Sequence record: PX418922.1
Origin: a phage
Strand: one strand, 5' to 3'
DNA length: 64,000 bases
In this document: positions 1 to 64,000 of the stretch, piece by piece
How positions within the stretch are numbered: the stretch's first letter is position 1
Layout of the letters: every line of letters starts with the position of its first letter
The notes under the pieces: generated by a model
Databases searched by the model: none
The model's input: the letters and a program-made list of their open reading frames with translations, nothing else
What the model was told of the DNA's origin: nothing
Position numbers and translations under genes: made by a program

Positions 1-158
1 TCCCCATCATCTACTTTTAAATAAACAATGATTTCACTAAGGTCTAAACCATTTTCGTCAAATGCATTTTCATAGACGAAAGTATCTCCTACATCCAAAT
101 CTTTAATGGTAAGGCATCGTTTATTTACTTTTTGCTCATCAATTTCGAAGTTTAACAC
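1..158 (-). CDS. hypothetical protein, N-terminal part only (gene runs off left edge)
   Basis: Minus-strand frame open from GTG at 158-156 (AGGAGG just upstream) to the window edge; not in ORF track because it is truncated. Confidence 0.3.
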   Translation of the reverse strand, partial: MLNFEIDEQKVNKRCLTIKDLDVGDTFVYENAFDENGLDLSEIIVYLKVDDG

Positions 159-387
159 TTCTTCCTCCTAATGTTATCTCCGGTTTGTATATACGAAGAA
201 TTATAGCATTTTCATTTTCTTTGTCAACCCATTCTTCATAATCAGGCCATACATGAATCTCTACTCTACTTACAATATCTTCCATTCGCACAGTCCCAAT
301 GAAATACTCTTTGAGACTGCGCATAATGAAAGCTTCTCTCTCGCGCCAATAATTTTCTATGACTTGAGAGGCAAGCTCGTCGATCAT
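139..387 (-). CDS. hypothetical protein (82 aa)
   Basis: ORF track; tightly packed with the downstream vWA gene. Confidence 0.4.
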   Translation of the reverse strand: MIDELASQVIENYWREREAFIMRSLKEYFIGTVRMEDIVSRVEIHVWPDYEEWVDKENENAIILRIYKPEITLGGRSVKLRN

Positions 388-1178
388 TTTTTAGCACCTA
401 CTTTAACAACCCACTCTCCGAACTCTTCAGATAAGAGTTTGTCATAAAGCTCTGAATCTGTCAAGTCTAAATCTTTAATGCCAATAAAACCAACATTATC
501 ATAAGCATTTGCCAGTTCTTTCAGGAAGCCAAACTTCTCATTACCAACACCAACCATGAACCAATAAATAGGTTTATTCTTATTCTCTTCGATAAGACGA
601 CGAACAGCACTAGGATCACCATTCTCACCATCCGTCTGGAAGAATACAACACCAGGGGTAATGTCAGCACCTGGTTCAGATACAGCTACAACTTTTTCAC
701 GCTCTACAGACACTGTTTCAGTTTTACCAAGCAGACGATTAAAGAAGCCTTTCTTTGGAGCCTCCTCTTGTACCACTTGTTTAGTGGTAATATATTTAGT
801 AACAGTGCCAAAATACTCATCGTAGATATCCGCCATTACAGGGGCGTAATTTGTTCCACCTCCGATACGAACATTACGCATACATTTACCAACATAGTCA
901 TCGTAAACATCTGCTGTTGCTGGAGTAAGCTCTTGGGAACTCGTATTGAAGGCCCACATATCAATTTGTTGATTATCGTCGAACAGCATACCAAAAGGAA
1001 GCAGTTTACCTACAAAATCACTCACTACCCCATTAGAATATAGACCATGCATACTACCAGAAATATCTAGAGCACATGCTACACGAAGAACAATCTTACC
1101 TTCATTCAGGTTCTTATTCTTTTTCAGAGAGAAAGCAAGGTTTTCTTGACGTTTTTTCAGGCTGATTTTCTCGGACAT
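384..1178 (-). CDS. von Willebrand factor A domain protein (TerY-like)
   Basis: MIDAS motif DISGSM (DxSxS) near N-terminus; 264 aa; 4-nt overlap with neighbour. Confidence 0.6.
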   Translation of the reverse strand: MSEKISLKKRQENLAFSLKKNKNLNEGKIVLRVACALDISGSMHGLYSNGVVSDFVGKLLPFGMLFDDNQQIDMWAFNTSSQELTPATADVYDDYVGKCMRNVRIGGGTNYAPVMADIYDEYFGTVTKYITTKQVVQEEAPKKGFFNRLLGKTETVSVEREKVVAVSEPGADITPGVVFFQTDGENGDPSAVRRLIEENKNKPIYWFMVGVGNEKFGFLKELANAYDNVGFIGIKDLDLTDSELYDKLLSEEFGEWVVKVGAKK

Positions 1179-1179
1179 A

Positions 1180-1458
1180 TTATTTCTCCTTCTTAAGTGT
1201 AATATTGGTAACTTCTAAATCTACTTCCACCATATTTGTATCTGGTGGGATGCAATGAGTATAGCCTCGTTGTGCTAGTGATCCATTAATACAGATCGCA
1301 CTGTTTGTGGAATTTTTAATGAACACCAAGTTACGGTAGGTATCCAACCCTGCGTCTTCATAGGCATCATAATACATGAATGTGGCCCCTACGTCAAGAT
1401 CTTCGAAAGCAATAGGTAAATCCTGACTTTTTTCTTCTTGAATATTGAATCTAAACAC
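1180..1458 (-). CDS. hypothetical protein
   Basis: ORF track frame; start moved to GTG 5 nt after GAGGAGG, overlapping the upstream stop. Confidence 0.45.
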   Translation of the reverse strand: MFRFNIQEEKSQDLPIAFEDLDVGATFMYYDAYEDAGLDTYRNLVFIKNSTNSAICINGSLAQRGYTHCIPPDTNMVEVDLEVTNITLKKEK

Positions 1459-2014
1459 GCATACCTCCTCTACCAATTTTGAAGCCCAAATCGTAAGCTT
1501 CCTTGGTGATCTTTTGTAACTCACTTATAGGAAGTGTTACAAGAGGATCATCTTCTTCAATTTCCATCTTATCATCTTCTGTTTCAATGAGAGTATTATG
1601 CACTTTGTGATAAGGGTTGTCAACACGTTTAAACTTATTCTTTTCTGTGCTGAAAAAACAATCTGGATCTTCTTCGCCATCACCCCAACCTTGGTTAGGA
1701 TCTCCGTCAGATTGTTCTGTAGGGATTTCACCTGTAAAGTACTCTTCCAGCACCATAGCGATACCGTCCCTTGGATTTGAGGAATGCATCAAATCACAAA
1801 CCTTACCCCAATCCATAGCCCATTCGAACCGTTCACGAACGCCGTTTTCATCCTCCTTTCCAGAGAAAACACAACCATAACTATCATAGTTGCCATACAT
1901 CTCTTCAATAACAACACCGTCCTTCAAAAGAAAGAGATAACAAGGTGATCCGTCGAAAGAAGTAGAAAGGGCAGCTTTGCCCGATTCTTTGCACAAAAAG
2001 CTAAAACAACCCAT
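1451..2014 (-). CDS. hypothetical acidic protein (187 aa)
   Basis: ORF track; coding-like composition. Confidence 0.5.
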   Translation of the reverse strand: MGCFSFLCKESGKAALSTSFDGSPCYLFLLKDGVVIEEMYGNYDSYGCVFSGKEDENGVRERFEWAMDWGKVCDLMHSSNPRDGIAMVLEEYFTGEIPTEQSDGDPNQGWGDGEEDPDCFFSTEKNKFKRVDNPYHKVHNTLIETEDDKMEIEEDDPLVTLPISELQKITKEAYDLGFKIGRGGMRV

Positions 2015-2412
2015 TACAAACCCTCCTTCAGATTATCAAGAGCTACAGTGGTTTCACAAAATTCTCCATAAGCTTTATGATGTTCCAGAAAAGCTTCGGG
2101 TCCACCCCAGTCATTATCTTGTGTATTCCAGCCATCAATAAAAGCATCTTCAATGATTGTGATCAGTTCCTGTCGAGTCAACGTAATGGTATCAGGTTTC
2201 TGCGTAGTTTCCACACGGAACCCTGGTTCTTCATAAAAACCTTTAGTTACAATGGATTCTAACTCTTCTGCATCACAGAGGAAGTAGCCACAAAGATAAC
2301 ACCAACCGTCACCATCTTTCATTACTTCATAAACTTCACCACTTGCTAACTTGGTGAAAAGAGTAGGGTCTGTTACTGTAAGTTTTAAAAGAATACCTGT
2401 TGGATTATACAT
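2014..2412 (-). CDS. hypothetical protein (132 aa)
   Basis: ORF track. Confidence 0.5.
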   Translation of the reverse strand: MYNPTGILLKLTVTDPTLFTKLASGEVYEVMKDGDGWCYLCGYFLCDAEELESIVTKGFYEEPGFRVETTQKPDTITLTRQELITIIEDAFIDGWNTQDNDWGGPEAFLEHHKAYGEFCETTVALDNLKEGL

Positions 2413-2578
2413 CTTCTTCCTCCTCTAAAATATGGAACCCGTAATTACAATAATCCTGAAAGGTTTCGTGCGCAAGATCTTCTATATCCTCTTGAGACAT
2501 ATCATCTTCAATTTCGATATCCACAACCTCATTGCATCCACACCAAGCAGTTTCAATATTCACTCGTAATATTTTCAT
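2405..2578 (-). CDS. small hypothetical protein (57 aa)
   Basis: Read manually from reverse complement; ATG overlaps upstream stop (TAATG) and its stop overlaps the next start; below ORF-track size cutoff. Confidence 0.3.
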   Translation of the reverse strand: MKILRVNIETAWCGCNEVVDIEIEDDMSQEDIEDLAHETFQDYCNYGFHILEEEEDV

Positions 2579-2775
2579 TACTCCTCCTCCTCATTGAAGT
2601 CAATATCTGCAAGGAGTTCGAATTTACGGAAGTTACGACAACCTTCATAAATATAACAATCACGACAAACTGCTAGAACACTTGGGGGATATATACCTCC
2701 CATCGGTGCGAATCGTTTTTCGTCATCATAACGGACACCAATGTCTTCATCAATTATATAGATACGGATTCTCAT
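2578..2775 (-). CDS. small Cys-containing hypothetical protein (65 aa)
   Basis: ORF track; translationally coupled to the TelA-like gene. Confidence 0.4.
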   Translation of the reverse strand: MRIRIYIIDEDIGVRYDDEKRFAPMGGIYPPSVLAVCRDCYIYEGCRNFRKFELLADIDFNEEEE

Positions 2776-3884
2776 TTACCAAGCCCTCGTTTCACAGCAG
2801 CTACCATCCCGTCTTCCAGAGATTGAACTTCATTAATATAATCAACACGAGCAGCACGGGCTTCCGTATTGATGCGGTTAGTTTCTTCCAACATCTTAAC
2901 CAAGTTTTCCTGATCGTGACGCAGAGTTTCAATATCCAACACTTGACGGTTAGCCAGTGCTGCTGCTTCGATCTGATTCTGTGTGGCAAGATCGCTACCC
3001 AGTTTAATTGCCAGGTTAAATTCATCAAGAACGTTATTCTGCGTCTCTGCTGCTTTCATTTGACGTAAGCTCTCGATATACATTGAGAAGTTAGCAGAGT
3101 AAGCAGGAATAACATTATTTACTATGTTACGCGCAGATCGCATTAAGCTTGCAGAAACTTTTTGCATACCTTGTACACGCGGTCCCATTTGGACACACAG
3201 TAGGCGCAATGCTTTTAAATCTGCAATACGAATCTCCAGAAGATCCAAAGTATCTCGGATCACTTGTCGCTGTTCTACTGCATCTTCTGGAAGAGCAGCC
3301 AAAGCTTGTTCTTCTTTTTCATAGGTTGTTGTTAGAAGCTGCATATCTCGGTTCAAACTTGCAGCATATTGTCCAATAGCTTGATGTAGCTTTTCAAGAT
3401 ATACCAAAGAATCTTCTTCTTTGCGAATATCCATTTGAAGGTTCTTTACCAACTCTTCAATACGGTTATTAACATTATCAAACTCCCCAAACAGGTCTTC
3501 TTTCATACCCATAACTTTTTTAATGAGTTTAGTAATACCCTTGCTTTGTTTAATAGAGTTTGGATCAAGTTGTTTTGCCTGTTTAATCAAAGCTGTGAGT
3601 CGTTCACTCATCTGATCGCCTTGATTACTACGTTGATGTTTTAATACCTCGGCATTCAAGGAACGCAAGGTTGTTCCTGCCTCTGCCCCAATCTCTTCGA
3701 TCTCTTGTCGGGTCATAGAAGGCAAAACTGGAACTTCTTGCGGTGCGGCTGGTGCATAAACAGGACTGGCATCTAACACGCTTGGAGCGAATACAGATTT
3801 ACTTGCATCTGTTGTTGCAGCAAATACGCTCATTTCAGGCTTCTTCTGACCGCCAGTAGCTGCTTTTAAAAATGGACTTGTCAT
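2772..3884 (-). CDS. TelA-like coiled-coil protein (toxic anion resistance family)
   Basis: 370 aa, long heptad-like coiled-coil character; family assignment by resemblance only. Confidence 0.45.
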   Translation of the reverse strand: MTSPFLKAATGGQKKPEMSVFAATTDASKSVFAPSVLDASPVYAPAAPQEVPVLPSMTRQEIEEIGAEAGTTLRSLNAEVLKHQRSNQGDQMSERLTALIKQAKQLDPNSIKQSKGITKLIKKVMGMKEDLFGEFDNVNNRIEELVKNLQMDIRKEEDSLVYLEKLHQAIGQYAASLNRDMQLLTTTYEKEEQALAALPEDAVEQRQVIRDTLDLLEIRIADLKALRLLCVQMGPRVQGMQKVSASLMRSARNIVNNVIPAYSANFSMYIESLRQMKAAETQNNVLDEFNLAIKLGSDLATQNQIEAAALANRQVLDIETLRHDQENLVKMLEETNRINTEARAARVDYINEVQSLEDGMVAAVKRGLGK

Positions 3885-4471
3885 TCTTCATTCTCCTCTT
3901 CTGCATCTCTTATATATGGTGAAACACCGTACTCTTTAGCTACTTTAACCCAATCGTCCCATTTATACAACCATAATTTTCCTTCGGTCCCTTCTTTATC
4001 TGATTTCAACCACATATTAGGTTGCTTACCCGGGTACATGCGATTAGGTTTACGATTATAACCTCTAACACATCTTGTCGCAAACCTATCTACCAGAACA
4101 AGAACATATTTATACTCGTGGTTCAACGGCTCTTTGGAAGTGGCTTTAGGATTAGCCCCTAATTCTGCTGCCAGTTTTTGCCAATGAGCACCGTGCCTAC
4201 TAAACTTACCCATACAACCATCAATAGCATGAGCAATTTCGTGCTTCATTGTATCCACGATCATATCTCTTGTGGAGTTCTTATGCAAGTGCCAATTTAC
4301 AACAACAATTTTATCTCGGTAGTTGCACCAACCGAAAGAGTTATTCACTTTGTTTCTAACACAAGCTTTATATCCTGCTTCACGTAACATGTTGTAGTAA
4401 ACAGGAAAATCTTCTTTTATTTCCTGCATCACTTCCCACCACAAGAGTTGCAAGTCTCTCTCGGTATGCAT
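3881..4471 (-). CDS. SprT-like zinc metallopeptidase
   Basis: HExxH motif (HEIAHAIDG) in a 196-aa protein. Confidence 0.55.
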   Translation of the reverse strand: MHTERDLQLLWWEVMQEIKEDFPVYYNMLREAGYKACVRNKVNNSFGWCNYRDKIVVVNWHLHKNSTRDMIVDTMKHEIAHAIDGCMGKFSRHGAHWQKLAAELGANPKATSKEPLNHEYKYVLVLVDRFATRCVRGYNRKPNRMYPGKQPNMWLKSDKEGTEGKLWLYKWDDWVKVAKEYGVSPYIRDAEEENEE

Positions 4472-4474
4472 AAC

Positions 4475-5068
4475 TTACACCTTAAAAGCGAAATGCGTGG
4501 TCGTGGCTTCAAAATCAGGGCCAGATAAACTTGCACTGAAATCTGAAATATTTGTAATTAAAAAGCTTTTATGCATACCTAACACAGCCACGCTTTCAAT
4601 ATCTTCTACTAACATTTCAATCATGTTAGAAACATGGCTGAACGTATAGTTTTGTTTTTTGATGGTGTAGAAAGAAAGACTCCCACCTGCTGTATAAGAT
4701 ACCTCTTCAAAATCTTTAATCGTATATTGTGTGCCATCAGTAAAGAAAATGGTAGCTTTATTAGTAGCACGTTTCTTGTTTTTTGGTCCTTTTTTACGTT
4801 TACTGCGAGTAGGCAAACCGTTTGGGAACACCATAGCTACAAATTCTTCAGCAGAAACCTCCTTACCGAAATCATAACCATAAGAAACAGCGTCTATAAA
4901 CTCGTCATCTTCATTTTTAAAATAATGGAAATAGGGCCGATTTGAAAGATTATCAAGCATCTTATGCTCGTCCACAGCAGAGAATGTATCCCTCAAAGCG
5001 CGTGTGATTTGCAAAGCATTAGGCAACCTTTTAACACCTACGATGGAAGTACGAATAGAAATTGTCAT
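4475..5068 (-). CDS. hypothetical protein (197 aa)
   Basis: ORF track. Confidence 0.5.
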   Translation of the reverse strand: MTISIRTSIVGVKRLPNALQITRALRDTFSAVDEHKMLDNLSNRPYFHYFKNEDDEFIDAVSYGYDFGKEVSAEEFVAMVFPNGLPTRSKRKKGPKNKKRATNKATIFFTDGTQYTIKDFEEVSYTAGGSLSFYTIKKQNYTFSHVSNMIEMLVEDIESVAVLGMHKSFLITNISDFSASLSGPDFEATTTHFAFKV

Positions 5069-5082
5069 TGTTTTTCTCCTTA

Positions 5083-5520
5083 TTAACGCCGCTTGCTACG
5101 AGATGAACTCTTTTTACTTAAAGGGCTATTGTAAGATTTACGAGTTGTATAGCTACTATTTGTTTTAAAAGTTTGTCTCGGCTTTTCATAAGTTTTTATC
5201 TCTTGTTTAGGCTTACCATAAAAATTAGTTTTCGGTTTAGGTGTATTATAATGCTTATTAATAATCGTTCTGTTATCGTTATAATCCCCACTGCTACGAT
5301 TACTACCACCACTCATCATATGCCCTAACAACATACCTGTAGCAAACTCACTAACACCGCTACTACTAGAACCGCCACCATTGTTGATAATAGTTGTATC
5401 TCCGTCAGATCCTTGTTGAGCGTATTGTTGAGGAGGTTGTTGGTATTGTGCAGGATTTGTTTCATCCTCGCAAGCTGTTAAAAAGATACAACCAATTAAA
5501 ATCAGGGCTAGTTTTTTCAT
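5083..5520 (-). CDS. putative lipoprotein, Gly/Ser-rich
   Basis: Start moved to internal ATG (MKKLALILIGCIFLTAC) with GAGGAAAG upstream; signal peptide plus lipobox LTAC. Confidence 0.5.
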   Translation of the reverse strand: MKKLALILIGCIFLTACEDETNPAQYQQPPQQYAQQGSDGDTTIINNGGGSSSSGVSEFATGMLLGHMMSGGSNRSSGDYNDNRTIINKHYNTPKPKTNFYGKPKQEIKTYEKPRQTFKTNSSYTTRKSYNSPLSKKSSSRSKRR

Positions 5521-5707
5521 ATTTGCTTTCCTCGTTTTGGCTATTAATACATCTGTGTTTGAAATCTCCAGAGAAGCAATAAAGTTGCTCTCCATCTCGG
5601 TATAAACTCACTTTACTGCCGTTGATTACGCTTGTCAATACAAAAATTACAACAAACAACCCTATTGCAAAACAGATATTTTCAAACACAACCAACAAGT
5701 ATTTCAT
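5462..5707 (-). CDS. small membrane protein (81 aa)
   Basis: ORF track; hydrophobic N-terminus; ATGA overlap with upstream gene; 3' end overlaps lipoprotein gene. Confidence 0.35.
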   Translation of the reverse strand: MKYLLVVFENICFAIGLFVVIFVLTSVINGSKVSLYRDGEQLYCFSGDFKHRCINSQNEESKYEKTSPDFNWLYLFNSLRG

Positions 5708-6054
5708 TTTAAAAACACCTCATCATCAGTCTCATTATCCCAGAAGAACAAATCCCAACCATTTGGATCATTCCATTTGGCTGCTGGAGAAGTCCATATT
5801 TGCTCAATATCAATATTCAAAACTTCACCGTTTCGTTTTGAAACAGCTTTAGTTAATTCCCAACGAGATACAGGCTCTACTTCTCCTGAACCACTTCCAC
5901 AACAAGCTACAACATTAGGAGGCAAATTAATTGGATCTTTGGTCACAATCATAACGCTTACCCCAGGGTAAACTTTTGAAAGATAATCTAAAACGTAATC
6001 CACATCACCAGATAAATCCCAAACAAGTTCTTGAATTTCATCAAAATTATTCAT
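5704..6054 (-). CDS. hypothetical protein (116 aa)
   Basis: ORF track. Confidence 0.5.
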   Translation of the reverse strand: MNNFDEIQELVWDLSGDVDYVLDYLSKVYPGVSVMIVTKDPINLPPNVVACCGSGSGEVEPVSRWELTKAVSKRNGEVLNIDIEQIWTSPAAKWNDPNGWDLFFWDNETDDEVFLK

Positions 6055-6067
6055 AAGTCTCTCCTAT

Positions 6068-6090
6068 AAAATAGCCTCCCGAAGGAGGCT
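6068..6090 (-). terminator. putative intrinsic terminator after TerC gene
   Basis: Minus-strand hairpin GAGCCTCC-TTCG-GGAGGCT followed by ATTTTAT. Confidence 0.35.
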
Positions 6091-6096
6091 CATCTA

Positions 6097-7071
6097 TTAA
6101 ACAGCAGCTTCTTCTTTTTCAGGGAAGATAAAGCTTGCAATAACACCAAGAGCTAATGTGCCTAGAACAATCATCAGACTTACGTTAGGGGAAATATCAT
6201 GCGGGAGGAATGACCACTTGGCATGAAGTGTTTCACCGAACGGGTGATACATAAGTTTAGCACCGACAAATACCAGAACCACAGCAACAGCTTTCTCTAA
6301 GTGAACCAGATATTTCACAGCTACACTTAACACAAAGAAAAGTGCACGTAAACCAAGAACAGCCATCAGCATTGCAGAATAAACTAGCAGAGGTTCTTGT
6401 GTCACACCGATCACAGCCGGAACTGAATCAAAAGAGAAGACAATATCTGTAAGCTCAATAACAAACACACAAAGAAGAGCAGGAGTTGCATATTTAATAC
6501 CATTCTTAATGGTGATGAACTTTTCACCATCCAGTGCATTGTGCACAGGCAGAACTTTACCTACTAAACGAACAGCCCAATGCTTAGAGTAATCAATATC
6601 CTCTTCTTCGTCACCACCTTTGATGATAGCCACGGCAGACCAAGCTACAATCAAACCGAACAACACTTGGACCGACCAATGAAGGTTAAACAAAGCGGTC
6701 CCTGCTGCAACAAAAATACCTCGGAAGACAATGGCTCCTGCAATTCCCCAAAGTAAAATCTTATGTTGGAGATGTGTGCTCTTAATTCCAAAGCTTGCAA
6801 AAATTGCCATGAACACCATCAGGTTATCTACAGAAAGACTCTTTTCCAACACATAGCCACTTAGGAAAAGCGCGGCAAACTCTTTACCATGTTCTACCCA
6901 AATGAATGCGTAATATCCTAAAGCTAAAGCAATCCAAAAAACAGACCAAAGCAAAGCAGATTTAATTCCAATTTCTTTATTCTCTTTATGACCAAAGAAA
7001 TCAATACCAATAGACAATGCTAAAATACCAACTAAAACAACTACATCAATAATGGGGAAACCAAGTTGCAT
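6097..7071 (-). CDS. TerC-family integral membrane protein
   Basis: Multi-pass hydrophobic protein with the two TerC-type motifs EKSLSVDN and FSFDSVPAVIG. Confidence 0.65.
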   Translation of the reverse strand: MQLGFPIIDVVVLVGILALSIGIDFFGHKENKEIGIKSALLWSVFWIALALGYYAFIWVEHGKEFAALFLSGYVLEKSLSVDNLMVFMAIFASFGIKSTHLQHKILLWGIAGAIVFRGIFVAAGTALFNLHWSVQVLFGLIVAWSAVAIIKGGDEEEDIDYSKHWAVRLVGKVLPVHNALDGEKFITIKNGIKYATPALLCVFVIELTDIVFSFDSVPAVIGVTQEPLLVYSAMLMAVLGLRALFFVLSVAVKYLVHLEKAVAVVLVFVGAKLMYHPFGETLHAKWSFLPHDISPNVSLMIVLGTLALGVIASFIFPEKEEAAV

Positions 7072-7084
7072 TATTTTCTCCTTT

Positions 7085-7143
7085 CTCTTTGCGGGGAACC
7101 ACTCCCCGCCTCATGTGATACATCTTACTCTATTCTAAAACTT
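7085..7143 (-). promoter_or_regulatory. sigma70-like promoter plus 5' leader hairpin driving TerC gene
   Basis: Minus strand reads TTGACA-N16-TAAGAT-GTATCAC-AT-GAGGCGGGGAGTGGTTCCCCGC; same architecture as the island promoters. Confidence 0.5.
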
Positions 7144-7152
7144 TGTCAACAC

Positions 7153-7374
7153 TTATTTTGAAGAACTTGAGGAAAAGATCCCACGTAGTACAGCCATGAT
7201 AAATGCCACACACACCACAGTCCAGAAGGTGACAGGAACAGTGATATCTGTGTGACCCATCATTTCAACAACGTAGTTATAAGCCAGCAGCAGAAGCCAT
7301 GCTGGAATCATACTAATCAGAAAAGCAATAACAAACACAATAATCACTGCAAGAATACCTGCTAAAACGCCCAT
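7153..7374 (-). CDS. small membrane protein (73 aa)
   Basis: ORF track; two hydrophobic segments. Confidence 0.45.
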   Translation of the reverse strand: MGVLAGILAVIIVFVIAFLISMIPAWLLLLAYNYVVEMMGHTDITVPVTFWTVVCVAFIMAVLRGIFSSSSSK

Positions 7375-7387
7375 AATATTTCTCCTC

Positions 7388-7861
7388 TTAAAGTTTATAA
7401 ATAGTCACATCGTGACCTGTTTTTACTAAAGTTTCTTCAATCATCACTTCAATGATAGCCCAATTACCTCCTGCCAACCCTGCTCCAATCATAGGTAAGC
7501 CGATCTTACATTTTTGGTCACGGAGAAGCAAATCATTAGCCATAGCTATTAGTGCATCGTACAAGGCATCATAGTCCAACTGACGACCTTTAGCATTGTA
7601 TCCATAACGATACTGCCCGTATAGATTATATACCAAAGGATCTGATTGTTCGTCTGGCACCCCTAAACTAAAACAACCTAGTTTACTTTGATCACCAGCC
7701 ATTGTGTCTAAATCTGCCGCATATGCATAAGGGAATGCTCGTTTAATTTGCGGAGCAATTCCTGCTCCCATATTACACATACAATTGCAACAATGAGCAA
7801 TAACAGTTACTTCACCTGCTTTAGCGGCATCGATAAGATTACCTGTTTTCATTTTAAGCAT
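7388..7861 (-). CDS. macro domain protein (ADP-ribose binding / processing)
   Basis: Macro-like motifs TVIAHCCNCMCNMGAGIAPQI and GLPMIGAGLAGG; start moved to ATG after GGAG. Confidence 0.55.
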   Translation of the reverse strand: MLKMKTGNLIDAAKAGEVTVIAHCCNCMCNMGAGIAPQIKRAFPYAYAADLDTMAGDQSKLGCFSLGVPDEQSDPLVYNLYGQYRYGYNAKGRQLDYDALYDALIAMANDLLLRDQKCKIGLPMIGAGLAGGNWAIIEVMIEETLVKTGHDVTIYKL

Positions 7862-7874
7862 TTTTAGCTCCTTA

Positions 7875-8702
7875 TTACAGAATGTGTTGTTTTGTGTAAC
7901 GATCCAAGAATTCAAAGTTTTCAGCATACTTTGAAATTCGGTTGTAACCTTCTCCCAAACATCCGAAGAAAAGTTGCTCTACATAGTAGTGTGGCAATTG
8001 GCTAAGAATGATTTTGAAGTCTTCGTGATTTTGGCCCATAAGATACTTAATAGGACGAACAAGACACTGTGCATCACGTTCTTCATTAATCATTTTAACA
8101 AAAGCTTCTGGTGTATTAATATAATTAAAATTCAGTTTAGCTTCGGTATCTGCTTGATTACCTTCATATTTTGCAAAATACAGGAAGTAAACATCATTTT
8201 TAACTTGATTTTCATCAAGGATCTCAATCAGTTTGTCTTCGTGCGTTCCAGTGATATTTACATCATCAATGAATACAAGCTTCTTATCACCCCAGAATTC
8301 TTTGTTGCAGTAGAATGTATCCCCATCAATAAGTTTCTTACGACTAGCTTTATCCAAGAAGCCATAATCATTAATATAGCTAACTTTACGATGAATAATA
8401 TCCAGTTCTGCTGAACGACCTTGATCATATTGTGCTTGCAACATATTAAAGTAATTAATAAAATGATCTGTCATCATTGTGGCAGCATTATGCACATGGT
8501 TGTAAGGAGAAGGAATGATAACAAATTGTTCCCCAATATGTTTCATTGCCACTTGAGCAAAAAACTGAAGTGCCAATTCTTTACCCATACGACGCGCGGC
8601 TTGGTTACTACCAAATTTCAATTTTGAATAATCTTGGATATCAAAAGTAGCAGTTTCCAGGTCATCAAATTTATTTGCAAAAATTTGAGTTTGATTACGC
8701 AT
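7875..8702 (-). CDS. phosphoribosyltransferase-fold protein
   Basis: PRPP-binding-type motif KLVFIDDVNITGTHE; 275 aa. Confidence 0.5.
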   Translation of the reverse strand: MRNQTQIFANKFDDLETATFDIQDYSKLKFGSNQAARRMGKELALQFFAQVAMKHIGEQFVIIPSPYNHVHNAATMMTDHFINYFNMLQAQYDQGRSAELDIIHRKVSYINDYGFLDKASRKKLIDGDTFYCNKEFWGDKKLVFIDDVNITGTHEDKLIEILDENQVKNDVYFLYFAKYEGNQADTEAKLNFNYINTPEAFVKMINEERDAQCLVRPIKYLMGQNHEDFKIILSQLPHYYVEQLFFGCLGEGYNRISKYAENFEFLDRYTKQHIL

Positions 8703-9351
8703 TTACAATTTCTCCTCTTTTAAGTTTCTCTAGTAAGTCGTTAGGGTTCTTAATATGACAGAAGTTAAATCCTAAGTCAACACATTTTCCATCATATTCT
8801 TCACTATCGCCTACGTGCAATACTTCGTGCCCTAACAGAGGGATCGGAGAATACGTGAGCGTGCGAGCAAAGAATCGCGGATCTGGTTTACAAAGTAAAG
8901 CTTCATCCGAGAAATGGGTGAACTCAAAACAATTCCAACTATCAAACTTACAAGCACGACGCAGGATATCCCCTGATATAAAGTTGGTATTGCTCTTAAT
9001 ACTCAAATCATAACGTCCCGAAAGATACAGCAAGTACATCGGCAGATCCACGGCTACGTGTGGTGGAAACTTAAGGAACCACTGTTCACACTCGAAACGA
9101 AGCTTTGCAGACTTCCAAGGTGTTATCCCAAGTTCAGAACCAAGTTTTTCCCAAGCGTATGCTGCACACTCGGCTTTGCCTTGAAGTGCTGCATTATCCA
9201 GTTCCTTTTTGATCTTCTTATAAGCTGCTCTTGCTTCCACTTCCGTAATATCTCCATATTTTGCGATAGTCCAGGCTCGCATGTCTGCGTAATTGGAGTT
9301 TGCTGTGATCAGTGTGTTCCATACATCAAAAGAGATATGTTTAATAGTCAT
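8695..9351 (-). CDS. HAD-like hydrolase (divergent motif I)
   Basis: N-terminal FDVWNTL and later HVGDS resemble HAD motifs; second Asp of motif I is absent. Confidence 0.4.
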   Translation of the reverse strand: MTIKHISFDVWNTLITANSNYADMRAWTIAKYGDITEVEARAAYKKIKKELDNAALQGKAECAAYAWEKLGSELGITPWKSAKLRFECEQWFLKFPPHVAVDLPMYLLYLSGRYDLSIKSNTNFISGDILRRACKFDSWNCFEFTHFSDEALLCKPDPRFFARTLTYSPIPLLGHEVLHVGDSEEYDGKCVDLGFNFCHIKNPNDLLEKLKRGEIVNA

Positions 9352-9352
9352 A

Positions 9353-9958
9353 TTAAGCCCACCATGCGTCTAAGTTAAGATTACTGTCCACTACCACTTG
9401 TTCTATGTGGTAGCCTTTTATCTGTATCCCACTGTTCAAGAGCATATCATACGCTTCATTGAAACGCAACTTATCTTCTGCGGAATATAAGCGAGCATTA
9501 TAAAATCGGTAATCAATTTCTTCAGCATTAGAAGAAATACGGAAGAAGTTTGTTTCTACTTCGGGATCACTTGCTGAAGTCTTAATGTGAACTTCTCCGT
9601 AATTTTCTTTACTTAGATCCATGAAAAGAACACAGGCAACATGTTTAAACATTCGTTCCAGTTTGTAACGAACAACATTGAAACCTGCATTCTCAAGTTT
9701 TTCTACACACTGCAACATTAAAGTAGTGTCGAGATCGCTTTGATACTTTGTTAACATACGATCACGTTGAGACTTTGTATCCCGATGTAAATCAATTGTT
9801 GTGCATTTGGCACCAATAATCTTAGCTGCTTTCATCAACTCTTCAGAACTAACGTTAGATAAAGTAAGATGAAAATGGGCTTTCCACACTTTTTTAGCAG
9901 GGACACCAAAAGATTTATCCCCACTATTCGGCATGCTGACTACTACACTATGTTGCAT
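9353..9958 (-). CDS. 2H phosphoesterase-like protein (LigT / cyclic phosphodiesterase family)
   Basis: Two HxT/S motifs: HFHLTL and VHIKTS. Confidence 0.45.
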   Translation of the reverse strand: MQHSVVVSMPNSGDKSFGVPAKKVWKAHFHLTLSNVSSEELMKAAKIIGAKCTTIDLHRDTKSQRDRMLTKYQSDLDTTLMLQCVEKLENAGFNVVRYKLERMFKHVACVLFMDLSKENYGEVHIKTSASDPEVETNFFRISSNAEEIDYRFYNARLYSAEDKLRFNEAYDMLLNSGIQIKGYHIEQVVVDSNLNLDAWWA

Positions 9959-9973
9959 TACTTATCTCCTCAC

Positions 9974-10165
9974 TTAAAATGGAAGTCTTTGAAGTTCATC
10001 TCCTCCGATATCAAGTAATTTAGCAACATCTCGATCAGAAAGCAACTCTTTTCTTTGTAAAATATCCACAAGGGTTGCAAGAATGTCCTTAACGTCCCGA
10101 TCACTGTTCTTCAAAAGTTCTCCTGCCGTCCCTACTCTATCTCCTACAGCAAAATATGTAACCAT
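9974..10165 (-). CDS. small hypothetical protein
   Basis: ORF track frame; start moved to ATG 7 nt after AGGAGG, removing overlap with nrdG. Confidence 0.35.
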   Translation of the reverse strand: MVTYFAVGDRVGTAGELLKNSDRDVKDILATLVDILQRKELLSDRDVAKLLDIGGDELQRLPF

Positions 10166-10178
10166 GAAACCTCCTAAG

Positions 10179-10649
10179 TTAATCTGATTGCCAACCACTT
10201 GCCGTTTTGGTCCATAATCTTTGATTATCTGACCCTCTGAAAGGTTTTGTAGTTGGATTGTTTATTTCATACTTTCCGTCTACAATAATGTCAACAATAT
10301 TTTTAATATACAAAGGCACTTCCTCAAAAGTATATCCTGTATACACCATTATATCTTTGCTTGACCCATAAACATCTCTAACCTTTTCTATAAGGTTTTT
10401 AACATTGTAAATATTCTGCGGATCTAATGGCTCTCCTCCTAAAATTGTTAAACCTTTTACAAACGGTCTTGACAAATCTTTTAAAACTTGCTCTACATTT
10501 TCGTGAGTAAACGGTTTCCCATAAGAATAAGACCAGGCTTTTTGGTTAAAACAGCCACGACAACCGTGGCTACAACCACTAACCCAGAGGGAGCACCTAA
10601 CTCCCTCACCATTAATAAGATCTACAGGTTCGTATCCTGCAAAATTCAA
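10179..10649 (-). CDS. nrdG: anaerobic ribonucleotide reductase activating protein
   Basis: Radical-SAM Cys cluster GCSHGCRGC; 4-nt overlap with nrdD. Confidence 0.75.
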   Translation of the reverse strand: MNFAGYEPVDLINGEGVRCSLWVSGCSHGCRGCFNQKAWSYSYGKPFTHENVEQVLKDLSRPFVKGLTILGGEPLDPQNIYNVKNLIEKVRDVYGSSKDIMVYTGYTFEEVPLYIKNIVDIIVDGKYEINNPTTKPFRGSDNQRLWTKTASGWQSD

Positions 10650-12460
10650 AAATGTTTCTCCCTTTGCAAAACTTCCTGCATTTTACCTTTGTTATAAGGC
10701 CGTGAATTAGGGGCAGAAAGATACCCTGATACACGTCTAACTACAGAAATAGTTTCTTCTTCATGGTTGCCACAATCAGGACACTCAAACCCTTTAGCCG
10801 TTGCCTTAAATTCCCCATGAAAACCACACTTAAAGCATTGATCCACGGGCTGATTAATACCAAAATAGTGAATATGTTCATAAGCGTAGTCTACTAAAGT
10901 CTCCAAAGCTTCTAAGTTATTCTTTAAGTTTGGTGTTTCGACATAACTTATGTTACCACCATTACTAATCTGTGCAAAACCTGCTTCATAATCCCATTTT
11001 TCAAAAGGATTTGTTACCAACCATACAGGTTGATGAAAAGAGTTAGTAAGATAGTCTCTTTCTACCAAACCTGGGTATTTTTCATTTAAAGCTGTTGCAA
11101 ACTTATAGCACAAAGATTCTGCTGGAGTTCCATAGAGACTAAACGCCAGCTTAGATCGTTCTTTAAACACAGCACACACATCTTTCATATGTTGCAGAAT
11201 GCTTTTACCAAGTTCCTTTTTATCTTTTTCTTCTGGATAAAGGATTTCCAAAGCTTCGGCAAGACCTACATAACCAATACTAATAGAAGCATAACCACCT
11301 TCAAACAAAACACCAATTTCATCATTGGCATTTAAACGCGCTAAAGCCCCTTCCATGAAAAGAATAGGGTTTTCAGATGCTTTGGTATGTCTGATACGGT
11401 TTACACGTAGCATGTGAGCATCGTAGGCTATCTCCATATGTTTATTAAGAAGATCGGTGAAAGATTCTCCTTTACTTCTCGCTTCCGCAGCGATCAGAGG
11501 TAAGTTGATAGAAACTACTCCAAGGTTGAATCGTCCATCGTATTTTTCTCCTTGTTCGGTGGCATAGTACGACAAAAAGGAACGACAACCCATACTCGTA
11601 ACAGTACCATCTGCTGATCCCGTAACTTCTTTGTTCAAAGGAACAGAAATAAAATCTGGATAAATACGATCAGCACAACATGCCAAAGCTTGTTGCTTAA
11701 GGTCATAGTTAGGATCACTAGGTTTCATGTTAACACCTTCTTGTAAAAAGAAAATAACTTTAGGGAATACAGGTGTTACATGATCTTTGCCTAGACCGTT
11801 ACTATGCACTTTAAGATAGTTAGCTGTGATCATTCTGCCAAAAACAGAGGTATCCAGACCCATACTGATTGTAATAAAAGGAGATTGTCCATTAACACTC
11901 ATTAAAGTATTAACCTGATACAAGAGAGTTTGCATAGCATCGTATACATCTTGTTCGGTCATTTCTAGGGCTTCTTTCCTTGCATAACAACCGTAGCGAC
12001 GTTTGGTTATCTCCATGTTTTTAAGGAAACTAGCTTCAACATAAGGACTAAGACCTTTATCAATGTGCGCACACGTCTGACCTCCATACTGACTGGAGGC
12101 AACAGCTTGGATGATTTGAGTTAGCACTGTGGTAGCTACTCCAATAGATTTTGGTTTTTCTATCTGTGCAGCACCGATCTTAAAACCATTTTCTAACATA
12201 TCTTGATAATTAACAAGACAACAGTTTGTAAGAGGAGAGAGCAGATAATCCAAGTCGTGAATATGTCCAAAACCTTCTGTATGCCATTCTGACAAGTTTT
12301 TTGGCAGTATCTGTGTCATTGCCATATGTTTGCTTAAAATCCCAGCCAAGAGATCCCTATGCGTGTTAACGAGGTGGGAAGGTTTGTTTGCATTCTCTCT
12401 AGTGTATGTTTCTGAAGTACGATCTAAAAAAGAAAAAACATCTTGGTACAAATCTTTCAT
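10646..12460 (-). CDS. nrdD: class III anaerobic ribonucleoside-triphosphate reductase
   Basis: 604 aa; C-terminal zinc ribbon (CFKCG...CPDCG) and glycine-radical motif RVSGYLS. Confidence 0.85.
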   Translation of the reverse strand: MKDLYQDVFSFLDRTSETYTRENANKPSHLVNTHRDLLAGILSKHMAMTQILPKNLSEWHTEGFGHIHDLDYLLSPLTNCCLVNYQDMLENGFKIGAAQIEKPKSIGVATTVLTQIIQAVASSQYGGQTCAHIDKGLSPYVEASFLKNMEITKRRYGCYARKEALEMTEQDVYDAMQTLLYQVNTLMSVNGQSPFITISMGLDTSVFGRMITANYLKVHSNGLGKDHVTPVFPKVIFFLQEGVNMKPSDPNYDLKQQALACCADRIYPDFISVPLNKEVTGSADGTVTSMGCRSFLSYYATEQGEKYDGRFNLGVVSINLPLIAAEARSKGESFTDLLNKHMEIAYDAHMLRVNRIRHTKASENPILFMEGALARLNANDEIGVLFEGGYASISIGYVGLAEALEILYPEEKDKKELGKSILQHMKDVCAVFKERSKLAFSLYGTPAESLCYKFATALNEKYPGLVERDYLTNSFHQPVWLVTNPFEKWDYEAGFAQISNGGNISYVETPNLKNNLEALETLVDYAYEHIHYFGINQPVDQCFKCGFHGEFKATAKGFECPDCGNHEEETISVVRRVSGYLSAPNSRPYNKGKMQEVLQREKHF

Positions 12461-12530
12461 TATTAATCCTTATTTTGTGAGTAGAACTATTATTCTACCT
12501 CTTCCAACCGAAAAAAGCTTTGAGGAAAAT

Positions 12531-12552
12531 CAAAAAAGGCGCAAAGTGCGCC
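12531..12552 (-). terminator. intrinsic terminator
   Basis: Minus-strand hairpin GGCGCA-CTT-TGCGCC followed by TTTTTTG. Confidence 0.5.
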
Positions 12553-12560
12553 TTTAAGTT

Positions 12561-13907
12561 TTATCGTTTGGAGAGGAATTGTCTTCCCATGATCTTACCG
12601 TTCTTTACAGCGGTCCCATCGTGTCCATTATAATCCCAAGTTCCATCAATGTTACGCAAGAAACTATCACGAACAGTGTAGGCTTTACCGTTCTCTACTT
12701 TACTTTCTTCCACAATGATTGCCATAACAAGCTTATTTTCAATTTCGGTAGTAACCGATTCTTTAATACCCTCTGTAACTTCACGATCATATTGGATATA
12801 AACTCGCTCCTCGGTCACTTGCACGTCTACCACATTTTTAAATGTGTATGTCTGCTGTGTAGTGTAAAGGACACGAACGACACTCTTCTTACCTACTGGC
12901 GGCTTCTGACGACGCTTGCGGTAACGGGGAGACGGGTTAAGTTTAATATAACCTACAATATCTGATCCATCTCCAGAGTGGCTCCAATAAAACGTCTCTG
13001 CCAAACCTTTTCCTTGGTCCCCATTTCGAAAAAGAACATTAACAGGACCATCACAAGGGCGTCTACCTCCAATGTGGGCTTGGTATTTTGCTGTTCTTGG
13101 GAGAACAAAATATTCTTCAATCTGCCATTCACTATCGTATTTCTCCCATTCAAAGTGGTTGGCTTTGCATACTTCTAAAACACCATTTTTGTAACGGACT
13201 TGAACAAAGTCCTCACAAGGTTGAATACCTGTATTAGGAATATAGGTAGGCTCTGTGTCTTCTGGTTCAAAAGTCTCTTTTTGTTGTTCCATATCTTCCA
13301 CTTTCCTTACATGCTTAGTATAAAACATATCTTTAAACTCCTGTGCTTCAACCTCAACTGCAAATTCATGTTCTCTGACAGCCGGAGGCACAAGGCTTCC
13401 ACACTCAAGATGCAGCGCATCCAGACCTGCCACTTTATCGTAAAAGATAACTTTTCGATACTTCTTACCGTTTTCTGGAAAAGCAGGGTCTACTCGTTTA
13501 AGACGGGAAGCATCACTTTTAGTCCAAAAACTCTTCCCTGTTGTATTATTGAAAGTAGTAATCATCTCTCCAATTTCTTCTTCAGAAAGGTTACTAGTGT
13601 CTGTGTAAACATCTTCAATTTTTAGCATTTTAGTTTTCTTAAGAATTAAATCTAGCATTGCATCTCCTGTAAAACGTAGCTCATTATCTCCTACTGTCGG
13701 CTCTCCAGAAAATTCATTGGTCCCGACTGTGTGACAGACGTATGGAAAATTTGTGCAACCGTGTAAAAGAGCATATTGTCCTGTAAGTTTAGGATCTGTC
13801 TCTTTAGTCCAACCATATGCAATTTCAATAGCTTTGCAAAGCCTATCGAACAAGCCCCGATTGTTTGCCGCTGTTACCAAATCTTGCTTATGTGTATATA
13901 CATTCAT
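12561..13907 (-). CDS. hypothetical protein (448 aa)
   Basis: Long ORF; no motif recognised. Confidence 0.6.
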   Translation of the reverse strand: MNVYTHKQDLVTAANNRGLFDRLCKAIEIAYGWTKETDPKLTGQYALLHGCTNFPYVCHTVGTNEFSGEPTVGDNELRFTGDAMLDLILKKTKMLKIEDVYTDTSNLSEEEIGEMITTFNNTTGKSFWTKSDASRLKRVDPAFPENGKKYRKVIFYDKVAGLDALHLECGSLVPPAVREHEFAVEVEAQEFKDMFYTKHVRKVEDMEQQKETFEPEDTEPTYIPNTGIQPCEDFVQVRYKNGVLEVCKANHFEWEKYDSEWQIEEYFVLPRTAKYQAHIGGRRPCDGPVNVLFRNGDQGKGLAETFYWSHSGDGSDIVGYIKLNPSPRYRKRRQKPPVGKKSVVRVLYTTQQTYTFKNVVDVQVTEERVYIQYDREVTEGIKESVTTEIENKLVMAIIVEESKVENGKAYTVRDSFLRNIDGTWDYNGHDGTAVKNGKIMGRQFLSKR

Positions 13908-14458
13908 AATAACCCTCCTCGTTTTATTGCAATAGATGCCCTAGGCTCTGCGATACCAGTGGCGTATAAATACGGATGACCTTGTGGAGAAGTTCTCATC
14001 CCAAACGAACCTAATTCTAACCCATACATATCTTCCACGTCAAGACCAATATCTGTCTCTATGATTTGAGTTTGAACTTTGTAATACGTCCAAAAGAAAT
14101 AGCGCATAGTTTCGGCATATTCTTTGACGGACGCTCCTGGATAAAACTCAATAATTTCCAACTTTAAGAAAATGTTAAAATGAGCATCATCCAACTCTTC
14201 TTCTGTTCGGTAGCAAGGTGTTAGAGCCATATAAGGATGATCTGTTGAAAATTCAAACCCGTCTTTCTCCATTTGGAGGAAAGACTGCTCTGCACTGGCT
14301 ACGTAGAACTTACCATTAGGATGCCCCAAGGGGCGATCCTCTTTACCTTCTGGTAATGTATATGCAAGGATATCCGCATCTACAAGATAAGGGACTTCCA
14401 ACATCTCCGCAAATCGCCCATAGTAATCAATAGCTTGAGCAATAACAGCTACGTTCAT
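13904..14458 (-). CDS. hypothetical protein (184 aa)
   Basis: ORF track; 4-nt overlap coupling on both sides. Confidence 0.55.
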   Translation of the reverse strand: MNVAVIAQAIDYYGRFAEMLEVPYLVDADILAYTLPEGKEDRPLGHPNGKFYVASAEQSFLQMEKDGFEFSTDHPYMALTPCYRTEEELDDAHFNIFLKLEIIEFYPGASVKEYAETMRYFFWTYYKVQTQIIETDIGLDVEDMYGLELGSFGMRTSPQGHPYLYATGIAEPRASIAIKRGGLL

Positions 14459-14706
14459 GATCTCCCTCCTGTGCGGAAAGCGCGTTTAGTAATGTTGGAC
14501 ATAATGATTAAATCTTGTAAAGTCATATCTGGGAACTGTTGTTCTAAAACTCCCTCGACAGCACCTATAATATCAGATAGTTCAACAAGTTGCATTATTT
14601 TGCAATCCTGTTCAACAGCATCGAAAAGTTCTTCCACTTCCTCTTTAATCTTTTCTATGCTTCCGTAAGATTGTTTCTTAATGTCTGTTATGTGATACCC
14701 TGCCAT
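14455..14706 (-). CDS. hypothetical protein (83 aa)
   Basis: ORF track; coupled to neighbours. Confidence 0.45.
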   Translation of the reverse strand: MAGYHITDIKKQSYGSIEKIKEEVEELFDAVEQDCKIMQLVELSDIIGAVEGVLEQQFPDMTLQDLIIMSNITKRAFRTGGRS

Positions 14707-16299
14707 TTAACGATCCTCTCTGATTTGATTAATCTTACGAGCAAGGGCAGCTATAAGTTTATCTTCTTCAGATACAGGAGCTGTGCTCTTACCTAAACGA
14801 TGCATGTCTAAAATCTCTTGAACAGTTCGGTTCCATTGCAGGCATTTAATACAACGTGTATGTGCAACATACAGAAGATTTCGTTCTGATTCTTCAAGAC
14901 CTACCCACTCACCCTTCTTATCATAATTGGAAGGAAAGTCATTTGCAACAATAACCTGATCCCATTCCAAACCTTTTGATTTGTGGGCTGTAGTTAAAGT
15001 AACTTTAGCCGTTGGAGAGTTACGGTGCATACGTAAAGTATATGCAATATTATTAGCTTTACCAGAAACAACAATATTTAAAAGTCGTTTTGCATCAGGA
15101 TCTGATTCTGCACACTCTACAAATTCTTCCCAAGAAGTGTAAGGGAGAACTGTCTCATGCTTAACTTTGTCCAAATCGCCTCTACGTAAAGCATTAACAC
15201 TATCAACCATAGAAATGAAATCTTTGGTATCTACGTTAATAATAATCTCTTCTCCGTTAGCGATTCGGTCCATAGCTTCGAGCAACAGGGTCAAATTCTT
15301 ACGGAAAATAATGGTGTAAGGTTTACTATAATCTACCACATCAGAATGAAAACTTCCAGTGACAGTATCATAACCTTTGCCTACCAGCGGATGCTTCAGA
15401 GGTGAACGATCAGAAAGGATCGCATTAGCAATGTCCGCAACTTTAGGACCAAAGCGAAAACAAGCTGTCAGAGGCAACTCAACCCCATATGTAGCCGTTT
15501 GCTTCATCATGTTCTGGCTTCCACGGAACTGATAAATACTCTGAAATTCATCACCCACAACAACAATACGTTTAGCCGATTTAGCATTGCGAAGGATAGA
15601 CAGGAATGCAGGGTTAACATCCTGGAATTCATCTCCAAAAATAATATCGTATCCTAAATCTTCTTTACTCAATTCAAAGAGTTTCACATAGGTGTCATGA
15701 GTCATAATGGTTTCTGATTTAGGATCAATACGCTCACGCCAAAGTTGCTTCGCATATTTAACAACTTCGTTAATAAGTTTTTGTTCGTTGATGTTCTTAC
15801 GTTTAAGATCTGACATATGCACTTTAGGAAAATGTTTATGTCCAATATGTTCATCGTCAGAAAACTCATATTTAGCTAAAGTTTGTTTTACCATTAACCC
15901 GATCATTGCACGAGTCAGTAGCACTTTACCATTCTTATCAATCAAGTTCTGAATCTTGAATTTTTTGGCAATCTCGCTACCAGTTCCAGCTACGTTAACA
16001 TATTGACCTTCTGGACGAGACAATTTGTGTCGAAGGTTTTGTGGAAGACGCTGGTAACAGATTGAATGTAGCGTTCGGCACATAACGTTAGGCGGCATTT
16101 TACGTCGAGCTTCCTCTGCCATACTTTTGTTAAACGCCAAGTATAGAATACTATCATTTGTGCCATTAGCCAACATATACAGTGTTGACGTTTTACCTGA
16201 TCCAGATTTAGCTTGAATTGTAACGAAACGATTTTCTTTATACCCGCTTTCAATAGCGTATTGTTCATCAGTAGGTGTAAAACTCAATTGTGTAGACAC
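14707..16299 (-). CDS. UvrD/Rep-family SF1 DNA helicase
   Basis: Walker A AKSGSGKTST, motif II DEFQD, motif III GDEFQSIYQFRGS. Confidence 0.7.
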   Translation of the reverse strand: MSTQLSFTPTDEQYAIESGYKENRFVTIQAKSGSGKTSTLYMLANGTNDSILYLAFNKSMAEEARRKMPPNVMCRTLHSICYQRLPQNLRHKLSRPEGQYVNVAGTGSEIAKKFKIQNLIDKNGKVLLTRAMIGLMVKQTLAKYEFSDDEHIGHKHFPKVHMSDLKRKNINEQKLINEVVKYAKQLWRERIDPKSETIMTHDTYVKLFELSKEDLGYDIIFGDEFQDVNPAFLSILRNAKSAKRIVVVGDEFQSIYQFRGSQNMMKQTATYGVELPLTACFRFGPKVADIANAILSDRSPLKHPLVGKGYDTVTGSFHSDVVDYSKPYTIIFRKNLTLLLEAMDRIANGEEIIINVDTKDFISMVDSVNALRRGDLDKVKHETVLPYTSWEEFVECAESDPDAKRLLNIVVSGKANNIAYTLRMHRNSPTAKVTLTTAHKSKGLEWDQVIVANDFPSNYDKKGEWVGLEESERNLLYVAHTRCIKCLQWNRTVQEILDMHRLGKSTAPVSEEDKLIAALARKINQIREDR

Positions 16300-16313
16300 G
16301 TATTTCTCCTCTC

Positions 16314-16829
16314 TTAATAAAAACTCTTGACAATCCTCATCATTTCCTTAGCTCTGCTGGCGTAAGGTTCTTTTAGATTAGGTGGCAAATGTGCATTAAT
16401 GTACCCCATTTGTTTTTCCCATGTCCACTTATCTTTAAATCTTGGCATGGTGTCTCCTGCTAAACTGTTTTCTTTTCGTGTTTGAATAATCCAATTACAT
16501 GGAAAATGCACACCACCTTTACGGAAGGGAATATAATGTCCCAATGTGAATGCCTTATTGTTCTTTAAACGTCCAGCTAAATTAAGATTAACAATAAGAC
16601 TACGAAACACGTAGTATTGATAAAGATTGTCAACAGTATATACAGAGTAGTATGCTCTAAGTGCATTATCTCGACTAAGATTACCAACATCCAAACTACA
16701 CCAGTTTAAATTACTTGGATCATAGTTGTGATTATCAATCCATTCTTCTCTTTCCTCAAATTCTGCATTAACAGCAGATTGCCCTGCTGTAGATACAAAA
16801 AGAGAATTTGCATCAAAGAACATACTCAC
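16314..16829 (-). CDS. hypothetical protein (171 aa)
   Basis: ORF track. Confidence 0.5.
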   Translation of the reverse strand: MSMFFDANSLFVSTAGQSAVNAEFEEREEWIDNHNYDPSNLNWCSLDVGNLSRDNALRAYYSVYTVDNLYQYYVFRSLIVNLNLAGRLKNNKAFTLGHYIPFRKGGVHFPCNWIIQTRKENSLAGDTMPRFKDKWTWEKQMGYINAHLPPNLKEPYASRAKEMMRIVKSFY

Positions 16830-16837
16830 TCCCTCCT

Positions 16838-17191
16838 TTAGTTTACATCGTTTAGAGCATTACCAATCTTTAAGATAATAACATCATTAAGAGCTTCTTC
16901 TCCATTAAGGCCAGAGAAAGCAGGAGTAACGAAAGTTATCATATAATAATGGTCTTCTTGTAGGATTGCGATAACGCCATCTAGTTTAACATCTCCTGTG
17001 AAACGAAAAACTTTCAACTTTTGTTCTAAAGGAAGATCTCCTTCAACATTTAAAACCATATCTCCGACACCAAACTTTTCTGCCCCGATGTAGATGTAAG
17101 CTTGGTCCTCTTTTTTATGATAATACAATGTTGCTTGTTTGTCTTGTAGTGTTGTGATACCAAACACATCTACATCAATAATATTTTTCAA
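16838..17191 (-). CDS. hypothetical protein
   Basis: ORF track frame; start moved to TTG after GGGAGGAG to remove a 61-nt overlap. Confidence 0.4.
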   Translation of the reverse strand: MKNIIDVDVFGITTLQDKQATLYYHKKEDQAYIYIGAEKFGVGDMVLNVEGDLPLEQKLKVFRFTGDVKLDGVIAILQEDHYYMITFVTPAFSGLNGEEALNDVIILKIGNALNDVN

Positions 17192-17556
17192 AAATTCTCC
17201 TCCCAAATCCAATAATTGTCTACATAAGTAGGATGCCTTTTGTCCCACTCTTTTCTAGCCCAAGCTACGGCTGCTACCAATACATCTCCATGACAAGGTT
17301 GAGGTGAGCAGTAGCAAACTAAATCTTTCCCTTCTAACTCTAATAAATCTTCAAGAGTGATCTTACCACAACGAATTTGCTCCCACAACCACTCTTTATA
17401 CCTTTGTATGGTTGATCCTCGTGGTTCATCATCTTTTAACTTAAAAGGATTTGCAAACTTAGAGGCTTTTAGTCCCATATGTGGCATTGCTCTACCAATA
17501 TAAACAGCACCCTCTGGGATTGTTTTGCCTAAATGGTAAAAGTTTAATACCTTCAT
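17188..17556 (-). CDS. DUF4326-like protein
   Basis: Motif CYCSPQPCHGDVL. Confidence 0.45.
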   Translation of the reverse strand: MKVLNFYHLGKTIPEGAVYIGRAMPHMGLKASKFANPFKLKDDEPRGSTIQRYKEWLWEQIRCGKITLEDLLELEGKDLVCYCSPQPCHGDVLVAAVAWARKEWDKRHPTYVDNYWIWEENF

Positions 17557-17557
17557 A

Positions 17558-17920
17558 TTAACCTAAACACATACGTGCGATCAGACCCTGGATGAGTTTA
17601 TCTGCTTCTTCGCGATCATAGTCGGTATCTTCTATACCACCATCTTCATCACGATAAACTTTACCTTCCAGGTACCCAGCATCGATCAAACCAATAATCA
17701 AATCGAACTGCCAGCAAGAGTTACCGAAAGGGCGTTTTCCACTGAAACTATCTTCTTCTTCCCAAAGCGTAGAGAGCAGTCGTCTGAAATATTCACGCAC
17801 AGTAACAGTGCCAAGATCATCGTCTTCAAAAACAACATCTAAAGCATCTGGTTCAGCTTTCTCTACAACAGGCACATAACGTTGACCATTAATAACAACA
17901 TCTACGATTGTTTCTCTCAT
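17558..17920 (-). CDS. hypothetical protein (120 aa)
   Basis: ORF track. Confidence 0.5.
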   Translation of the reverse strand: MRETIVDVVINGQRYVPVVEKAEPDALDVVFEDDDLGTVTVREYFRRLLSTLWEEEDSFSGKRPFGNSCWQFDLIIGLIDAGYLEGKVYRDEDGGIEDTDYDREEADKLIQGLIARMCLG

Positions 17921-18279
17921 TTTTCCTCCTTTTTGTATTCAATGAACATATCTGCATAGTAAGCTTTACGTTCTTCAAATTTAGCAGGGTTTACCACAAT
18001 GAACAACACCTTTCTGTTGTCTTGTGGTTCTTTGACTGTAATATATAAATCTTTTGTGCAATAGAAACCTGTGGCTTTGTAAGCGTCACCCCAATTATCC
18101 ACTCCACGATCTATACGATCAAACTTGCAGTTATACTTTTTATCATCCACTTGGTAGACAGCCTCCCCACCATACCAAGTGAAGAATTGGCTACCTTCCA
18201 CCCCAATCTTGAAACCATCACGGGCGGCTGTAGCATTGGTGGCAATCATCAACATCAGGACACAAAGTAGCCTTTTCAT
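17917..18279 (-). CDS. secreted hypothetical protein
   Basis: N-terminal signal peptide MKRLLCVLMLMIATNATA. Confidence 0.5.
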   Translation of the reverse strand: MKRLLCVLMLMIATNATAARDGFKIGVEGSQFFTWYGGEAVYQVDDKKYNCKFDRIDRGVDNWGDAYKATGFYCTKDLYITVKEPQDNRKVLFIVVNPAKFEERKAYYADMFIEYKKEEK

Positions 18280-18585
18280 TTAGAATTCCTCTTCAGTCTT
18301 CTGTCGGTTTTTGAAGAATACTACGTCATATACCTCTCCGTAACCATCATTTACATAGAACATAATAAAACGATCATCTTCTGCTGTTGGTGCGCGATGT
18401 TCAAGTTCAAAACTTTCAATAAAACCGCGTGAATTTACGTAGTAGATTTCATCCTCGCCAGAGAACATCCAATCCCTGTCTATCAAATAGAAAGCTAAAC
18501 TCACAGGCGACAACTCATCCTTCACAGAATCATTGTACAGCATGTGGGCTGCAACTGCCAAGCTTAAAGTCGTATTGTGCTGCAT
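18280..18585 (-). CDS. hypothetical protein, tandem paralog 1
   Basis: Shares LSLAV...YYVN.G.GE...VVF pattern with the adjacent gene. Confidence 0.5.
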   Translation of the reverse strand: MQHNTTLSLAVAAHMLYNDSVKDELSPVSLAFYLIDRDWMFSGEDEIYYVNSRGFIESFELEHRAPTAEDDRFIMFYVNDGYGEVYDVVFFKNRQKTEEEF

Positions 18586-18896
18586 TACATCTCCTCGTCG
18601 GACTTCAAGGCTTTAGAGAATACTACGTTAAACGTTTCACCGCAACCATTATTAACATAATACATGATGTAATTGTCATCTTCGTCTACAGGCGCACGAT
18701 ACTCCAGTTCATAACTGTATAAATTAGAATTACTTGTGCAACCTTGTGGATACCAAAAGTAGAGTTCATCCCCAGATTCTACCCATTTAAGACCAGTCCG
18801 ATCTTCAAATACTAATGTAGATGGATTTTCTGAATCTTTTACAGCTTCTTCGTAATACTGGTGCACCGTAACTGCTAATGATAATGTACTCATCAC
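18585..18896 (-). CDS. hypothetical protein, tandem paralog 2
   Basis: Paralogous to 18280-18585. Confidence 0.5.
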   Translation of the reverse strand: MMSTLSLAVTVHQYYEEAVKDSENPSTLVFEDRTGLKWVESGDELYFWYPQGCTSNSNLYSYELEYRAPVDEDDNYIMYYVNNGCGETFNVVFSKALKSDEEM

Positions 18897-19109
18897 GCCT
18901 CCAAATAGTGTTTACAAATGACAAAACGCCATGTTTGTTTATAATAGTCTCTTTTTTCAAGAGCCTCTTTGTAAGAGGGTATACGTTGCGACAGAAGCAT
19001 CCATTCACAATCTGCACCCATTCTTCCATAAAGCGCGTAACGGATGTTACTTTGTTTATCTCCCATAAATGCCTCCTTAATCTTGTTTACAAGTATACCC
19101 TCTAATTAG

Positions 19110-19307
19110 TTACACTTTTTCCCAAGTACCAAAAGCACAGGAAGGGTAGATTCCAACTTGAGGGTTTCCGTTATCATCTTTGAAAGTAAAACTGTTGTTG
19201 TCTTTATCAAGAACTGTAGAATAAATCTTACCAACAGTAACGCAGTTGGAAGCTTGACCCAGTTCAGTGAGAGTAAGACATTTCATTTTCTGTTTCTTTG
19301 TAGCCAT
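19110..19307 (-). CDS. hypothetical protein (65 aa)
   Basis: ORF track; promoter just upstream. Confidence 0.45.
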   Translation of the reverse strand: MATKKQKMKCLTLTELGQASNCVTVGKIYSTVLDKDNNSFTFKDDNGNPQVGIYPSCAFGTWEKV

Positions 19308-19337
19308 TTATAAAATCTCCTTAGTAAGTGAATCTTT

Positions 19338-19367
19338 ATTCTACACAAAGAGCTTTGCACATGTCAA
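19338..19367 (-). promoter_or_regulatory. sigma70-like promoter
   Basis: Minus strand TTGACA-N18-TAGAAT. Confidence 0.45.
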
Positions 19368-19389
19368 GTAACTCTTTGTCAGATTAGTC

Positions 19390-19659
19390 TTAATGATTGG
19401 TGATGTTGATGACAATCTTAGTTTCAACCTTAGCCCAACAGTAATCTGCTTCATTAAAACGACTATTCACAATGTATTCTCCTGCACGAGAACCTGTTAA
19501 GCACACTGCACCTGTATCTGTAGCCAAATAGTATTCCCGTTCTTGTTCATCTACTTCTGCAATGTAATAGTAGAAAACAGACATAGGTTCAATTTCAGAT
19601 AAACGGTATAACTTTGGAACAGGGGATTTCTCGATAAACTCAACAGAAGTTTTACTCAT
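19390..19659 (-). CDS. hypothetical protein (89 aa)
   Basis: ORF track. Confidence 0.45.
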   Translation of the reverse strand: MSKTSVEFIEKSPVPKLYRLSEIEPMSVFYYYIAEVDEQEREYYLATDTGAVCLTGSRAGEYIVNSRFNEADYCWAKVETKIVINITNH

Positions 19660-19892
19660 TTGTTTTCTCCTAGATCTAAACTAATTAAGAAGTCACGAAG
19701 GATGATCATTTGTTCTGTAGACAATGATAATACACCTTCTCCATAAATATCACCAGACCATTCAGCAGTTAGATCTAGTGTACCAGTACCAGGAAACCAA
19801 TCAACAGTGATCTGATTACCATTAGAGTCAGGTAGTATTTCACTGACTAACATAACACACTCTCCTATTATTGTTCTTGATCTTACGATCAT
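19656..19892 (-). CDS. hypothetical protein (78 aa)
   Basis: ORF track; coupled. Confidence 0.45.
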   Translation of the reverse strand: MIVRSRTIIGECVMLVSEILPDSNGNQITVDWFPGTGTLDLTAEWSGDIYGEGVLSLSTEQMIILRDFLISLDLGENK

Positions 19893-19967
19893 CTACCGAT
19901 AAGAACAAGTACTTAAATCTCTGTTCTTCGAACATCTAACGATAGAGATTAATCTATTACATAATCT

Positions 19968-20026
19968 ATACTCGCTATCGCTCGACCCTTCGGGGTTAGG
20001 GTAGCATATTTTTTGAAAAAAGTCAA
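19968..20026. repeat. conserved ~60-bp intergenic element, copy A
   Basis: TACTCGCTATCGCTCG + hairpin (CCC-TTCG-GGG) + TAGGGTAGCATATTTTTTGAAAAAAGTCAA; second copy at 52633-52690. Confidence 0.6.
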
Positions 20027-20029
20027 CAC

Positions 20030-20347
20030 TTATTTTTTGGTAAGTAGATAAATCAATTGTTCACCTGCTTCTGGTGCATATAGTGCTTTAGTATCGAAGT
20101 CAAAGAAGTGAGTGACTCCTGTTACTTTGGATGCATGAATAGATAATCGTGCAAGCTTAAGCAGATTATCCATTTCCGCAATCTTTGCACGAAATACTGC
20201 ACGTGTAGCGTCAAAAGCTGCATGTGGCATGTATTTACGATTTAGACTACTACGTTTAAATTTACGATAATCTGCAATGATCCTGTTACGTTCTTTGTTC
20301 AAGTGCTTTACCAGTGCAGTATATACATGTGGTTCTTTGTTAGCCAT
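20030..20347 (-). CDS. hypothetical protein
   Basis: ORF track frame; start moved to ATG 7 nt after GAGGAG. Confidence 0.45.
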   Translation of the reverse strand: MANKEPHVYTALVKHLNKERNRIIADYRKFKRSSLNRKYMPHAAFDATRAVFRAKIAEMDNLLKLARLSIHASKVTGVTHFFDFDTKALYAPEAGEQLIYLLTKK

Positions 20348-20552
20348 TGTTAATCTCCTCTTCATATGTTGGTAGTGCATGGTATACGATCACAGGTGCC
20401 AAGTCAAAATAAAAATGACCATTGATAACAGCTATCGTGCCATTGCGTGTTTTGTTAACTTCACAGAATCCCTTCTTGCCGTTTGCCATGATTACAAGCC
20501 ACTCTCCGATAGGAACATCCTCGGTACCAGATACTTTAATCCATCCACTCAC
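20340..20552 (-). CDS. hypothetical protein (70 aa)
   Basis: ORF track. Confidence 0.45.
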   Translation of the reverse strand: MSGWIKVSGTEDVPIGEWLVIMANGKKGFCEVNKTRNGTIAVINGHFYFDLAPVIVYHALPTYEEEINNG

Positions 20553-20809
20553 TTTACTTCCCCTTTGTAATCGGACACTATACCAGGTCTTACTTTTGCC
20601 TTAAGATGTTTCAACTCTGCCATAGGAGTTGCCACTTGTATAAGGTTAATAATTTCAACCTCGTAGATAGTATACTCATAACCCGCATACTTCCCGATGG
20701 AATGCAGGTATTTGATAGCATGTTCAGGTGAATCTGCTTCAACATACCCCAAATCTTTTGTAGTGCGGCCTTCACAGTCGCCTTCTGTAGTTACGTGATA
20801 AAGTGTCAT
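20549..20809 (-). CDS. hypothetical protein (86 aa)
   Basis: ORF track; GAGGAGG upstream. Confidence 0.45.
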   Translation of the reverse strand: MTLYHVTTEGDCEGRTTKDLGYVEADSPEHAIKYLHSIGKYAGYEYTIYEVEIINLIQVATPMAELKHLKAKVRPGIVSDYKGEVK

Positions 20810-20955
20810 AAAACCTCCTCATAGTAAGGTAAAGCCTTGATCAGTTGTTCTGAAGTGCCATTTTGCACCCACGTAACACCCTTGTCAAGAGAAACATACC
20901 CTTTCTTATTGATAAATTTACGGAGACAACCAGTGAACTTGTTTTTGTAGATCAT
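20806..20955 (-). CDS. small hypothetical protein (49 aa)
   Basis: Read manually; AAGGAAG upstream; stop overlaps next start; overlaps 3' end of 20918-21394. Confidence 0.3.
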   Translation of the reverse strand: MIYKNKFTGCLRKFINKKGYVSLDKGVTWVQNGTSEQLIKALPYYEEVL

Positions 20956-21394
20956 TTCTTCTTTCCTTTTTTAATTTGTTGTGACCTTTACCCTTATAAA
21001 GCTTGTGATTACGAGCAGACGGGTTATTTTGGTTCTCCAGTCGGCTAACAGGTGTATTCCAAAGGTTTCCTGCTACAAAAGATGCTGCCACAAGTTCTTC
21101 CAGGTATACAAAATCTAAAGCAGGTATCTTTGTTTCCCTCATCTCGCGTTCTACATTAGACAACACGCCTTCTTCCTTACTATCTTCTTTTTCAATTACA
21201 GACCAACCCTCTTCCTGCCAAGCTTCCCCTCTGAACCAAGTTTCCATGTTATAACCTTGTTCGTCGAGAATAACACCATCTCGCATCTCAAACCATTCGC
21301 CACCACAAAAATGGCGGTGCTCAACACGTCTACCTTCCTTCATTGCTTCTTTAGCTTCGGGCCAAGTCAGTTTGATGTTTTGGATGTTTTGCAT
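20918..21394 (-). CDS. hypothetical protein (158 aa)
   Basis: ORF track; first gene of the minus-strand block. Confidence 0.5.
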   Translation of the reverse strand: MQNIQNIKLTWPEAKEAMKEGRRVEHRHFCGGEWFEMRDGVILDEQGYNMETWFRGEAWQEEGWSVIEKEDSKEEGVLSNVEREMRETKIPALDFVYLEELVAASFVAGNLWNTPVSRLENQNNPSARNHKLYKGKGHNKLKKERRNDLQKQVHWLSP

Positions 21395-21423
21395 TTGTTT
21401 TCTCCTTTTGTTTGGTAGGAGTT

Positions 21424-21483
21424 GATCTTAACAAGATTAAAAAGTATGTCAATACTTGATCTGAAATTATTTTCAGGTATCAT
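21424..21483. promoter_or_regulatory. divergent sigma70-like promoter pair at the strand switch
   Basis: Minus: TTGACA-N16-TAAGAT; plus: TTGATC-N16-TATCAT ahead of 21509. Confidence 0.45.
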
Positions 21484-21508
21484 GTATGAACATTAACAAG
21501 AGAGGTAG

Positions 21509-21802
21509 ATGATGAACATTACTTTAGCAACTAAGAATATTTCTGAAACAATTAACGGTTTTGGTGTGATTGTAGCCTTGCACGGTAACAATGAGAAATG
21601 GTTGGCTTCTTTTGAAGAGGATCGTCAACACAACATTATTTTAGATGCCCCTATAAAAGTTATGCATATCGTTGGTGAAAACAAAGTGCTCACTTCCTCC
21701 CGTTCAAAGGAACAAATTACAAACGAATTAGTAAAACTGCTTGACAATGTTCTTAACATGTTTGATAATGCACCCATCGACACAAAACGTGTCTTAATGT
21801 GA
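21509..21802 (+). CDS. hypothetical protein (97 aa)
   Basis: ORF track. Confidence 0.5.
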   Translation: MMNITLATKNISETINGFGVIVALHGNNEKWLASFEEDRQHNIILDAPIKVMHIVGENKVLTSSRSKEQITNELVKLLDNVLNMFDNAPIDTKRVLM

Positions 21803-21814
21803 GAGGAGAACCAA

Positions 21815-22099
21815 ATGTATTATTCACAAAATGAAGCAGCAAACATTAAACTGGCAGTTGGCGATCTTATTGTGTCACCTAACTACCATTGGGATAACAC
21901 AGATTTGGTTGAAGTAGTAACTCATGTTGGGTTTGAGGGTGTTGTGCTCTACACATTAGGTGGAGGTGTTGTTGGGGAAATGGAACGTTATACAACAACG
22001 AAGAAACTGGTAAGCTCTTATCGCATGTTTTTACACCAAGGTTCGGAAGAGTATACAGCTTTCTTGTTGAAATTAGATGCAGATCGGGAGAAGGCATGA
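21815..22099 (+). CDS. hypothetical protein (94 aa)
   Basis: ORF track. Confidence 0.5.
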   Translation: MYYSQNEAANIKLAVGDLIVSPNYHWDNTDLVEVVTHVGFEGVVLYTLGGGVVGEMERYTTTKKLVSSYRMFLHQGSEEYTAFLLKLDADREKA

Positions 22100-22455
22100 T
22101 GAAAATTGTACACGATGAAATTCAAATAGAAGAAAGTGACCTGATGGATTTGGATGCAGCTTTGGGGAAGGTAATCTATGCAGGAATTAAAGCCTTCCGT
22201 GAGAAGGCAAACAATAGCACGTTTGTCATGATCCCCACTAAACTGATGCGTGTTTTGTATCCAAATAGAAGTGCGCCGTATACAGATGAAGAAGAGGAGA
22301 CAGGTAGAAGAGAGTGGTTAAATATTTTAGAAAAGATGGAGAATGCTTTTATTGATAGTGGTAATCCAGAAATCGTGTATGCTGAAGATCAAAGGAAGGC
22401 ACGGTTAGAGGGCCGTCTTTTATTCGCTAGTTATTTTGATAATCTTTGGAGCTAA
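22096..22455 (+). CDS. hypothetical protein (119 aa)
   Basis: ORF track; ATGA overlap. Confidence 0.5.
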   Translation: MMKIVHDEIQIEESDLMDLDAALGKVIYAGIKAFREKANNSTFVMIPTKLMRVLYPNRSAPYTDEEEETGRREWLNILEKMENAFIDSGNPEIVYAEDQRKARLEGRLLFASYFDNLWS

Positions 22456-22457
22456 AT

Positions 22458-22634
22458 ATGTCTGAATTCTTCACAATGGCTTTCTTAGGGATCTATCTGA
22501 TTATTAGTGCTGTTGGCTTAATCATGTCTCTAATAGAGGAAATGGGAATTAAGTGGAATTGTGCATTCGGTATAGCTCTTATGCTCACTCCGGTTTGGAT
22601 CTACATCTGCAAAGCAGTTGAACTAATTGGTTAA
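22458..22634 (+). CDS. small membrane protein
   Basis: Start moved to ATG after GGAG; two hydrophobic helices. Confidence 0.45.
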   Translation: MSEFFTMAFLGIYLIISAVGLIMSLIEEMGIKWNCAFGIALMLTPVWIYICKAVELIG

Positions 22635-22645
22635 TAGGGGGTAAT

Positions 22646-22897
22646 ATGATTCAGTTTCAAAAAGGTCAAAAGATGACGGTATACGACGCAAAAGATATGG
22701 AATTTGCACTTGAACTTCTCGAAGATGCAGGTTTTGTGTGGATCAACGGCGGAGAGAAGCCTACGGCTTGGCTTCCACATGAAAAAGTAGTCAACCACAC
22801 CTTTCCTGACAGTATCAACTGGCATTCTGATGGTAAGATTTGCCGTGGAAGTTACCCAACAGGTGTCGAGTGGACCATTAAATTAGGAGGGCTTTAA
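22646..22897 (+). CDS. hypothetical protein (83 aa)
   Basis: ORF track. Confidence 0.5.
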   Translation: MIQFQKGQKMTVYDAKDMEFALELLEDAGFVWINGGEKPTAWLPHEKVVNHTFPDSINWHSDGKICRGSYPTGVEWTIKLGGL

Positions 22898-22898
22898 T

Positions 22899-23237
22899 AT
22901 GTTTAGTAAAGAGATGAGAGACGTAATTGCCACTCTGGTAGTTGATCATGGTGTTGAAGTTGAGCGTCACGTTTGGAAAGATGAGCCTCCTTTCTTTGAT
23001 TTGGCATCACGGGCTAAAAGTCACATGTATCTCCTTGAAGATGATAAGGATTTTATTCTGCGTATGCGTTATGATCGAGAGTTTAGAATTCCTCTTGACA
23101 CAGATCCTGATGATGTAGTATTGTGGTTGGCAGAGCATTTCGCATTTAACGCTCTACATGGAAGAAGTTTTGGTAATGAACGTTGGGATACCATTTGTCG
23201 TAAACATAATATTGAACCAGAATACGGGAGTATGTAA
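22899..23237 (+). CDS. hypothetical protein (112 aa)
   Basis: ORF track. Confidence 0.5.
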   Translation: MFSKEMRDVIATLVVDHGVEVERHVWKDEPPFFDLASRAKSHMYLLEDDKDFILRMRYDREFRIPLDTDPDDVVLWLAEHFAFNALHGRSFGNERWDTICRKHNIEPEYGSM

Positions 23238-23488
23238 TGTTAAGCATCAAACCTAAAATGATTACTGAAGATCAAAAAGATTACATTTATAAATGTGGTC
23301 GGGTGTGGAAAGAATACACTAAAGGTAATGAAGTTATTGTAGTTACGGAACATGCTATTTCTTTATCAGATCTTTTTGGTGATTATTTGCAAGTCATTAA
23401 AATTGGTATTGACAGAGGTTTGGTGCAGGTGTTAACATTATCCCAAGTTGAAGCAGAACACTTAGACAAAATCATTGTCGAGTTCTAA
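23237..23488 (+). CDS. hypothetical protein (83 aa)
   Basis: ORF track. Confidence 0.5.
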   Translation: MLSIKPKMITEDQKDYIYKCGRVWKEYTKGNEVIVVTEHAISLSDLFGDYLQVIKIGIDRGLVQVLTLSQVEAEHLDKIIVEF

Positions 23489-23501
23489 GAGGAGAAAGAA
23501 T

Positions 23502-23666
23502 ATGATCTCTTTAGAATCAATAGCTTTTAAGAAAGGGTATACCGCAGGGTTCAAGTTTGGTATGTTTAATAAAGTAAATCCATACTGTCCAATGACACAC
23601 AAAAAGGAATTTGAAGAATGGGAAGATGGATTTTCTAAAGGCTACCAGGCAAAGGGTTGGTTGTAA
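23502..23666 (+). CDS. small hypothetical protein
   Basis: Start moved to ATG after GAGGAG. Confidence 0.45.
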   Translation: MISLESIAFKKGYTAGFKFGMFNKVNPYCPMTHKKEFEEWEDGFSKGYQAKGWL

Positions 23667-23675
23667 GGAGAGAAT

Positions 23676-23840
23676 ATGATTTTAAACTTCATCATCAACT
23701 TGTGTTTGACATTGGGACTACTCTGTGCAATAGTATCCCCTCTGATTGGTGAATATTTTTCTGAACTGGCGATGTTTATAGTTCTTGGTGCGGCTGTTGC
23801 TAACATGTTTGTCGCTGCGATTTGTATGTTGTGGGAATAG
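23676..23840 (+). CDS. small hydrophobic membrane peptide (54 aa)
   Basis: Read manually; AGGAGAG upstream; below ORF-track cutoff. Confidence 0.35.
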   Translation: MILNFIINLCLTLGLLCAIVSPLIGEYFSELAMFIVLGAAVANMFVAAICMLWE

Positions 23841-23851
23841 GAGGGAAGTTT

Positions 23852-24208
23852 ATGAAAAAATTAATCTTAGCCACATTGCTGGCTACCGTAAGCTTCACCA
23901 CTTACGCTCAAAAATTTGTAGCAGTTAAAACAGATATTGGTAAAGATGTTGTGATCACAGGCAACAAGTTTTACTATACACCTGGAAATGGTGTTCTAGA
24001 AGAGTGTAAAGATGTTGAGGCATATACAGGAAAAGAAGATAACACGGAACGTCCTTTTTATTCGATTATAGCCACTTGCAAAAATGAAATAGTAGCTATT
24101 AAACAATATAAAGATGCCCCTGGAGGAGAATACTTATTAGTCAAGAATATTAAGAGTGAAAAAACTGCAAAGTTTACAGTAATTATTTTAAAAGGAGAAA
24201 CGTTCTAA
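23852..24208 (+). CDS. secreted hypothetical protein
   Basis: Start moved to MKKLILATLLATVSFTTYA signal peptide. Confidence 0.5.
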   Translation: MKKLILATLLATVSFTTYAQKFVAVKTDIGKDVVITGNKFYYTPGNGVLEECKDVEAYTGKEDNTERPFYSIIATCKNEIVAIKQYKDAPGGEYLLVKNIKSEKTAKFTVIILKGETF

Positions 24209-25347
24209 TGAAATACACTATTTTTGGAGATGTGGCTGTTGTAAATAAGGAATATGGTGTTGAAGCTAATAAACTTCCTGCTGGAGTTTGGGTTGTCAAC
24301 TGCGATCCGCACGGTAACTACTCTTTAGTGCGTGGCGAAAGTTTCTCTCTTCCGAACACTCTTTATGGGGAAACTAAAGACCGCGCCGCACATGTTATTA
24401 AAACATTTGCTCGTCGTAGTAAAGAAGGTAAAAATACTGGGGTGTTACTGACAGGCACAAAAGGCAGTGGTAAGACGATGTTAGCTAAACTAATTAGCAT
24501 GTCCCTAATGTCCACAGAAGGTTTAGGTATTCCAACCATTTTGGTTACACAGCCTTACACAGATGCTGGCTTCTTAGAATTTATGAGTAAAATTACAGAT
24601 CGTGCTGTTGTTTTATTTGACGAATTTGATAAAGTGTACGCTAAGAAAGAAGATCAGGAAGCACTGTTGACCTTGTTGGATGGAACAGGAAGTGGGAATA
24701 AACTTTACATCCTAACTAAAAATAGTGGTTATATCTCGGAATATTTTGTAAACCGTCCTAGTCGTATCTATTACAGTTTCAATTACGATAAACTGTCTAG
24801 TGAAACTATGTTAGATTACTTGGATAAGAACTTGGTAAATAAAAAACACGTAGATAACTTCCAACGTTTATGGGATGTTAGCACAGAGTTGTCTTTCGAT
24901 GTTATTCAAGGTATTGTAGAAGAATTGAATTTCTATCCAAAAATGACTTTTAAAGAATGTCTTGAAATGATGGGTATTTCTTTAGGCAACGATGCTAAAT
25001 GGAATGTGGCTTCTATCGTAGCTAATGGCAAAACTCTGAAGGTGAATTGGATCAATAACTGGCACGACTTCACCCCTACTAAGTTTTTGTCGGGTGCTTG
25101 TTCCCTGAACATCTATCTGCAAAGCTTGAAAGATGATGAAGTGGAAGCAATGGAAACCAACAGTTATGTTATCCTGGATGAAGATGGTGATCCACATATT
25201 GATCTATGTGCAACTGCTGATGGTCTAACTTGTGATCTGATTGAAGGTGGTAAGATCCTGGTGATGAGCACTACACCAGGAAACACTCTGCGAGTGGTGC
25301 TGGAGCCTGTAACACAACGTTCCACCACATTAGGTAGCGTGTTCTAA
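24208..25347 (+). CDS. AAA+ family ATPase
   Basis: Walker A GTKGSGKT and Walker B VVLFDEFDK. Confidence 0.6.
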   Translation: MKYTIFGDVAVVNKEYGVEANKLPAGVWVVNCDPHGNYSLVRGESFSLPNTLYGETKDRAAHVIKTFARRSKEGKNTGVLLTGTKGSGKTMLAKLISMSLMSTEGLGIPTILVTQPYTDAGFLEFMSKITDRAVVLFDEFDKVYAKKEDQEALLTLLDGTGSGNKLYILTKNSGYISEYFVNRPSRIYYSFNYDKLSSETMLDYLDKNLVNKKHVDNFQRLWDVSTELSFDVIQGIVEELNFYPKMTFKECLEMMGISLGNDAKWNVASIVANGKTLKVNWINNWHDFTPTKFLSGACSLNIYLQSLKDDEVEAMETNSYVILDEDGDPHIDLCATADGLTCDLIEGGKILVMSTTPGNTLRVVLEPVTQRSTTLGSVF

Positions 25348-25366
25348 TAAGTTGAGATTTATTAAA

Positions 25367-25388
25367 CCCGCTTCGGCGGGTTTTCTCT
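25367..25388 (+). terminator. intrinsic terminator
   Basis: CCCGC-TTCG-GCGGG hairpin followed by TTTTCTCTT. Confidence 0.6.
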
Positions 25389-25422
25389 TGTATGGATATC
25401 AGATTAATAAGAGGAGCAACAG

Positions 25423-26409
25423 ATGGCAGCACCAAAATCATGGGAACAATATAAAGAAGAGTGTCAACCAATAGCAGAGAGTAAGCAAATCCAAATCTTA
25501 GGATGGACGGGAGAATGGAAAGGGGTTAATACAAAACTTGATTTGTTGTGTCATTGTGGTTATAAATGGGATACTACAAGTATTAACAATTTTAAACGTG
25601 GTAGTGGTTGTCCTTTATGTGGATATGAGAATACAAGGAAGGCACAAACAATATCCGACGATCAACATATTGCAGATTTCTTTTCTACAGGGAAGTTTAA
25701 GGAAGGCACTATTTTCACCAATACGGGGGAACGTAAAGGGTGTGATCCAGTATGGATGATTCAGTGTCCTGTTTGTTCTCATGATGAATATGTTAAAGCT
25801 GGACTATGTGATGGTAAGTTTTATATGACGCGTGGCAATCTTAAATATGGATACTTACCCTGCCGTTGCTCTGCATCTTATAGGTATACAGCGGAACAGA
25901 TTACGTATAAAGTAAGAAAGAAAATAGAAAAGAAAGGGTATGTTTGGATAGGATGGATTACCAAACCATCTTCTATAGGTAAGTTTAAATATATATGTAA
26001 GAGTCATGGGGAACAAAAAGGAACTGCAAACAACCTTTTAAACATAGGACAAGGTTGTCCGCAGTGTGCTAACAAAAATCAACAACAAGCCTACATTAAT
26101 TATATTTACGATGAGCAAGATATTATCTGTGCACTGAAGTTTGGTATTGCTAATAATAGTAATCGCCGTATGAAAGAACAAAATAGTCATAATGTGTTCA
26201 CTATGAAACAACACCAAGTGTGGCACTTCCCTACTGTTAAGCAATGCCAAAACGCAGAGAAATATTGCAAGAAGGTGTTAAACACGGAAGCAGTGAGCAA
26301 ATATTCTATGCAAGATGGCTACACAGAAACAGTGGAGCTATCTTGCATGGCATCCGTACAGAATATTTATAAACTTTATGGTGGAACATTACAGGAGGAA
26401 ACATGTTAG
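25423..26409 (+). CDS. zinc-ribbon repeat protein with C-terminal GIY-YIG / T5orf172-like domain, copy 1
   Basis: Repeated CxxC pairs; C-terminal YINYIY-(10)-KFGIA...R; paralog at 42111-43091. Confidence 0.45.
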   Translation: MAAPKSWEQYKEECQPIAESKQIQILGWTGEWKGVNTKLDLLCHCGYKWDTTSINNFKRGSGCPLCGYENTRKAQTISDDQHIADFFSTGKFKEGTIFTNTGERKGCDPVWMIQCPVCSHDEYVKAGLCDGKFYMTRGNLKYGYLPCRCSASYRYTAEQITYKVRKKIEKKGYVWIGWITKPSSIGKFKYICKSHGEQKGTANNLLNIGQGCPQCANKNQQQAYINYIYDEQDIICALKFGIANNSNRRMKEQNSHNVFTMKQHQVWHFPTVKQCQNAEKYCKKVLNTEAVSKYSMQDGYTETVELSCMASVQNIYKLYGGTLQEETC

Positions 26410-26768
26410 TTGACGTTCAAATTATGCGCAACGAAAGAATGGACTTCTTTGAAGCAGTAGAGAAACATCTGATCAGATGGGACTATGAATTTGTTCCTGC
26501 TGGATGTGGACCAGTAGAGCATTTAGCGGAAGACGACGATGTATACATGATCATTCGTCAAGTGTACCAGACAGACCAGTGTGAAGAAACGCCCGAACTG
26601 ATTTTGTTTGAGTGTAAAGATCTTGCAAAATATTTTGACTATGGCGGAAAAGAGGGTCATAATCTCTCCAGATACAATAAACGTCTACTTATCTTAGACT
26701 ACATGCGGAACAACAAACACAAACTCATCGACGCAGACGCAGTTTATGGCTACTGGTGGATGGATTAA
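26403..26768 (+). CDS. hypothetical protein (121 aa)
   Basis: ORF track. Confidence 0.5.
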   Translation: MLVDVQIMRNERMDFFEAVEKHLIRWDYEFVPAGCGPVEHLAEDDDVYMIIRQVYQTDQCEETPELILFECKDLAKYFDYGGKEGHNLSRYNKRLLILDYMRNNKHKLIDADAVYGYWWMD

Positions 26769-26781
26769 CAAAGGAGAAACT

Positions 26782-26970
26782 ATGGCACGTTTAGCAGATA
26801 ACCCTGTATTCTACCCCGTTCTTGATCTTTATGATGAATTGACATATGTTGTGGAGCGGTATAATTACAATGAAGACCTCTTGGAGACAAACCTTAAAGT
26901 AGTTCTGATGAAAGCCTATCAGCAAGGGCAACGTGAAATTTTGGAGAGTATGAAAAATGCGAATAACTGA
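26782..26970 (+). CDS. small hypothetical protein
   Basis: Start moved to ATG after AAAGGAG. Confidence 0.45.
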   Translation: MARLADNPVFYPVLDLYDELTYVVERYNYNEDLLETNLKVVLMKAYQQGQREILESMKNANN

Positions 26971-27499
26971 TGATTATGTATTCTTCTTTTCACATAAAGA
27001 TGTTTTTAGTAATTGGTATATTGCACCCTTTACAGAAACCGAACCAGGTTACAATCAGACATTTAATTGTGTCGAACAATACATGATGTGGCGTAAAGCT
27101 TTGCTTTTTAATGACCACAACACTGCACAGGCTATTCTGACTCATAGTTTGATACGGAAAGATGAGAAGATCCAAGCTTATTACAAACGTATGGGTAAGG
27201 CAGTGTCGGATTTTGATAACAACGTATGGGAAGAGAACCGTGAGCGTATTGTTATGCGAGGTTTATGCTTGAAATATGTACAGAATCCAGATTTGTATGC
27301 AGACTTACACCTTTACCAATACAAAACGTTTGTTGAAGCAAGCCCCTACGATAAGGTTTACGGAATTGGAATGGGGATGTATGAACCAGGGGTGCTAAAC
27401 CCTGCCACCTGGAAAGGGCAGAATCTTTTAGGTAAATATCATAATAAACTGATCGAAATACTTTTCCCAGACAAAATACCGCAAAGACGATATTTGTGA
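26957..27499 (+). CDS. NADAR (YbiA-like) domain protein
   Basis: FFFSHKDVFSNWY near N-terminus and YGIGMGMYEPG near C-terminus resemble the NADAR/DUF1768 fold. Confidence 0.5.
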   Translation: MRITDDYVFFFSHKDVFSNWYIAPFTETEPGYNQTFNCVEQYMMWRKALLFNDHNTAQAILTHSLIRKDEKIQAYYKRMGKAVSDFDNNVWEENRERIVMRGLCLKYVQNPDLYADLHLYQYKTFVEASPYDKVYGIGMGMYEPGVLNPATWKGQNLLGKYHNKLIEILFPDKIPQRRYL

Positions 27500-27740
27500 T
27501 ATTTTAACTTTTTTCATTTTTAGAACAAAGGTGTCACTTTGTAGCACAGAAATAAGGCTCCTACAGCACCGTAGAGAGCCTGTTATTTTGTCCTATACAA
27601 ACCCTTGTCTTTTTCAGTTTGCATCACTAGGATTCGATCTAAGTAGGTTCCTGAAGGTCTACCAATAAGATTAAAGGTTATCTCAAATTACCACTACCTG
27701 TTATCTCAAAAATTCCTCAAATTATTTAAACTTTTTAAGA

Positions 27741-27920
27741 ATTTACAAAAGTGAAAGTTGAAAACCAAAATTTAAAGTTTAGGAAAATTATCTTAAAATG
27801 TCAGATACAAAACAAAACTCAAAAGTCAAGGAAAATTTTAAAAATTTTGCGCGCCCACAGTATTTAAAGTTTTTTTGCTTTTACAAAAATGAAAGTACAA
27901 AAGCAAAATTTAAAGTTTAC
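27741..27920. repeat. two ~40-bp imperfect direct repeats in an AT-rich intergenic region
   Basis: TTTACAAAAGTGAAAGTTGAAAACCAAAATTTAAAGTTTA (27741-27780) and TTTTACAAAAATGAAAGTACAAAAGCAAAATTTAAAGTTTAC (27879-27920). Confidence 0.6.
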
Positions 27921-27967
27921 AAAAATTTATGCAGATGGGAATGAGAAGAGTTCTCATGTGGAAATGC

Positions 27968-28046
27968 AAATGATAATGATTCGCATTTAGGTTTATAAAT
28001 GAGATTGATTCTTATTTAATAAAGTAAATGATAATCATTCTCATTT
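27968..28046. promoter_or_regulatory. three Fur-box-like palindromic sites
   Basis: AAATGATAATGATTCGCATTT, AAATGAGATTGATTCTTATTT, AAATGATAATCATTCTCATTT; core GATAATCATTCTC is 1 mismatch from the Fur-box 3' 13-mer. Confidence 0.4.
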
Positions 28047-28304
28047 AGAGAATGACGCGCAGGGGCGGTGTTTGTCTCGCGCTCCCGTGTCCCCTCGCCA
28101 TGTACTAAGAATAACAGATCCAGCCAGGAAAGCAAGCGATTATTTTATCTTTACATTTCTTTACAAATATATAGCGCCCAGCCTACCGGCGATCAACCTT
28201 CCAACCAGTGCCCCTGGTATGTTAGCCCCGCCTTTACGCCGTGGGGTGGCGCTTCCTCTTCTGTATGTAAAACAGTATAAGCCCTATCCCTGGGCTTGTC
28301 AAGA

Positions 28305-28571
28305 TTATTTTTTGTTTTCTTGCCAGGTCAGGACACCTAGCCAAAAATGAATATCACCTTTTCCCCAATGTGGTATATTGCTTTCTTTCCCACCTTCACG
28401 CGCCCAGGTAAAACCGCCCGTGTAACTTTGTAATTGATAACTATCCTCGACCTTATAATCTGATAGGTTGAGAACGGTTTCAACCTTTAAGCCCGTTGCG
28501 CTTGCTACCTGGTGCACCGTGCCGCCTTGCCAGCCCAATGAGTGCATAAGATGTAATGTAGTATTTGTCAT
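28305..28571 (-). CDS. hypothetical protein (88 aa), GC-rich
   Basis: ORF track; AAGGG upstream; lies in an otherwise non-coding stretch, so uncertain. Confidence 0.3.
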   Translation of the reverse strand: MTNTTLHLMHSLGWQGGTVHQVASATGLKVETVLNLSDYKVEDSYQLQSYTGGFTWAREGGKESNIPHWGKGDIHFWLGVLTWQENKK

Positions 28572-28680
28572 GGTGTCGCCCTTTCTTTGTTGTGCGCCCT
28601 GGTTGGCGCGGTAGAAAGATGATAGCCCTTTCCTTTATATATAGCAAGCAAAAAGAAAATAAAAAAGATTGAAAAAGTGG

Positions 28681-28738
28681 TTGACGTTCGCCAGGTGGCG
28701 GCATAATATTTACCACGTAGCGCGGCAATGGTGCCGCT
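28681..28738 (+). promoter_or_regulatory. island promoter + 5' leader hairpin (P1)
   Basis: TTGACG-N17-TAATAT-TTACCAC-GTAG then hairpin GCGGCA-ATGG-TGCCGC. Confidence 0.55.
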
Positions 28739-28758
28739 CACTATTTGGAGTTAAGATC

Positions 28759-28956
28759 ATGGCAACATTGCACATTGTGGCGAAAGCTGGACAAATCAAC
28801 GTAATAGTAAACGGTTTTACTGAGTTCAGTCATCCCCAGGATGATCATGAAACGGTTTTATCTTTCATTGATTCCCTGTTAGAAATGGGAGTCATTACAG
28901 AAGACCAGCACGCTACAAAATGCAAGCGCGTTAATCAAATTGCAGGGATAGAATAA
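28759..28956 (+). CDS. island small protein (65 aa)
   Basis: ATG after GGAG; ORF-track frame trimmed so the start is downstream of the leader hairpin. Confidence 0.5.
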   Translation: MATLHIVAKAGQINVIVNGFTEFSHPQDDHETVLSFIDSLLEMGVITEDQHATKCKRVNQIAGIE

Positions 28957-28962
28957 AAAGTA

Positions 28963-29017
28963 TTGACAACAAACAACAACCTGATAAGATGTATCACATA
29001 GGGGCGACAAGCGCCCC
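28963..29017 (+). promoter_or_regulatory. island promoter + 5' leader hairpin (P2)
   Basis: TTGACA-N16-TAAGAT-GTATCAC-ATAG then hairpin GGGGCG-ACAA-GCGCCCC. Confidence 0.55.
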
Positions 29018-29041
29018 GCCTAACAGAAGAGAGAAATCATC

Positions 29042-29314
29042 ATGGCATCATATAGCGCAACAATGATCGTAACTGGCACCACTGGTAAACCTATGAGCGG
29101 TGGCGGATCTTTCGCTAATATTAATATTGACGGGCGCTTATCCCTGGACGCAGCGATCACCGTGGCGCGGGAAACATTTAAGAAAGAATGTAAATTCAAT
29201 AAACAAGATTATCTCGGTTTCGCTATTGAAAAAACCGCGCGCTTTGTTGATTATAAAAGCCCGAAAATGGTTGATACTACACTGAAAGCGCAAGATGTAG
29301 CCTTTTTGCTTTAA
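29042..29314 (+). CDS. island small protein (90 aa), Gly-rich N-terminus
   Basis: ORF track; AGAGAGA RBS. Confidence 0.55.
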   Translation: MASYSATMIVTGTTGKPMSGGGSFANINIDGRLSLDAAITVARETFKKECKFNKQDYLGFAIEKTARFVDYKSPKMVDTTLKAQDVAFLL

Positions 29315-29317
29315 GGC

Positions 29318-29371
29318 TTGACATTAACGAATAATTTGTTAATATGTTACATAAAGCGGGAATAGTTCCCG
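29318..29371 (+). promoter_or_regulatory. island promoter + 5' leader hairpin (P3)
   Basis: TTGACA-N16-TAATAT-GTTACAT then hairpin GCGGGAA-TAG-TTCCCGC. Confidence 0.55.
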
Positions 29372-29390
29372 CTATTTGTAAGGTGGTAGA

Positions 29391-29648
29391 ATGTTTTACA
29401 TCAAATTAAAAGGTCACGTGATCGCGTTCAAAGATAACGCTTTTTACAGATTAGCAAAATATGCGTTAATACATCCCCACTATGTTTATATAAGGGGGCG
29501 TGATGAAATAAATATTTTTGATCAAACAACATGCGAAAACATCGAGATCCGCAAGGTTGGCGTACGTGATTATCGTACATCTTTCTACCCTTGCAAGGAT
29601 TCAGCAAGTCTTTTTAAAGTATGCCAATTGTTGAAAAAAGGTGGTTAA
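29391..29648 (+). CDS. island small protein (85 aa)
   Basis: ORF track. Confidence 0.55.
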   Translation: MFYIKLKGHVIAFKDNAFYRLAKYALIHPHYVYIRGRDEINIFDQTTCENIEIRKVGVRDYRTSFYPCKDSASLFKVCQLLKKGG

Positions 29649-29649
29649 T

Positions 29650-30207
29650 ATGGGCCGCGAATATGTGATCCAGTCTTGGGTAAAACATGAAGCAGATGAT
29701 CCGCGCATCATTCCCGATCATCTTATCGATGAATCCACGGGATATAGCGGTGAGCAAATAGGTAACAGATTAGCACGTAGTAACGGCAACGTAAAAGCGC
29801 GTTATGTGCGCCCTGGCTGGCTGGCAAATGGTAACGCTGATTTATCCAGTGCGGAAGATGCGAGCGACGGCGCGAAAGATAATCCTTTGTACAAAATTGA
29901 TCCGGCTTTTCGTGTCCTGGATGAATACCCCAGCAAGATAGCGGCGCTCGATCAGGCCCTGGAAAGTAAGCGCATCACCTGGACCGCTTACAACATGGCA
30001 AAAAACGTACTTGATGGTAAATTGATTCAAGCTGAAAGAAAATTAGCCAAAATTGCAGCCATAACCCAGGAGGAAGACGAGGAGACAACGGAAGAGGAAG
30101 AGTACGAAGAGATCCCGCCGTTGTTGTGTGTTGATGCTTTCCCTGATTATCAGCCGACAGAGGAAGAAAAAAGGATCGCACTAGAAAACTTTGAAAATAG
30201 TCTTTGA
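29650..30207 (+). CDS. island protein with acidic C-terminal tail (185 aa)
   Basis: ATG after AAAGGTGG; C-terminus EEDEETTEEEEYEE; no own promoter. Confidence 0.5.
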   Translation: MGREYVIQSWVKHEADDPRIIPDHLIDESTGYSGEQIGNRLARSNGNVKARYVRPGWLANGNADLSSAEDASDGAKDNPLYKIDPAFRVLDEYPSKIAALDQALESKRITWTAYNMAKNVLDGKLIQAERKLAKIAAITQEEDEETTEEEEYEEIPPLLCVDAFPDYQPTEEEKRIALENFENSL

Positions 30208-30260
30208 CATATCGCCGCCACTGGCATAATATTTACCACGTAGGGCGGCAATGGTGCCGC
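30204..30260 (+). promoter_or_regulatory. island promoter + 5' leader hairpin (P4)
   Basis: TTGACA-N17-ATAATA-TTTACCAC-GTAG then GCGGCA-ATGG-TGCCGC. Confidence 0.55.
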
Positions 30261-30289
30261 TCATAGTGAAATTATGCAAGAGGTTTGCA

Positions 30290-30385
30290 ATGATTAATAA
30301 AGAAAATAGCTTGACGGTTGGAACGATTAACGCTATCATTCTTGCCGTTCCATTTTGGATTGTATTAGCGGCTATTATTTTCTAA
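30290..30385 (+). CDS. hydrophobic micro-protein (31 aa)
   Basis: MINKENSLTVGTINAIILAVPFWIVLAAIIF; only coding capacity downstream of P4. Confidence 0.35.
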   Translation: MINKENSLTVGTINAIILAVPFWIVLAAIIF

Positions 30386-30394
30386 AAAATATTC

Positions 30395-30455
30395 TTGACA
30401 ACGTTTTTTAATCTGATAAGATGTATCACATAGGGCGGCGGAATACTTCCCCGCC
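30395..30455 (+). promoter_or_regulatory. island promoter + 5' leader hairpin (P5)
   Basis: TTGACA-N16-TAAGAT-GTATCAC-ATAG then GGCGG..GGAA-TAC-TTCC.CCGCC. Confidence 0.55.
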
Positions 30456-30476
30456 AAAACAAAAAAGGGTAACACA

Positions 30477-30839
30477 ATGAGCAAGCAAATCAATACTATC
30501 ATGTTTAATCTGGTATCTTTCCGCGATGATATGAAAAATTTACCACGTGAAACGGTTGATATTCATGTTTCAGCTTATCGCGCCCTTATTGATATGTTAC
30601 CGCTAAAACGTGATCAACATGCCGCTAATATGATGCTTAATGCTATGCTTAAAAAGATGATTCAAACGGATCTCACCCTGGCGTATGAGTATCAAGGGCG
30701 CTTATATGCAACTTACAACAAGGCGGTACCTGGTCTGGGAAGTACCGAAGAGTTGCACGGCTTAAACCTGGATCAAAACACTTGGGATAGTATGCGCCGC
30801 GTTATGGTATGGGCCGAAAGCGGTAAAATTTACGAATAA
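30477..30839 (+). CDS. island small protein (120 aa)
   Basis: ORF track. Confidence 0.55.
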   Translation: MSKQINTIMFNLVSFRDDMKNLPRETVDIHVSAYRALIDMLPLKRDQHAANMMLNAMLKKMIQTDLTLAYEYQGRLYATYNKAVPGLGSTEELHGLNLDQNTWDSMRRVMVWAESGKIYE

Positions 30840-30844
30840 AAACG

Positions 30845-30902
30845 GTTGACATTGTTTAAAATTCTAGTATAGTTTACCACATAGGGCGGGAAGTGGTTTC
30901 CC
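30845..30902 (+). promoter_or_regulatory. island promoter + 5' leader hairpin (P6)
   Basis: TTGACA-N16-TATAGT-TTACCAC-ATAG then GCGGGAA-GTGG-TTTCCCGC. Confidence 0.55.
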
Positions 30903-30927
30903 GCCAACAATGAAAAAGGTTATCATC

Positions 30928-31293
30928 ATGGCTATTAATATTAATGTTTCCGCTTATGCTACCCTGGCTAACACGGCTAAAATTGAATTATCCAGCATTG
31001 AGGCGGTGCATATTAGCGCCCGTCGCTGGTTTCAACGGTCCTACGGTAACACATATTTTTCTTTAATGGTTGACGTTGAGATCGGCGGTAAACTGATCGA
31101 GGTGGTTAACGTTCCGTTTCAATATGGCTATGGTGATCATTTTGATACCGTCGCCCTAGAAGAGTTTAGCAAGGTTATCAACCTGGAAGGTAAAGAGTTT
31201 TCAAATTATGCCTACCTTTCCCGTTTTTGCCGTGACAATGGGATCACTGTATACAGTCATGCGAGCGATGTAAAACGTAAAAAAGATTTATAA
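30928..31293 (+). CDS. island small protein (121 aa)
   Basis: Second in-frame ATG chosen (AAAAAGG upstream); the first ATG abuts the hairpin. Confidence 0.5.
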   Translation: MAININVSAYATLANTAKIELSSIEAVHISARRWFQRSYGNTYFSLMVDVEIGGKLIEVVNVPFQYGYGDHFDTVALEEFSKVINLEGKEFSNYAYLSRFCRDNGITVYSHASDVKRKKDL

Positions 31294-31299
31294 AAAGCA

Positions 31300-31360
31300 T
31301 TGACAGCACGAATAAAAAGAGTAAACTGTATTACATAGAGAGCGGGAACACTTCCCGCCT
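31300..31360 (+). promoter_or_regulatory. island promoter + 5' leader hairpin (P7)
   Basis: TTGACA-N17-TAAACT-GTATTAC-ATAG then GCGGGAA-CAC-TTCCCGC. Confidence 0.55.
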
Positions 31361-31382
31361 CACTGAAAAAGAGAGAAAAATC

Positions 31383-31622
31383 ATGGCTAAATCTAAAATG
31401 TACAACGGTCACAAAAACAAAACTCATTGGAATGTAAGCCTTTGGATTAATAACGATGAATCGTTATACCGGTTGGCCCAAGATTTTATTAACGCTAATG
31501 CTAATCGTAATGATGCGGCGCGGGATATGATGCTTTTTCTGGAACAAACTGGACAAGATAAAACGCCAGACGGTTTCAAATATAGCACTACTGCGATCCG
31601 TGCCGCGATGGTTGGAATGTAA
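31383..31622 (+). CDS. island small protein (79 aa)
   Basis: ORF track. Confidence 0.55.
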   Translation: MAKSKMYNGHKNKTHWNVSLWINNDESLYRLAQDFINANANRNDAARDMMLFLEQTGQDKTPDGFKYSTTAIRAAMVGM

Positions 31623-31631
31623 TAAAAACAG

Positions 31632-31689
31632 TTGACAACGTTTAAAATTAGTGTAAGATGTATCACATAGGGCGGGAAGTGGTTTCCCG
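31632..31689 (+). promoter_or_regulatory. island promoter + 5' leader hairpin (P8)
   Basis: TTGACA-N16-TAAGAT-GTATCAC-ATAG then GCGGGAA-GTGG-TTTCCCGC. Confidence 0.55.
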
Positions 31690-31712
31690 CCAAAACAAAG
31701 AGATTAAAGATT

Positions 31713-31940
31713 ATGGCTATCAATATTGTTCGCGTATCCGGCACCGTTGGCACTTCCCAGGTTATTGCAGTTGTAACAAACAAAAAGATTAATGATGTAT
31801 GTGAGATCTTGAATAAGTGGGCTATTGCTAATTTTGGGGAATATGCAAGCGTCGAGTACATCGAATCCTACCAGGTGCCAACCATCAGCCTAACCGATCT
31901 CAACGTTGATCGCCTGTTATGCCTGGATGAATTGATCTGA
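31713..31940 (+). CDS. island small protein (75 aa)
   Basis: ORF track. Confidence 0.55.
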   Translation: MAINIVRVSGTVGTSQVIAVVTNKKINDVCEILNKWAIANFGEYASVEYIESYQVPTISLTDLNVDRLLCLDELI

Positions 31941-31949
31941 AAAAGATTG

Positions 31950-32006
31950 TTGACACCGGAAAGAAAAAGAGTAAACTGTATTACGTAGGGCGGCAATGGT
32001 GCCGCT
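31950..32006 (+). promoter_or_regulatory. island promoter + 5' leader hairpin (P9)
   Basis: TTGACA-N17-TAAACT-GTATTAC-GTAG then GCGGCA-ATGG-TGCCGC. Confidence 0.55.
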
Positions 32007-32030
32007 CACAACAAAAGAGAGATTATTACG

Positions 32031-32243
32031 ATGGCTAATATCCGCACACTGTTAAAAAATGCAAGTCAAGTTTTATTTTCAGATGACGAGTATTTCAATA
32101 AAGACATTACAGGCGTGAAGAATATCAAAGATGTAAAAAGTGTTATGGGTATATATTGCAATGTTAAACGTGTTGGAACGTTCGGTGATAAAGTATTGTA
32201 CCAATCAGGTGATTACAATTTTACTTTGACGATTATTTCATAA
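32031..32243 (+). CDS. island small protein (70 aa)
   Basis: ORF track. Confidence 0.55.
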   Translation: MANIRTLLKNASQVLFSDDEYFNKDITGVKNIKDVKSVMGIYCNVKRVGTFGDKVLYQSGDYNFTLTIIS

Positions 32244-32248
32244 AACGC

Positions 32249-32310
32249 TTGCAATACTGCAAAAATAAAGTAAACTGTATTACATCAAGGCGGCGGAATG
32301 GTCCACCGCC
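32249..32310 (+). promoter_or_regulatory. island promoter + 5' leader hairpin (P10)
   Basis: TTGCAA-N16-TAAACT-GTATTAC-ATCAA then GGCGGCGGA-ATGG-TCCACCGCC. Confidence 0.5.
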
Positions 32311-32334
32311 TAACAAAGAGAAGAGGAAAATATC

Positions 32335-32502
32335 ATGATCACTTTCGCTACCCGTGAAGCCGCTCGCAACGTTGCACGTAAAGTTAACGCCGCCAACCTG
32401 GGCGCTACTTTTAAAGCGCCTGTAAAAGATGAATCAGGAAAATGGATCTTCCCTGGTCTGCGTCACGCTGATAAGCTAGGCACTTTAAGCCTTAAAAAAT
32501 AA
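32335..32502 (+). CDS. island small protein (55 aa)
   Basis: Read manually (MITFATREAARNVARK...); AGAGAAGAGG upstream; shares MITFA N-terminus with the next gene. Confidence 0.4.
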   Translation: MITFATREAARNVARKVNAANLGATFKAPVKDESGKWIFPGLRHADKLGTLSLKK

Positions 32503-32505
32503 TCG

Positions 32506-32540
32506 TTGACTTTTCGTTATAGCGCCCATTATAAGGCGCT
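32506..32540 (+). promoter_or_regulatory. island promoter with variant hairpin (P11)
   Basis: TTGACT then hairpin AGCGCC-CATTATAA-GGCGCT; -10 element unclear. Confidence 0.35.
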
Positions 32541-32576
32541 ATAGAGAAGAGAAACCACTACTAACAAGGAAACATC

Positions 32577-32798
32577 ATGATCACTTTCGCTATTGTCGCC
32601 GTTGTCGCTGGTCAGGTTTACGTAAACGATACATTCACCACAGAAGACAAGGCCGCAGGAGACATAACCGCCGTTTACAATGAGTGCAAGGCAGTAGAAA
32701 GGATGTTAGCGCCTTGTATGTTAATGAGTGAACGCCAGGACGGGATAACAGTGTTTACTAACATTGAAACAGGGTACCAAATGGTAGTAACAAAATAA
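32577..32798 (+). CDS. island small protein (73 aa), hydrophobic N-terminus
   Basis: ORF track. Confidence 0.5.
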   Translation: MITFAIVAVVAGQVYVNDTFTTEDKAAGDITAVYNECKAVERMLAPCMLMSERQDGITVFTNIETGYQMVVTK

Positions 32799-32801
32799 AG
32801 C

Positions 32802-32858
32802 TTGACACGGATTTAATTTTCAGTAAACTGTTACACGTAGGGCGGGAATAGTTCCCGC
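32802..32858 (+). promoter_or_regulatory. island promoter + 5' leader hairpin (P12)
   Basis: TTGACA-N16-TAAACT-GTTACAC-GTAG then GCGGGAA-TAG-TTCCCGC. Confidence 0.55.
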
Positions 32859-32876
32859 TAAAAAGAGAGAAAGACC

Positions 32877-33230
32877 ATGAAAGCACAAAATGCAATTAAA
32901 GAGTACATCCTTGCCGCTATCGATTTTAATGATTACGGTATTACAACCGAAAAAGAGAAGATCGCGGAATTGATGCGCCGTTTTAATTCCGAGTACTGGT
33001 ACCCTGATAATCAATCACGTTTTAATTATAGTATTGTTAAAGCACTTGCATCATGGTTACAAGGCTTGCCATCAGATATTAATATAGCTTTCGAATATTG
33101 GGAAATTGATCGTTTGTTAACATCCTGGGGATACATTAAAGAGAATAGCAGCGATGATAAAATCCAACGAGAAAGGGAAAATTATTGGCTTTATATTGCA
33201 GGCGTGATCCTTGCTTGCTCTTATGAATGA
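32877..33230 (+). CDS. island small protein (117 aa)
   Basis: ORF track. Confidence 0.55.
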   Translation: MKAQNAIKEYILAAIDFNDYGITTEKEKIAELMRRFNSEYWYPDNQSRFNYSIVKALASWLQGLPSDINIAFEYWEIDRLLTSWGYIKENSSDDKIQRERENYWLYIAGVILACSYE

Positions 33231-33236
33231 TAAACC

Positions 33237-33289
33237 TTGACAATTTTACAAAACAGTTTAAATTAATAATATAGCGGCAATGGTGCCGC
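33237..33289 (+). promoter_or_regulatory. island promoter + 5' leader hairpin (P13)
   Basis: TTGACA-N16-TAAATT then GCGGCA-ATGG-TGCCGC. Confidence 0.5.
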
Positions 33290-33309
33290 TCATATAAAGA
33301 GGAAACAAA

Positions 33310-33456
33310 ATGAATACATCTAATCGCGCAGAAAAAATTCAATCTTCCAAGATCCGCAAGGCCTGGAATGAGGAAGTGATCCGCAAAGGCGACAAGCGCA
33401 ATAAAACAAAGCGCGGGAAGAGTGACAAATATAATTGGATGGATTTAGAGGATTAA
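33310..33456 (+). CDS. highly basic micro-protein (48 aa)
   Basis: Read manually (MNTSNRAEKIQSSKIRKAW...KRNKTKRGKSDKYNW); terminator follows. Confidence 0.4.
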   Translation: MNTSNRAEKIQSSKIRKAWNEEVIRKGDKRNKTKRGKSDKYNWMDLED

Positions 33457-33464
33457 CATAACAA

Positions 33465-33490
33465 GGGCGCACCAAGCGCCCTTTCTTTTT
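33465..33490 (+). terminator. intrinsic terminator
   Basis: GGGCGC-ACCAA-GCGCCC then TTTCTTTTT. Confidence 0.65.
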
Positions 33491-33511
33491 ACATGTAGAG
33501 GATAAACAAAA

Positions 33512-33697
33512 ATGACTTTAAACGAGCTTAAAACAGCCTATAACGCAACATTAAAAATAGCCGTGCGTTACCGTGACGAATACGGTTTTATTGCGCAGGG
33601 CGTGATCCTGGGCTTTTCTGACGATGGTTTGATCTATGTTGATGCACATCACAACAAGGTTAAACCGGAAAACGTTATCAGTATAAAATATCTTTAA
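33512..33697 (+). CDS. island small protein (61 aa)
   Basis: ORF track; GAGGATAA upstream. Confidence 0.45.
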   Translation: MTLNELKTAYNATLKIAVRYRDEYGFIAQGVILGFSDDGLIYVDAHHNKVKPENVISIKYL

Positions 33698-33703
33698 AAG
33701 TGG

Positions 33704-33760
33704 TTGACACCATAACCGGACCTGTTAAACTGTATTACATCAGGCGGGGAATAGTTCCCC
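33704..33760 (+). promoter_or_regulatory. island promoter + 5' leader hairpin (P14)
   Basis: TTGACA-N16-TAAACT-GTATTAC-ATCAG then GGGGAA-TAG-TTCCCC. Confidence 0.55.
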
Positions 33761-33783
33761 AACCATACAAAAAGGTAAATATT

Positions 33784-33990
33784 ATGATCACCGCAAAACA
33801 AGAAAAAATCATTATCGACGTTGCAGCCGTTGCCGCTATTGCTATTATTGGATCTTATTATGATACCCGTTTCCCGTCGGCTATGCATGAGATCGCCGCC
33901 GTTGCATCAGTTGGCGTGCTGTTTTACGTTGGTAAACGCTATTTATCACCAATGATTAACAAGCTGACACCGTGGAAAAATAAAGGTTGA
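33784..33990 (+). CDS. island small membrane protein (68 aa)
   Basis: Start moved downstream of hairpin; hydrophobic AAVAAIAIIG segment. Confidence 0.5.
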   Translation: MITAKQEKIIIDVAAVAAIAIIGSYYDTRFPSAMHEIAAVASVGVLFYVGKRYLSPMINKLTPWKNKG

Positions 33991-34041
33991 TCCTGTTTTA
34001 TATTGTGTTATAGTTATCGTGTAGGGCGGCAATGGTGCCGC
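33987..34041 (+). promoter_or_regulatory. island promoter + 5' leader hairpin (P15)
   Basis: TTGATC-N16-TATAGT-TATCGT-GTAG then GCGGCA-ATGG-TGCCGC. Confidence 0.5.
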
Positions 34042-34061
34042 GCCCCTTTGAGGATGCAATC

Positions 34062-34346
34062 ATGAGTAAAGCTAACACCGTGCTAATGTTTTCCCTGATT
34101 AATGATCCCGCTTACTTGTCCAACATGACGCAGGAGGGTAACACATTAACGGCAACATTCACCAATAAGCTTGACCGAGTGATCATCATCTCACTGAAAA
34201 CAGTTAGTAAAGGCTTTTACTCGTTAGCTTATCATTGGATCACTGATACCGATGAGACAAGCCAGGACTATAGCGCCCCTTTCCCTGAATCAATGGCACG
34301 GGAGATCATCGCCGCCGTTGTAAATGATGGTTTGTTTACTGCATAA
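34062..34346 (+). CDS. island small protein (94 aa)
   Basis: Start moved to ATG downstream of hairpin. Confidence 0.5.
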   Translation: MSKANTVLMFSLINDPAYLSNMTQEGNTLTATFTNKLDRVIIISLKTVSKGFYSLAYHWITDTDETSQDYSAPFPESMAREIIAAVVNDGLFTA

Positions 34347-34363
34347 ATAATTTAGAAAAAGGC

Positions 34364-34422
34364 TTGCAATCATTTTGAGATAGTGTATATTTAATTCATA
34401 GGGCGGCGGGAATAGTTCCCAA
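34364..34422 (+). promoter_or_regulatory. island promoter + 5' leader hairpin (P16)
   Basis: TTGCAA-N16-TATATT-TAATTC-ATAG then GGGAA-TAG-TTCCC. Confidence 0.5.
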
Positions 34423-34443
34423 AGCAAACGAGAGGATTACACG

Positions 34444-34563
34444 ATGAGCAAGTACACAGTAGAATACACGGTAGAGAATCCGGCAGTATCCGAAGGTAAA
34501 AAGATGACATTTGCCATCAGTATAATCGCTTTCGTTGTCACTATCTTATCAATCATCTTATAA
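34444..34563 (+). CDS. hydrophobic micro-protein (39 aa)
   Basis: Read manually (MSKYTVEYTVENPAVSEGKKMTFAISIIAFVVTILSIIL). Confidence 0.35.
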   Translation: MSKYTVEYTVENPAVSEGKKMTFAISIIAFVVTILSIIL

Positions 34564-34573
34564 GGTACACACC

Positions 34574-34735
34574 ATGAAAATAACAGACATTATCAAAGAG
34601 ATCGCCCTTGCCGCTGGCGTTGAAGTCGAGGAAGTGATCGCGCTCAATCTTACAGAAAACGATCTGCGCAACTATGAAGCGGAAAGCGTGAAAGCAAGCG
34701 GCGCGGTCCTGGTATATGATCCGGCTAACAAGTAA
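34574..34735 (+). CDS. island small protein (53 aa)
   Basis: Start moved to MKITDII... Confidence 0.4.
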   Translation: MKITDIIKEIALAAGVEVEEVIALNLTENDLRNYEAESVKASGAVLVYDPANK

Positions 34736-34744
34736 GGGGGTAAC

Positions 34745-34855
34745 ATGAATCCGAAAGATATGCAAGCATGGAAAGGGTACGACGATCTAAGCGCCTTGCG
34801 CAATAAGTCAAGCCGTAACTTTAGACGGTTGGAAGCAAAGAAAAAGAAAAAATAG
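34745..34855 (+). CDS. basic micro-protein (36 aa)
   Basis: Read manually (MNPKDMQAWKGYDDLSALRNKSSRNFRRLEAKKKKK); GGGGG upstream. Confidence 0.35.
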   Translation: MNPKDMQAWKGYDDLSALRNKSSRNFRRLEAKKKKK

Positions 34856-34856
34856 T

Positions 34857-34912
34857 TTGACAAGTCCGCCTAGTCTGATAATATGTATCTTGTAGGGCGG
34901 CAATGGTGCCGC
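34857..34912 (+). promoter_or_regulatory. island promoter + 5' leader hairpin (P17)
   Basis: TTGACA-N16-TAATAT-GTATCTT-GTAG then GCGGCA-ATGG-TGCCGC. Confidence 0.55.
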
Positions 34913-34933
34913 TCACAAGAAGAGAGAAAAATC

Positions 34934-35218
34934 ATGAAAATTACAAAAAGCCTAACTAATTATGCAGCACGTCGCGGATTATGTTTAACCGTTGAAAACT
35001 TAGGGAAAGAAGACTTTTTGTGTTTTTGGGAGCTTGAGAATGATTGCGAGTGGATGTTTTCTTATTCTATCTGCGAAGATCAAAACGGTTGTTTGTTAAC
35101 CTGGCGCGGTAATATCTATTTACCGGAAGAAATTAAAGAAGAGTTACCAGGTACGATCATGACAGAGAGACAGCTTAAGGAAGTGATCAATTTTGTAGGG
35201 CAAAACATTAAAAAATAA
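34934..35218 (+). CDS. island small protein (94 aa)
   Basis: Start moved downstream of hairpin; AGAGAGA RBS. Confidence 0.5.
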   Translation: MKITKSLTNYAARRGLCLTVENLGKEDFLCFWELENDCEWMFSYSICEDQNGCLLTWRGNIYLPEEIKEELPGTIMTERQLKEVINFVGQNIKK

Positions 35219-35219
35219 T

Positions 35220-35280
35220 TTGACAGCAGGCAAACAACGTAGTAAAGTTTACCACATAGGGCGGCGGAATGGTCCACCGC
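35220..35280 (+). promoter_or_regulatory. island promoter + 5' leader hairpin (P18)
   Basis: TTGACA-N17-TAAAGT-TTACCAC-ATAG then GGCGGCGGA-ATGG-TCCACCGC. Confidence 0.55.
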
Positions 35281-35303
35281 TCACAACAGAAGAGAAACAA
35301 ATC

Positions 35304-35474
35304 ATGATCCCGACTATGTTTTATGTATCGCGCAAAGGTCACAATATTTTTTGGTCTGAAGATTTAAATGAAGCTATGACGTTTGCCCGTGATCGTGTTG
35401 CTATCGGTGGCGTTAACATCACCGTAACCGATGAAAATGGCATTGAATACTATAACGGCGACGATGAAGAATAA
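35304..35474 (+). CDS. island small protein (56 aa)
   Basis: Start moved to MIPTMFYV... Confidence 0.45.
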   Translation: MIPTMFYVSRKGHNIFWSEDLNEAMTFARDRVAIGGVNITVTDENGIEYYNGDDEE

Positions 35475-35479
35475 TTAAT

Positions 35480-35512
35480 GAGGCGGGGGAGTATTCCCCG
35501 CCGTCAATAAAG
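35480..35512 (+). promoter_or_regulatory. orphan leader-type hairpin with no recognisable promoter
   Basis: GGCGGGGGA-GTA-TTCCCCGCC immediately ahead of the RBS of 35522. Confidence 0.4.
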
Positions 35513-35521
35513 AGGTAAATC

Positions 35522-35791
35522 ATGAAAATATCATTAGACGTTGCAATCAAGGCCATCGAATCCGGTTACACCCTGGTAAAAGATGATAAGGCTAAAACCG
35601 TGCACCACGTTAACAAAGAAACAGGCGAAAGCATGATCACATATAAAGCCGCCTACTTTCTCCAATCAGTAGCAGATCCGCGCGTACAACGCCAGGTTAC
35701 AGCGGCTATTGCTAAAAAATTATGTGCTTTACAGGGCACAAGTTTTAACGAGATCGCCCCGTGTTTTGACTGGTCGAGCTTGAAAAAATAG
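35522..35791 (+). CDS. island small protein (89 aa)
   Basis: ORF track. Confidence 0.5.
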   Translation: MKISLDVAIKAIESGYTLVKDDKAKTVHHVNKETGESMITYKAAYFLQSVADPRVQRQVTAAIAKKLCALQGTSFNEIAPCFDWSSLKK

Positions 35792-35792
35792 T

Positions 35793-35845
35793 TTGACAAC
35801 AATTATAAATCGGGTAGAATGTATTTCGTAGGGCGGGGCAATGGT
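35793..35845 (+). promoter_or_regulatory. island promoter with degenerate hairpin (P19)
   Basis: TTGACA-N16-TAGAAT-GTATTTC-GTAG then GGGCGGGGCAATGGTGCAACGCC. Confidence 0.45.
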
Positions 35846-35872
35846 GCAACGCCTACTAATGAGGGTAAAATC

Positions 35873-35977
35873 ATGTTAGAGAAAATTTTCACGGTTGTAG
35901 TAGTGGGCCTGGTGTTATCGGTTGGAGTGGTTGCAACTATGGCTAACATGATCCTATCTTCCCACGGTATTGGATAA
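35873..35977 (+). CDS. hydrophobic micro-protein (34 aa)
   Basis: Read manually (MLEKIFTVVVVGLVLSVGVVATMANMILSSHGIG). Confidence 0.35.
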   Translation: MLEKIFTVVVVGLVLSVGVVATMANMILSSHGIG

Positions 35978-35987
35978 GGTGAATCAA

Positions 35988-36203
35988 ATGATCACGAATA
36001 AGACAGGTAAAACAGAATTTTTACGCGCCTTGCAGATCGGCAAGCCTGAGATCTGGCATTGCACTAAATCCGCGCATAATGAAATGAAAGATTTTACCGC
36101 TACTTTACAACGTGTTAAAATATCTATCACACAGAAAAAAGCCTTGTTAGTAGTAGAAAACGAGATCCCGCAAACTATTATTATTGTCGAGCGTACAGCA
36201 TGA
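35988..36203 (+). CDS. island small protein (71 aa)
   Basis: Start moved from TTG to the in-frame ATG. Confidence 0.45.
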   Translation: MITNKTGKTEFLRALQIGKPEIWHCTKSAHNEMKDFTATLQRVKISITQKKALLVVENEIPQTIIIVERTA

Positions 36204-36586
36204 AAACAGAAATCATTATTGAAATCATCAACGGTTATAAAGAAGCCTTTATTTTTGCTGAATCAGCAAGGGATCATGAAGGTAATTTTATTGATAACTT
36301 AGACGATTATGATTTTTCTCCTAGCGTGGATCAACGGATCGCCCAGGATGTAACAGCCTTTATTAATGCTAATCTTGCCGCTATCTCTGAGGCAATGAGC
36401 GACGGCGCAACAGCCAACCAGATCGGGAATGATTTACATTTTACCCGTAACGGTCACGGCGTAGGCTTTTGGGATCGCCCTGAAATATACACCACTAACA
36501 CGGCGAACCGCCTAACCAATGCAGCTAAGTTTATGCCGAACGTGTCGGCTTACATTGGTGAAGATAATTTGATTTATATTGAATAA
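36200..36586 (+). CDS. island small protein (128 aa)
   Basis: ORF track; ATGA coupling. Confidence 0.5.
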   Translation: MKTEIIIEIINGYKEAFIFAESARDHEGNFIDNLDDYDFSPSVDQRIAQDVTAFINANLAAISEAMSDGATANQIGNDLHFTRNGHGVGFWDRPEIYTTNTANRLTNAAKFMPNVSAYIGEDNLIYIE

Positions 36587-36592
36587 AAAGTA

Positions 36593-36650
36593 TTGACACC
36601 GATCCCCAATATGGTACTATTTACCACGTAGGCGGGAAATGGTTTCCCGC
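36593..36650 (+). promoter_or_regulatory. island promoter + 5' leader hairpin (P20)
   Basis: TTGACA-N16-TACTAT-TTACCAC-GTAG then GCGGGAA-ATGG-TTTCCCGC. Confidence 0.55.
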
Positions 36651-36674
36651 CAGGTAATCAAAAAGGTAAATACT

Positions 36675-37064
36675 ATGCGCAACCTGGTTTCTGTTTCTAA
36701 CGTTGAAAAATTTCAATCTTTACAGGGTATCGTTAACAACGTAGCGCCTTTTTTAGTCAACGGCTTGATTGCAAAGATGAAAAATAAACATCATGCGGCA
36801 TGGTCTGCTTACTGCTTTGATAATGATGAAAAAGCGGCTGAAATGATGTTAAATATGCTGTTAGACAGTGTAGAATCATCTTTACCGGAAAACATCGCAG
36901 AAGAGATCACCTATCGTTATAATATGGCGATCACTTACCAGGAGGTTGCGCAATTTAATATGATGGACGATGACGAACAACAGGATCAGGAAATGTTTTG
37001 GGAGTATGCTGATCGTCAATCGGCTTTTGATGAAAAATTAGCGATGTATTATAACGAATATTAA
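36675..37064 (+). CDS. island small protein (129 aa)
   Basis: Start moved downstream of hairpin. Confidence 0.5.
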   Translation: MRNLVSVSNVEKFQSLQGIVNNVAPFLVNGLIAKMKNKHHAAWSAYCFDNDEKAAEMMLNMLLDSVESSLPENIAEEITYRYNMAITYQEVAQFNMMDDDEQQDQEMFWEYADRQSAFDEKLAMYYNEY

Positions 37065-37080
37065 TACACGGTAAAAGAAA

Positions 37081-37105
37081 GGGGCGCACTAAGCGCCCTT
37101 TTTTG
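37081..37105 (+). terminator. intrinsic terminator
   Basis: GGGCGC-ACTAA-GCGCCC then TTTTTTG. Confidence 0.65.
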
Positions 37106-37448
37106 TATTCTTTTTTCACGATGGAAACAACACGTAAAGAATAGGCGTAAAGGTGGCGTAAAACCATCTAAAACCGACTGTAACCGCTTAAACAAGGTAG
37201 GAATGATTAATCACCTTGCCAGGATGAAAAAGCCGTTATAAAGCTATCTAGAGCGTTTAAAGCACATAGGAAATAATTTGCTTTTTATCTTGCCTTTTAC
37301 CCTGCTTTTGATTATTATTATGGAACGGGCGGCACCTGGAGACAGGGGAAGATAATCACCGGAAGATCCCGCTATATATTGATAGCTAATACCTATTAAA
37401 CAACAAAACATCAAAGGAATAAACTATCAAATCTTTACAATTCTACCT

Positions 37449-37495
37449 ATTGACACCGGATCGCCCTTATACTAAGATGTATCACGTAGGGCAAA
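37449..37495 (+). promoter_or_regulatory. island promoter without clear hairpin (P21)
   Basis: TTGACA-N17-TAAGAT-GTATCAC-GTAGGGC; hairpin degenerate. Confidence 0.45.
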
Positions 37496-37524
37496 TGATT
37501 TTAAACGGTAAACGAGGAATCACC

Positions 37525-37908
37525 ATGAGCAATATCATCAACCTGGCAGCGACTGTAAACGGTAAAGACTTTAACGGCGCTGTAGACCGTGATCCTATGT
37601 GGTACTTGTCAGTGTTTAAAGGCGATCTGGTTGAAGTTAGAACAACCGAAGGGTATAGCGATGATTATAAATGCGAGATTCATTTACATAATTGGTACAC
37701 GGGTAAAACTTATGCGCTGAATCACGCGTTTATCGGAAAAATCGAATATCGTGAGATGATCGACGAAGAAACGGGGCAAGATTTTAGCGAAAACGTTTAT
37801 ATTCGTTCCGAGACATTAGCCGAACGTTTGATCGAGAAAATGAAAGCAAAAAATAAAATTAATTTATCTCATTGGATTGATATAACAAACGATCCAGCTT
37901 ATCAGTAA
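37525..37908 (+). CDS. island small protein (127 aa)
   Basis: Start moved to MSNIINLAAT... Confidence 0.5.
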   Translation: MSNIINLAATVNGKDFNGAVDRDPMWYLSVFKGDLVEVRTTEGYSDDYKCEIHLHNWYTGKTYALNHAFIGKIEYREMIDEETGQDFSENVYIRSETLAERLIEKMKAKNKINLSHWIDITNDPAYQ

Positions 37909-37924
37909 ATAACATTTCATACCA

Positions 37925-37950
37925 GGGCGCACAAAGCGCCCTTTCTTTTT
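37925..37950 (+). terminator. intrinsic terminator closing the island
   Basis: GGGCGC-ACAAA-GCGCCC then TTTCTTTTT. Confidence 0.65.
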
Positions 37951-39529
37951 GCCCGAACAATGTTGATAGATTCCGCCTATGGAAAACCGACACAGAACAA
38001 AACTGAATAAATAGCGGTATCAAGCTAATCAACCATTAAATGAATAACCATACCTCCCAGGGTAACAGGCTGTTAGAGAGCCATTTAAAGCGGTTAAAAT
38101 CGATCAACAACCAACAACAAACCATCAAAAACACCCTTTTACCTCCTTTCTAGTGCAATGATAACCATTATCATCTATCCATGTTTATCTATACAATATA
38201 AGTGCATAATTATAATGTTGATAATAGTTCGCAACAACTAACCAACAAACAACATAAAACAATAAGCAAACTAATCATAATCAAAGGAATAATAGCAAGA
38301 TGATTGATAACAACAAACAATCAAACCATGATGAATACTAAGCAAGATAACGATAACACGACAAAACAACCAACTAACGAACAATAACAAACGAAACCAT
38401 TAAAATAATAACTATTGCCATAATAGTGACTAAATGAAATCATTACAAAACGAATCATTCACAGAGTCATCATTAGCACGCTATGCCGGACACATAGCGA
38501 GCTAATAATAAGCCAACTACACCCCAACAATCATAACCATCGGTGATGGTTATTTCTTGTTACTGCGTAGCTTGCAATAATTGCAAGCGTAATGACGCTT
38601 ACACTTATTGCGCTGGCTTATTATTAGCATTATATGTAATTACCAAGATCATAACATTAGCGCAATAACAATAATCATTGTGGTAATTACGTAAGGAAAC
38701 AATTAGCATGGCAATAATTATGGGGCAATGGGAGGATGATTATCATCATTCCGATACATTGCACACTATGCACATAATAGAATAAAAAGCAATAATTTTG
38801 GGGGCGAAATGTTACCGCCACAGGCGGGAATGTTGAGCACTAAGAAAAGAGATAAACCTTAATCATGGGGGCGTAAATATCCGCAGGATTGCCAACGGCG
38901 ATCCGGTAGGATGTTGAGCATCTTCTCTTAAACGTAAATAAAATCAGAAAATTCTTGATTTATTTTAGTTTTTATGTTAATAAACGTTTAAATAATAATC
39001 ATTCTCATATAAATAATAGTCTGCTTGTCATGAGCGGGATTAGTTGACAATGTTCCGTCATATGATGAAGTTGCCAACCTATTGATAAATAAGTGTTTGT
39101 GTGATTTATAATCAAGTGGCCCACCTTGTCGCTACGTTGGCATAAGCCTTGCATAAGTCATTGAATACGAATGATAATTATTCTCATTCGCATGATATTT
39201 GGGAATTGTCGCTGCGTGGACCTGACGGCCCGAAAATTCGCGTTAAGCACTTCTTACGTATGCGCCATGATTTTTGCCATATGATATTGATTCTATTAGA
39301 TATTCTTGCCATGATTGCCATGAAACAGGGTGTCCCGAAATAATCTTTCCCCGTAGATATTTTGGGTTACTTTTTATACAAGAGTGGGGTGTCAAAAATA
39401 ATCGGTATATATGGGATAATTGATAGGAATCCCCTATGATAATTCGATTGTAATTCCCTGAGATTGATCGTATGATGTTGGTGATTGATGATTGCCATGA
39501 AAGATGGCTAACGATGAGAGGAGATTATC
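37951..39529. other. 1.6-kb non-coding, repeat-rich region with strand-skewed A+C content
   Basis: No ORF of 60 aa or more; CAACAA/ACAAAC low-complexity runs; palindromes; Fur-box-like sites at 38991-39010 and 39169-39189. Confidence 0.5.
38570..38588. repeat. 19-bp palindrome
   Basis: GCTTGCAAT-A-ATTGCAAGC, 9-bp arms. Confidence 0.6.
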
Positions 39530-39904
39530 ATGCAAGAGAGTAAAAATATTCCGTTGAGCAGTGCAGCATTGCTTCGCTTCTATAAAGCATGGATTGCCAA
39601 CTATCCTGCAATGAATCGCACAACGAGTGGCTTATGTGGTTGTCTGGTGGATTATGTAGATGATTTTGTTGGTGAGACAACTAGAGAAGAAGATAGAAGA
39701 TGGCGGGATAGTTTGTTGGACCGTTTGAAATATGAAATGAGGAGACAATTTACATGTGCAGGGCTGGACTATAATCTTCCGTTCAATGCAGATTGCATGG
39801 ATTACCTTTCAGAGTGTATAAACTTGGCGTGTCATACCAACACGTTACGTCTTCAGTGGGTGAAAGACAGAATTGAAGATGCAAATAATGTTTGCATTGA
39901 ATAA
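39530..39904 (+). CDS. hypothetical protein, paralog family A copy 1
   Basis: Shares Y..W......GLC.CL....PF.....WVKD pattern with 44137, 49930, 51236. Confidence 0.5.
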   Translation: MQESKNIPLSSAALLRFYKAWIANYPAMNRTTSGLCGCLVDYVDDFVGETTREEDRRWRDSLLDRLKYEMRRQFTCAGLDYNLPFNADCMDYLSECINLACHTNTLRLQWVKDRIEDANNVCIE

Positions 39905-39963
39905 AAATGTCTGTATAGTGGTTTGCATACCGCGCATAACAGATAGCCAATGAGGAGATTGAA

Positions 39964-40173
39964 ATGTCAAATATGAAAACTGTATCCTTGTATTTAGCTA
40001 ACACTGATCGTGTGCACACCCTTGCTAACGCAAGTCGTGTACTCGTGCAGTTCCGAAACTTTAAGCCGTCCGTTGTGACAGGCAGTGAAACGTGTGTTAT
40101 CGATTTCATTAACGAATACTTCCGAGGGAATCCGGTTGGTCGTTACTTTATTAAGGGTTTGAAGGATGCATAG
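39964..40173 (+). CDS. hypothetical protein (69 aa)
   Basis: ORF track. Confidence 0.45.
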   Translation: MSNMKTVSLYLANTDRVHTLANASRVLVQFRNFKPSVVTGSETCVIDFINEYFRGNPVGRYFIKGLKDA

Positions 40174-40396
40174 TATGAAACGCATGAAAATTCGTATTGA
40201 GAATGATGGTGGTTATAAAGGATTGGCACATGCAAAATTTCCACTTGTGTTGGAAGCTACGGTGGAATACAGTGGGCTTGCTCATGTGCGATTCTCGAAG
40301 ATGATGGAAGTGCAGGAATGGTTTTGGGACGAGATAGATGCACGAGAAGGAGAAGATTATGTTTTCTTTCCTCACGAATATAACATTGTTTATTAA
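40166..40396 (+). CDS. hypothetical protein, paralog family B copy 1
   Basis: Shares W.WF..D.....DYVFF..E.N with 44847. Confidence 0.45.
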   Translation: MHSMKRMKIRIENDGGYKGLAHAKFPLVLEATVEYSGLAHVRFSKMMEVQEWFWDEIDAREGEDYVFFPHEYNIVY

Positions 40397-40399
40397 AGG

Positions 40400-40648
40400 T
40401 TGTGTGCAATGATCACACCACAACAGAATGAAGCAGCAATGGATCTTCTTGATAGTTTGTATTTCGATAATTGGTACTCTGAATGTGAATGGATGAATAT
40501 GCAAACTCTGAAAGAGAAGACAAAAGCGTTGATTACAGTAGATCAATTTCTTGCAGAGACGGAAAGAATGAATTATGATATGGCATCTCGCGCACGACGC
40601 GTTTCCATTTTCAATAAAATGTTAGCATTATGGGGAGGTAGAAAATGA
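40400..40648 (+). CDS. hypothetical protein (82 aa)
   Basis: ORF track. Confidence 0.45.
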   Translation: MCAMITPQQNEAAMDLLDSLYFDNWYSECEWMNMQTLKEKTKALITVDQFLAETERMNYDMASRARRVSIFNKMLALWGGRK

Positions 40649-41106
40649 GACAACCATCTATACTGGAAGCGCATGTGCAATGTGTTGTAGATTATGTCAA
40701 AGAACACTCAAGTTTGTTGAATGTAACCTGTGCAGTGCAAAATGATGTAGGTATTGTCTGTGTGCAACATATCTTATCTGAAACTCGTTATGAAGTATTT
40801 CGTGCCACGTTGTTTGGATGTGATCGAGTGCATGTAAACTTCCTGGACTCCAATTATCGTTATGCTTTAGAAAATATTGATGATTATCTTCCTTGCTCTC
40901 CGACAGGATATGTAATGGTAACAGCAAACGAAGTAACACCGAGCAACAGTGAACAGGAAGCTTTGTTACGGAAGAAAATACGCCAACTGCAAGTGTTGAA
41001 TGAACTGAAAGAAGAGATTGAAAAAGAACTGAAAGAAGATTTTGGTATGCTTCCAAAAGACGCTTTGAAATGGTATGATGAGTTAGGAGGAGAGAACAAT
41101 GTTTAA
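40645..41106 (+). CDS. hypothetical protein (153 aa)
   Basis: ORF track. Confidence 0.5.
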   Translation: MRQPSILEAHVQCVVDYVKEHSSLLNVTCAVQNDVGIVCVQHILSETRYEVFRATLFGCDRVHVNFLDSNYRYALENIDDYLPCSPTGYVMVTANEVTPSNSEQEALLRKKIRQLQVLNELKEEIEKELKEDFGMLPKDALKWYDELGGENNV

Positions 41107-41557
41107 AGAAGGTCATGTCTACCGTTTCCAGGATGAGGATTATATGCGATTATATTCTACCTTTGATAACAGTATTGCTGCTATCATTGGAGAGAATTTT
41201 TTCGAGGTGTTGAGCACTGATGCAAATGGTAATATCTTGTCAATGGTTGTAATAGGTATGAGAGACGGTATTATCACTGCTGGTGATGGGGATCGTTACA
41301 TAATCAATTCTGCTCATATAGATTATTTTGTTGACGGTGGTGTTCGTGGTGGTCGTGGAAAACCCCAAGAAGAACCTGTTGATACAACAAAAGAAGAGTG
41401 GTATGTTGTAATGACTGATGACACCTGTATTTCTGGATTTGAAAGTTATGAAGAAGCTTTGAAAGAAGCAGCAGAGCATAAAATGGCTAATCCTACAGAA
41501 GAGGTTGAAGTTTATAAACGTTTGGTTGTTGCTACCATCGGCGTATCTTTTGTTTAA
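41099..41557 (+). CDS. hypothetical protein (152 aa)
   Basis: ORF track. Confidence 0.5.
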   Translation: MFKEGHVYRFQDEDYMRLYSTFDNSIAAIIGENFFEVLSTDANGNILSMVVIGMRDGIITAGDGDRYIINSAHIDYFVDGGVRGGRGKPQEEPVDTTKEEWYVVMTDDTCISGFESYEEALKEAAEHKMANPTEEVEVYKRLVVATIGVSFV

Positions 41558-41569
41558 AAGGGGAATGTT

Positions 41570-42007
41570 ATGTTTAAAGTTAATGCTGTTTACTGTTTCA
41601 AAAGTAAAGCTGCCTGTGAAGCTTTCTCTATGATCTCTGATGAAAATTTCAAAATGGCAGCTTTGATTGAAGGGTCTTGTTTCCGCGTCGAGGATGTTAG
41701 TGAATCAGGGTCTGTTTGCTCATTGACTTTATTGGACAGCGGGGATATTATTGAAGCTGGACAGTATCCGTTCAGGAGTTGGGAGATATTGTTAGCTCGC
41801 GGAGAGCGTAACTTTTTTATGTGCGTGTCTGCGGGGGAAGTTGTGAAAGAAACTAAGGATGTTTCTGTTTACAATTCTGAATTTATAAGTTATAGTGAGT
41901 ATCAACATCTGGAAGGCATTGTTGGTCACTTGTTATCTCTGATTGACATTGAATGTGACCTGCCTGAATCATTGAAAGAAGAGTTGAAAGCATTAGATCT
42001 GCTGTAA
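41570..42007 (+). CDS. hypothetical protein (145 aa)
   Basis: ORF track. Confidence 0.5.
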   Translation: MFKVNAVYCFKSKAACEAFSMISDENFKMAALIEGSCFRVEDVSESGSVCSLTLLDSGDIIEAGQYPFRSWEILLARGERNFFMCVSAGEVVKETKDVSVYNSEFISYSEYQHLEGIVGHLLSLIDIECDLPESLKEELKALDLL

Positions 42008-42110
42008 TGTTTCGCACAACGGAGACTAAGCATGTCGATTGTTTACCTGGCTGTTTGGTTCCGCTGTGATTTGTTTGTCCTGTCGGGGCATTTTTAGGAG
42101 TCTGGAAGTA

Positions 42111-43091
42111 ATGGCTAAAACTAAAAGTTGGGAAGAACATTTAAAAGATTGTTTAGAGGTTGTAAAACCAGGTGTTAAGATACTAGGATGGTCAGGAGAA
42201 TGGAAAGGAGCACATACCCGTTTGCGGTGCGTGTGTTCTGTTCACGGGGAATGGACTTCCACCACAATACATAAGTTTAAAATGGGGAGAAGTTGTCCAG
42301 GTTGTAGGACAGATGCTTCAGCCCATGCTAGACACAACGGAGATAAGTTTTGGTTGGATTTGTTGTATAATTTTTGTCAAGAACGAGATTTCTTTTTTGA
42401 AGTGCCTCAACCTCCTATCTACGGTAGGTCTGAAATCAAGATCTGCTGCCCGAAACACGGTACATTTAGAAGTACACTAAGTAATATACAAAAACAAAGA
42501 TCATGTCCCATGTGTAAAGTAGATGCAGCCAGAGAGAATAATCTTTTACCTGACCAATATCACGTGGAGAAGTACATGGCGACAGGTTCTTTTCCACAGG
42601 GCAGTTTATTTCGTAGAATAGGTAAAACAAGAAGTTCGAAAGGTTCAGCACAAACATGGGAGTGCTACTGTCCCACATGCAATGAAACACATCTTGCACG
42701 TGATAGCAATCTGGCTCAAGGTAAGCGACCATGTTCTTGTTCAGGGAATAATCAGAAGCAAGCGTACATTAATGTGGTATTTGACAACAACACTCCTATA
42801 GCTTTAAAGTTTGGAATAGCAAGAAACAGTGCACAAAGATTAGCCGCACAAAATAAAAAGAATTTTTTGAAGATGGATTGCTTGGCGGTATATTCTTTCA
42901 GAACAGTCAGAGAATGTAAAGCTGCGGAACGCGCTTGTAAGAGGATGCTGGTCTGTAGTACAGTAGGTAAGAAAGAAATGGTTGACGGGTATACTGAAAC
43001 AACATATATTTCTAATTACGATACAATTGTGGATATCTATAAGAAGTTTGGAGGTGTGAAGTTGCAAATGATAAAGAAGAGTACCGAGTGA
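42111..43091 (+). CDS. zinc-ribbon repeat protein with C-terminal GIY-YIG / T5orf172-like domain, copy 2
   Basis: Start moved to MAKTKSWEEH after GGAG; paralog of 25423; C-terminal YINVVF...KFGIA...R. Confidence 0.45.
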   Translation: MAKTKSWEEHLKDCLEVVKPGVKILGWSGEWKGAHTRLRCVCSVHGEWTSTTIHKFKMGRSCPGCRTDASAHARHNGDKFWLDLLYNFCQERDFFFEVPQPPIYGRSEIKICCPKHGTFRSTLSNIQKQRSCPMCKVDAARENNLLPDQYHVEKYMATGSFPQGSLFRRIGKTRSSKGSAQTWECYCPTCNETHLARDSNLAQGKRPCSCSGNNQKQAYINVVFDNNTPIALKFGIARNSAQRLAAQNKKNFLKMDCLAVYSFRTVRECKAAERACKRMLVCSTVGKKEMVDGYTETTYISNYDTIVDIYKKFGGVKLQMIKKSTE

Positions 43092-43188
43092 GGCGTACAC
43101 ATATCTATTAAATTTGGATTGTTTATAAAGAAATGGATCTAAACGGAGCATATGAGTGGATCACTATTGATTGGTCGGAGGTGAAATA

Positions 43189-43398
43189 ATGGTTACTATC
43201 ACGTTGACAGTTACACAAGAGCAAGCAGAAGAATTACGTGATGCACTGGCATATATGGGACGCGCTTATTATATGCCTCACAAATCTCAAGATGTTTTTG
43301 CTACAGCCGTTGAGAAAGCTTTAAACAAATACCGAGAAACTCATGCCGTTCCTAAAGTATCAGCAGAAGAGTTTGGCACTTGGCACGAAGTTCACTGA
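43189..43398 (+). CDS. hypothetical protein
   Basis: Start moved to ATG after GGAGGTG. Confidence 0.45.
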   Translation: MVTITLTVTQEQAEELRDALAYMGRAYYMPHKSQDVFATAVEKALNKYRETHAVPKVSAEEFGTWHEVH

Positions 43399-43408
43399 GG
43401 AGGTTTCG

Positions 43409-43663
43409 ATGAAAGGTAACAAGATGAAAGTTAATCAAGTGCCGAGCGCATACACTTTGTGGCTTGCGCGAGCGTTACACCAGACGATCAAAGACCCTAA
43501 GAAGCCAATGAAGAGTGGGAAGAAGTTTATGTCTAAGGGCAAAACAACCTTTGGCTTCACTCGTATGTCTGTTAAGATGAAAAGGCTGGGGGGTACAAGC
43601 CAAACTACGCTCGTTACCCTTCTGAATACAACTGGTTTGATTAAAGAGGAGAACAAAACATGA
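43409..43663 (+). CDS. basic hypothetical protein
   Basis: Start moved to ATG after GAGGAGG. Confidence 0.45.
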   Translation: MKGNKMKVNQVPSAYTLWLARALHQTIKDPKKPMKSGKKFMSKGKTTFGFTRMSVKMKRLGGTSQTTLVTLLNTTGLIKEENKT

Positions 43664-43944
43664 AAACATCTATTCGCGTAAAACATGATCCAAACAGCAG
43701 TTACCCATATGTGTATGTTGAACGTCATGAAGGGGACTATTACACCATAAAACGTAAAGTCCCAACTGATACAGGGTTTAACTTTGATGTTATTGCACTG
43801 GATGATCAAGGTGTTGATAATCTGGTAAATGCATTACTCGCATTGAAGGAAGTACGACATGAAAATCAGACTAAAGGTAAAGTGGCTTTCGATTCTTGTG
43901 ATCGTTTAGCCGAAGAGATTGCCGAATGGCGTGATACTCACTAA
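43660..43944 (+). CDS. hypothetical protein (94 aa)
   Basis: ORF track. Confidence 0.5.
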   Translation: MKTSIRVKHDPNSSYPYVYVERHEGDYYTIKRKVPTDTGFNFDVIALDDQGVDNLVNALLALKEVRHENQTKGKVAFDSCDRLAEEIAEWRDTH

Positions 43945-43959
43945 AACAGGAGAAAGATT

Positions 43960-44136
43960 ATGGCTACTTTTCAACAACTGAAAGATGTTTCACGTTTAGT
44001 AAGAAAAATCCGAGAAGCAGACGCTGCTGTGCGGAATGCATTAACGCCAGCAGAGCGTGAAGATCTTGAAGAGGAGGTGAAAACAGCCGAGAATGCTTTT
44101 GCTGCGTATCTTTCAACACTGTATACAGGAGGTTAA
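43960..44136 (+). CDS. small hypothetical protein (58 aa)
   Basis: Read manually; AGGAGAAAG upstream; fills the gap before 44137. Confidence 0.4.
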   Translation: MATFQQLKDVSRLVRKIREADAAVRNALTPAEREDLEEEVKTAENAFAAYLSTLYTGG

Positions 44137-44451
44137 ATGTCAGAAGAACTTAAAGAATTTTATCAAGCATATCATAACTGGCTGTTAGCTGGTGCTCCAG
44201 ATAATAATCCTTTCTGGCATGATAAAGGATTATGTAGTTGCCTCTACCTTTGGACTGGAGGTTATGATGATCTAAATTATGAAATGCAAATGCAATTCCG
44301 TGAGGCAGGATTGTCTGAAGAATACCCGTTTGATGACGGAGACTGGTTTAAATATGATTTTGCACAAAGAAACGGGCTATTGCATTTGAATGCTGCCCGT
44401 ATAAAATGGGTAAAAGACCATGCTACACAGGAGGATGTGCAATGCCAATAG
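44137..44451 (+). CDS. hypothetical protein, paralog family A copy 2
   Basis: Family A pattern. Confidence 0.5.
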   Translation: MSEELKEFYQAYHNWLLAGAPDNNPFWHDKGLCSCLYLWTGGYDDLNYEMQMQFREAGLSEEYPFDDGDWFKYDFAQRNGLLHLNAARIKWVKDHATQEDVQCQ

Positions 44452-44642
44452 TGTTTAGTTTCTTAGTAATTGTTATGGTTGTTCTTTTCGCGGCATGGCT
44501 TTGGGATTTTGACCCAGGAGCAGCGCAGCAAAGAGCTACAGACTGGAAAGAACAATGTATTGTGCTCAAACATGAACGAAATGCGGAGAAATTTCTTGAC
44601 CTAGAGTGTGATCGCCTTGTAAGATACAAGCAAGATAAATAA
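44442..44642 (+). CDS. small membrane-anchored protein
   Basis: Start moved to MPIVFSFLVIVMVVLFAAWLW after GGAGG. Confidence 0.45.
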   Translation: MPIVFSFLVIVMVVLFAAWLWDFDPGAAQQRATDWKEQCIVLKHERNAEKFLDLECDRLVRYKQDK

Positions 44643-44656
44643 CCTTGAGGTGCAAA

Positions 44657-44845
44657 ATGGTAATTGAGATTAAACTTGAATATGCTGGGGCTGTTGCTCT
44701 GATCGCACAAATGCTTGGAGCAAAGATTGAAGAAGTGTATATCAATGCCTGGAGCGTAGAGATTGATGTTCCTATGGACAACATTGCTAATCGCTTGCTG
44801 GTGGCAGAGTGTGAACGCACCAACATAATCTACAAAGGAGCATAA
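44657..44845 (+). CDS. hypothetical protein
   Basis: Start moved to ATG after GAGGTG. Confidence 0.45.
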   Translation: MVIEIKLEYAGAVALIAQMLGAKIEEVYINAWSVEIDVPMDNIANRLLVAECERTNIIYKGA

Positions 44846-44846
44846 T

Positions 44847-45068
44847 ATGAAAATTAGAGTTTGTGATGTATTGGGTTATGTTGGTTTTGAGAATGTTCAG
44901 ATTCCTTTTGTTGTTGAAGCACATCTTGTTAGCGACGATATGACAACATTCTTTGTTACGATAGAAGAAATGTCCAAAGTTGAGGGATGGGAGTGGTTTG
45001 AAGAAGATGTTTGGGAAGGTTGTGATTACGTATTTTTCTCTGACGAAGTGAATGTTCTTGCGGAGTAG
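44847..45068 (+). CDS. hypothetical protein, paralog family B copy 2
   Basis: Family B pattern. Confidence 0.45.
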   Translation: MKIRVCDVLGYVGFENVQIPFVVEAHLVSDDMTTFFVTIEEMSKVEGWEWFEEDVWEGCDYVFFSDEVNVLAE

Positions 45069-45070
45069 GT

Positions 45071-45277
45071 ATGTCTTGTTTTACAAAAGCAGTGTCCATA
45101 TGTAAGAAACAGTATGAAAGTGATTACGGAATATTTAATATTCCAGCAGATCATACAAAGTATTGTTCATGTGGTGGCAGAATGAAGAAAACAGTGATTT
45201 ATGCGGATAGTGGAGACGAACTTGTTCCGGTTATGGTTTGCAAAGCTTGTCATTCTGTTAAAACATTAAAAGCGTAA
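45071..45277 (+). CDS. small zinc-ribbon protein
   Basis: CSCGG ... CKACH cysteine pairs. Confidence 0.45.
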   Translation: MSCFTKAVSICKKQYESDYGIFNIPADHTKYCSCGGRMKKTVIYADSGDELVPVMVCKACHSVKTLKA

Positions 45278-45372
45278 GGAGTCGGGACACCCGACGATTG
45301 GAGCTAAAAATTTTGCGTACAACCCTTTCCGCCCAACAGGGGCGCGTCGGGTAAATAAAGAGGAGAGTTTAT

Positions 45373-45771
45373 ATGAAAAAGATCATCGTAGGTTTATTGT
45401 TACTCATTGCATCACTCGGAACAGCAAATGCGTCTCAAGTTTATGAGTGTGTGTCAGATGTGGTTGTTAAAAATCTGAAAGGTGAAGTGATTTCTGGTCC
45501 TAAGAAAATGGCTTCTGTTGTCATTAATAAAGATAACTCCTTTATCCTTAAAAATTCAGGTGGTGCTTTGATGAGTGGCATTCTGCAATACACAGGAGAA
45601 AAAAGTAAAGATGGTAGTGCTATGTATGGTTCACAACAGTTTATTGGCACTACTGAAGTTGTGATGATGCGCACAGAGTATCGAGACACTTTAGCTTGGT
45701 TTGCATTTCTAAAAAATGATAAAACAATAACAAATGTTCTTACTCTAGAAGCCGATTGTACGCAACGATAA
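45373..45771 (+). CDS. secreted hypothetical protein
   Basis: Signal peptide MKKIIVGLLLLIASLGTANA. Confidence 0.5.
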   Translation: MKKIIVGLLLLIASLGTANASQVYECVSDVVVKNLKGEVISGPKKMASVVINKDNSFILKNSGGALMSGILQYTGEKSKDGSAMYGSQQFIGTTEVVMMRTEYRDTLAWFAFLKNDKTITNVLTLEADCTQR

Positions 45772-45781
45772 GGGGGTATTT

Positions 45782-46237
45782 ATGACTAAAGTGCGACATT
45801 ACGCTGTAAACTGCAACGATGCTTGGCGTTTGTGTCCTGATGATCCGACAGAAGGCACATTTGTAAGATATGAGGATTATAAAGAATTATCGGATGCTGT
45901 AATCGCATTGTTAACTGATATCCGTTCACGTTATCCAGGACAAGATTTCACTTGCCCTCACATCAAACTTCTTGCTTGCCTGGTAGAAGGTGAGAAAGAA
46001 GTGGAAGATGGCTTCAAGCGTGTAGAGTATCAAGGTGAAACTTTAGATGTTCCTGAATTTGTTAATTATATTGCAACAGATTCGAGTGGCGAGCGTTATG
46101 GTTACACTCATAAACCGGAGATTCCAGATTTCGCTTATGCGTGGCGTATTCCTTATGAAGTTTTTAATGTTGCAGATTGCTGGTATTTAGGAGAAGGAAA
46201 CAACCTTAATTGGCGTGATTCCTTGGTTCAGGTTTAA
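45782..46237 (+). CDS. hypothetical protein (151 aa)
   Basis: ORF track. Confidence 0.5.
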   Translation: MTKVRHYAVNCNDAWRLCPDDPTEGTFVRYEDYKELSDAVIALLTDIRSRYPGQDFTCPHIKLLACLVEGEKEVEDGFKRVEYQGETLDVPEFVNYIATDSSGERYGYTHKPEIPDFAYAWRIPYEVFNVADCWYLGEGNNLNWRDSLVQV

Positions 46238-46241
46238 CAAT

Positions 46242-46505
46242 ATGAAAGAGACATTGCCAGCAGCATACCGTTTGAATGATGAACGTATTTGGGAGTGGAC
46301 CGACGTTTCTTGTTTTTACCCTGAAATAGTTCAATATTGGCGAGCAAAAGGGTGTGTTGTAGTTATCAACCCATGTGGACCAGTGGATGAAGATTGCTTG
46401 TATCTCGATGGAAAGTGGCACAGTTATTGTCGCTGGCCTTTTGAGTGGATGTGTAAAGAAGATCTCCCAGAGGGTTGGGAGTATCCAAAAGCAAATAGGA
46501 GATAA
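46242..46505 (+). CDS. hypothetical protein
   Basis: Start moved to the ATG just after the upstream stop. Confidence 0.45.
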   Translation: MKETLPAAYRLNDERIWEWTDVSCFYPEIVQYWRAKGCVVVINPCGPVDEDCLYLDGKWHSYCRWPFEWMCKEDLPEGWEYPKANRR

Positions 46506-46506
46506 T

Positions 46507-46869
46507 ATGTCTAAAGATTTTGTTGAAATGTTTGTCAAAGATGAAGAAACTGGTTTAGGCACAGGTTTCATTTGTGAAGAAACCTTTAAACGTGAACAAG
46601 AAAAAGCTATTCTTATGCGAAACTATGATCACGCATTAGAACAATGGAAAAATGCAGAACAAAAATGCAAAAACCTTTATGCAGAAAATAGAAAACTACA
46701 AGATCAAATGGAGTTGTTAGCTATCAGTTTACGATCTCTCATTTTGGCTGTAGAAGATGGTTTTAAAAATCCAGATGGTTTTCCTGTGAGCGATATTGAA
46801 CATGATTTGTATCTTGCTCGTGGTGCTTACTTCTATGTTAAACAGAAGTCTGTAGAAGGAGAGAAGTGA
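46507..46869 (+). CDS. hypothetical coiled-coil protein
   Basis: Start moved to MSKDFVEMF after AGGAG. Confidence 0.45.
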   Translation: MSKDFVEMFVKDEETGLGTGFICEETFKREQEKAILMRNYDHALEQWKNAEQKCKNLYAENRKLQDQMELLAISLRSLILAVEDGFKNPDGFPVSDIEHDLYLARGAYFYVKQKSVEGEK

Positions 46870-47066
46870 TGGAAGAAAAACTGGAACGTATTATCGAGTT
46901 AGCCATGTCTATTGGCTACGACGATTGTTTTCTCCAAACTATTGGAGAAATAGAGAACGATTACGACTCTTGGGTGAAAGAGTTGGAAGAACTTAAAACT
47001 TCCTTGATTGCTGACTTTGCTGAAGCAGAGGATAAAGCAGATCGTTACAACTATCTGTGTCGATAA
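46866..47066 (+). CDS. hypothetical protein (66 aa)
   Basis: ORF track. Confidence 0.45.
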   Translation: MMEEKLERIIELAMSIGYDDCFLQTIGEIENDYDSWVKELEELKTSLIADFAEAEDKADRYNYLCR

Positions 47067-47068
47067 AG

Positions 47069-47096
47069 CTTGACACACGCTTCCTGTATGGTATGC
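47069..47096 (+). promoter_or_regulatory. sigma70-like promoter
   Basis: TTGACA-N16-TATGCT then TTACCAC. Confidence 0.45.
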
Positions 47097-47126
47097 TTAC
47101 CACATCAAGACAATAAGGAGAGAAAA

Positions 47127-47471
47127 ATGACTAAACTTTTGTGCGTATCATCTTCCGTTCCATATTTCACTGTTGGTAAGCAATACCCTGTGACAAATAC
47201 GGACGAGGATGTAGATTACTACTGGATCAATAGTGATGACGGAACAGATTGTGTTATTGAGTTGAGAATGCGCTGCGCCACTTTTGAGGTGGTAACTGAA
47301 AACGTGATGCGTCTTTTCGAGATCCGATATACAAAAGATAACGGCAGTATTAAAACTTATCAGATCCCAGCCCTTTCTATCTACGACGCATGTGTACGTT
47401 TGGGTCAGATTTACGGGGACGATAAATACTACCGTGACGATGTGTCCATTCATGTGGTAGAGGTGGTGTAA
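47127..47471 (+). CDS. hypothetical protein
   Basis: Start moved to MTKLLCV after AAGGAGAG. Confidence 0.5.
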   Translation: MTKLLCVSSSVPYFTVGKQYPVTNTDEDVDYYWINSDDGTDCVIELRMRCATFEVVTENVMRLFEIRYTKDNGSIKTYQIPALSIYDACVRLGQIYGDDKYYRDDVSIHVVEVV

Positions 47472-47472
47472 T

Positions 47473-47745
47473 ATGAATAAAGATCGGTTTCTTTCTTTAG
47501 TCGCGGAAGCTCCTTTTGATGTTCTTGGGGTGAGATTATGGAAAGACAGAAACTATGGGTTAGATGTTCAAACATACTCTCTTTGGTTGGTTGGGGAGCA
47601 CAGCTTAGATGAAAGCTTGTGCATGGGTAGGGATTCTCGTTCCCTCTGTTTAAAGTTCAGAAGCTTAGAACGCGCAAACAAAGAGCAAGAAAAACTAACG
47701 AGGTGGCTAAATGAAAACAAGCGCAAGGTTGATGGAGTTTTATAA
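47473..47745 (+). CDS. hypothetical protein (90 aa)
   Basis: ORF track. Confidence 0.45.
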   Translation: MNKDRFLSLVAEAPFDVLGVRLWKDRNYGLDVQTYSLWLVGEHSLDESLCMGRDSRSLCLKFRSLERANKEQEKLTRWLNENKRKVDGVL

Positions 47746-47932
47746 AATTTATCTAGCATGGATTGATGTTGGTGCTCCTGATGGTAAACCTTTTCGGCGG
47801 GATTGACTTTGGGTCATTGTTTGGCAAACATTGAAGATGTTGTGATCCAAAGGGTTGTTTTAGAGAAAGAGGCTATTTGAGAGAAGACGGCACAATACTT
47901 AAATATAAAGATTAACCACAAAGGAGATAGAT

Positions 47933-48232
47933 ATGCAAGTTGAAGACCTGATTAAAATTTTGAATGAAGCTAAAGAGAAAGGTGCTATCAAGGACTGGAA
48001 ACGTGAAACAAGTGAAGACCTATCTCATTGTTGCCGAGAGTTTTACATCGAAGGTATTGCTGACGATCATTATACTATCGAATGGTATATCAACTTAATG
48101 ACCCTTAAGCACGGTTCATTTGAGATTTGGTTTGATGACATTGATGTAAATGGTTTTCATCCTGGCTATAAAATCGCTATGCAGTTATCTTATCGTAGAG
48201 AAGTTGTAGCACATTTGGGTTTACATAACTAA
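47933..48232 (+). CDS. hypothetical protein (99 aa)
   Basis: ORF track; AAGGAGATAG upstream. Confidence 0.5.
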   Translation: MQVEDLIKILNEAKEKGAIKDWKRETSEDLSHCCREFYIEGIADDHYTIEWYINLMTLKHGSFEIWFDDIDVNGFHPGYKIAMQLSYRREVVAHLGLHN

Positions 48233-48242
48233 GGAGAAAAGA

Positions 48243-48566
48243 ATGCAAGCAGTTGTTAACGAAGCTATTATGAACTTATCCTTCTTGTTAGCTGGTTTAG
48301 GAGGTGTTCTCATAGGTTTGGCTCTTATCTGGTGTATTCGTCGATTAATCGGGTACCGACAAAAAGGTGTTTCATGTTTTGTATCTTACAATTTTACAAC
48401 TGCTTACAGCAATGAAGTTGGATCTGGTAATGCTCAAGCATTTTTACCAACATATCCTCCTACGGTGGAAGATATTCGAAACTTGGAAGTACAACTTATG
48501 GGACTAGGTGATAACTATACATCTCTAGTTATTCAAAATATTTTTCGACTAAAACAGGGGGCGTGA
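48243..48566 (+). CDS. membrane-anchored hypothetical protein
   Basis: N-terminal hydrophobic helix. Confidence 0.5.
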   Translation: MQAVVNEAIMNLSFLLAGLGGVLIGLALIWCIRRLIGYRQKGVSCFVSYNFTTAYSNEVGSGNAQAFLPTYPPTVEDIRNLEVQLMGLGDNYTSLVIQNIFRLKQGA

Positions 48567-48779
48567 ATGAAGGTACATTACCCTCATCCATTTGATCCTA
48601 AAAACAAAGCCGTAATTCTTCGTCAGTGGCAACGGGTTTGTCGTACTAAATGTCCAATCAATAGCCCACACAATGTAGACAAGGACTATCTTGGGACATT
48701 TGTTGAATACACTTACATAGACAAAAACAAGCGTAAACAGCATGTCGAGGAATACTGCTTAAGAGTAGAATGGCTGTAA
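48567..48779 (+). CDS. hypothetical protein (70 aa)
   Basis: ORF track. Confidence 0.45.
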   Translation: MKVHYPHPFDPKNKAVILRQWQRVCRTKCPINSPHNVDKDYLGTFVEYTYIDKNKRKQHVEEYCLRVEWL

Positions 48780-48791
48780 ATAATAAATACC

Positions 48792-48820
48792 TTGACAAGT
48801 GTTTATTCGTTTTGTAAAGT
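48792..48820 (+). promoter_or_regulatory. sigma70-like promoter
   Basis: TTGACA-N17-TAAAGT ahead of the recombinase gene. Confidence 0.5.
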
Positions 48821-48849
48821 GAGAATACAGCAATGGTTTAGGAGTGGTT

Positions 48850-49521
48850 ATGAAAAAGTTTGTTGTTTACAGTCGTCTTTCTAAACAGAAAAAAGGTGAG
48901 GCACAATATGGTATGGAGAGCCAAGAGAATGATATCCGTTACTTCTTAGACTCTGTGCCTGATGCGGAAGTTATTGGTCAATTTTCTGAATACTATTCGG
49001 GTAAGGGCGATTGGAAGCAACGTAAGGAACTGGTTAAAGCGGTTGAAATGTGTAAAGCTACCGGAGCAACTTTATTGGTAGCTAAAGTTGACCGCTTGGG
49101 TCGTAACAACGCCTCCGTAGCAACTCTTCTAGAAATGATCGATGTTAAGATAGCCATTATGCCAGACGCAGATAAAATGGTTATACAGCTTCTGTCTGTT
49201 CTGGCTGAACAAGAAGTTAGAGGTATTGCTGATCGTATTAAAAAGGGTCTTGCTGTAGCAAAAAGCAAAGGTGTTTTATTAGGCAGTGCTAATCCTAAAA
49301 CTGCCGCTGCACGTAGAAAAGGAAAAATGGAATACAACTCTGTTAAAGCAGACGCTTTTGCAGAGACATTCCGTGAACGCTTGGAGATCCTTAGAGATTT
49401 AAATACACCTTACAAAACTATTGCTGAAAAATTCAATAGTAAGAAAATAGCAACAGCACGTGGTGGTAAATGGGATGCTAAAACTGTTTCTCGTTTGTGT
49501 GCCAGACTGAACATTAAATAG
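48850..49521 (+). CDS. serine recombinase (resolvase / invertase family)
   Basis: N-terminal YSRLSKQKK (catalytic Ser region) and LLVAKVDRLGRN motif; start moved to ATG after AGGAG. Confidence 0.55.
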   Translation: MKKFVVYSRLSKQKKGEAQYGMESQENDIRYFLDSVPDAEVIGQFSEYYSGKGDWKQRKELVKAVEMCKATGATLLVAKVDRLGRNNASVATLLEMIDVKIAIMPDADKMVIQLLSVLAEQEVRGIADRIKKGLAVAKSKGVLLGSANPKTAAARRKGKMEYNSVKADAFAETFRERLEILRDLNTPYKTIAEKFNSKKIATARGGKWDAKTVSRLCARLNIK

Positions 49522-49529
49522 GAGAGGAT

Positions 49530-49952
49530 ATGAAACAAGAAAATGAATCTGTAGATCACTTAATCATGCTGTCAGCCCTTTTTGCCGGATGGGACGTATT
49601 TTTTGAAAATTTGTTCAATTCTGCTACAGATGGTTCCGATTTTATGCGCCAGTTTAAACGACGAACTGTTGAGGACTATGCTTTCTATTCAGGTCGGATT
49701 GAAAAAGGTTACGAAGATACAAATACAACACTCACCATTAAAGTTTTAGATGTGATGTTTAGTGTTATAGATGCTATCGACGAAAGTCTTCCGATCCTAG
49801 ACAATTGTAATACGAAAGCCTATGTTTACAAAATAGCTCGTGCTTATGTGTCTGCAAACAGTTGTCTTCTTTCCACCCAGATTGCCGTGAACAATCTTGC
49901 CAACTTGTTTGATGAAGGAGAAACTTTTTATGACAATCGATTTGAAGTGTAA
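49530..49952 (+). CDS. hypothetical protein (140 aa)
   Basis: ORF track. Confidence 0.5.
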   Translation: MKQENESVDHLIMLSALFAGWDVFFENLFNSATDGSDFMRQFKRRTVEDYAFYSGRIEKGYEDTNTTLTIKVLDVMFSVIDAIDESLPILDNCNTKAYVYKIARAYVSANSCLLSTQIAVNNLANLFDEGETFYDNRFEV

Positions 49953-50295
49953 GAGGATTCTTTTAGATTTCTATAATAATTGGTTAGAACACCTCCGGCT
50001 CTTTCCAAGAGAAAGTGGTTACGCTGATGTTGGCTTATGCCGAGGTCTACGTATGTATATAAGTGGTGAATTTCGGGCCGAGCATTCTTTAGCATATTCT
50101 GTTTATGGTATGCAATTAGCCAGTTTTGAAAACGCTGGCTTAGATACAACTTTCCCATTTAACACAGCAAAATCTTTTGAGCAAGAGTGTAAGGAAAAAC
50201 GTTGCATGTTTAATGAAAAACGTGTACAGTGGGTTAAGGATCGAGTTAAACAACTGGAACAAGAGTTGGATTTCTTCTATGATGAGGCAGAATAA
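49930..50295 (+). CDS. hypothetical protein, paralog family A copy 3
   Basis: Start moved to ATG after AAGGAG; family A pattern. Confidence 0.45.
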   Translation: MTIDLKCKRILLDFYNNWLEHLRLFPRESGYADVGLCRGLRMYISGEFRAEHSLAYSVYGMQLASFENAGLDTTFPFNTAKSFEQECKEKRCMFNEKRVQWVKDRVKQLEQELDFFYDEAE

Positions 50296-50567
50296 TGGAT
50301 AGACAAACCTTAAAAACAATGGCAGATGCCACTAATTCCCCGTACTTTGAAAAAGTAAGTAAATTGGTAGCTAAAGCCGCAGAGGAAGGATATTATAACA
50401 TAAACATCCATAACCCAAGTCTTATACTAGAAATGCCAAGTGATAAGAAGATACAAGAGAGTATCTGTGAAGGTATTGTTAGTTACTGGCGCGAGCGTGG
50501 GTGTGGTGCAAACATGGCTTTAGACAGTGCAAACATTGTAAGATATATAAATATTTCTTGGGGGTGA
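50295..50567 (+). CDS. hypothetical protein (90 aa)
   Basis: ORF track. Confidence 0.5.
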   Translation: MDRQTLKTMADATNSPYFEKVSKLVAKAAEEGYYNINIHNPSLILEMPSDKKIQESICEGIVSYWRERGCGANMALDSANIVRYINISWG

Positions 50568-50608
50568 TTTTATGATTCAATGCACTCATATCCAAATTAC
50601 TTGGAGAG

Positions 50609-51184
50609 ATGAACTTTACCATTTTGGGACAATTTACTGTAGGGGAAACATACCCTGTCATTAAACATAATCCTAACATCGCAAACTTTGATAGGATGGT
50701 TCTTGTTGAGGACGATCTGGGTCAAACTTATTCTTTAGATCTAAAATATCCGTTTTCTTACGGCTACGATTGGATCGTTACTTTTGAAGACGTGGAGGAA
50801 AATAAAACAATGAACGAAAAAAATTCTTGGTATTATCGTTGTGAACTGCCGCCAGTAGGTGAAAAGGTTATCTTTGTTCCTGATTTGGAAAGATATTCTT
50901 GGGACAGTTCTTATTCTATTCCTAAAGAAGGCACCGAAGTTGAAGTTATTGCACATCGCACAACTTCGCATGGTAACGATGTAGCAGTTGTTTTCTGGGA
51001 TGATGAAGGTGCTGCTTGTGCAGGTGGCTTTGTTGCAGGTAATTTTGAACCCCTGCCAGATCCTTTGAAGGAGGCAATTTTAGGCGTAGCTTCTTTTGGA
51101 CTCTCTTACACATCTGCACAAGAGATCGTAGAAGGTATTTTAAACGGTACCGTTCCAAACGAAATTTTTAAACAGATTAAATAA
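50609..51184 (+). CDS. hypothetical protein (191 aa)
   Basis: ORF track. Confidence 0.5.
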   Translation: MNFTILGQFTVGETYPVIKHNPNIANFDRMVLVEDDLGQTYSLDLKYPFSYGYDWIVTFEDVEENKTMNEKNSWYYRCELPPVGEKVIFVPDLERYSWDSSYSIPKEGTEVEVIAHRTTSHGNDVAVVFWDDEGAACAGGFVAGNFEPLPDPLKEAILGVASFGLSYTSAQEIVEGILNGTVPNEIFKQIK

Positions 51185-51235
51185 TAGTTGCACCCCGTTC
51201 TGCGGGGTGTTATTGTATATGTAAAGGAGGCGCTA

Positions 51236-51574
51236 ATGTATTACACTGAAGACTACATATTGTATAACTTTTTTAAAGGTTGGTTGAAATGGGCGGAACA
51301 AGCTCCTGTCGGAGATTGTGTTTTTCCTTGGGATTCTCGTCAAGGCTTGTGTCGTTGTTTGGAAGATTGGCTTATAACCACAAACTACAATTCAGAAACT
51401 AAGAAATCTACATCAAACAGATTAAAAATGTTGTTTGAAGAAGATGGTTTAGATCCAATTTATCCTTTCGGTGAGGAAAGTTTCCACAATGGTCTTTTCC
51501 TTGGCACTCAACATTATGATAAAGATCGTGTAGATTGGGTAAAAGAAAAGGTAGCACAGTATGAATGGGGTTAA
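51236..51574 (+). CDS. hypothetical protein, paralog family A copy 4
   Basis: Start moved to ATG after AAGGAGG; family A pattern. Confidence 0.45.
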   Translation: MYYTEDYILYNFFKGWLKWAEQAPVGDCVFPWDSRQGLCRCLEDWLITTNYNSETKKSTSNRLKMLFEEDGLDPIYPFGEESFHNGLFLGTQHYDKDRVDWVKEKVAQYEWG

Positions 51575-51764
51575 GAATTATCACCGCTGGTTAGAAAGCT
51601 ATCTTAAGAAATGTGAACTTGGTGTTCCAGGTTATACTTACGACACGGACGAGATCCTTGATGAAATGGAAGTTTGGTTTAAAGAGCCTCGTGAACTATT
51701 GGAAAACATTCTAATGGCTTGGGATGGTACGGCACAAAGCATTGAAGGAGGTAGAAATGAGTAA
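51561..51764 (+). CDS. hypothetical protein (67 aa)
   Basis: ORF track. Confidence 0.45.
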   Translation: MNGVKNYHRWLESYLKKCELGVPGYTYDTDEILDEMEVWFKEPRELLENILMAWDGTAQSIEGGRNE

Positions 51765-51892
51765 GAAATTGTTTAATATTCGTGAGAATCGTGATGGATC
51801 GTTCTCTGTAGTCAATGAGTTTAATGTTTCGGTTGGGACTTTTATTACTAAACGTCAAGCAGAACAAGTAAGAGATACTTTAAACAAGTAAA
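51758..51892 (+). CDS. small hypothetical protein (44 aa)
   Basis: Read manually after GGAGG; coordinates may be off by 1-2 nt. Confidence 0.3.
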
Positions 51893-51908
51893 TTTTTAAG
51901 GGGGACTT

Positions 51909-52328
51909 ATGTTAGGTAAGATCAAAGCTTTTTTCAAACGTATTGTTGAAGGAAGTCCAACAGAAGGTGCATTAGGAAGATCTCTAACAGGAGAACCGCT
52001 TGCCATAATTTCTATCAGTCGGTATGGTGGATATTCAATTAAACAAACACCTTTAGGTATAGAAGGTAGTATGCTTTCTTGGACAATATCTCAAGTTGGT
52101 GATAACAGGCTTGCAGCTATAGCATTGCTTCGTGGGGAGTATGACTATTGTTTATCAGCGCCTTGTAAAAAGCATCTCATAGAGCACATTAGAGATAGAG
52201 TAGAAAGAGAAGGCGGATACTTCTTCGAAACTAAGAGAAACGAACAAGGAACTCTTGACTTCACTAAGGTTTACTGGGACAATCATACTCGTCAAACTGT
52301 TGAACAACTTCTGGAGGAAAGATGTTAA
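51909..52328 (+). CDS. hypothetical protein (139 aa)
   Basis: ORF track. Confidence 0.5.
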   Translation: MLGKIKAFFKRIVEGSPTEGALGRSLTGEPLAIISISRYGGYSIKQTPLGIEGSMLSWTISQVGDNRLAAIALLRGEYDYCLSAPCKKHLIEHIRDRVEREGGYFFETKRNEQGTLDFTKVYWDNHTRQTVEQLLEERC

Positions 52329-52531
52329 AAGCTTTTGCTGTATACTCTACTGTAGGATTCTTTTATTGGATTATAGTTGTTGTTGGATGTTGGTTGGGTT
52401 CTTCTGTTGTGATGGGAGAATGGTTAACATACAATGTATTTGAATGGAATGTAGTTTGTAGATCATTACTTGTTATATGGACTGCTATTGTTTGTTGGAT
52501 AACTGTTAGTCTAACATTAGATCTATATTGA
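52322..52531 (+). CDS. small membrane protein (69 aa)
   Basis: GGAGG RBS; two hydrophobic helices. Confidence 0.45.
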   Translation: MLKAFAVYSTVGFFYWIIVVVGCWLGSSVVMGEWLTYNVFEWNVVCRSLLVIWTAIVCWITVSLTLDLY

Positions 52532-52632
52532 TTAATAGATGGTAGATAGATGATCATAGTTTATCTACCTTCACTTACGTTTCATACCTCACTATCGTGA
52601 GTAACATGAAACATTATTATATAGAAATCTAC

Positions 52633-52690
52633 TACTCGCTATCGCTCGTAAACATATGTTTAGGGTACCATATTTTTTTGAAAAAGTCAA
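52633..52690. repeat. conserved ~60-bp intergenic element, copy B
   Basis: TACTCGCTATCGCTCG + hairpin (AAACA-TA-TGTTT) + TAGGGTACCATATTTTTTTGAAAAAGTCAA; copy A at 19968-20026. Confidence 0.6.
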
Positions 52691-52697
52691 TGCTGAT

Positions 52698-52790
52698 TCA
52701 CCTATCAATTATCTGTTTAAGATAAATCTTACCTATCAATCTAACTCTTAACTAGTATTGCACCTATAGTAAGACTATTCCTATAGTTAT
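52698..52790. repeat. iteron-like short direct repeats
   Basis: CCTATCAAT at 2 sites and CCTATAGT at 2 sites within about 90 bp. Confidence 0.4.
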
Positions 52791-52824
52791 TAACCCTCTT
52801 CTTCTGTAGAATGTAATTAGATCC

Positions 52825-52854
52825 TTGACAAACTCACAAAGCTTGTGTTACATT
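52825..52854 (+). promoter_or_regulatory. sigma70-like promoter
   Basis: TTGACA-N18-TACATT ahead of 52892. Confidence 0.4.
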
Positions 52855-52891
52855 GTGTCTCACAAGTGAATAATACCGAACAGGAGGAAGA

Positions 52892-53107
52892 ATGAGTTCC
52901 AATTTTCTATACAAAGCAAAAGATTCACGAGATGGAGAGAACCATTGGTGGTTGATCACAGAAGATGGTGTTATCATCCTACCGTGGGACGGAGAGACGA
53001 AAGTTCAAATACTAGAGAAAGTAAAAGGTGTTAGTTTTAATGTTAATCATGATATAACAACTTTCAAAGCTTTTGCTATGAATCCTAGTCTTGTTGCTGA
53101 ATGGTAA
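52892..53107 (+). CDS. hypothetical protein (71 aa)
   Basis: ORF track; AGGAGG upstream. Confidence 0.5.
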   Translation: MSSNFLYKAKDSRDGENHWWLITEDGVIILPWDGETKVQILEKVKGVSFNVNHDITTFKAFAMNPSLVAEW

Positions 53108-53120
53108 TCCAGGAGAAGAT

Positions 53121-53339
53121 ATGACTAAAATGTATGCAGCCGTTGATAAGCTGGATGGGTCTGATTCTGTTTTTATTTTGAATAAAATGGGTGTCTTAGT
53201 TTATGCCCGAACTTCTCAAAACATAGAGCACCAAGTGGAAGCAGCACAAATTTTAGAGCAAATAACCCCTCCATACCTATACTCAAATGTTGAGCGTTTT
53301 AACGATGCACTTGGTTTGACGTTAATAGCGGAATGGTAA
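53121..53339 (+). CDS. hypothetical protein
   Basis: Start moved to ATG after AGGAG. Confidence 0.45.
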   Translation: MTKMYAAVDKLDGSDSVFILNKMGVLVYARTSQNIEHQVEAAQILEQITPPYLYSNVERFNDALGLTLIAEW

Positions 53340-53539
53340 TAATGGCGAAAATGTTGAAAATTGATAATGTCGTAACAATCACTACGTCCATACCTTGTCC
53401 TCCTATGCCTTGCCCCTATTGTGGTGGTGCAGGATATGTTATGGCGGATGTAGGTCAAATTTACGAGTGTAACCCGTGCAAAACCACAGGTTATATCCAA
53501 ATAGAATCAGAGGAGAAACACTATGAGCCAAAACGCTAA
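53333..53539 (+). CDS. small Cys-rich protein
   Basis: CPPMPCPYCGG ... CNPC; start ambiguous (53333 or 53342). Confidence 0.4.
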   Translation: MVIMAKMLKIDNVVTITTSIPCPPMPCPYCGGAGYVMADVGQIYECNPCKTTGYIQIESEEKHYEPKR

Positions 53540-53972
53540 AGAAAAAGAAGTAATCACGGTAATCCGTCAGATGGAAGGTGCCGAAAACAATGCTTTTGTT
53601 ACTAAGATTCTTCTTAATATCTTTGAAGATGTTATTTTAAACAATCCTGGTCATAAAGATTATCAGTATGATGTTATGATGGGTGCTTTGCTTGAGATTA
53701 ACAAAAACACTTTTGCTGAATATGAGCAACACATGCTTTTACCAGAGGAAGATCAGGATTATTTGTTATCTGGTGCTTTAAGTGCACAAGAAAATTTCTA
53801 CCACGTTCTTAATATGGCTTATGCAGATGAACTTGCTGTCTCCCTTGAAGAGCGGATTCAAATGGTTCGTGACGTAATGAATGAACAAATCCAAGAAGTT
53901 GAGGATCTGGTGGCAGAGCCTTTAGCAGAAATTCGTGCAGCTATTGAAAAACAAAAAGGAACTCAATCATGA
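53523..53972 (+). CDS. hypothetical protein (149 aa)
   Basis: ORF track. Confidence 0.5.
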   Translation: MSQNAKEKEVITVIRQMEGAENNAFVTKILLNIFEDVILNNPGHKDYQYDVMMGALLEINKNTFAEYEQHMLLPEEDQDYLLSGALSAQENFYHVLNMAYADELAVSLEERIQMVRDVMNEQIQEVEDLVAEPLAEIRAAIEKQKGTQS

Positions 53973-54136
53973 TGCAAGTAGGTGATGTGGTTTGCCTTAA
54001 AGGTGCAAACAAACAAATGACAGTAATAGAAAGTTATGGTGAATCTTGTAAAGTAACTTGGTTCGATGAAAACGGGGAATTGCAACACGCCATATTCGAT
54101 CAAAAAGCTTTGAGGAAGGTTGAAGAAAAAGAATGA
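53969..54136 (+). CDS. small hypothetical protein (55 aa)
   Basis: Read manually; ATGA coupling to upstream gene. Confidence 0.4.
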   Translation: MMQVGDVVCLKGANKQMTVIESYGESCKVTWFDENGELQHAIFDQKALRKVEEKE

Positions 54137-54396
54137 GCCATCCGTCAATATTTTTCTGTTTTGTAGATCTTGAAAACGAGTCTTTAATCGTTGATAGTGA
54201 GGGTTACTTCACTTATTGGGAATCCGAGCACGAAACTATAAGTGTAGTGAAAGAAATTATGCAAACCAATCCAAACCTACCAGCACATAAGTACGGTATT
54301 GCAAAAGTGTTTGTTACTAAAACAGAGTACACAAAAGAGCGAAGCACTTTGTACCATAATATTGAAGTGATTCACTATTTCAAAGATGTTATTTAG
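54133..54396 (+). CDS. hypothetical protein (87 aa)
   Basis: ORF track. Confidence 0.45.
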   Translation: MSHPSIFFCFVDLENESLIVDSEGYFTYWESEHETISVVKEIMQTNPNLPAHKYGIAKVFVTKTEYTKERSTLYHNIEVIHYFKDVI

Positions 54397-54404
54397 GAGG
54401 TTAT

Positions 54405-55013
54405 ATGGAAGAGAAGATTTGGGATGGTAAAGATCCTTTAGAAGTTGGACACGTAGCACGTGTCAAAAAATCTACTACAGGTCCTGGTTTTTCTGGTTTG
54501 TATCATATACCAGAAGAAGGTCAGCACGTTACAATTTTGGCTCGTGACAAACAAAACGGAGCAACGCCTGTGTGGATTGTTCGCTGGTATGACAAAGATC
54601 TTAACATTTGCTTGTCACCTATTATGGCTCATTTGCTGGAAGCCCCTTGCTCTGAAGAAGCTCTAATTTTTGTTTCGGCTTTTCAGAAAGCCACAGGTTT
54701 AACATTAGATGCAAAAGATGTGCAAAAAGCATTTGACATTATTCAGGAAGACAACGATACTACATCTAACGACGAACTGGTTGAAGTTACAATCTTATCT
54801 TCAGCAGATATCCGAGAGATTGATAATTGTGATTTTCCAATCACATTTAAAATGTCGCAGAAAGACATGCAGTCATCTGGAAGTTGTTTTGGTATACCTC
54901 GTTGGTTTTTTGATTCTATCAAAAATTCTACTACAGAGGGATCAGACTATGATCAAGATGACATGCTTTGGTTCTTAAAAAACCGAGAGATTGTTCTCTC
55001 ACCACTTAAATAA
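54405..55013 (+). CDS. hypothetical protein (202 aa)
   Basis: ORF track; GGAGG upstream. Confidence 0.5.
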   Translation: MEEKIWDGKDPLEVGHVARVKKSTTGPGFSGLYHIPEEGQHVTILARDKQNGATPVWIVRWYDKDLNICLSPIMAHLLEAPCSEEALIFVSAFQKATGLTLDAKDVQKAFDIIQEDNDTTSNDELVEVTILSSADIREIDNCDFPITFKMSQKDMQSSGSCFGIPRWFFDSIKNSTTEGSDYDQDDMLWFLKNREIVLSPLK

Positions 55014-55022
55014 GGAGAAATA

Positions 55023-55124
55023 ATGGTTTCATTTATCGTAGGTGTAGTTGTAGGCTATCTGATTAACAAATATCAAGACGTTATCACGGCAAAAGTAAAA
55101 GACATTTTAGACTCATCTAAATAA
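55023..55124 (+). CDS. hydrophobic micro-protein (33 aa)
   Basis: Read manually (MVSFIVGVVVGYLINKYQDVITAKVKDILDSSK); AAGGAGAAATA upstream. Confidence 0.35.
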   Translation: MVSFIVGVVVGYLINKYQDVITAKVKDILDSSK

Positions 55125-55176
55125 TCTATCAAAGCTGCATCTTCAATAGGTGCAGCCTTTTAAAAGGAGATATGGC

Positions 55177-55350
55177 ATGACTAAACGCACTGATTTTAAA
55201 TGTATGCATTGTGGGAAATCTTTTGGGGATCATCAAGCTCGCACATTCAACTGTCCACGTAAAGGTCGCGGAAATTTTAAAGGTTTTAATCCCGCACATG
55301 TTTATTCTCCAGATTACGATAAGCCAGAAGAAGAAAAATTTGTTATTTAA
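55177..55350 (+). CDS. small zinc-ribbon protein
   Basis: Start moved to ATG after AAGGAG; CMHCG ... CPRKG. Confidence 0.45.
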   Translation: MTKRTDFKCMHCGKSFGDHQARTFNCPRKGRGNFKGFNPAHVYSPDYDKPEEEKFVI

Positions 55351-55362
55351 TAAGGAGGTCAT

Positions 55363-55644
55363 ATGGAACTCGTTCAAGAATTGTATAATGCTTTAGGAGC
55401 AAAAGGAAAAGATTGGCCCGAACATGCGCTTATTGCTATAAGAGACTCCGATGGTGAGATTAAGTTTTCAAGCGTAAGTAAAGAGCACATCGTAGAAACA
55501 AAACTGGGTATTTACATGCGTGGAACTTATTGCTTATTCAACACCAGAATGGTAGAAGCTCCTGTTATTGAAAATGGGACAAAAGATTGCCCCACAATCG
55601 TAACAAAAGCTGAATATGAGAAGTTTTTCTACGCTAAGGCTTGA
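55363..55644 (+). CDS. hypothetical protein (93 aa)
   Basis: ORF track; AAGGAGG upstream. Confidence 0.5.
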   Translation: MELVQELYNALGAKGKDWPEHALIAIRDSDGEIKFSSVSKEHIVETKLGIYMRGTYCLFNTRMVEAPVIENGTKDCPTIVTKAEYEKFFYAKA

Positions 55645-55687
55645 CACAGGAACAATACTATAGGATAGTAATCCTATCGTAGCAATA

Positions 55688-55711
55688 GAACCCGCTTCGG
55701 CGGGTTTTTTC
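55688..55711 (+). terminator. intrinsic terminator
   Basis: CCCGC-TTCG-GCGGG then TTTTTT. Confidence 0.65.
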
Positions 55712-55735
55712 ATATCTGTAGCAATAGGAGGTCGT

Positions 55736-55966
55736 GTGTTAAATAAAATCGAAGAAGGTTGTATGGCATTTTTGGTAGATAACCCGTTTCCCTTTATGGT
55801 TAAGGTCCATGTAGGAGAGTATTTAGGTTATGACGAATGGGATTGTATTATCAATAGTGAAATGCACCACTACCAACCAACAATACTTAAGACGGATCAA
55901 ATGGCGCGTATTACAGTAGAGGATGAATTGATCATTGAGTTATACGAGAGAGCACTACACAAGTAA
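55736..55966 (+). CDS. hypothetical protein (76 aa), GTG start
   Basis: AGGAGG 4 nt ahead of GTG; sits between two terminators. Confidence 0.4.
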   Translation: MLNKIEEGCMAFLVDNPFPFMVKVHVGEYLGYDEWDCIINSEMHHYQPTILKTDQMARITVEDELIIELYERALHK

Positions 55967-56004
55967 GCTAGAACCCACCTAAATCGAACAGAGACGCTCT
56001 AAAA

Positions 56005-56040
56005 TAGAAAAGGCACCCACTTGGGTGCCTTTGTTTTATT
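56005..56040. terminator. bidirectional intrinsic terminator at the convergent junction
   Basis: AGGCACCCA-CTT-GGGTGCCT flanked by an A-run and TTGTTTTATT. Confidence 0.6.
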
Positions 56041-56308
56041 CTTCGTTAGATTGCGTTTCAGACGCGTTAAATTCGGTTTCAGTACAACTTGCTAGGTAAC
56101 TTATATTTTGCATCACTACAACTACAGGTGTTTGAAGTTTATCTTCTAGCCCAGCAGCCACTTGAGCCAAAGCATTATCAATATTCGATTTCCTAACACC
56201 TGTTCCATGTCCTGTTGCCAAGTAAAGATTACCTTCCCCTTTTTGTGTAGCATTGGCAAAGTAGTAAACGTAATGTGCAAGGTAGTAATCACGGATTTCT
56301 TCAGTCAT
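56036..56308 (-). CDS. hypothetical protein (90 aa)
   Basis: ORF track. Confidence 0.45.
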   Translation of the reverse strand: MTEEIRDYYLAHYVYYFANATQKGEGNLYLATGHGTGVRKSNIDNALAQVAAGLEDKLQTPVVVVMQNISYLASCTETEFNASETQSNEE

Positions 56309-56351
56309 TTTATTCTCCTAATAAGAAAGGGGCCGAAGCCCCTTGAGTGGT

Positions 56352-57152
56352 TTATTTGTTTAAGTGGTCTTCGACCATTTTAATAAAACCTTCATTGCTG
56401 AAGGCTGTTGCAGCTTTTTCTCGGTAAACAAAAACTCCACGATCTTCATAGAGAAGTGTTTCTTCGTAATTAACTTCAGGGTTAACTACAACCATTTTTG
56501 TCCCGATGTTAAGAGCAGGAAAAAGCTCCCAGTTAAAATTGATAACTTGATTAGAGCAACCCACTACAATCACCATATCTTGAGCCGTCAAGCCGTCTAA
56601 GATGTGGTACATATCGTTATACAATGGGGCAGTCTCCCCAAAGAACACTACATTAGGCTTCACATACTTGTAATCATCTACATCGATAGCAGCATAGCCA
56701 ACATCTTTGATGATTCTATTGTCTACGATCACTTCAGGCAGGAAGCCGTGAACATGTAGAACATCTTCATGAACAACACCCGCTTGTTCCAGAAGATCAT
56801 CTACGTTTGTCGTGATGTTGATAACACGATCACAGCCGTACTCTTGAAACCATTCCGCGATCTGGTAATGCGCAGCGTTAGGAGTTACACTATCCATCTC
56901 TACGCGACGTTTATTGTAGAAGTCATGAGTTTTACGGTAGAGGTTGTATCCCTCTGCATCTAATCCGCCAACAGCCCCAGGAACACACTGTTCTTGTTGG
57001 TATCCAGCACGGAAGTTGAAAATGTCACACACTTCAGAAAGGTCGTATTCATCCCACAAAGCTTTCCCACTATCTGTATCAGTGCGGAAAGTACGTACAC
57101 CGCTATCGGCGCTTAAGCCAGCGCCGCTGATCACTATTAATCGTCTTGGCAT
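56352..57152 (-). CDS. Sir2-family NAD-dependent protein (sirtuin-like)
   Basis: NAD-binding motif GAGLSADSGVRTFR and VLHVHG (catalytic His region); no obvious zinc-ribbon Cys pairs. Confidence 0.6.
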   Translation of the reverse strand: MPRRLIVISGAGLSADSGVRTFRTDTDSGKALWDEYDLSEVCDIFNFRAGYQQEQCVPGAVGGLDAEGYNLYRKTHDFYNKRRVEMDSVTPNAAHYQIAEWFQEYGCDRVINITTNVDDLLEQAGVVHEDVLHVHGFLPEVIVDNRIIKDVGYAAIDVDDYKYVKPNVVFFGETAPLYNDMYHILDGLTAQDMVIVVGCSNQVINFNWELFPALNIGTKMVVVNPEVNYEETLLYEDRGVFVYREKAATAFSNEGFIKMVEDHLNK

Positions 57153-57649
57153 TCTTCCTCCTCATAATCATCATAATCTTCATCATCCAAATCGTACACT
57201 TCGTCTTGAGAATAACTCACTTCAAAGTAAATATCAAACTCTGCAAACAAACGTAGAATGTTGGACATGCTGTAATAGTTATCATAAGCTTCCTCTGCTT
57301 CATAGTAGAGGCGTAGCAAACGTTCAGCTTCTTCGTCTTCTACCCATTTATGATCAACATAAACAGAAGCGGCATAAATATTGTAGGCTTGTTCTCGACT
57401 ATCAGCAAGATTTCGGCTTAACAGTTCAGGGAAGTCTTTACCATTTACATTTAGTCTTCCGCATAACCACAAAGCAATATCATGCCAATCTGCATCCTCT
57501 CCGCTGAAGCAGCTTGCGACTTCGCCAAACTTGGCATCCCCTAAGTCTCCGCTAATAGTGATCATGGTTGAACTATTGTAACCACAAGTTTCGCAATTTG
57601 AACAACTGTTGTGCACATGAATTTCTACTTGAAACATATTTCCTCCCAT
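57137..57649 (-). CDS. highly acidic hypothetical protein (170 aa)
   Basis: C-terminus DLDDEDYDDYEEEECQDD; Asp/Glu-rich throughout. Confidence 0.5.
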   Translation of the reverse strand: MGGNMFQVEIHVHNSCSNCETCGYNSSTMITISGDLGDAKFGEVASCFSGEDADWHDIALWLCGRLNVNGKDFPELLSRNLADSREQAYNIYAASVYVDHKWVEDEEAERLLRLYYEAEEAYDNYYSMSNILRLFAEFDIYFEVSYSQDEVYDLDDEDYDDYEEEECQDD

Positions 57650-57680
57650 AAAAGAAAAGCCCCCTGAAACAGGAGGCTTT
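57650..57680 (-). terminator. putative intrinsic terminator
   Basis: Minus-strand AGCCTCCTG-TTTC-AGGGGGCT (one G-U) then TTTTCTTTT. Confidence 0.4.
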
Positions 57681-57695
57681 GTTCAGATTCTGACA

Positions 57696-58346
57696 CTATA
57701 CCAGACTTTGTAGGTATTTGTCAAGGGCTTCTTGATCACCTTGACAAACATAGCAACGGAAGTCTTGAGCCGAAGGTTGTTTATTCTCATCCCAGTCCCA
57801 CATTATATTACCTTTGTAACGTGAACCAGGGAAGTCGAAAAATGCTGTATGGGTGATGTGGTGTGGACCGCCCCAAACCTCTGTAAAGGTGAACTGCGGA
57901 TACGCTACCTTCACCGCCTCCATAAACCAAGCTTTACGAATCAAAGCATTGTTGATAAAATGCGCGTGACGTTCCATTTCTTCCCAGTTCTTCCACACGC
58001 TTTTCTCGTCAAGGGAAAATACAAGATCCTCTTCAATATACAAGCCATCTTCGCATTCGTCAAAATCTGCCTCAAGACCTCCTACAGGTTCGTCGAGTCT
58101 AACACCATCAAAAGCAGAATATACCCACCAACCATCTTCCAGTAAGGCTTTGATAGGGACGAAGCCTTTATCAGCATATTGATCGAATTGTTTCACACGG
58201 TGGCTTGTGCAGTCTTCAAACTCACATTCTAAACGATATGCACCTTTTCGACGAGCCTCAAGACCGTGTGTACTGAAAATAACAACACTTCCTTCACCAT
58301 CATTACGATCTACTTGATAAGCAACTACTGGTTTTGAATTTGACAT
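57696..58346 (-). CDS. hypothetical protein (216 aa)
   Basis: ORF track. Confidence 0.5.
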   Translation of the reverse strand: MSNSKPVVAYQVDRNDGEGSVVIFSTHGLEARRKGAYRLECEFEDCTSHRVKQFDQYADKGFVPIKALLEDGWWVYSAFDGVRLDEPVGGLEADFDECEDGLYIEEDLVFSLDEKSVWKNWEEMERHAHFINNALIRKAWFMEAVKVAYPQFTFTEVWGGPHHITHTAFFDFPGSRYKGNIMWDWDENKQPSAQDFRCYVCQGDQEALDKYLQSLV

Positions 58347-59029
58347 TATTTCTCCTTATCTAGAAGATTGTTAGACAAAAACACGGCACGAGCAAAACCA
58401 CGTGCGGTTAGGGATCTAAGTTGTTTTGTTTTTGCACTAGCTCCACCTAAGCTTTTCCAACCCCAGAAGCAGCCTATATGATCTACTGGTTTCTTCACTG
58501 GTTGAACAAAACCATTGCCGTGCCAAATACAAGTTTTCTTTGTATACCCATCACGGGTAGGCATTTTAGGATGAAAGCTTCCTTCCTCTTCAAACAAATA
58601 CCCACCATATTCATAAGGATTAAAGTAAAAATCGGGTTTACGCCATAAGGTTGAAAGTTTACCTACTGGGTTCTCAATCATCCAAGGAACATTATATTTG
58701 TTACCCAAAGCTTCCACTACACGAATATTAGCTAAAGCTTCATCTAATTCCTCTGTGCTACGTTCGTGTTTGCTACCACTACCTGCTAACATAGTACAAG
58801 GTGGAAATCCAAAAATAATATCGGGTTTAGGTATCCCATGATCTTCAGGGTTGAATGTAGAATCTATCCAGGCATTCACATAGGTTATGTTTGGGTGCTC
58901 CATCCTAACCTCGTATTTACCGTGATCCCCTTCATCAGCGTTTACACAAAAACACTTGTGACCTGCTTCGGCATAACGTAACACCATGATCCCAGATCCG
59001 TCAAACATAGACAAAACTGTTTTACTCAT
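58346..59029 (-). CDS. DNA (cytosine-5)-methyltransferase-like protein
   Basis: Motif I SMFDGSG, motif IV FGFPPCT (Pro-Cys), motif VI IENPVG; start moved to ATG after GGAGGGG. Confidence 0.5.
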   Translation of the reverse strand: MSKTVLSMFDGSGIMVLRYAEAGHKCFCVNADEGDHGKYEVRMEHPNITYVNAWIDSTFNPEDHGIPKPDIIFGFPPCTMLAGSGSKHERSTEELDEALANIRVVEALGNKYNVPWMIENPVGKLSTLWRKPDFYFNPYEYGGYLFEEEGSFHPKMPTRDGYTKKTCIWHGNGFVQPVKKPVDHIGCFWGWKSLGGASAKTKQLRSLTARGFARAVFLSNNLLDKEK

Positions 59030-59435
59030 TACCCCTCCATTCAAGACAAGCCATAACTTTACGCCAATCACTTTCTGTAAGAAAAATCTCGTTTGCTTTC
59101 TTCCACAAATCTAAATCGTGAAGGGTTGGAATACGATATGTTAGTTCACAGAATCTATGCTCTTCTTCTGTAATATAACCAAAATGCAGAGCCACATCGT
59201 GAAACCAACACCAACCATGCATCTCTCGAACAACATGGTCATGCTGAGACATTGTTTTATGCCGTAAACCTAACCAACAAGGAACAGATACTTTAGTAGT
59301 CTTTAATCTGTGATCAACAGTATTAGAGTATTCAATAATAGCTGTCAGTTTCAATCGTGCTTTTTCTAAATCCTCATGGGTCACTTTGAAATAACTTTCT
59401 GAAAGATATCCACACATATTAATAACCTCCTTCAA
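59022..59435 (-). CDS. hypothetical protein (137 aa)
   Basis: ORF track. Confidence 0.45.
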   Translation of the reverse strand: MKEVINMCGYLSESYFKVTHEDLEKARLKLTAIIEYSNTVDHRLKTTKVSVPCWLGLRHKTMSQHDHVVREMHGWCWFHDVALHFGYITEEEHRFCELTYRIPTLHDLDLWKKANEIFLTESDWRKVMACLEWRGNE

Positions 59436-60360
59436 AAGGCTTTACTACATGTTGATTAGCTTTAAAACGTTCAACATAGTCGTTTTCACCCATGTTTTCA
59501 TATAGTTTAGTAACAACATAAAAGTTTTCCCAAGCATATTCCCTAAACCAACCACTAGTGATGGAGGTGCAGACTTTTGATAAAGCCATTATAAAACTTT
59601 GCTTAGGGGTTGGACCTCCGATCTCTTCACCGAAAGGAATTTGTGAACGTTCCAAAGCCAAAACACACGCTTCTTCATAAACACCTAACAGGCGCACATG
59701 TTTTGGTTGAGCAAAAAACTTTTCTTTGCTGGTCATAACTTCACTTCCATCTTTCATATAAGATTTATATGCTGGAGCATCCATTAACGCGATTGCTTCA
59801 TGGATAGAATCATGATCATAAACATACGGAACCTCGTCACCTTTAAAGAACTCTTTACTTTTTACGTTTAAGTTCGGATGAGAGTAAGTGTATGTTTCTT
59901 TCTCACGCAACTCATAAATACTCTTAAGATTTTCTGGGATCTTTGCGCCCAGTGACCGCATGAAATGAATATCTTTCATAGTTTTAAAGAAGTGAGGACT
60001 ATCCTTTTTAAAACGATGACTCATTTTAAGAAGGTAGAGCACATCTAAAGGAGCAACAACATGTCCAGCGTAAGTTCGACGAACATCATCAGAATCTTCA
60101 CAATAACTAATCAAAGCTTCTGTGCTATCTCCTTGAGAAGCAATATCGTATTCCAAATGTGCACCAGCTATCATTTTGACATGGCCTTTGTTCCCTTTAC
60201 GTTCTACAAGTTCAACAAACTCGTCTTGAGAGAACATTTTTGATAATTCTTCCCACTCTTGTTCTGTACACAGGTAATCTAAATCTACACAAGGGCGATA
60301 CAAGTCTTTTCCCATGTCCATAGCATGAATTTGTAATGCACGGCTACCAATTAACACCAT
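59419..60360 (-). CDS. nucleotidyltransferase-fold protein (tentative)
   Basis: N-terminal LIGSRALQ...DLDYL resembles the GS...DxD signature of the Pol-beta-like NTase fold. Confidence 0.35.
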   Translation of the reverse strand: MVLIGSRALQIHAMDMGKDLYRPCVDLDYLCTEQEWEELSKMFSQDEFVELVERKGNKGHVKMIAGAHLEYDIASQGDSTEALISYCEDSDDVRRTYAGHVVAPLDVLYLLKMSHRFKKDSPHFFKTMKDIHFMRSLGAKIPENLKSIYELREKETYTYSHPNLNVKSKEFFKGDEVPYVYDHDSIHEAIALMDAPAYKSYMKDGSEVMTSKEKFFAQPKHVRLLGVYEEACVLALERSQIPFGEEIGGPTPKQSFIMALSKVCTSITSGWFREYAWENFYVVTKLYENMGENDYVERFKANQHVVKPFEGGY

Positions 60361-60420
60361 AATATTTCTCCTCTATTGGTTGATAGGTTAAGTTTATCAA
60401 GCTTCCAGATTCCTGTCAAT

Positions 60421-60445
60421 AAAAAACCCGCCGAAGCGGGTTATT
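60421..60445 (-). terminator. intrinsic terminator
   Basis: Minus-strand CCCGC-TTCG-GCGGG then TTTTTT. Confidence 0.6.
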
Positions 60446-60450
60446 ATTTA

Positions 60451-60723
60451 CTAACACATTGAGGAAGAAGAGATCCAAACACCTCTTGTGGTTAAACCAT
60501 TTTCATCCAACTCTACACCATAATCTTCACAAATGAAATCAATATAGTGATCTGCGGCTGGCGTTCCTGTAGGGTAATAAGTTTCTCCGTTACCGTAGTC
60601 ACCTATCCAAGCTTGTTCCTGAAACTGTTCACAAAGTTCTTCAATTTCCTTACGAAACTTTCCTTGTGCTTGTTCCATCTCTTTAACTTTCTTTTTTATC
60701 AGCAGTTCGCCTTCAGACTCCAC
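60451..60723 (-). CDS. hypothetical protein (90 aa)
   Basis: ORF track. Confidence 0.45.
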   Translation of the reverse strand: MESEGELLIKKKVKEMEQAQGKFRKEIEELCEQFQEQAWIGDYGNGETYYPTGTPAADHYIDFICEDYGVELDENGLTTRGVWISSSSMC

Positions 60724-60732
60724 AATCTCTCC

Positions 60733-60951
60733 TTAACAGCTACTACTGTGCCAAACGCCTTGAGAATTAACAACGAAACCATCATCACCTTCACCATAAC
60801 AAGAAGAGGATTGCCAATCTTCAAAACAGATTGCGTCATCTTCTAAACTAAGACCAAAACCAGCATCTTCAGCTTCTTTTGTAAGTTCGTCCACCAAAGC
60901 CATAATAGCTTGGGCTTTTTCAGTTAATTCTTCAACATTACGATAACTCAT
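60733..60951 (-). CDS. hypothetical acidic protein
   Basis: Start moved to ATG after AGAGGAG (TAATG overlap with upstream stop). Confidence 0.45.
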   Translation of the reverse strand: MSYRNVEELTEKAQAIMALVDELTKEAEDAGFGLSLEDDAICFEDWQSSSCYGEGDDGFVVNSQGVWHSSSC

Positions 60952-61265
60952 TAGTATTTCTCCTCTGGTTGGAAAACGGAACGACAAGCCCACATACTAG
61001 CTTCTTTTAAATGTTTAATAGCACAACGGATTTGATCAATACGTTCGTATGCAAGATCTAATTCTTTTTCTGTGCCGTCAAAAGACCCATGATATGCTTC
61101 ACAATACTCTTCCTCTAAAGCTTTGAAGATTAAACCTAAACGCTCTTCTGCATCTTTAATAGCGTTAACCTTGCCAATCTTATCGTCAGTATGCGCCTTA
61201 TAACCTTTGATATCTTCGATTCCCACTTTACCTCCTATTAACAACTTAAAGAAGATGGATGCCAA
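60951..61265 (-). CDS. hypothetical protein (104 aa)
   Basis: ORF track. Confidence 0.45.
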   Translation of the reverse strand: MASIFFKLLIGGKVGIEDIKGYKAHTDDKIGKVNAIKDAEERLGLIFKALEEEYCEAYHGSFDGTEKELDLAYERIDQIRCAIKHLKEASMWACRSVFQPEEKY

Positions 61266-61435
61266 TTTGTTCCAGTATTCTCATTTTCATCTTCTGGATC
61301 ATAATAGCCACCCATCCCATATTCAGGGGAGAAACGGAAACCTTTACCAGTCTCATCTGCTAACTGCTCTGCTTCCGCTAAAGCCTCATAAGCTGCTTTT
61401 ACGGCTTCTTCTACTGTTTTAAACTTGGTCGTCAT
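61238..61435 (-). CDS. hypothetical protein (65 aa)
   Basis: ORF track. Confidence 0.4.
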   Translation of the reverse strand: MTTKFKTVEEAVKAAYEALAEAEQLADETGKGFRFSPEYGMGGYYDPEDENENTGTNWHPSSLSC

Positions 61436-61709
61436 AAAATTTCTCCTCTCCTAAAGACATGTTGACATGAAATGCACGATATGTAAATTCGTTGTCCGTT
61501 GTGTTTGAATAAAACTCAAATTGAACAACACCGTCTTGAGAAGACAGATACATGCCAATTTGAACTGTTCCTTCTGGTACCAGGTAAGCATACTCTGGAC
61601 GTAGTGTTACATTGTAAAAATAAAGTTCCCCAACACCCATTTCATCCCAAGCTTCCCAAGCGGTAACGAAGTTACTTTCAAAACTTGTTACTGATCTGAA
61701 CTCTGCCAT
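61419..61709 (-). CDS. hypothetical protein (96 aa)
   Basis: ORF track. Confidence 0.45.
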   Translation of the reverse strand: MAEFRSVTSFESNFVTAWEAWDEMGVGELYFYNVTLRPEYAYLVPEGTVQIGMYLSSQDGVVQFEFYSNTTDNEFTYRAFHVNMSLGEEKFYDDQV

Positions 61710-62200
61710 AAAACCTCCTCAATCTTGTAGTTTGACTCCATCTCCAATACATTTCCACGAACGTCTCTCCGAAGAAAGGCATAAGCTTTATTAGGTATTG
61801 TAGACTCATATTTAACCATATCTGGCACAGCAAAAGATACTACTACTCCTGCTGGGCTTCTGTCAAGAGCCTTATTAATATTTCTAAGGATATCGTTAGC
61901 CAAGATTTCTGCCAATTCTCCAAGAACGGTTTCGGTTATATCTTTATATCCCATTAAGTATTTGTTGATATCTTTCATCTCTGTATTGTTCAGAGTATAA
62001 TCCAAAGGATAGAAATTCAAAGCGGAGTCACTTTTATGTGTCCACATGAAATGCACCCGATCCGAGCAGAATCGTAACCCTCTTTGAAGAATATCTTCTA
62101 CAACAGGCAGAATTTCTTTTGTCACATCATTAACCATGTTGTAATCTAAGATTTCTGCCAAGTTTGTTCTTTGTTCACCACGTTTACGTTTAGGAATCAC
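61688..62200 (-). CDS. hypothetical protein (170 aa)
   Basis: ORF track. Confidence 0.5.
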   Translation of the reverse strand: MIPKRKRGEQRTNLAEILDYNMVNDVTKEILPVVEDILQRGLRFCSDRVHFMWTHKSDSALNFYPLDYTLNNTEMKDINKYLMGYKDITETVLGELAEILANDILRNINKALDRSPAGVVVSFAVPDMVKYESTIPNKAYAFLRRDVRGNVLEMESNYKIEEVLWQSSDQ

Positions 62201-62771
62201 TTGTTATTGCCCTCATTACCAAAGGTCGTAGAAAATCGTAAATCTCTTGTTTTGTTTTCCCACGAATGTTTAAACAAGGAACATTATTGGCTTTAGCTAT
62301 CTTCCAAGCCGTAGCTGTTCCACCTTTTGCATCTCCATGTTTATCAGTATTAGCACAAGCCAACAAGAAACATGATGGAGCAGGATTCTCCAAATCTCTA
62401 CCTAACACTTGATGCACATTACGTTGGTGCAATTTTCTAGCACCCTGCTTAAGCTTTTCATAGGCTGGGTGAACATCTTTGATCCATTGCACAGAGATAG
62501 CATAGTTCATTGTATCTGGTTTTGCAAGAACAATAACATCCCCTGGAATCTGATTACCTTTGAAATTTTCCCAAGGAACATAAATCTCCTTGTTAGTAGG
62601 ATTTTCAGACTCTTGGACACCTGTTTCAAAAGCAGAATCACTACCCTCTGCCTTCCCAGACCTTAATTTAAACCCAAGGTTTGAAAGCCATTTCCCTATG
62701 CCTACCATCAAAGCCCACTCTTCTTCGGATATGTCTCTACTTCCAACTCCCGTATAGAACAGTTCTGCCAT
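62190..62771 (-). CDS. DprA/Smf-like Rossmann-fold protein (SLOG-type)
   Basis: YTGVGSRDIS ... SGKAEGSDSAF ... GGTATAW pattern; start moved to ATG after GAGGTG. Confidence 0.45.
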   Translation of the reverse strand: MAELFYTGVGSRDISEEEWALMVGIGKWLSNLGFKLRSGKAEGSDSAFETGVQESENPTNKEIYVPWENFKGNQIPGDVIVLAKPDTMNYAISVQWIKDVHPAYEKLKQGARKLHQRNVHQVLGRDLENPAPSCFLLACANTDKHGDAKGGTATAWKIAKANNVPCLNIRGKTKQEIYDFLRPLVMRAITSDS

Positions 62772-62778
62772 AATCACC

Positions 62779-63087
62779 TCAACAAGTAATTTCAAAAGGT
62801 GTATACGGTTCCGTATTTCTCATGATCCAAGGACTGCTAGGATTGCTCGGATCATAAGGACCAAAAGGTTTTATGGTCGGTTGTGTTTCTTTCTTCTGAA
62901 TCTCTTCAAAAATACGACGAAGTTCAGAATATTCTTGATCCACCATAAGATTCGGTGCATCTGATTCTACAGCTTGCAGGTTATCTTCCTTAAGAACAAT
63001 CTCACGAACAAGATTAACATCTTCTGTTTCTAAGATAACTTCTTTACGGATATTACCTACACTTTGAATAATTGTAATCTTATACAT
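62779..63087 (-). CDS. hypothetical protein (102 aa)
   Basis: ORF track. Confidence 0.45.
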   Translation of the reverse strand: MYKITIIQSVGNIRKEVILETEDVNLVREIVLKEDNLQAVESDAPNLMVDQEYSELRRIFEEIQKKETQPTIKPFGPYDPSNPSSPWIMRNTEPYTPFEITC

Positions 63088-63830
63088 TAATCCTCCTCAA
63101 GAGTTGAATAAAATTGAAGACCACCGTCCATATCGAAATAAGCAAATGTTAAGTTATTATTGAACACAGATCCAGTATCCATATAAACACGATTCGCATT
63201 GATAATAGGTGTTTTTACATAAGAGTGTCCATGAAACACATAATCCACACCCATCACAACAGGAAGTTTCATTCCCTCTTTAGCACAGTCTACCATATCT
63301 CTGTCCCACATAAGTGCTTCAGCAAAACGGTTTTCCTGTGTTTTTGTCATCTTCGAAATGTATTCTGGAATATCTGTTACAGGGAGATATTCCAAAGAAG
63401 ATGGATACCCACCATGAATAAACGCAAGTTTCATGCCTCTGTAGTTAACAATGAGAACAACAGGTAAATCTTCTGTCATCATTGTTAAGGCTGTAGCTCC
63501 TTCTTCACCACATTCTTCAAAGACCGTATATCCTCCATTTTGATACCAACACTCGTAGTAGCTACGATCTCCTTCCAGCATACCTTTAATCATCATGTCT
63601 TCATGATTGCCACGAATAGCGTAGCGATTGTGTTTACGAGTAAATTCTAAAACACAACGAAAGTTTTGCTTTCCACGGTCAGTAAGATCTCCTAGAGATA
63701 CAACCACATCTGTATCTCGGATACCTAACTTTGCCTTTCCTTTTTCATACAAATTATAACAACCGTGTAGATCTCCAATTATAAAAAGATCTTGATCGCT
63801 TTTAACAGTAATTTCTCTGTGTATGATCAC
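63087..63830 (-). CDS. Ser/Thr protein phosphatase (calcineurin-like metallophosphatase)
   Basis: Motifs GDLHG, GDLTDRG, GNHE; GTG start overlapping upstream stop (GTGA). Confidence 0.7.
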   Translation of the reverse strand: MIIHREITVKSDQDLFIIGDLHGCYNLYEKGKAKLGIRDTDVVVSLGDLTDRGKQNFRCVLEFTRKHNRYAIRGNHEDMMIKGMLEGDRSYYECWYQNGGYTVFEECGEEGATALTMMTEDLPVVLIVNYRGMKLAFIHGGYPSSLEYLPVTDIPEYISKMTKTQENRFAEALMWDRDMVDCAKEGMKLPVVMGVDYVFHGHSYVKTPIINANRVYMDTGSVFNNNLTFAYFDMDGGLQFYSTLEED

Positions 63831-64000
63831 TTATCCTCCTCAAAATCTAAGAAAATAAAAATATTCACCTTTCCTTCAATCTCTTGTTCTAAAACAAGAT
63901 CGGCAAATTCTGCATAAGCTTTCTCTTCAACTTTTTCAATATGTTCTGCGGCATCTTTAAAAGGCGTATCCCCATCCACCTTTACTAATAAGAAAAGAGA
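63827..64000 (-). CDS. hypothetical protein, C-terminal part only (gene starts beyond window end)
   Basis: Minus-strand frame open from the window edge (...DAAEHIEKVEEKAYAEFADLVLEQEIEGKVNIFIFLDFEEDK) to TGA at 63829-63827. Confidence 0.4.
   Translation of the reverse strand, partial: SLFLLVKVDGDTPFKDAAEHIEKVEEKAYAEFADLVLEQEIEGKVNIFIFLDFEEDK

Follow-up and report, generated by a model that had tools for sequence, protein, structure and literature searches.

A predicted zinc-less class III sirtuin and its acidic neighbor in a Phapecoctavirus locus

A Sir2-like gene and, immediately upstream and overlapping it, a gene for a strongly acidic protein are encoded in a 64,000-nucleotide stretch of phage DNA (record PX418922.1; the whole of this stretch is hereafter the window) of the Phapecoctavirus type. 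This locus raises the question of what a phage would do with a Sir2 protein and whether the acidic protein is its partner. The best explanation as a whole, which we put forward tentatively, is that a competent class III-derived sirtuin is encoded beside an independent acidic protein, the adjacency being a lineage-specific gene order.

Layout of the locus

Both open reading frames described in the initial annotation are present on the minus strand, and the 16-nt overlap reported between them is exact (57137-57152). The locus comprises the following features.

56352..57152, minus strand: Sir2-like gene, 266 aa, predicted zinc-less phage sirtuin of class III (CobB/SIRT5-like), by Pfam SIR2, PHROG 2162 and the fold of the AF2 model
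57137..57637, minus strand: gene for the acidic protein, 166 aa, PHROG 9509, by PHROG match, pI and charge
ATG at 57649, minus strand: alternative, longer start of the acidic gene, 170 aa, from reading of the sequence
57137..57163, minus strand: dual-coding junction at which the acidic-tail codons GAG GAG GAA GAA carry the Sir2 Shine-Dalgarno sequence, from reading of the sequence
57695..57724, minus strand: candidate sigma-70-like promoter, TTGACA-N18-TATAGT with TG before the -10 hexamer, 11 of 12 matches, lying within the 3'-terminal part of the upstream gene
57656..57680, minus strand: hairpin rich in G+C with a T-run after it, located downstream of the promoter candidate and ahead of the acidic gene; relatives keep the structure with different stems
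56327..56344, minus strand: intrinsic-terminator-like hairpin, GGGGC-TTCG-GCCCC plus a T-run, just past the Sir2 stop; Eryne and L008 keep it but differ in the loop

The second ATG of the acidic gene (57637), which has GGAGG ahead of it, is the likely start; no ribosome-binding site precedes the one at 57649. At the junction, GGAGG (57161-57157) precedes the Sir2 ATG (57152-57150) and the acidic-gene stop TAA (57139-57137), so that the "EEEE" codons at the end of the acidic gene (GAGGAGGAAGAA) double as the Sir2 Shine-Dalgarno sequence. The overlap is retained in the divergent locus L008, and Justusliebigvirus has an 11-nt spacer in its place. Both hexamers of the promoter candidate are kept in Eryne, L008 and L010, a conservation that is ambiguous because the hexamers fall within conserved coding sequence. 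The hairpin at 57656..57680 is a candidate terminator of the upstream unit and/or 5' leader stem; an Rfam search yields nothing beyond a sub-threshold Phe_leader match on this hairpin (32 vs 55 bits). The order of promoter-like site, hairpin, ribosome-binding site, acidic gene, Sir2 and terminator is present across Phapecoctavirus and Justusliebigvirus. In Stephanstirmvirinae, the acidic gene and Sir2 seem to be organized as a conserved unit running from promoter to terminator, in which the two genes are apparently co-transcribed and would be translationally linked.

The Sir2 protein is 99.2% identical in amino acid sequence to gp197 of phAPEC8, which has been annotated as "putative Sir2-like protein" since 2012 (YP_007348440). 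Its neighbor gp196, the counterpart of the acidic protein, is a "hypothetical protein" in the record, and the gp196-gp197 pair agrees with the window in gene order, in the overlap and in the hairpins on either side. The Sir2 gene is already known: over 100 genomes carry an annotation for it, and published analyses of the clade exist (PMC9503650, PMC5107563); the locus is less new than initially assumed. An antisense ORF of 187 aa (56944-57507, plus strand) was treated as spurious because it has no PHROG match and lies opposite two conserved genes.

A CobB/SIRT5-type sirtuin without the zinc module

The Sir2 protein scores 72.5 bits (E = 5.6e-20) with Pfam PF02146 (SIR2), for which the cut-off is 24, and matches PHROG 2162, "Sir2", with E = 1.3e-101, the latter alignment covering residues 2-266 and profile positions 10-271 of 277; NCBIfam matches also give the sirtuin identity. 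The NAD loop reads G10-A-G-L-S-A-D-S-G-V-R-T-F-R23, and the further Sir2 motifs are T114-T-N-V-D118, H133-V-H135-G136 and K165-P-N-V-V-F-F-G-E173. Across 25 clade members with identities of 54-99%, about 60 positions are invariant, every catalytic one among them; the invariant residues include G10, A11, G12, S14, S17, G18, F22, R23, Y79, R82, N116, D118, H135 and G136. The NAD-binding motif (G10-R23) and the HG catalytic region (H135-G136) are therefore intact, as initially described. The Gln of the "TQNID" motif is replaced by Thr throughout the phage clade, with Asn and Asp kept. As judged from dN/dS values of 0.03-0.11, the gene is under purifying selection.

The Cys4 zinc module, i.e., the two CxxC pairs that follow the catalytic His, is absent. 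The lack of zinc-ribbon cysteines had been noticed from the start, and indeed the segment from H135 to K165, which takes the place of the module, is free of Cys in the window protein and has 0 or 1 Cys in 25 of 25 clade members. The loss of zinc ligands in viral Sir2/CobB was already pointed out in 2016 (PMC5107563).

A phmmer search of the PDB identifies E. coli CobB (1S5P/6RXJ, 1.4e-15) and SIRT5 as the nearest solved structures, and a Foldseek search started with the AF2 model (overall pLDDT 83.7) retrieves CobB (TM 0.70/0.81), SIRT5 and Sir2-Af1 as the nearest folds. The phage F78-Y79-N-K-R82-R83 segment aligns with FYNARR of CobB, and Y79, R82 and V117 correspond in the alignment to Y92, R95 and I131, which have been named as active-site residues of CobB (10.1101/723684). 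By sequence and modeled fold, the phage Sir2 is a CobB/SIRT5-type (class III) sirtuin with a conserved anion-binding YxxR motif. The SIRT5 counterparts of this motif are Y102 and R105. The phage protein shares with CobB and SIRT5 the GAGxS...FR loop, the N and D of QNID, the catalytic His, the FGE loop and YxxR, but is just 25-26% identical to them, lacks the Cys4 zinc site, has Thr for Gln in TQNID and carries a longer insertion at residues 24-75. It scores far under the cut-offs of the NCBIfam CobB equivalogs (99 vs 243 bits and 81.5 vs 320 bits) and, therefore, its specificity may differ from that of CobB. The PHROG 2162 family would have derived from class III (CobB/SIRT5-type) deacylases, with the four zinc cysteines lost and a Cys-free hairpin of similar length retained. 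In canonical sirtuins, the peptide-binding cleft is formed in part by the zinc module; in the phage Sir2, this module is remodeled, and the region is modeled at low confidence (pLDDT 54-68 over residues 131-160).

The acidic protein

The acidic protein shows a full-length match to PHROG 9509 (E 1.4e-61). With a pI of 4.05, a net charge of about -32 and D or E at 16 of the last 30 residues, it is as acidic as initially described, with the D/E-rich C-terminus, and ties for the most acidic product among the 80 ORFs of at least 100 aa in the window. The AF2 model (pLDDT 83.5; tail below 50) suggests a folded domain at residues 1-148 followed by a disordered acidic tail at 149-166, and the confidently predicted fold has no match in the PDB. 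The motifs of the family, DCE[TD]CG ... AxC[FY]G, are present, and C15, C18 and C43, as well as G38, are invariant in 15 of 15 diverse PHROG 9509 members. The acidic, aromatic-rich (D/E/Y-rich) tail occurs in every family member, including those that are not followed by Sir2. The family is phage-only, with 18 representatives among 1.84 billion (1.84e9) proteins. The dN/dS values of 0.10-0.43 indicate that this gene, too, is under purifying selection. In the explanation favored here, the acidic protein is an independent, fast-evolving member of this tiny phage-only family, possibly zinc-binding via C15/C18/C43.

The acidic protein might be a stand-alone host-takeover or anti-defense factor, e.g., a nucleic-acid mimic, that is functionally unrelated to Sir2, which we regard as possible but on the whole unlikely; the target that it would titrate, perhaps a host DNA- or RNA-binding protein or a restriction/defense protein, is suggested equally tentatively. 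The net charge of -32 over 166 aa and the disordered D/E/Y-rich tail kept family-wide are compatible with such a role, as are the tiny size of the family and its confinement to phages and the location of the gene among small genes of unknown function. In addition, the gene is fast-evolving, and genomes that otherwise share ~99% identity differ in it by a cassette-like replacement of aa ~40-120, a pattern expected of a host interface. T7 Ocr, ArdA and T4 Arn are comparable in size and extreme negative charge, but they have neither the beta-hairpin CxxC knuckle nor the disordered tail of the acidic protein, and no sequence or fold match to these known DNA-mimic families was detected.

Predicted activity of the sirtuin

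The explanation favored here implies that the phage Sir2 would be a catalytically competent NAD+-consuming sirtuin of the widespread phage clade PHROG 2162. By standard sirtuin chemistry, an anionic acyl or phosphoryl oxygen of the substrate would attack C1' of the NAD+ ribose with release of nicotinamide, the 2'-OH would then be activated by His135, and Tyr79 and Arg82 of YxxR would hold the negatively charged group. The class III assignment and the conserved YxxR narrow the candidate substrates to anionic groups. Lysine deacylation would be the likeliest activity, with acetyl, succinyl or malonyl groups being removed from host or phage proteins in the course of infection. Family membership, conserved residues, fold, gene order, distribution and recombination are results of the analysis, and from them we infer the enzyme activity, its substrate and its non-dependence on the acidic protein; the literature searched contained no experimental work on any phage Sir2.

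An RNA-repair role for the phage sirtuin clade was proposed by Iyer, Burroughs, Anantharaman and Aravind in 2022 (PMC9503650, section 3.7.3). The clade (Iyer et al. 2022 / PHROG 2162) encompasses T5-like, Vequintavirus (rV5), Stephanstirmvirinae, Rak2-like jumbo and KVP40-like Vibrio phages, and the window Sir2 has in common with it the family (E 1e-101), the zinc-less state and the invariant catalytic core. The neighbor genes in other lineages point to an RNA-end or ADP-ribose-linked role rather than to protein deacylation.

Under this proposal, Sir2 would act at a broken tRNA or mRNA end by Tpt1/KptA-like transfer of ADP-ribose from NAD+ to the 2'-phosphate, which we consider rather unlikely; the expected product, ADP-ribose 1''-2'' cyclic phosphate, and the resulting religatability of RNA cut by host anticodon nucleases are to be viewed with the same reserve. 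The genomic context that led to the proposal is confirmed in other lineages: in Vequintavirus inoa, the gene order is kinase (AAA_33), calcineurin-like phosphoesterase, RNA ligase 1, cREC and Sir2, and the Sir2 gene of jumbo phages shares an overlap with a Nudt16-like Nudix gene. The two-step sirtuin mechanism, in which His activates the 2'-OH, would parallel that of Tpt1, and the invariant YxxR could grip a phosphate as well as a carboxylate. However, this context is broken up in the phAPEC8-type lineage, in which Sir2 is not beside an RNA ligase, cREC, kinase or Nudix gene but adjoins the PHROG 9509 acidic protein. A tblastn search with Vequintavirus and jumbo-phage queries detects cREC, MazG-like, DNA ligase and truncated phosphoesterase genes, all far from Sir2 (28-30 kb for the first three), and finds no RNA ligase 1, PNK-like kinase or Nudt16-like Nudix in the whole phAPEC8-type genome (the window plus L001, L016 and L017). 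Within the window, there is no linkage to an RNA ligase, cREC, kinase, MazG, phosphoesterase or 2H/Nudix gene except for a calcineurin-like phosphoesterase about 6 kb off. In T5-like phages, Sir2 is likewise without RNA-repair neighbors.

Association of the two genes

All 7 Stephanstirmvirinae-type loci contain the block consisting of a gp195-like gene, the acidic gene, Sir2 and a gp198-like gene; the adjacency of the two genes by itself says little because the whole four-gene block is syntenic. There is no acidic neighbor beside Sir2 in T5-like and Vequintavirus loci and no Sir2 within 6-8 kb of the acidic-family genes in jumbo-phage and metagenomic members; in jumbo genomes that possess both genes, these are 36-47 kb apart. 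Phage records with a Sir2 of this clade number 979 and those with a member of the acidic family about 135-150, such that some 85% of the Sir2-bearing records have no detectable acidic homolog. No Sir2-acidic fusion proteins are present among the matches of an exhaustive HMM search (1.84e9 representatives); two long repetitive proteins (P0136 and P0138) were dismissed as matching via low-complexity T/S/C-rich repeats.

Comparison of alleles points the same way. Between phAPEC8 and the window, Sir2 is 99% and the acidic protein 76% identical, whereas between L007 and the window the respective values are 78% and 97%. The middle of the phAPEC8 acidic gene (aa ~40-120) is a different allele, with about 50% nucleotide identity, beside the 99%-identical Sir2. 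As read from these alignments, the alleles of Sir2 and the acidic gene recombine independently. A dedicated partnership is not supported because each gene occurs elsewhere without the other as a neighbor and because their alleles recombine independently.

Nevertheless, some features of the locus are those that a two-component system would show. The genes overlap by 16 nt, with the Sir2 Shine-Dalgarno sequence inside the tail codons, and the promoter-like site and flanking hairpins are kept in two genera whose acidic proteins share only 33-39% identity; tight coupling, in the form of overlap and shared flanking signals, that persists over ~35% protein identity is what a real partnership would also predict. 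The acidic protein has a CxxC knuckle and a third invariant Cys while the zinc site of the sirtuin itself is gone, and both lineages with the acidic family also have a phage Sir2 somewhere in the genome. The acidic protein could accordingly be imagined as a specific regulator of the sirtuin, a trans-acting zinc module or a substrate of the sirtuin. Given the restriction of the adjacency to Stephanstirmvirinae, the excess of Sir2 records, the lack of fusions and the free recombination of alleles, we regard a dedicated system of this kind as improbable, and similarly its particular forms, i.e., an inhibitor or pseudo-substrate acting via the acidic tail, an activator, or a zinc module in place of the lost ribbon. 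The most specific version, and a still more doubtful one, is that PHROG 9509 is a dedicated partner of the zinc-less sirtuin in Stephanstirmvirinae, serving as a zinc subunit through C15/C18/C43 or as a pseudo-substrate, with the tail gating the YxxR site. If true, the pair would be a regulated NAD+-consuming host-takeover or anti-defense module, and the hypervariability in the center of the acidic protein would stem from an arms race against a host target.

Thus, of the initial suggestion that the acidic protein is a regulatory partner or a DNA mimic, the overlap and the apparent co-transcription stand; confinement of the adjacency to one subfamily, shuffled alleles and the lack of a match to a DNA-mimic family or fold speak against it. 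The occurrence of the acidic gene beside Sir2 is best compatible with a lineage-specific gene order rather than an obligate two-component system.

Comparison with defense-associated SIR2 proteins

The phage Sir2 is most improbably an NADase, or a dead decoy interfering with host SIR2-based defense, as had been entertained at the outset by analogy with the many bacterial SIR2 domains that are NADases: it matches no defense-SIR2 model in PADLOC, its closest kin are the deacylases CobB and SIRT5, a phage needs NAD+ and would be harmed by an unregulated NADase, and a decoy role is unlikely because the ~60 clade-wide invariant positions include every catalytic one, which is also inconsistent, together with the low dN/dS, with a dead protein. 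The defense-type SIR2 and decoy candidates were accordingly rejected on the PADLOC, PDB (sequence and fold) and conservation results. The sole match in the PADLOC scan spans 39 residues (E 3e-4, PDC-S65). The defense SIR2 NADases (ThsA, DSR1/2, SIR2-HerA, pAgo-SIR2) have the superfamily fold in common with the phage Sir2 and likewise lack the zinc ribbon. Unlike them, the phage protein is a stand-alone, 266-aa sirtuin: no sensor domain (SLOG, HerA, pAgo, TIR or CTD) is fused to it or encoded in the neighboring ORFs. In these ORFs, Pfam detects no Macro domain either, as would be looked for in the case of SirTM, the ADP-ribosylating sirtuins linked to a macrodomain.

Significance

About 2% of sequenced phage records contain a sirtuin, among them T5 and several therapeutic groups of E. 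coli, Salmonella and Klebsiella phages, and whether these sirtuins perform deacylation, RNA repair or a change of the NAD+/ADP-ribose pool bears on the picture of NAD+-centered phage-host conflict. The value of the window locus itself is modest, given its near-identity to a gene already annotated and the failure of the proposed pairing to generalize. A by-product of the analysis is the demonstration that the RNA-repair gene context is absent in the phAPEC8-type lineage. The acidic family is very small, structurally unmatched and fast-evolving, which makes it a reasonable candidate for anti-defense screens.

Sir2 protein

By nucleotide identity, the window can be assigned to Phapecoctavirus (Stephanstirmvirinae), virulent myoviruses of E. 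coli of about 150 kb, because the 4.5 kb around the Sir2 gene and its acidic neighbor are 94-98.5% identical to Escherichia phages SKA64, phAPEC8, TSP7_1 and UP17. The window maps onto phAPEC8 from ~114.8 kb, over the record ends, to ~31.8 kb. The two minus-strand ORFs share exactly 16 nt, as originally described:

56352-57152, minus strand, Sir2 (266 aa)
57137-57649, minus strand, acidic protein (170 aa)

A 187-aa ORF on the opposite strand has no family match and was rejected as spurious.

In Pfam, the Sir2 ORF scores 72.5 bits with SIR2 (cut-off 24; E 5.6e-20), and among the PHROG families it matches 2162, "Sir2 (NAD-dependent deacetylase)", with E 1.3e-101. The NAD-binding motif and the HG catalytic region reported in the initial annotation are readily located in the sequence:

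residues 10-23, NAD-loop motif GAGLSADSGVRTFR
residues 114-118, TTNVD
residues 133-136, HVHG

The lack of zinc-ribbon cysteines is equally clear: none occurs in the 31 residues from the catalytic histidine to KPNVVFFGE, where canonical sirtuins have two CxxC pairs. The 25 clade members compared (54-99% identity) share about 60 invariant positions, including the whole NAD loop, Y79, R82, N116, D118, H135-G136, the KPNV..FF.E loop, G198, S200 and N224. The former zinc module contains 0-1 cysteines in all 25, indicating that the clade as a whole has lost zinc binding; salt bridges in place of zinc ligands have been described for viral Sir2/CobB proteins in a 2016 Vibrio phage paper (PMC5107563). 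The dN/dS ratio of the Sir2 gene (0.03-0.11) reflects purifying selection. The evidence adds up to a predicted constrained enzyme rather than a decoy.

Homologs are found in 979 of 50,697 phage records, among them T5-like Demerecviridae, Vequintavirus, Stephanstirmvirinae, Rak2-like jumbo phages and KVP40-like Vibrio phages. The Sir2 gene of this phage group was annotated previously (phAPEC8 gp197, 99.2% identical to the protein in the window, has been a "putative Sir2-like protein" since 2012), the clade has been discussed in print and the absence of zinc ligands reported; overall, the Sir2 locus is an ordinary, known feature. Experimental studies of a phage Sir2 were looked for in the literature, and none was found.

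Predicted activity of Sir2

By sequence, the closest solved structures are E. coli CobB (1.4e-15), Sir2-Af2 and SIRT5. The AlphaFold model (pLDDT 83.7) superimposes best on CobB (TM 0.70/0.81, 25-26% identity), followed by SIRT5 and Sir2-Af1; these fold matches are class III sirtuins. In SIRT5 and CobB, the YxxR pair binds the carboxylate of succinyl-lysine and malonyl-lysine. In the phage protein, Y79 and R82 (its YxxR pair) and V117 align, respectively, with Y92, R95 and I131, active-site residues of CobB (10.1101/723684). Sir2 scores well under every cut-off of the NCBIfam CobB equivalog models, and the glutamine of TQNID is replaced by threonine; it is a divergent relative of CobB rather than an ortholog.

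Two readings fit the conserved chemistry, lysine deacylation and a reaction with RNA 2'-phosphates. The similarity to CobB and SIRT5, together with the retained histidine and YxxR residues, favors the former, and we tentatively propose that Sir2 would act as a lysine deacylase in the manner of these enzymes. A less probable role, proposed for the phage clade by Iyer et al. (PMC9503650), is Tpt1/KptA-like action on RNA 2'-phosphates in the repair of nuclease-cut RNA. The contexts behind this proposal were confirmed, namely the Vequintavirus order of AAA_33 kinase, calcineurin-like phosphoesterase, RNA ligase 1, cREC and Sir2, and the overlap of Sir2 with a Nudt16-like Nudix gene in jumbo phages; the two-step sirtuin mechanism and the anion-binding YxxR would be compatible with a phosphate acceptor. 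However, the complete phAPEC8-type genome lacks RNA ligase 1, a PNK-like kinase and a Nudt16-like Nudix gene, and the genes that it does have, for cREC, a MazG-like protein and DNA ligase, are 28-30 kb away from Sir2. Deacylation is ranked first because the RNA-repair context is missing in this lineage. An NADase role, or the decoy role suggested in the initial annotation, is highly improbable: Sir2 has no meaningful PADLOC match and is unlike the defense SIR2 NADases, its nearest solved relatives are CobB and similar enzymes, and it is strongly constrained.

At 52.1-55.4 kb, phAPEC8 encodes a cluster of cREC (gp134, 54% identical to the Vequintavirus cREC adjoining Sir2), a truncated metallophosphoesterase, an ATP-dependent DNA ligase and a MazG-like pyrophosphohydrolase (gp140), which corresponds to the Vequintavirus Sir2 neighborhood minus Sir2 and RNA ligase 1. 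In Stephanstirmvirinae, Sir2 has apparently moved to a new location. In the window, 5-6.5 kb upstream in the same minus-strand array, are genes for a DprA-like protein (62190-62795, PHROG 768) and a calcineurin-like phosphoesterase (63087-63830), the latter being the sole local element that recalls the published RNA-repair neighborhood. The same strand encodes a 313-aa protein (59419-60360; Pfam DUF7277 and DUF7275, PHROG 2141) whose N-terminus (GS...DLD) resembles, by eye, a putative Pol-beta-type nucleotidyltransferase.

Acidic protein

The acidic protein fully bears out its initial description, with pI 4.05, a net charge of about -32 (joint most acidic among the 80 long ORFs of the window) and D/E at 16 of the last 30 residues. 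Translation probably starts at the ATG at 57637 rather than at 57649, since only the former is preceded by a ribosome-binding site (GGAGG). The final "EEEE" codons (GAGGAGGAAGAA) double as the Sir2 Shine-Dalgarno sequence. Because every family member has a C-terminal tail rich in D/E/Y/W, including those not followed by Sir2, the tail is more than a by-product of the overlap.

The protein matches PHROG 9509 (E 1.4e-61); Pfam, NCBIfam and PADLOC gave no match. Only 18 family matches emerge when 1.84 billion representative proteins are searched exhaustively with a profile, and tblastn locates the family in about 135-150 phage records, forming two groups: Stephanstirmvirinae, and Rak2/GAP32-like jumbo phages with related metagenomic contigs. 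The gene is under purifying selection (dN/dS 0.10-0.43). The AlphaFold model is confident (pLDDT 83.5):

from the N-terminus, a long beta-hairpin with CxxC at its tip, then four helices and a final strand
residues 149-166, disordered tail

The sole invariant residues in 15 diverse members are C15, C18, G38 and C43, the cysteines lying within the motifs DCE[TD]CG and AxC[FY]G; C15, C18 and C43 could form a three-cysteine metal site. The suggestion of a DNA mimic stands as far as charge, which is in the range of such proteins, but the protein is outside every known DNA-mimic family, as judged from the single PHROG match, the model and the motifs. The most plausible, albeit doubtful, function is a stand-alone role at the host interface, e.g., as a mimic or anti-defense factor. 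Being uncharacterized and structurally unmatched, the family is of some interest as an anti-defense candidate.

Putative transcription signals

The pair is surrounded by the following elements:

57724-57695, minus strand, candidate promoter, sigma-70-like TTGACA-N18-TATAGT with upstream TG (11/12 matches)
57680-57656, minus strand, G+C-rich hairpin and T-run, followed by GGAGG and the acidic gene
56344-56327, minus strand, terminator-like hairpin directly 3' of Sir2

All, including GGAGG, recur in divergent relatives, with changed stem sequences and pairing kept. The spacing between the two genes is -16 nt in Phapecoctavirus and one divergent relative (L008), and +11 nt in Justusliebigvirus. 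Together, the elements around both genes suggest a bicistronic unit.

Within 57656-57724 (minus strand), the near-consensus promoter-like site is about 8 nt upstream of the terminator-like hairpin, an arrangement kept with different stems in Justusliebigvirus and a metagenomic relative. The hairpin matches Rfam Phe_leader below threshold (32 vs 55 bits) and may end the upstream unit, stabilize the 5' end or mediate attenuation.

Association of the two genes

All seven Stephanstirmvirinae-type loci examined, drawn from Phapecoctavirus, Justusliebigvirus and a divergent lineage known from metagenomes, have the order gp195-like, acidic gene, Sir2, gp198-like. Outside this subfamily, no acidic-family neighbor adjoins Sir2 in the T5-like phage bux or Vequintavirus inoa, and no Sir2 occurs within 6-8 kb of the acidic gene in GAP32, in four jumbo contigs from IMG/VR or in two contigs from metagenomes, where the acidic gene lies in a thymidine-kinase/RNA-ligase region. 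Jumbo phages with both genes have them 36-47 kb apart, Asteriusvirus jumbo phages possess Sir2 with no acidic homolog detected, and there are no Sir2-acidic fusions among the matches.

Compared with the window, Sir2 is 99% and the acidic protein 76% identical in phAPEC8; in locus L007, the values are 78% and 97%. A sliding comparison with phAPEC8 gives ~99% identity except for two replacement patches of ~50%:

57520-57280, minus strand, patch 1, in the acidic gene (aa ~40-120)
58170-57780, minus strand, patch 2, in the middle of the gene for the gp195-like 216-aa protein

These patches suggest recombination or diversifying selection acting on the acidic and gp195-like proteins. L007 has the window's allele at both (91-98% identity); elsewhere in the region it is roughly 51-86% identical, except for a shared conserved stretch (57574-57823).

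Such free shuffling counts against a dedicated partnership, because tightly co-adapted partners are not expected to recombine so freely. The pairing is thus real as a gene order, with probable co-expression, in one subfamily; the comparative data lend no support to an obligate two-component system, and the Sir2-acidic module does not generalize. The idea of the acidic protein as a regulatory partner agrees with the adjacency and shared signals in Stephanstirmvirinae but not with the separation in other lineages and the shuffled alleles, and a genuine lineage-specific partnership is quite unlikely.

In GAP32 (95-105 kb) and L019, jumbo and T4-like contigs keep another context for the acidic gene, with DUF5856, thymidine kinase and, about 4-6 kb downstream, RNA ligase (PHA02142 type). 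In T5-like phages, a gene overlapping the 3' end of Sir2 (4327-4509 in Salmonella phage bux) encodes a 60-aa acidic protein (pI 4.16, net -10) unrelated by sequence to PHROG 9509. In all Stephanstirmvirinae-type loci examined, the pair lies between genes for the gp195-like (57696-58346, minus strand, 216 aa, PHROG 8514) and gp198-like (56036-56308, minus strand, 90 aa, PHROG 15991) proteins, both of which are acidic and lack a Pfam match. Where the plus-strand genes (end 55966) meet the minus-strand array (end 56036), a perfect hairpin with a 10-bp stem and T-runs on either side (56009-56032, both strands) looks like a bidirectional terminator.

Follow-up and report, generated by a model that had tools for sequence, protein, structure and literature searches.

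A 227-aa protein of a phAPEC8-like (Phapecoctavirus) E. coli myophage is best read as a SAM-dependent, compact DNA C5-cytosine methyltransferase (MTase) of the phage 'Dcm' family, and a 313-aa protein encoded two genes upstream as an independent nucleotidyltransferase (NTase) of the Pol-beta superfamily; we assign this joint reading a probability of about 0.8. Both genes lie in the window, by which we mean the whole 64,000-nucleotide stretch of record PX418922.1 analyzed here, and no tRNA genes were found within it.

Gene organization

The MTase gene (58346..59029) and the gene of the NTase-fold protein (59419..60360) are located on the minus strand and belong to one operon of four genes with stop-to-start overlaps. 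The gene between them (59022..59417, minus strand) encodes a 131-aa protein, and its own stop overlaps the start of the MTase gene. This protein matches PHROG 16551 (E 3e-73), gave no Pfam or NCBIfam match in profile searches and has a homologue in only one of the 80 sampled NTase loci. The last gene of the operon (57696..58346, minus strand), whose start overlaps the MTase stop, encodes a 216-aa protein that matches PHROG 8514 (E 7e-82) and has no Pfam match; among the sampled loci it was found beside the MTase only in rV5/phAPEC8-like contigs.

A sigma-70-like promoter, called by consensus match only, is located 5′ of the NTase gene (60391..60419, minus strand) and consists of TTGACA, a 17-nt spacer, TAAACT and an extended TG, agreeing with the consensus at 10 of 12 positions. 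A GC-rich hairpin followed by a T-run (60425..60442) resembles a terminator that closes the transcription unit upstream, and a terminator is annotated at the equivalent place in the phAPEC8 record. At the other end, an 11-base-pair terminator-like hairpin beyond the 216-aa gene (57656..57680, minus strand) ends the four-gene unit. Both enzyme ORFs are genuine genes. The MTase ORF, the orthologue of phAPEC8 gp194, has an ATG start with a GGAGG Shine-Dalgarno sequence ahead of it, both ORFs are annotated CDSs in phAPEC8, and the protein database holds 838 homologues of the MTase and 2,211 of the 313-aa protein.

Conserved motifs of the methyltransferase

An earlier note on this DNA had described a 227-aa ORF carrying FDGSG, Pro-Cys and ENP/V motifs, and all three are present on the minus strand at the positions given below, with key residues invariant in an alignment of 39 homologues, which was used for all statements on MTase conservation. 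The invariant residues include G11, S12, G13, P76, C78, T79, E119, N120, P121 and K164; the motifs have not arisen by chance. Motif I, FDGSG, is the AdoMet-binding loop (residues 9-13; 58991..59005); its counterpart in M.HaeIII is FSGAGG. The catalytic residue, Cys78, lies in motif IV, FPPCT (residues 75-79; 58793..58807), which aligns with GPPCQ of M.HaeIII and with C82 of the Dcm of phages K42 and KarlJaspers. Motif VI, ENPV, with Glu119 (residues 119-122; 58664..58675), aligns with E128 of the same Dcm and with ENV of M.HaeIII. At the motif VIII position there are no arginines; the putative counterpart of the basic pair is Lys164-Lys165 (58535..58540, minus strand), which falls at the position of K175/K176 in the Dcm of K42/KarlJaspers, and K165 is conserved in at least 90% of the homologues. 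The acidic residue of motif II is not conserved in the 39 homologues.

No canonical GN(A/S)V motif X was recognisable in the 227-aa protein, and a conserved C-terminal helix, TPRGFARAV, may take its place. The C-terminal RSLTARGFARAV segment (58382..58417, minus strand) comprises this last helix and looks like a fused motif IX/X, the assignment to motif IX or X being made by eye only. Residues R205, S206, T208, G211 and A215 of the segment are invariant in the 39 homologues, and AlphaFold2 predicts the terminal helix at residues 210-219. The stretch from K165 to T201 measures about 35 residues, modeled by AlphaFold2 as a loop and one short helix, and there is no separate target-recognition domain between motifs VIII and IX. 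With so short a stretch between motif VIII and the C-terminal helix, the enzyme probably reads DNA with a minimal, DNMT3-like target-recognition loop.

Family and fold of the methyltransferase

The profile and structure searches that the earlier note had proposed led, for the MTase, to PHROG 757 and the C5-MTase fold, and for the 313-aa protein to DUF7277/DUF7275 and the NTase fold. The PHROG 757 match covers residues 1-225 (E 1.2e-84). The general C5-MTase model PF00145 reached 11.6 bits, vs. a gathering threshold of 22, over residues 4-92 only, and the NCBIfam search gave no match; one homologue (P0060) has a precomputed PF00145 match. The N-terminal half gave weak but consistently placed matches to PF00145, M.HaeIII and the PADLOC type II and DruM C5-MTase models, and a marginal match to M.HaeIII was the only one obtained from PDB sequences, whether the search used the protein itself or the profile of its family. 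When the family was aligned with M.HhaI by hhalign, only the N-terminal half (motifs I-IV) was aligned, with a probability of 6.9%; the M.HhaI sequence used was checked at C81, E119, R165 and N304. The PF00145 model does not cover this family, which forms a divergent branch.

The structure search, using a predicted model, shows the fold of the C5-MTase catalytic domain. All but one of the ten best structural matches are to DNA-modifying enzymes of the C5-MTase family, and structures of this family align over 50-60 residues more than generic Rossmann-fold MTases do. The matched solved stand-alone C5-MTase chains have 291-388 residues, which bears out the remark that the 227-aa protein is much shorter than typical enzymes. 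This compactness is not new in itself: the family is already annotated in RefSeq, has been studied experimentally and occurs in 1,488 sequenced phage records, including those of Drexlerviridae, Dhillonvirus, rV5 and CR3. It comprises 1,876 cluster representatives at 50% identity, and the proteins are mostly 200-260 aa among the 150 matches listed.

Comparison with the Dcm of phages K42 and KarlJaspers

The link to an enzyme studied experimentally comes from bas06_0055 of phage KarlJaspers (Bas06), which is 50% identical to the window MTase (E 5e-72) over residues 5-220 vs. 6-234, that is, over the full length. The gene is 711 bp long, and C82, E128, K175 and K176 of its product are located exactly at the positions of the K42 study; they correspond to C78, E119, K164 and K165 in the window MTase. 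The two enzymes also have FDGSG, FPPCT, ENPVGK, KKT and LRSLTPRGFARAV in common, are of the same size class (236 and 227 aa), and are both encoded by orphan genes in phage early regions, although the phages differ in size and type, the window phage being a 150-kb myovirus and KarlJaspers/K42 a 51-kb siphovirus.

The K42 protein was reported as a 'Dcm-like C5 cytosine methyltransferase' that triggers retron Ec86/Eco1 (Wang et al., bioRxiv 10.1101/2023.08.16.553469). In that study, LC-MS detected 5mC on the retron msDNA with wild-type Dcm and none with the C82A/E128A/K175A/K176A mutant, escape mutants were found in dcm, mutating CCTGG of the msDNA abolished the defence, and K42 Dcm expressed alone from a plasmid was sufficient to give 5mC (bioRxiv 10.1101/2023.08.16.553469). 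The peer-reviewed study is given here as it is cited in PMC12640716 (Wang et al., Cell Rep 2024;43:114857).

Because the 50%-identical K42/KarlJaspers Dcm makes 5mC and the four residues altered in its inactive mutant are kept, the 227-aa protein is, judged by its sequence, an ordinary orphan phage DNA methyltransferase of an already known type. The orphan status suggested previously holds, as no nuclease partner was found in the window operon or in two prophage contexts. The earlier note had also allowed for a non-DNA methyltransferase, and the compact enzyme could in principle be an RNA or tRNA m5C methyltransferase (Dnmt2-like) or act on nucleotides; we consider this very unlikely, both from the preference for DNA-modifying C5-MTases over generic Rossmann-fold MTases in the structure search and from the in vivo DNA methylation at C5 by the full-length homologue. 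A CmoX-like carboxymethyltransferase, which would use Cx-SAM of the host to make 5-carboxymethylcytosine, is if anything less probable still. Such a reaction is disfavored because no CmoA- or CmoY-like genes were found among the 16 neighbor genes between 56.0 and 63.8 kb by Pfam and PHROGs or among the annotations of the two examined stretches of the phAPEC8 record, and because the KarlJaspers/K42 Dcm carries the same TPRGFARAV segment and its product is 5mC. DNMT3A, too, has Arg at the motif X position in question and is a methyltransferase.

Proposed mechanism and site specificity

Judging from the chemistry canonical for C5-MTases and from its conserved residues, the DNA methyltransferase would act as follows. 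AdoMet would be bound by the FDGSG loop, Cys78 of FPPC would attack C6 of the flipped-out cytosine, Glu119 of ENPV would protonate N3, Lys164 and Lys165 would replace the motif VIII arginines, and the methyl group would be transferred to C5. The enzyme would be made early from the sigma-70-type promoter of the four-gene operon and would methylate a short site, most likely the Dcm-like CCWGG, in the DNA of the phage (and of the host).

By analogy with the K42 enzyme, the site of the window MTase is probably Dcm-like (CCWGG), and the CCWGG specificity of K42 Dcm itself was deduced from msDNA mutagenesis in a dcm+ host, not from a methylome (bioRxiv 10.1101/2023.08.16.553469). The two proteins differ in a loop of about 20 residues that connects the last strand to the C-terminal helices and is most likely the part that reads the DNA, and therefore the site specificity may differ as well. 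CCWGG is not avoided in the window, where 89 sites were observed vs. 66 ± 8 expected. A literature search found no methylome data for Phapecoctavirus, rV5 or Drexlerviridae; a paper on Erwinia jumbo phages reported GATC and CCWGG methylation, not tied to the compact Dcm family.

Methylation of CCWGG would protect the DNA from EcoRII-type restriction and avoid the purine-5mC sites cut by McrBC, and an anti-restriction role may be inferred. Relatives of the window phage were isolated on the mcrBC+ K-12 strain MG1655, and the BASEL data show relatives to be highly sensitive to the restriction systems tested there. As a side effect, methylation would expose the phage to detection by retron Ec86/Eco1, a system that senses the methylation of its own msDNA. 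This retron is native to E. coli B/BL21. No retron-Eco1 sensitivity data for Vequintavirinae were found in the literature search.

The 313-aa nucleotidyltransferase-fold protein

The 313-aa protein starts with MVLIGS, and the GS...DxD signature pointed out in the earlier note was confirmed by an alignment of 40 homologues, on which all statements of conservation for this protein are based. The Pol-beta-type signature G5-S6...D26-L-D28 (60277..60348, minus strand) is invariant at G5, S6, D26 and D28. Glu70 (60151..60153, minus strand), which is likewise invariant and lies in a strand predicted at residues 68-73, is a candidate third metal-binding carboxylate and may have a catalytic role. By eye only, K112...R116...K126...D130 looks like motif IV.

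At E ≤ 1, Pfam assigned DUF7277 and DUF7275 to the protein and nothing else, with no match to the DUF1814/AbiEii model, and a profile search of PDB sequences with the family gave no match. The RlaP NTase of a jumbo-phage comparative paper was considered and rejected on these exclusive Pfam matches. Structural comparison of the predicted model allows us to predict with high confidence an NTase fold for the protein, most similar to that of the tRNA-modifying MenT/AbiEii toxins. The best structural matches by two methods are the tRNA-acting toxins MenT1, TglT/MenT3 and MenT4, and the model has the bi-lobed fold of MenT1/3/4. The helical C-terminal part, about half of the protein, has no structural match. 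Identity to the MenT/AbiEii (DUF1814) proteins is 9-14%, the 313-aa protein is extended at its C terminus by an additional helical region of about 120-150 residues, and it is encoded by lytic phages, whereas the toxins belong to chromosomal toxin-antitoxin loci. Members of the DUF7277/DUF7275 family occur in 735 phage genomes, many of them of T4-like and jumbo phages, and a literature search for DUF7275 gave no match.

Our best guess is that the 313-aa protein adds nucleotides to the 3′ end of RNA (tRNA). Alternatively, its target for nucleotidylation may be a small molecule, as with ANT(2″) and LnuA, or a protein rather than an RNA end, which is possible but on the doubtful side. Antibiotic nucleotidyltransferases score nearly level with the MenT toxins, as ANT(2″), LnuA and a fungal NTase-like protein do, the large, highly conserved helical C-terminal domain is rich in invariant His, Asp, Arg and Tyr residues and could provide a pocket for a small ligand, and the small acidic proteins described below fit this option too, but the best matches by both methods act on tRNA, and neither experiment nor context favors any particular substrate.

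In two phage lineages, small acidic proteins are encoded directly upstream of the NTase; the homologues of the small W-x-SS-x-C protein are all annotated 'hypothetical'. A more elaborate proposal, which we regard as improbable, is that DUF7277/DUF7275 proteins are phage MenT-like NTases that extend or repair tRNA 3′ ends during infection, either to shut off host translation or to protect tRNAs from tRNA-targeting defences, under the control of these upstream W-x-SS-x-C proteins and unrelated to the compact Dcm. If true, lytic phages would have repurposed an enzyme pair of the toxin-antitoxin type.

Relationship between the two enzymes

The description of the two genes together had implied a link between them, and the operon might be regarded as a single module of NTase, 131-aa protein, MTase and 216-aa protein, carrying out, for example, a two-step DNA hypermodification or a counter-defence of methylation plus nucleotidylation. 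The overlap of the genes agrees with this, as do the promoter-like site and the terminator-like hairpins that enclose them and the synteny of the four-gene block in rV5-like, phAPEC8-like and related contigs of 140-155 kb. However, the linkage is limited to the rV5/phAPEC8 lineage, and outside it the two genes are rarely neighbors: of the 80 sampled NTase loci, 9 have the MTase within 10 kb, and of the 80 sampled MTase loci, 4 have the NTase within 10 kb. MTase copies in Drexlerviridae, Dhillonvirus and prophages are not accompanied by the NTase, none of the sampled T4-like and jumbo-phage NTase loci has the MTase within 10 kb, none of the annotated genes around KarlJaspers dcm has the size or annotation of the NTase, and K42 Dcm works alone from a plasmid. 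A coupled module is therefore highly improbable and was rejected on the two independent locus samples. Since co-occurrence amounts to just 9/80 and 4/80 loci, the MTase and the NTase are lineage-specific neighbors without functional coupling, and the 313-aa gene would be an independent accessory gene whose NTase core resembles MenT/AbiEii toxins.

Implications

These results assign the 'DNA methyltransferase' genes of Phapecoctavirus and rV5 to the experimentally studied compact Dcm family, and little is new for the methyltransferase itself. The assignment predicts 5mC in the DNA of these therapeutically used phages, and predicts that retron Ec86/Eco1 should sense Phapecoctavirus and rV5 phages, which bears on host-range work and on the choice of production strains. 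A modest structural question is how a recognition loop of about 35 residues reads a 5-bp site. More useful as a lead is the NTase family, a well-conserved and uncharacterised group that occurs in hundreds of phages and whose fold is known elsewhere from toxins that inactivate tRNA.

Comparison with other C5-methyltransferases

Compared with the PF00145 enzymes M.HhaI, M.HaeIII and E. coli Dcm, the window MTase is about 100 residues shorter. Unlike the bacterial type II C5-MTases, it has no separate target-recognition domain or small domain, the arginines of motif VIII are replaced by lysines, ENV by ENP and PCQ by PCT, and no counterpart of their GN(A/S)V motif X could be discerned. In its short recognition region it resembles DNMT3 rather than the bacterial enzymes. 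The similarity to the catalytic domains of DNMT3A and DNMT3B amounts to just 15-18% sequence identity, however, and DNMT3 acts on CpG as a DNMT3L-assisted oligomer with regulatory domains.

Sequence, profile and structure comparisons of the 227-aa protein

Translation of the 227-aa ORF (58346-59029, minus strand) gave FDGSG at residues 9-13, FPPCT at 75-79 with Cys78, and ENPV at 119-122, the C5-methyltransferase (MTase) signatures named in the earlier note, and alignment showed the motif residues to be invariant across 39 homologues. A GGAGG Shine-Dalgarno sequence precedes the ATG at 59029, which is also the start that the homologues use. General curated models scarcely detect the protein: PF00145 covered just residues 4-92 and, at 11.6 bits, fell short of its 22-bit cut-off, the NCBIfam search gave no match, PADLOC C5-MTase models reached E = 1e-4 on the N-terminal half, and M.HaeIII was a marginal PDB sequence match spanning motifs I, IV and VI. 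The phage-specific PHROG 757 ('DNA methyltransferase') matched end to end (E = 1.2e-84). The HMM and structure checks proposed earlier for this protein and the nearby 313-aa protein were divided, PHROG 757 and the structure match of the 313-aa protein being positive, whereas PF00145 stayed below its cut-off and NCBIfam and DUF1814 gave nothing.

The structural matches included DNMT3B (14.0, 189 residues aligned), the prophage MTase 3g7u (12.4), the carboxymethyltransferase CmoX (12.4), DNMT3A (12.0), M.HhaI (11.6), M.MpeI (11.2) and M.HaeIII (10.8). Because CmoX ranks among the top matches, we considered a CmoX-like carboxymethyltransferase; Cx-SAM is supplied by E. coli, and the Arg that CmoX selectivity needs in place of HhaI Asn304 has a putative counterpart in Arg210, conserved in this compact Dcm family just before the last helix. 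However, Pfam and PHROG scans of the neighbouring genes found neither CmoA nor CmoY near the MTase gene, and the Dcm of phage KarlJaspers (Bas06), which has the same C-terminal segment, makes 5mC.

That relative links the protein to a studied enzyme. Phage K42, a Drexlerviridae phage 95.4% identical to the BASEL phage KarlJaspers, escapes retron Ec86 by mutations in a 711-bp dcm gene; Dcm expression is toxic only with Ec86 present, LC-MS found 5mC in msDNA with wild-type Dcm and none with the C82A/E128A/K175A/K176A mutant, and defence is lost when CCTGG in the msDNA stem is mutated (bioRxiv 10.1101/2023.08.16.553469; peer-reviewed version, as cited in PMC12640716, Wang et al., Cell Rep 2024;43:114857). 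The KarlJaspers gene bas06_0055 (MZ501090; 'Dcm-like C5 cytosine methyltransferase') also measures exactly 711 bp, and its product is 50% identical to the 227-aa protein over the full length (E = 5e-72). Its C82, E128, K175 and K176, which agree with the published K42 numbering, correspond to C78, E119, K164 and K165. The loop likeliest to touch DNA is not alike in the two proteins, and their site specificity may differ. The retained residues and full-length identity place the 227-aa protein, as a new member with a predicted activity of its own, in a known family with demonstrated DNA C5-methylation. PHROG 757 and the structural matches agree with the C5-MTase reading, and the suggested non-DNA MTase is disfavoured, since the K42/KarlJaspers enzyme puts 5mC on msDNA. 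Nor is the gene novel: its phAPEC8 counterpart, gp194, is already named 'DNA methyltransferase' in RefSeq, and 'Dcm' or 'putative site-specific DNA methylase' in other records.

The compact Dcm family is large and uniformly short. A 90%-clustered database gave 838 matches, the best 120 all 210-267 aa and mostly at least 60% identical; at 50% clustering there were 1,876 representatives, the best 150 mostly 200-260 aa. The family occurs in 1,488 of 50,697 phage records (Drexlerviridae, Dhillonvirus, rV5-like, CR3-like and others). Chromosomal homologues in prophage-like regions of Salmonella and Bdellovibrio had no recognisable restriction-enzyme partner, so the enzyme is an orphan, as suspected earlier.

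Proposed reaction, target site and role

By the established chemistry of C5-MTases, the FDGSG loop would hold AdoMet, Cys78 would attack C6 of the flipped-out cytosine, Glu119 would protonate N3, and C5 would receive the methyl group. The target site is probably Dcm-like, C5mCWGG, judging from the K42 experiments (msDNA mutagenesis in a dcm+ host), from CCWGG not being avoided in the window (89 sites, where shuffling predicts 66 ± 8) and from the isolation of relatives on MG1655. This strain is mcrBC+, so that purine-C methylation would be self-defeating. About 45 of the 89 sites cluster at 28000-38000, where G+C is 0.40-0.44 compared with about 0.38 elsewhere.

The MTase could plausibly protect against EcoRII-type restriction enzymes, but any such role must be narrow, because in the BASEL tests of restriction systems Vequintavirinae and relatives proved 'exceptionally susceptible'. 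The predicted cost of the MTase is sensitivity to retron Ec86/Eco1.

Gene organization of the locus

The window comes from a Phapecoctavirus (Stephanstirmvirinae); 56000-61000 shares 95-99% identity with Escherichia phages SKA64, UP17, TSP7_1 and phAPEC8. Four minus-strand genes, equivalent to phAPEC8 gp192 to gp195 in RefSeq, encode in order the 313-aa protein (59419-60360), a 131-aa protein (59022-59417), the MTase and a 216-aa protein (57696-58346) whose gene overlaps the MTase stop codon. Their stops and starts overlap or abut, a sigma-70-like promoter (60419-60391) precedes the first, and terminator-like hairpins flank them at 60442-60425 and, a strong one, at 57680-57656, indicating one local unit.

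The best sigma-70 consensus match of the region (57695-57724, minus strand; TTGACA, 18-nt spacer, TATAGT; 11 of 12 positions, extended TG) lies within the 3′ end of the 216-aa gene and directly before the hairpin at 57680-57656, an odd promoter-then-terminator order, with the next gene starting at 57649. GC skew turns from negative to positive near 21000-22000 and back near 56000, the latter coinciding with the plus- to minus-strand gene switch in the ORF list and a bidirectional terminator-like hairpin (56009-56032).

The operon is flanked on the same strand by genes for a Sir2-family protein (56352-57152; Pfam E = 6e-20, PHROG 2162) and a DprA-like/SLOG-type protein (62190-62795; PHROG 768). 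An 89-aa protein (60951-61220, minus strand), annotated in phAPEC8 as hypothetical only, matches the Acb2/Tad1 hairpin domain PF24729 (E = 1.1e-16; 61 bits, cut-off 27) and is likely a cyclic-nucleotide sponge (anti-CBASS/Thoeris); Acb2-like homologues lie 5-7 kb from the 313-aa protein family in T4-like contigs. These three genes suggest accessory or counter-defence functions for the minus-strand block.

The 313-aa nucleotidyltransferase-like protein

The partnership of the MTase with the 313-aa putative nucleotidyltransferase (NTase) implied by the earlier note was rejected as a functional pair on the co-occurrence counts. An MTase lay within 10 kb of the NTase homologue in only 9 of 80 IMG/VR NTase loci; eight of these share the rV5/phAPEC8-type gene order of the window, and the other is a 46-kb contig. 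The NTase was found in only 4 of 80 loci holding an MTase homologue. The genes are linked locally and not across phages; their arrangement is synteny confined to one lineage.

More frequent NTase neighbours than the MTase were a calcineurin-like phosphatase and small acidic phrog_899 proteins, the latter directly upstream in 28 of 80 loci (rV5/phAPEC8-like and ~170-kb T4-like contigs). The window holds three acidic paralogues on the minus strand (60451-60723, 60733-60993 and 61238-61435; 65-90 aa, pI 4.1-4.3) that match the C-terminal part of phrog_899 and end in GVWISSSSMC, GVWHSSSC and TNWHPSSLSC, respectively; WQSSSC also occurs inside the second, and every database homologue is named 'hypothetical'. 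A NinI-like calcineurin-type phosphatase is encoded at 63087-63830 (minus strand; Pfam Metallophos, E = 3e-13). In 11 loci on jumbo-phage-size contigs, most of 350-370 kb, a homologue follows 0.3-1.7 kb downstream from the NTase gene, and this proximity may mark a second conserved NTase neighbourhood.

The 313-aa protein matches DUF7277 (E = 7.6e-14) and DUF7275 (E = 1.6e-75) in Pfam, as well as PHROG 2141; a literature search found no paper mentioning either DUF. The family, present in 735 phage records (many T4-like, Acinetobacter, Aeromonas and jumbo phages), is catalogued and uncharacterised, and is the sole part of the finding worth follow-up. The GS...DxD start recognised earlier is present as G5-S6 and D26-L-D28, and G5, S6, D26, D28 and E70 are invariant across 40 homologues. 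Foldseek with the confident AlphaFold2 model (pLDDT 91.7) gave MenT1 as the top match (E = 7e-4, probability 1.00). Together with the invariant residues, the structure matches confidently predict a Pol-beta-superfamily nucleotidyltransferase. Unlike MenT/AbiEii toxins, the protein has no match to the DUF1814 sequence model, and its helical C-terminal part (~120-150 residues) lacks a structural counterpart; for these reasons we describe it as looking like a MenT-type enzyme and stop short of counting it in that family. Its modelled core comes nearest to that of the MenT/AbiEii toxins (DUF1814), enzymes that extend the acceptor ends of tRNAs with nucleotides (PMC7450476).
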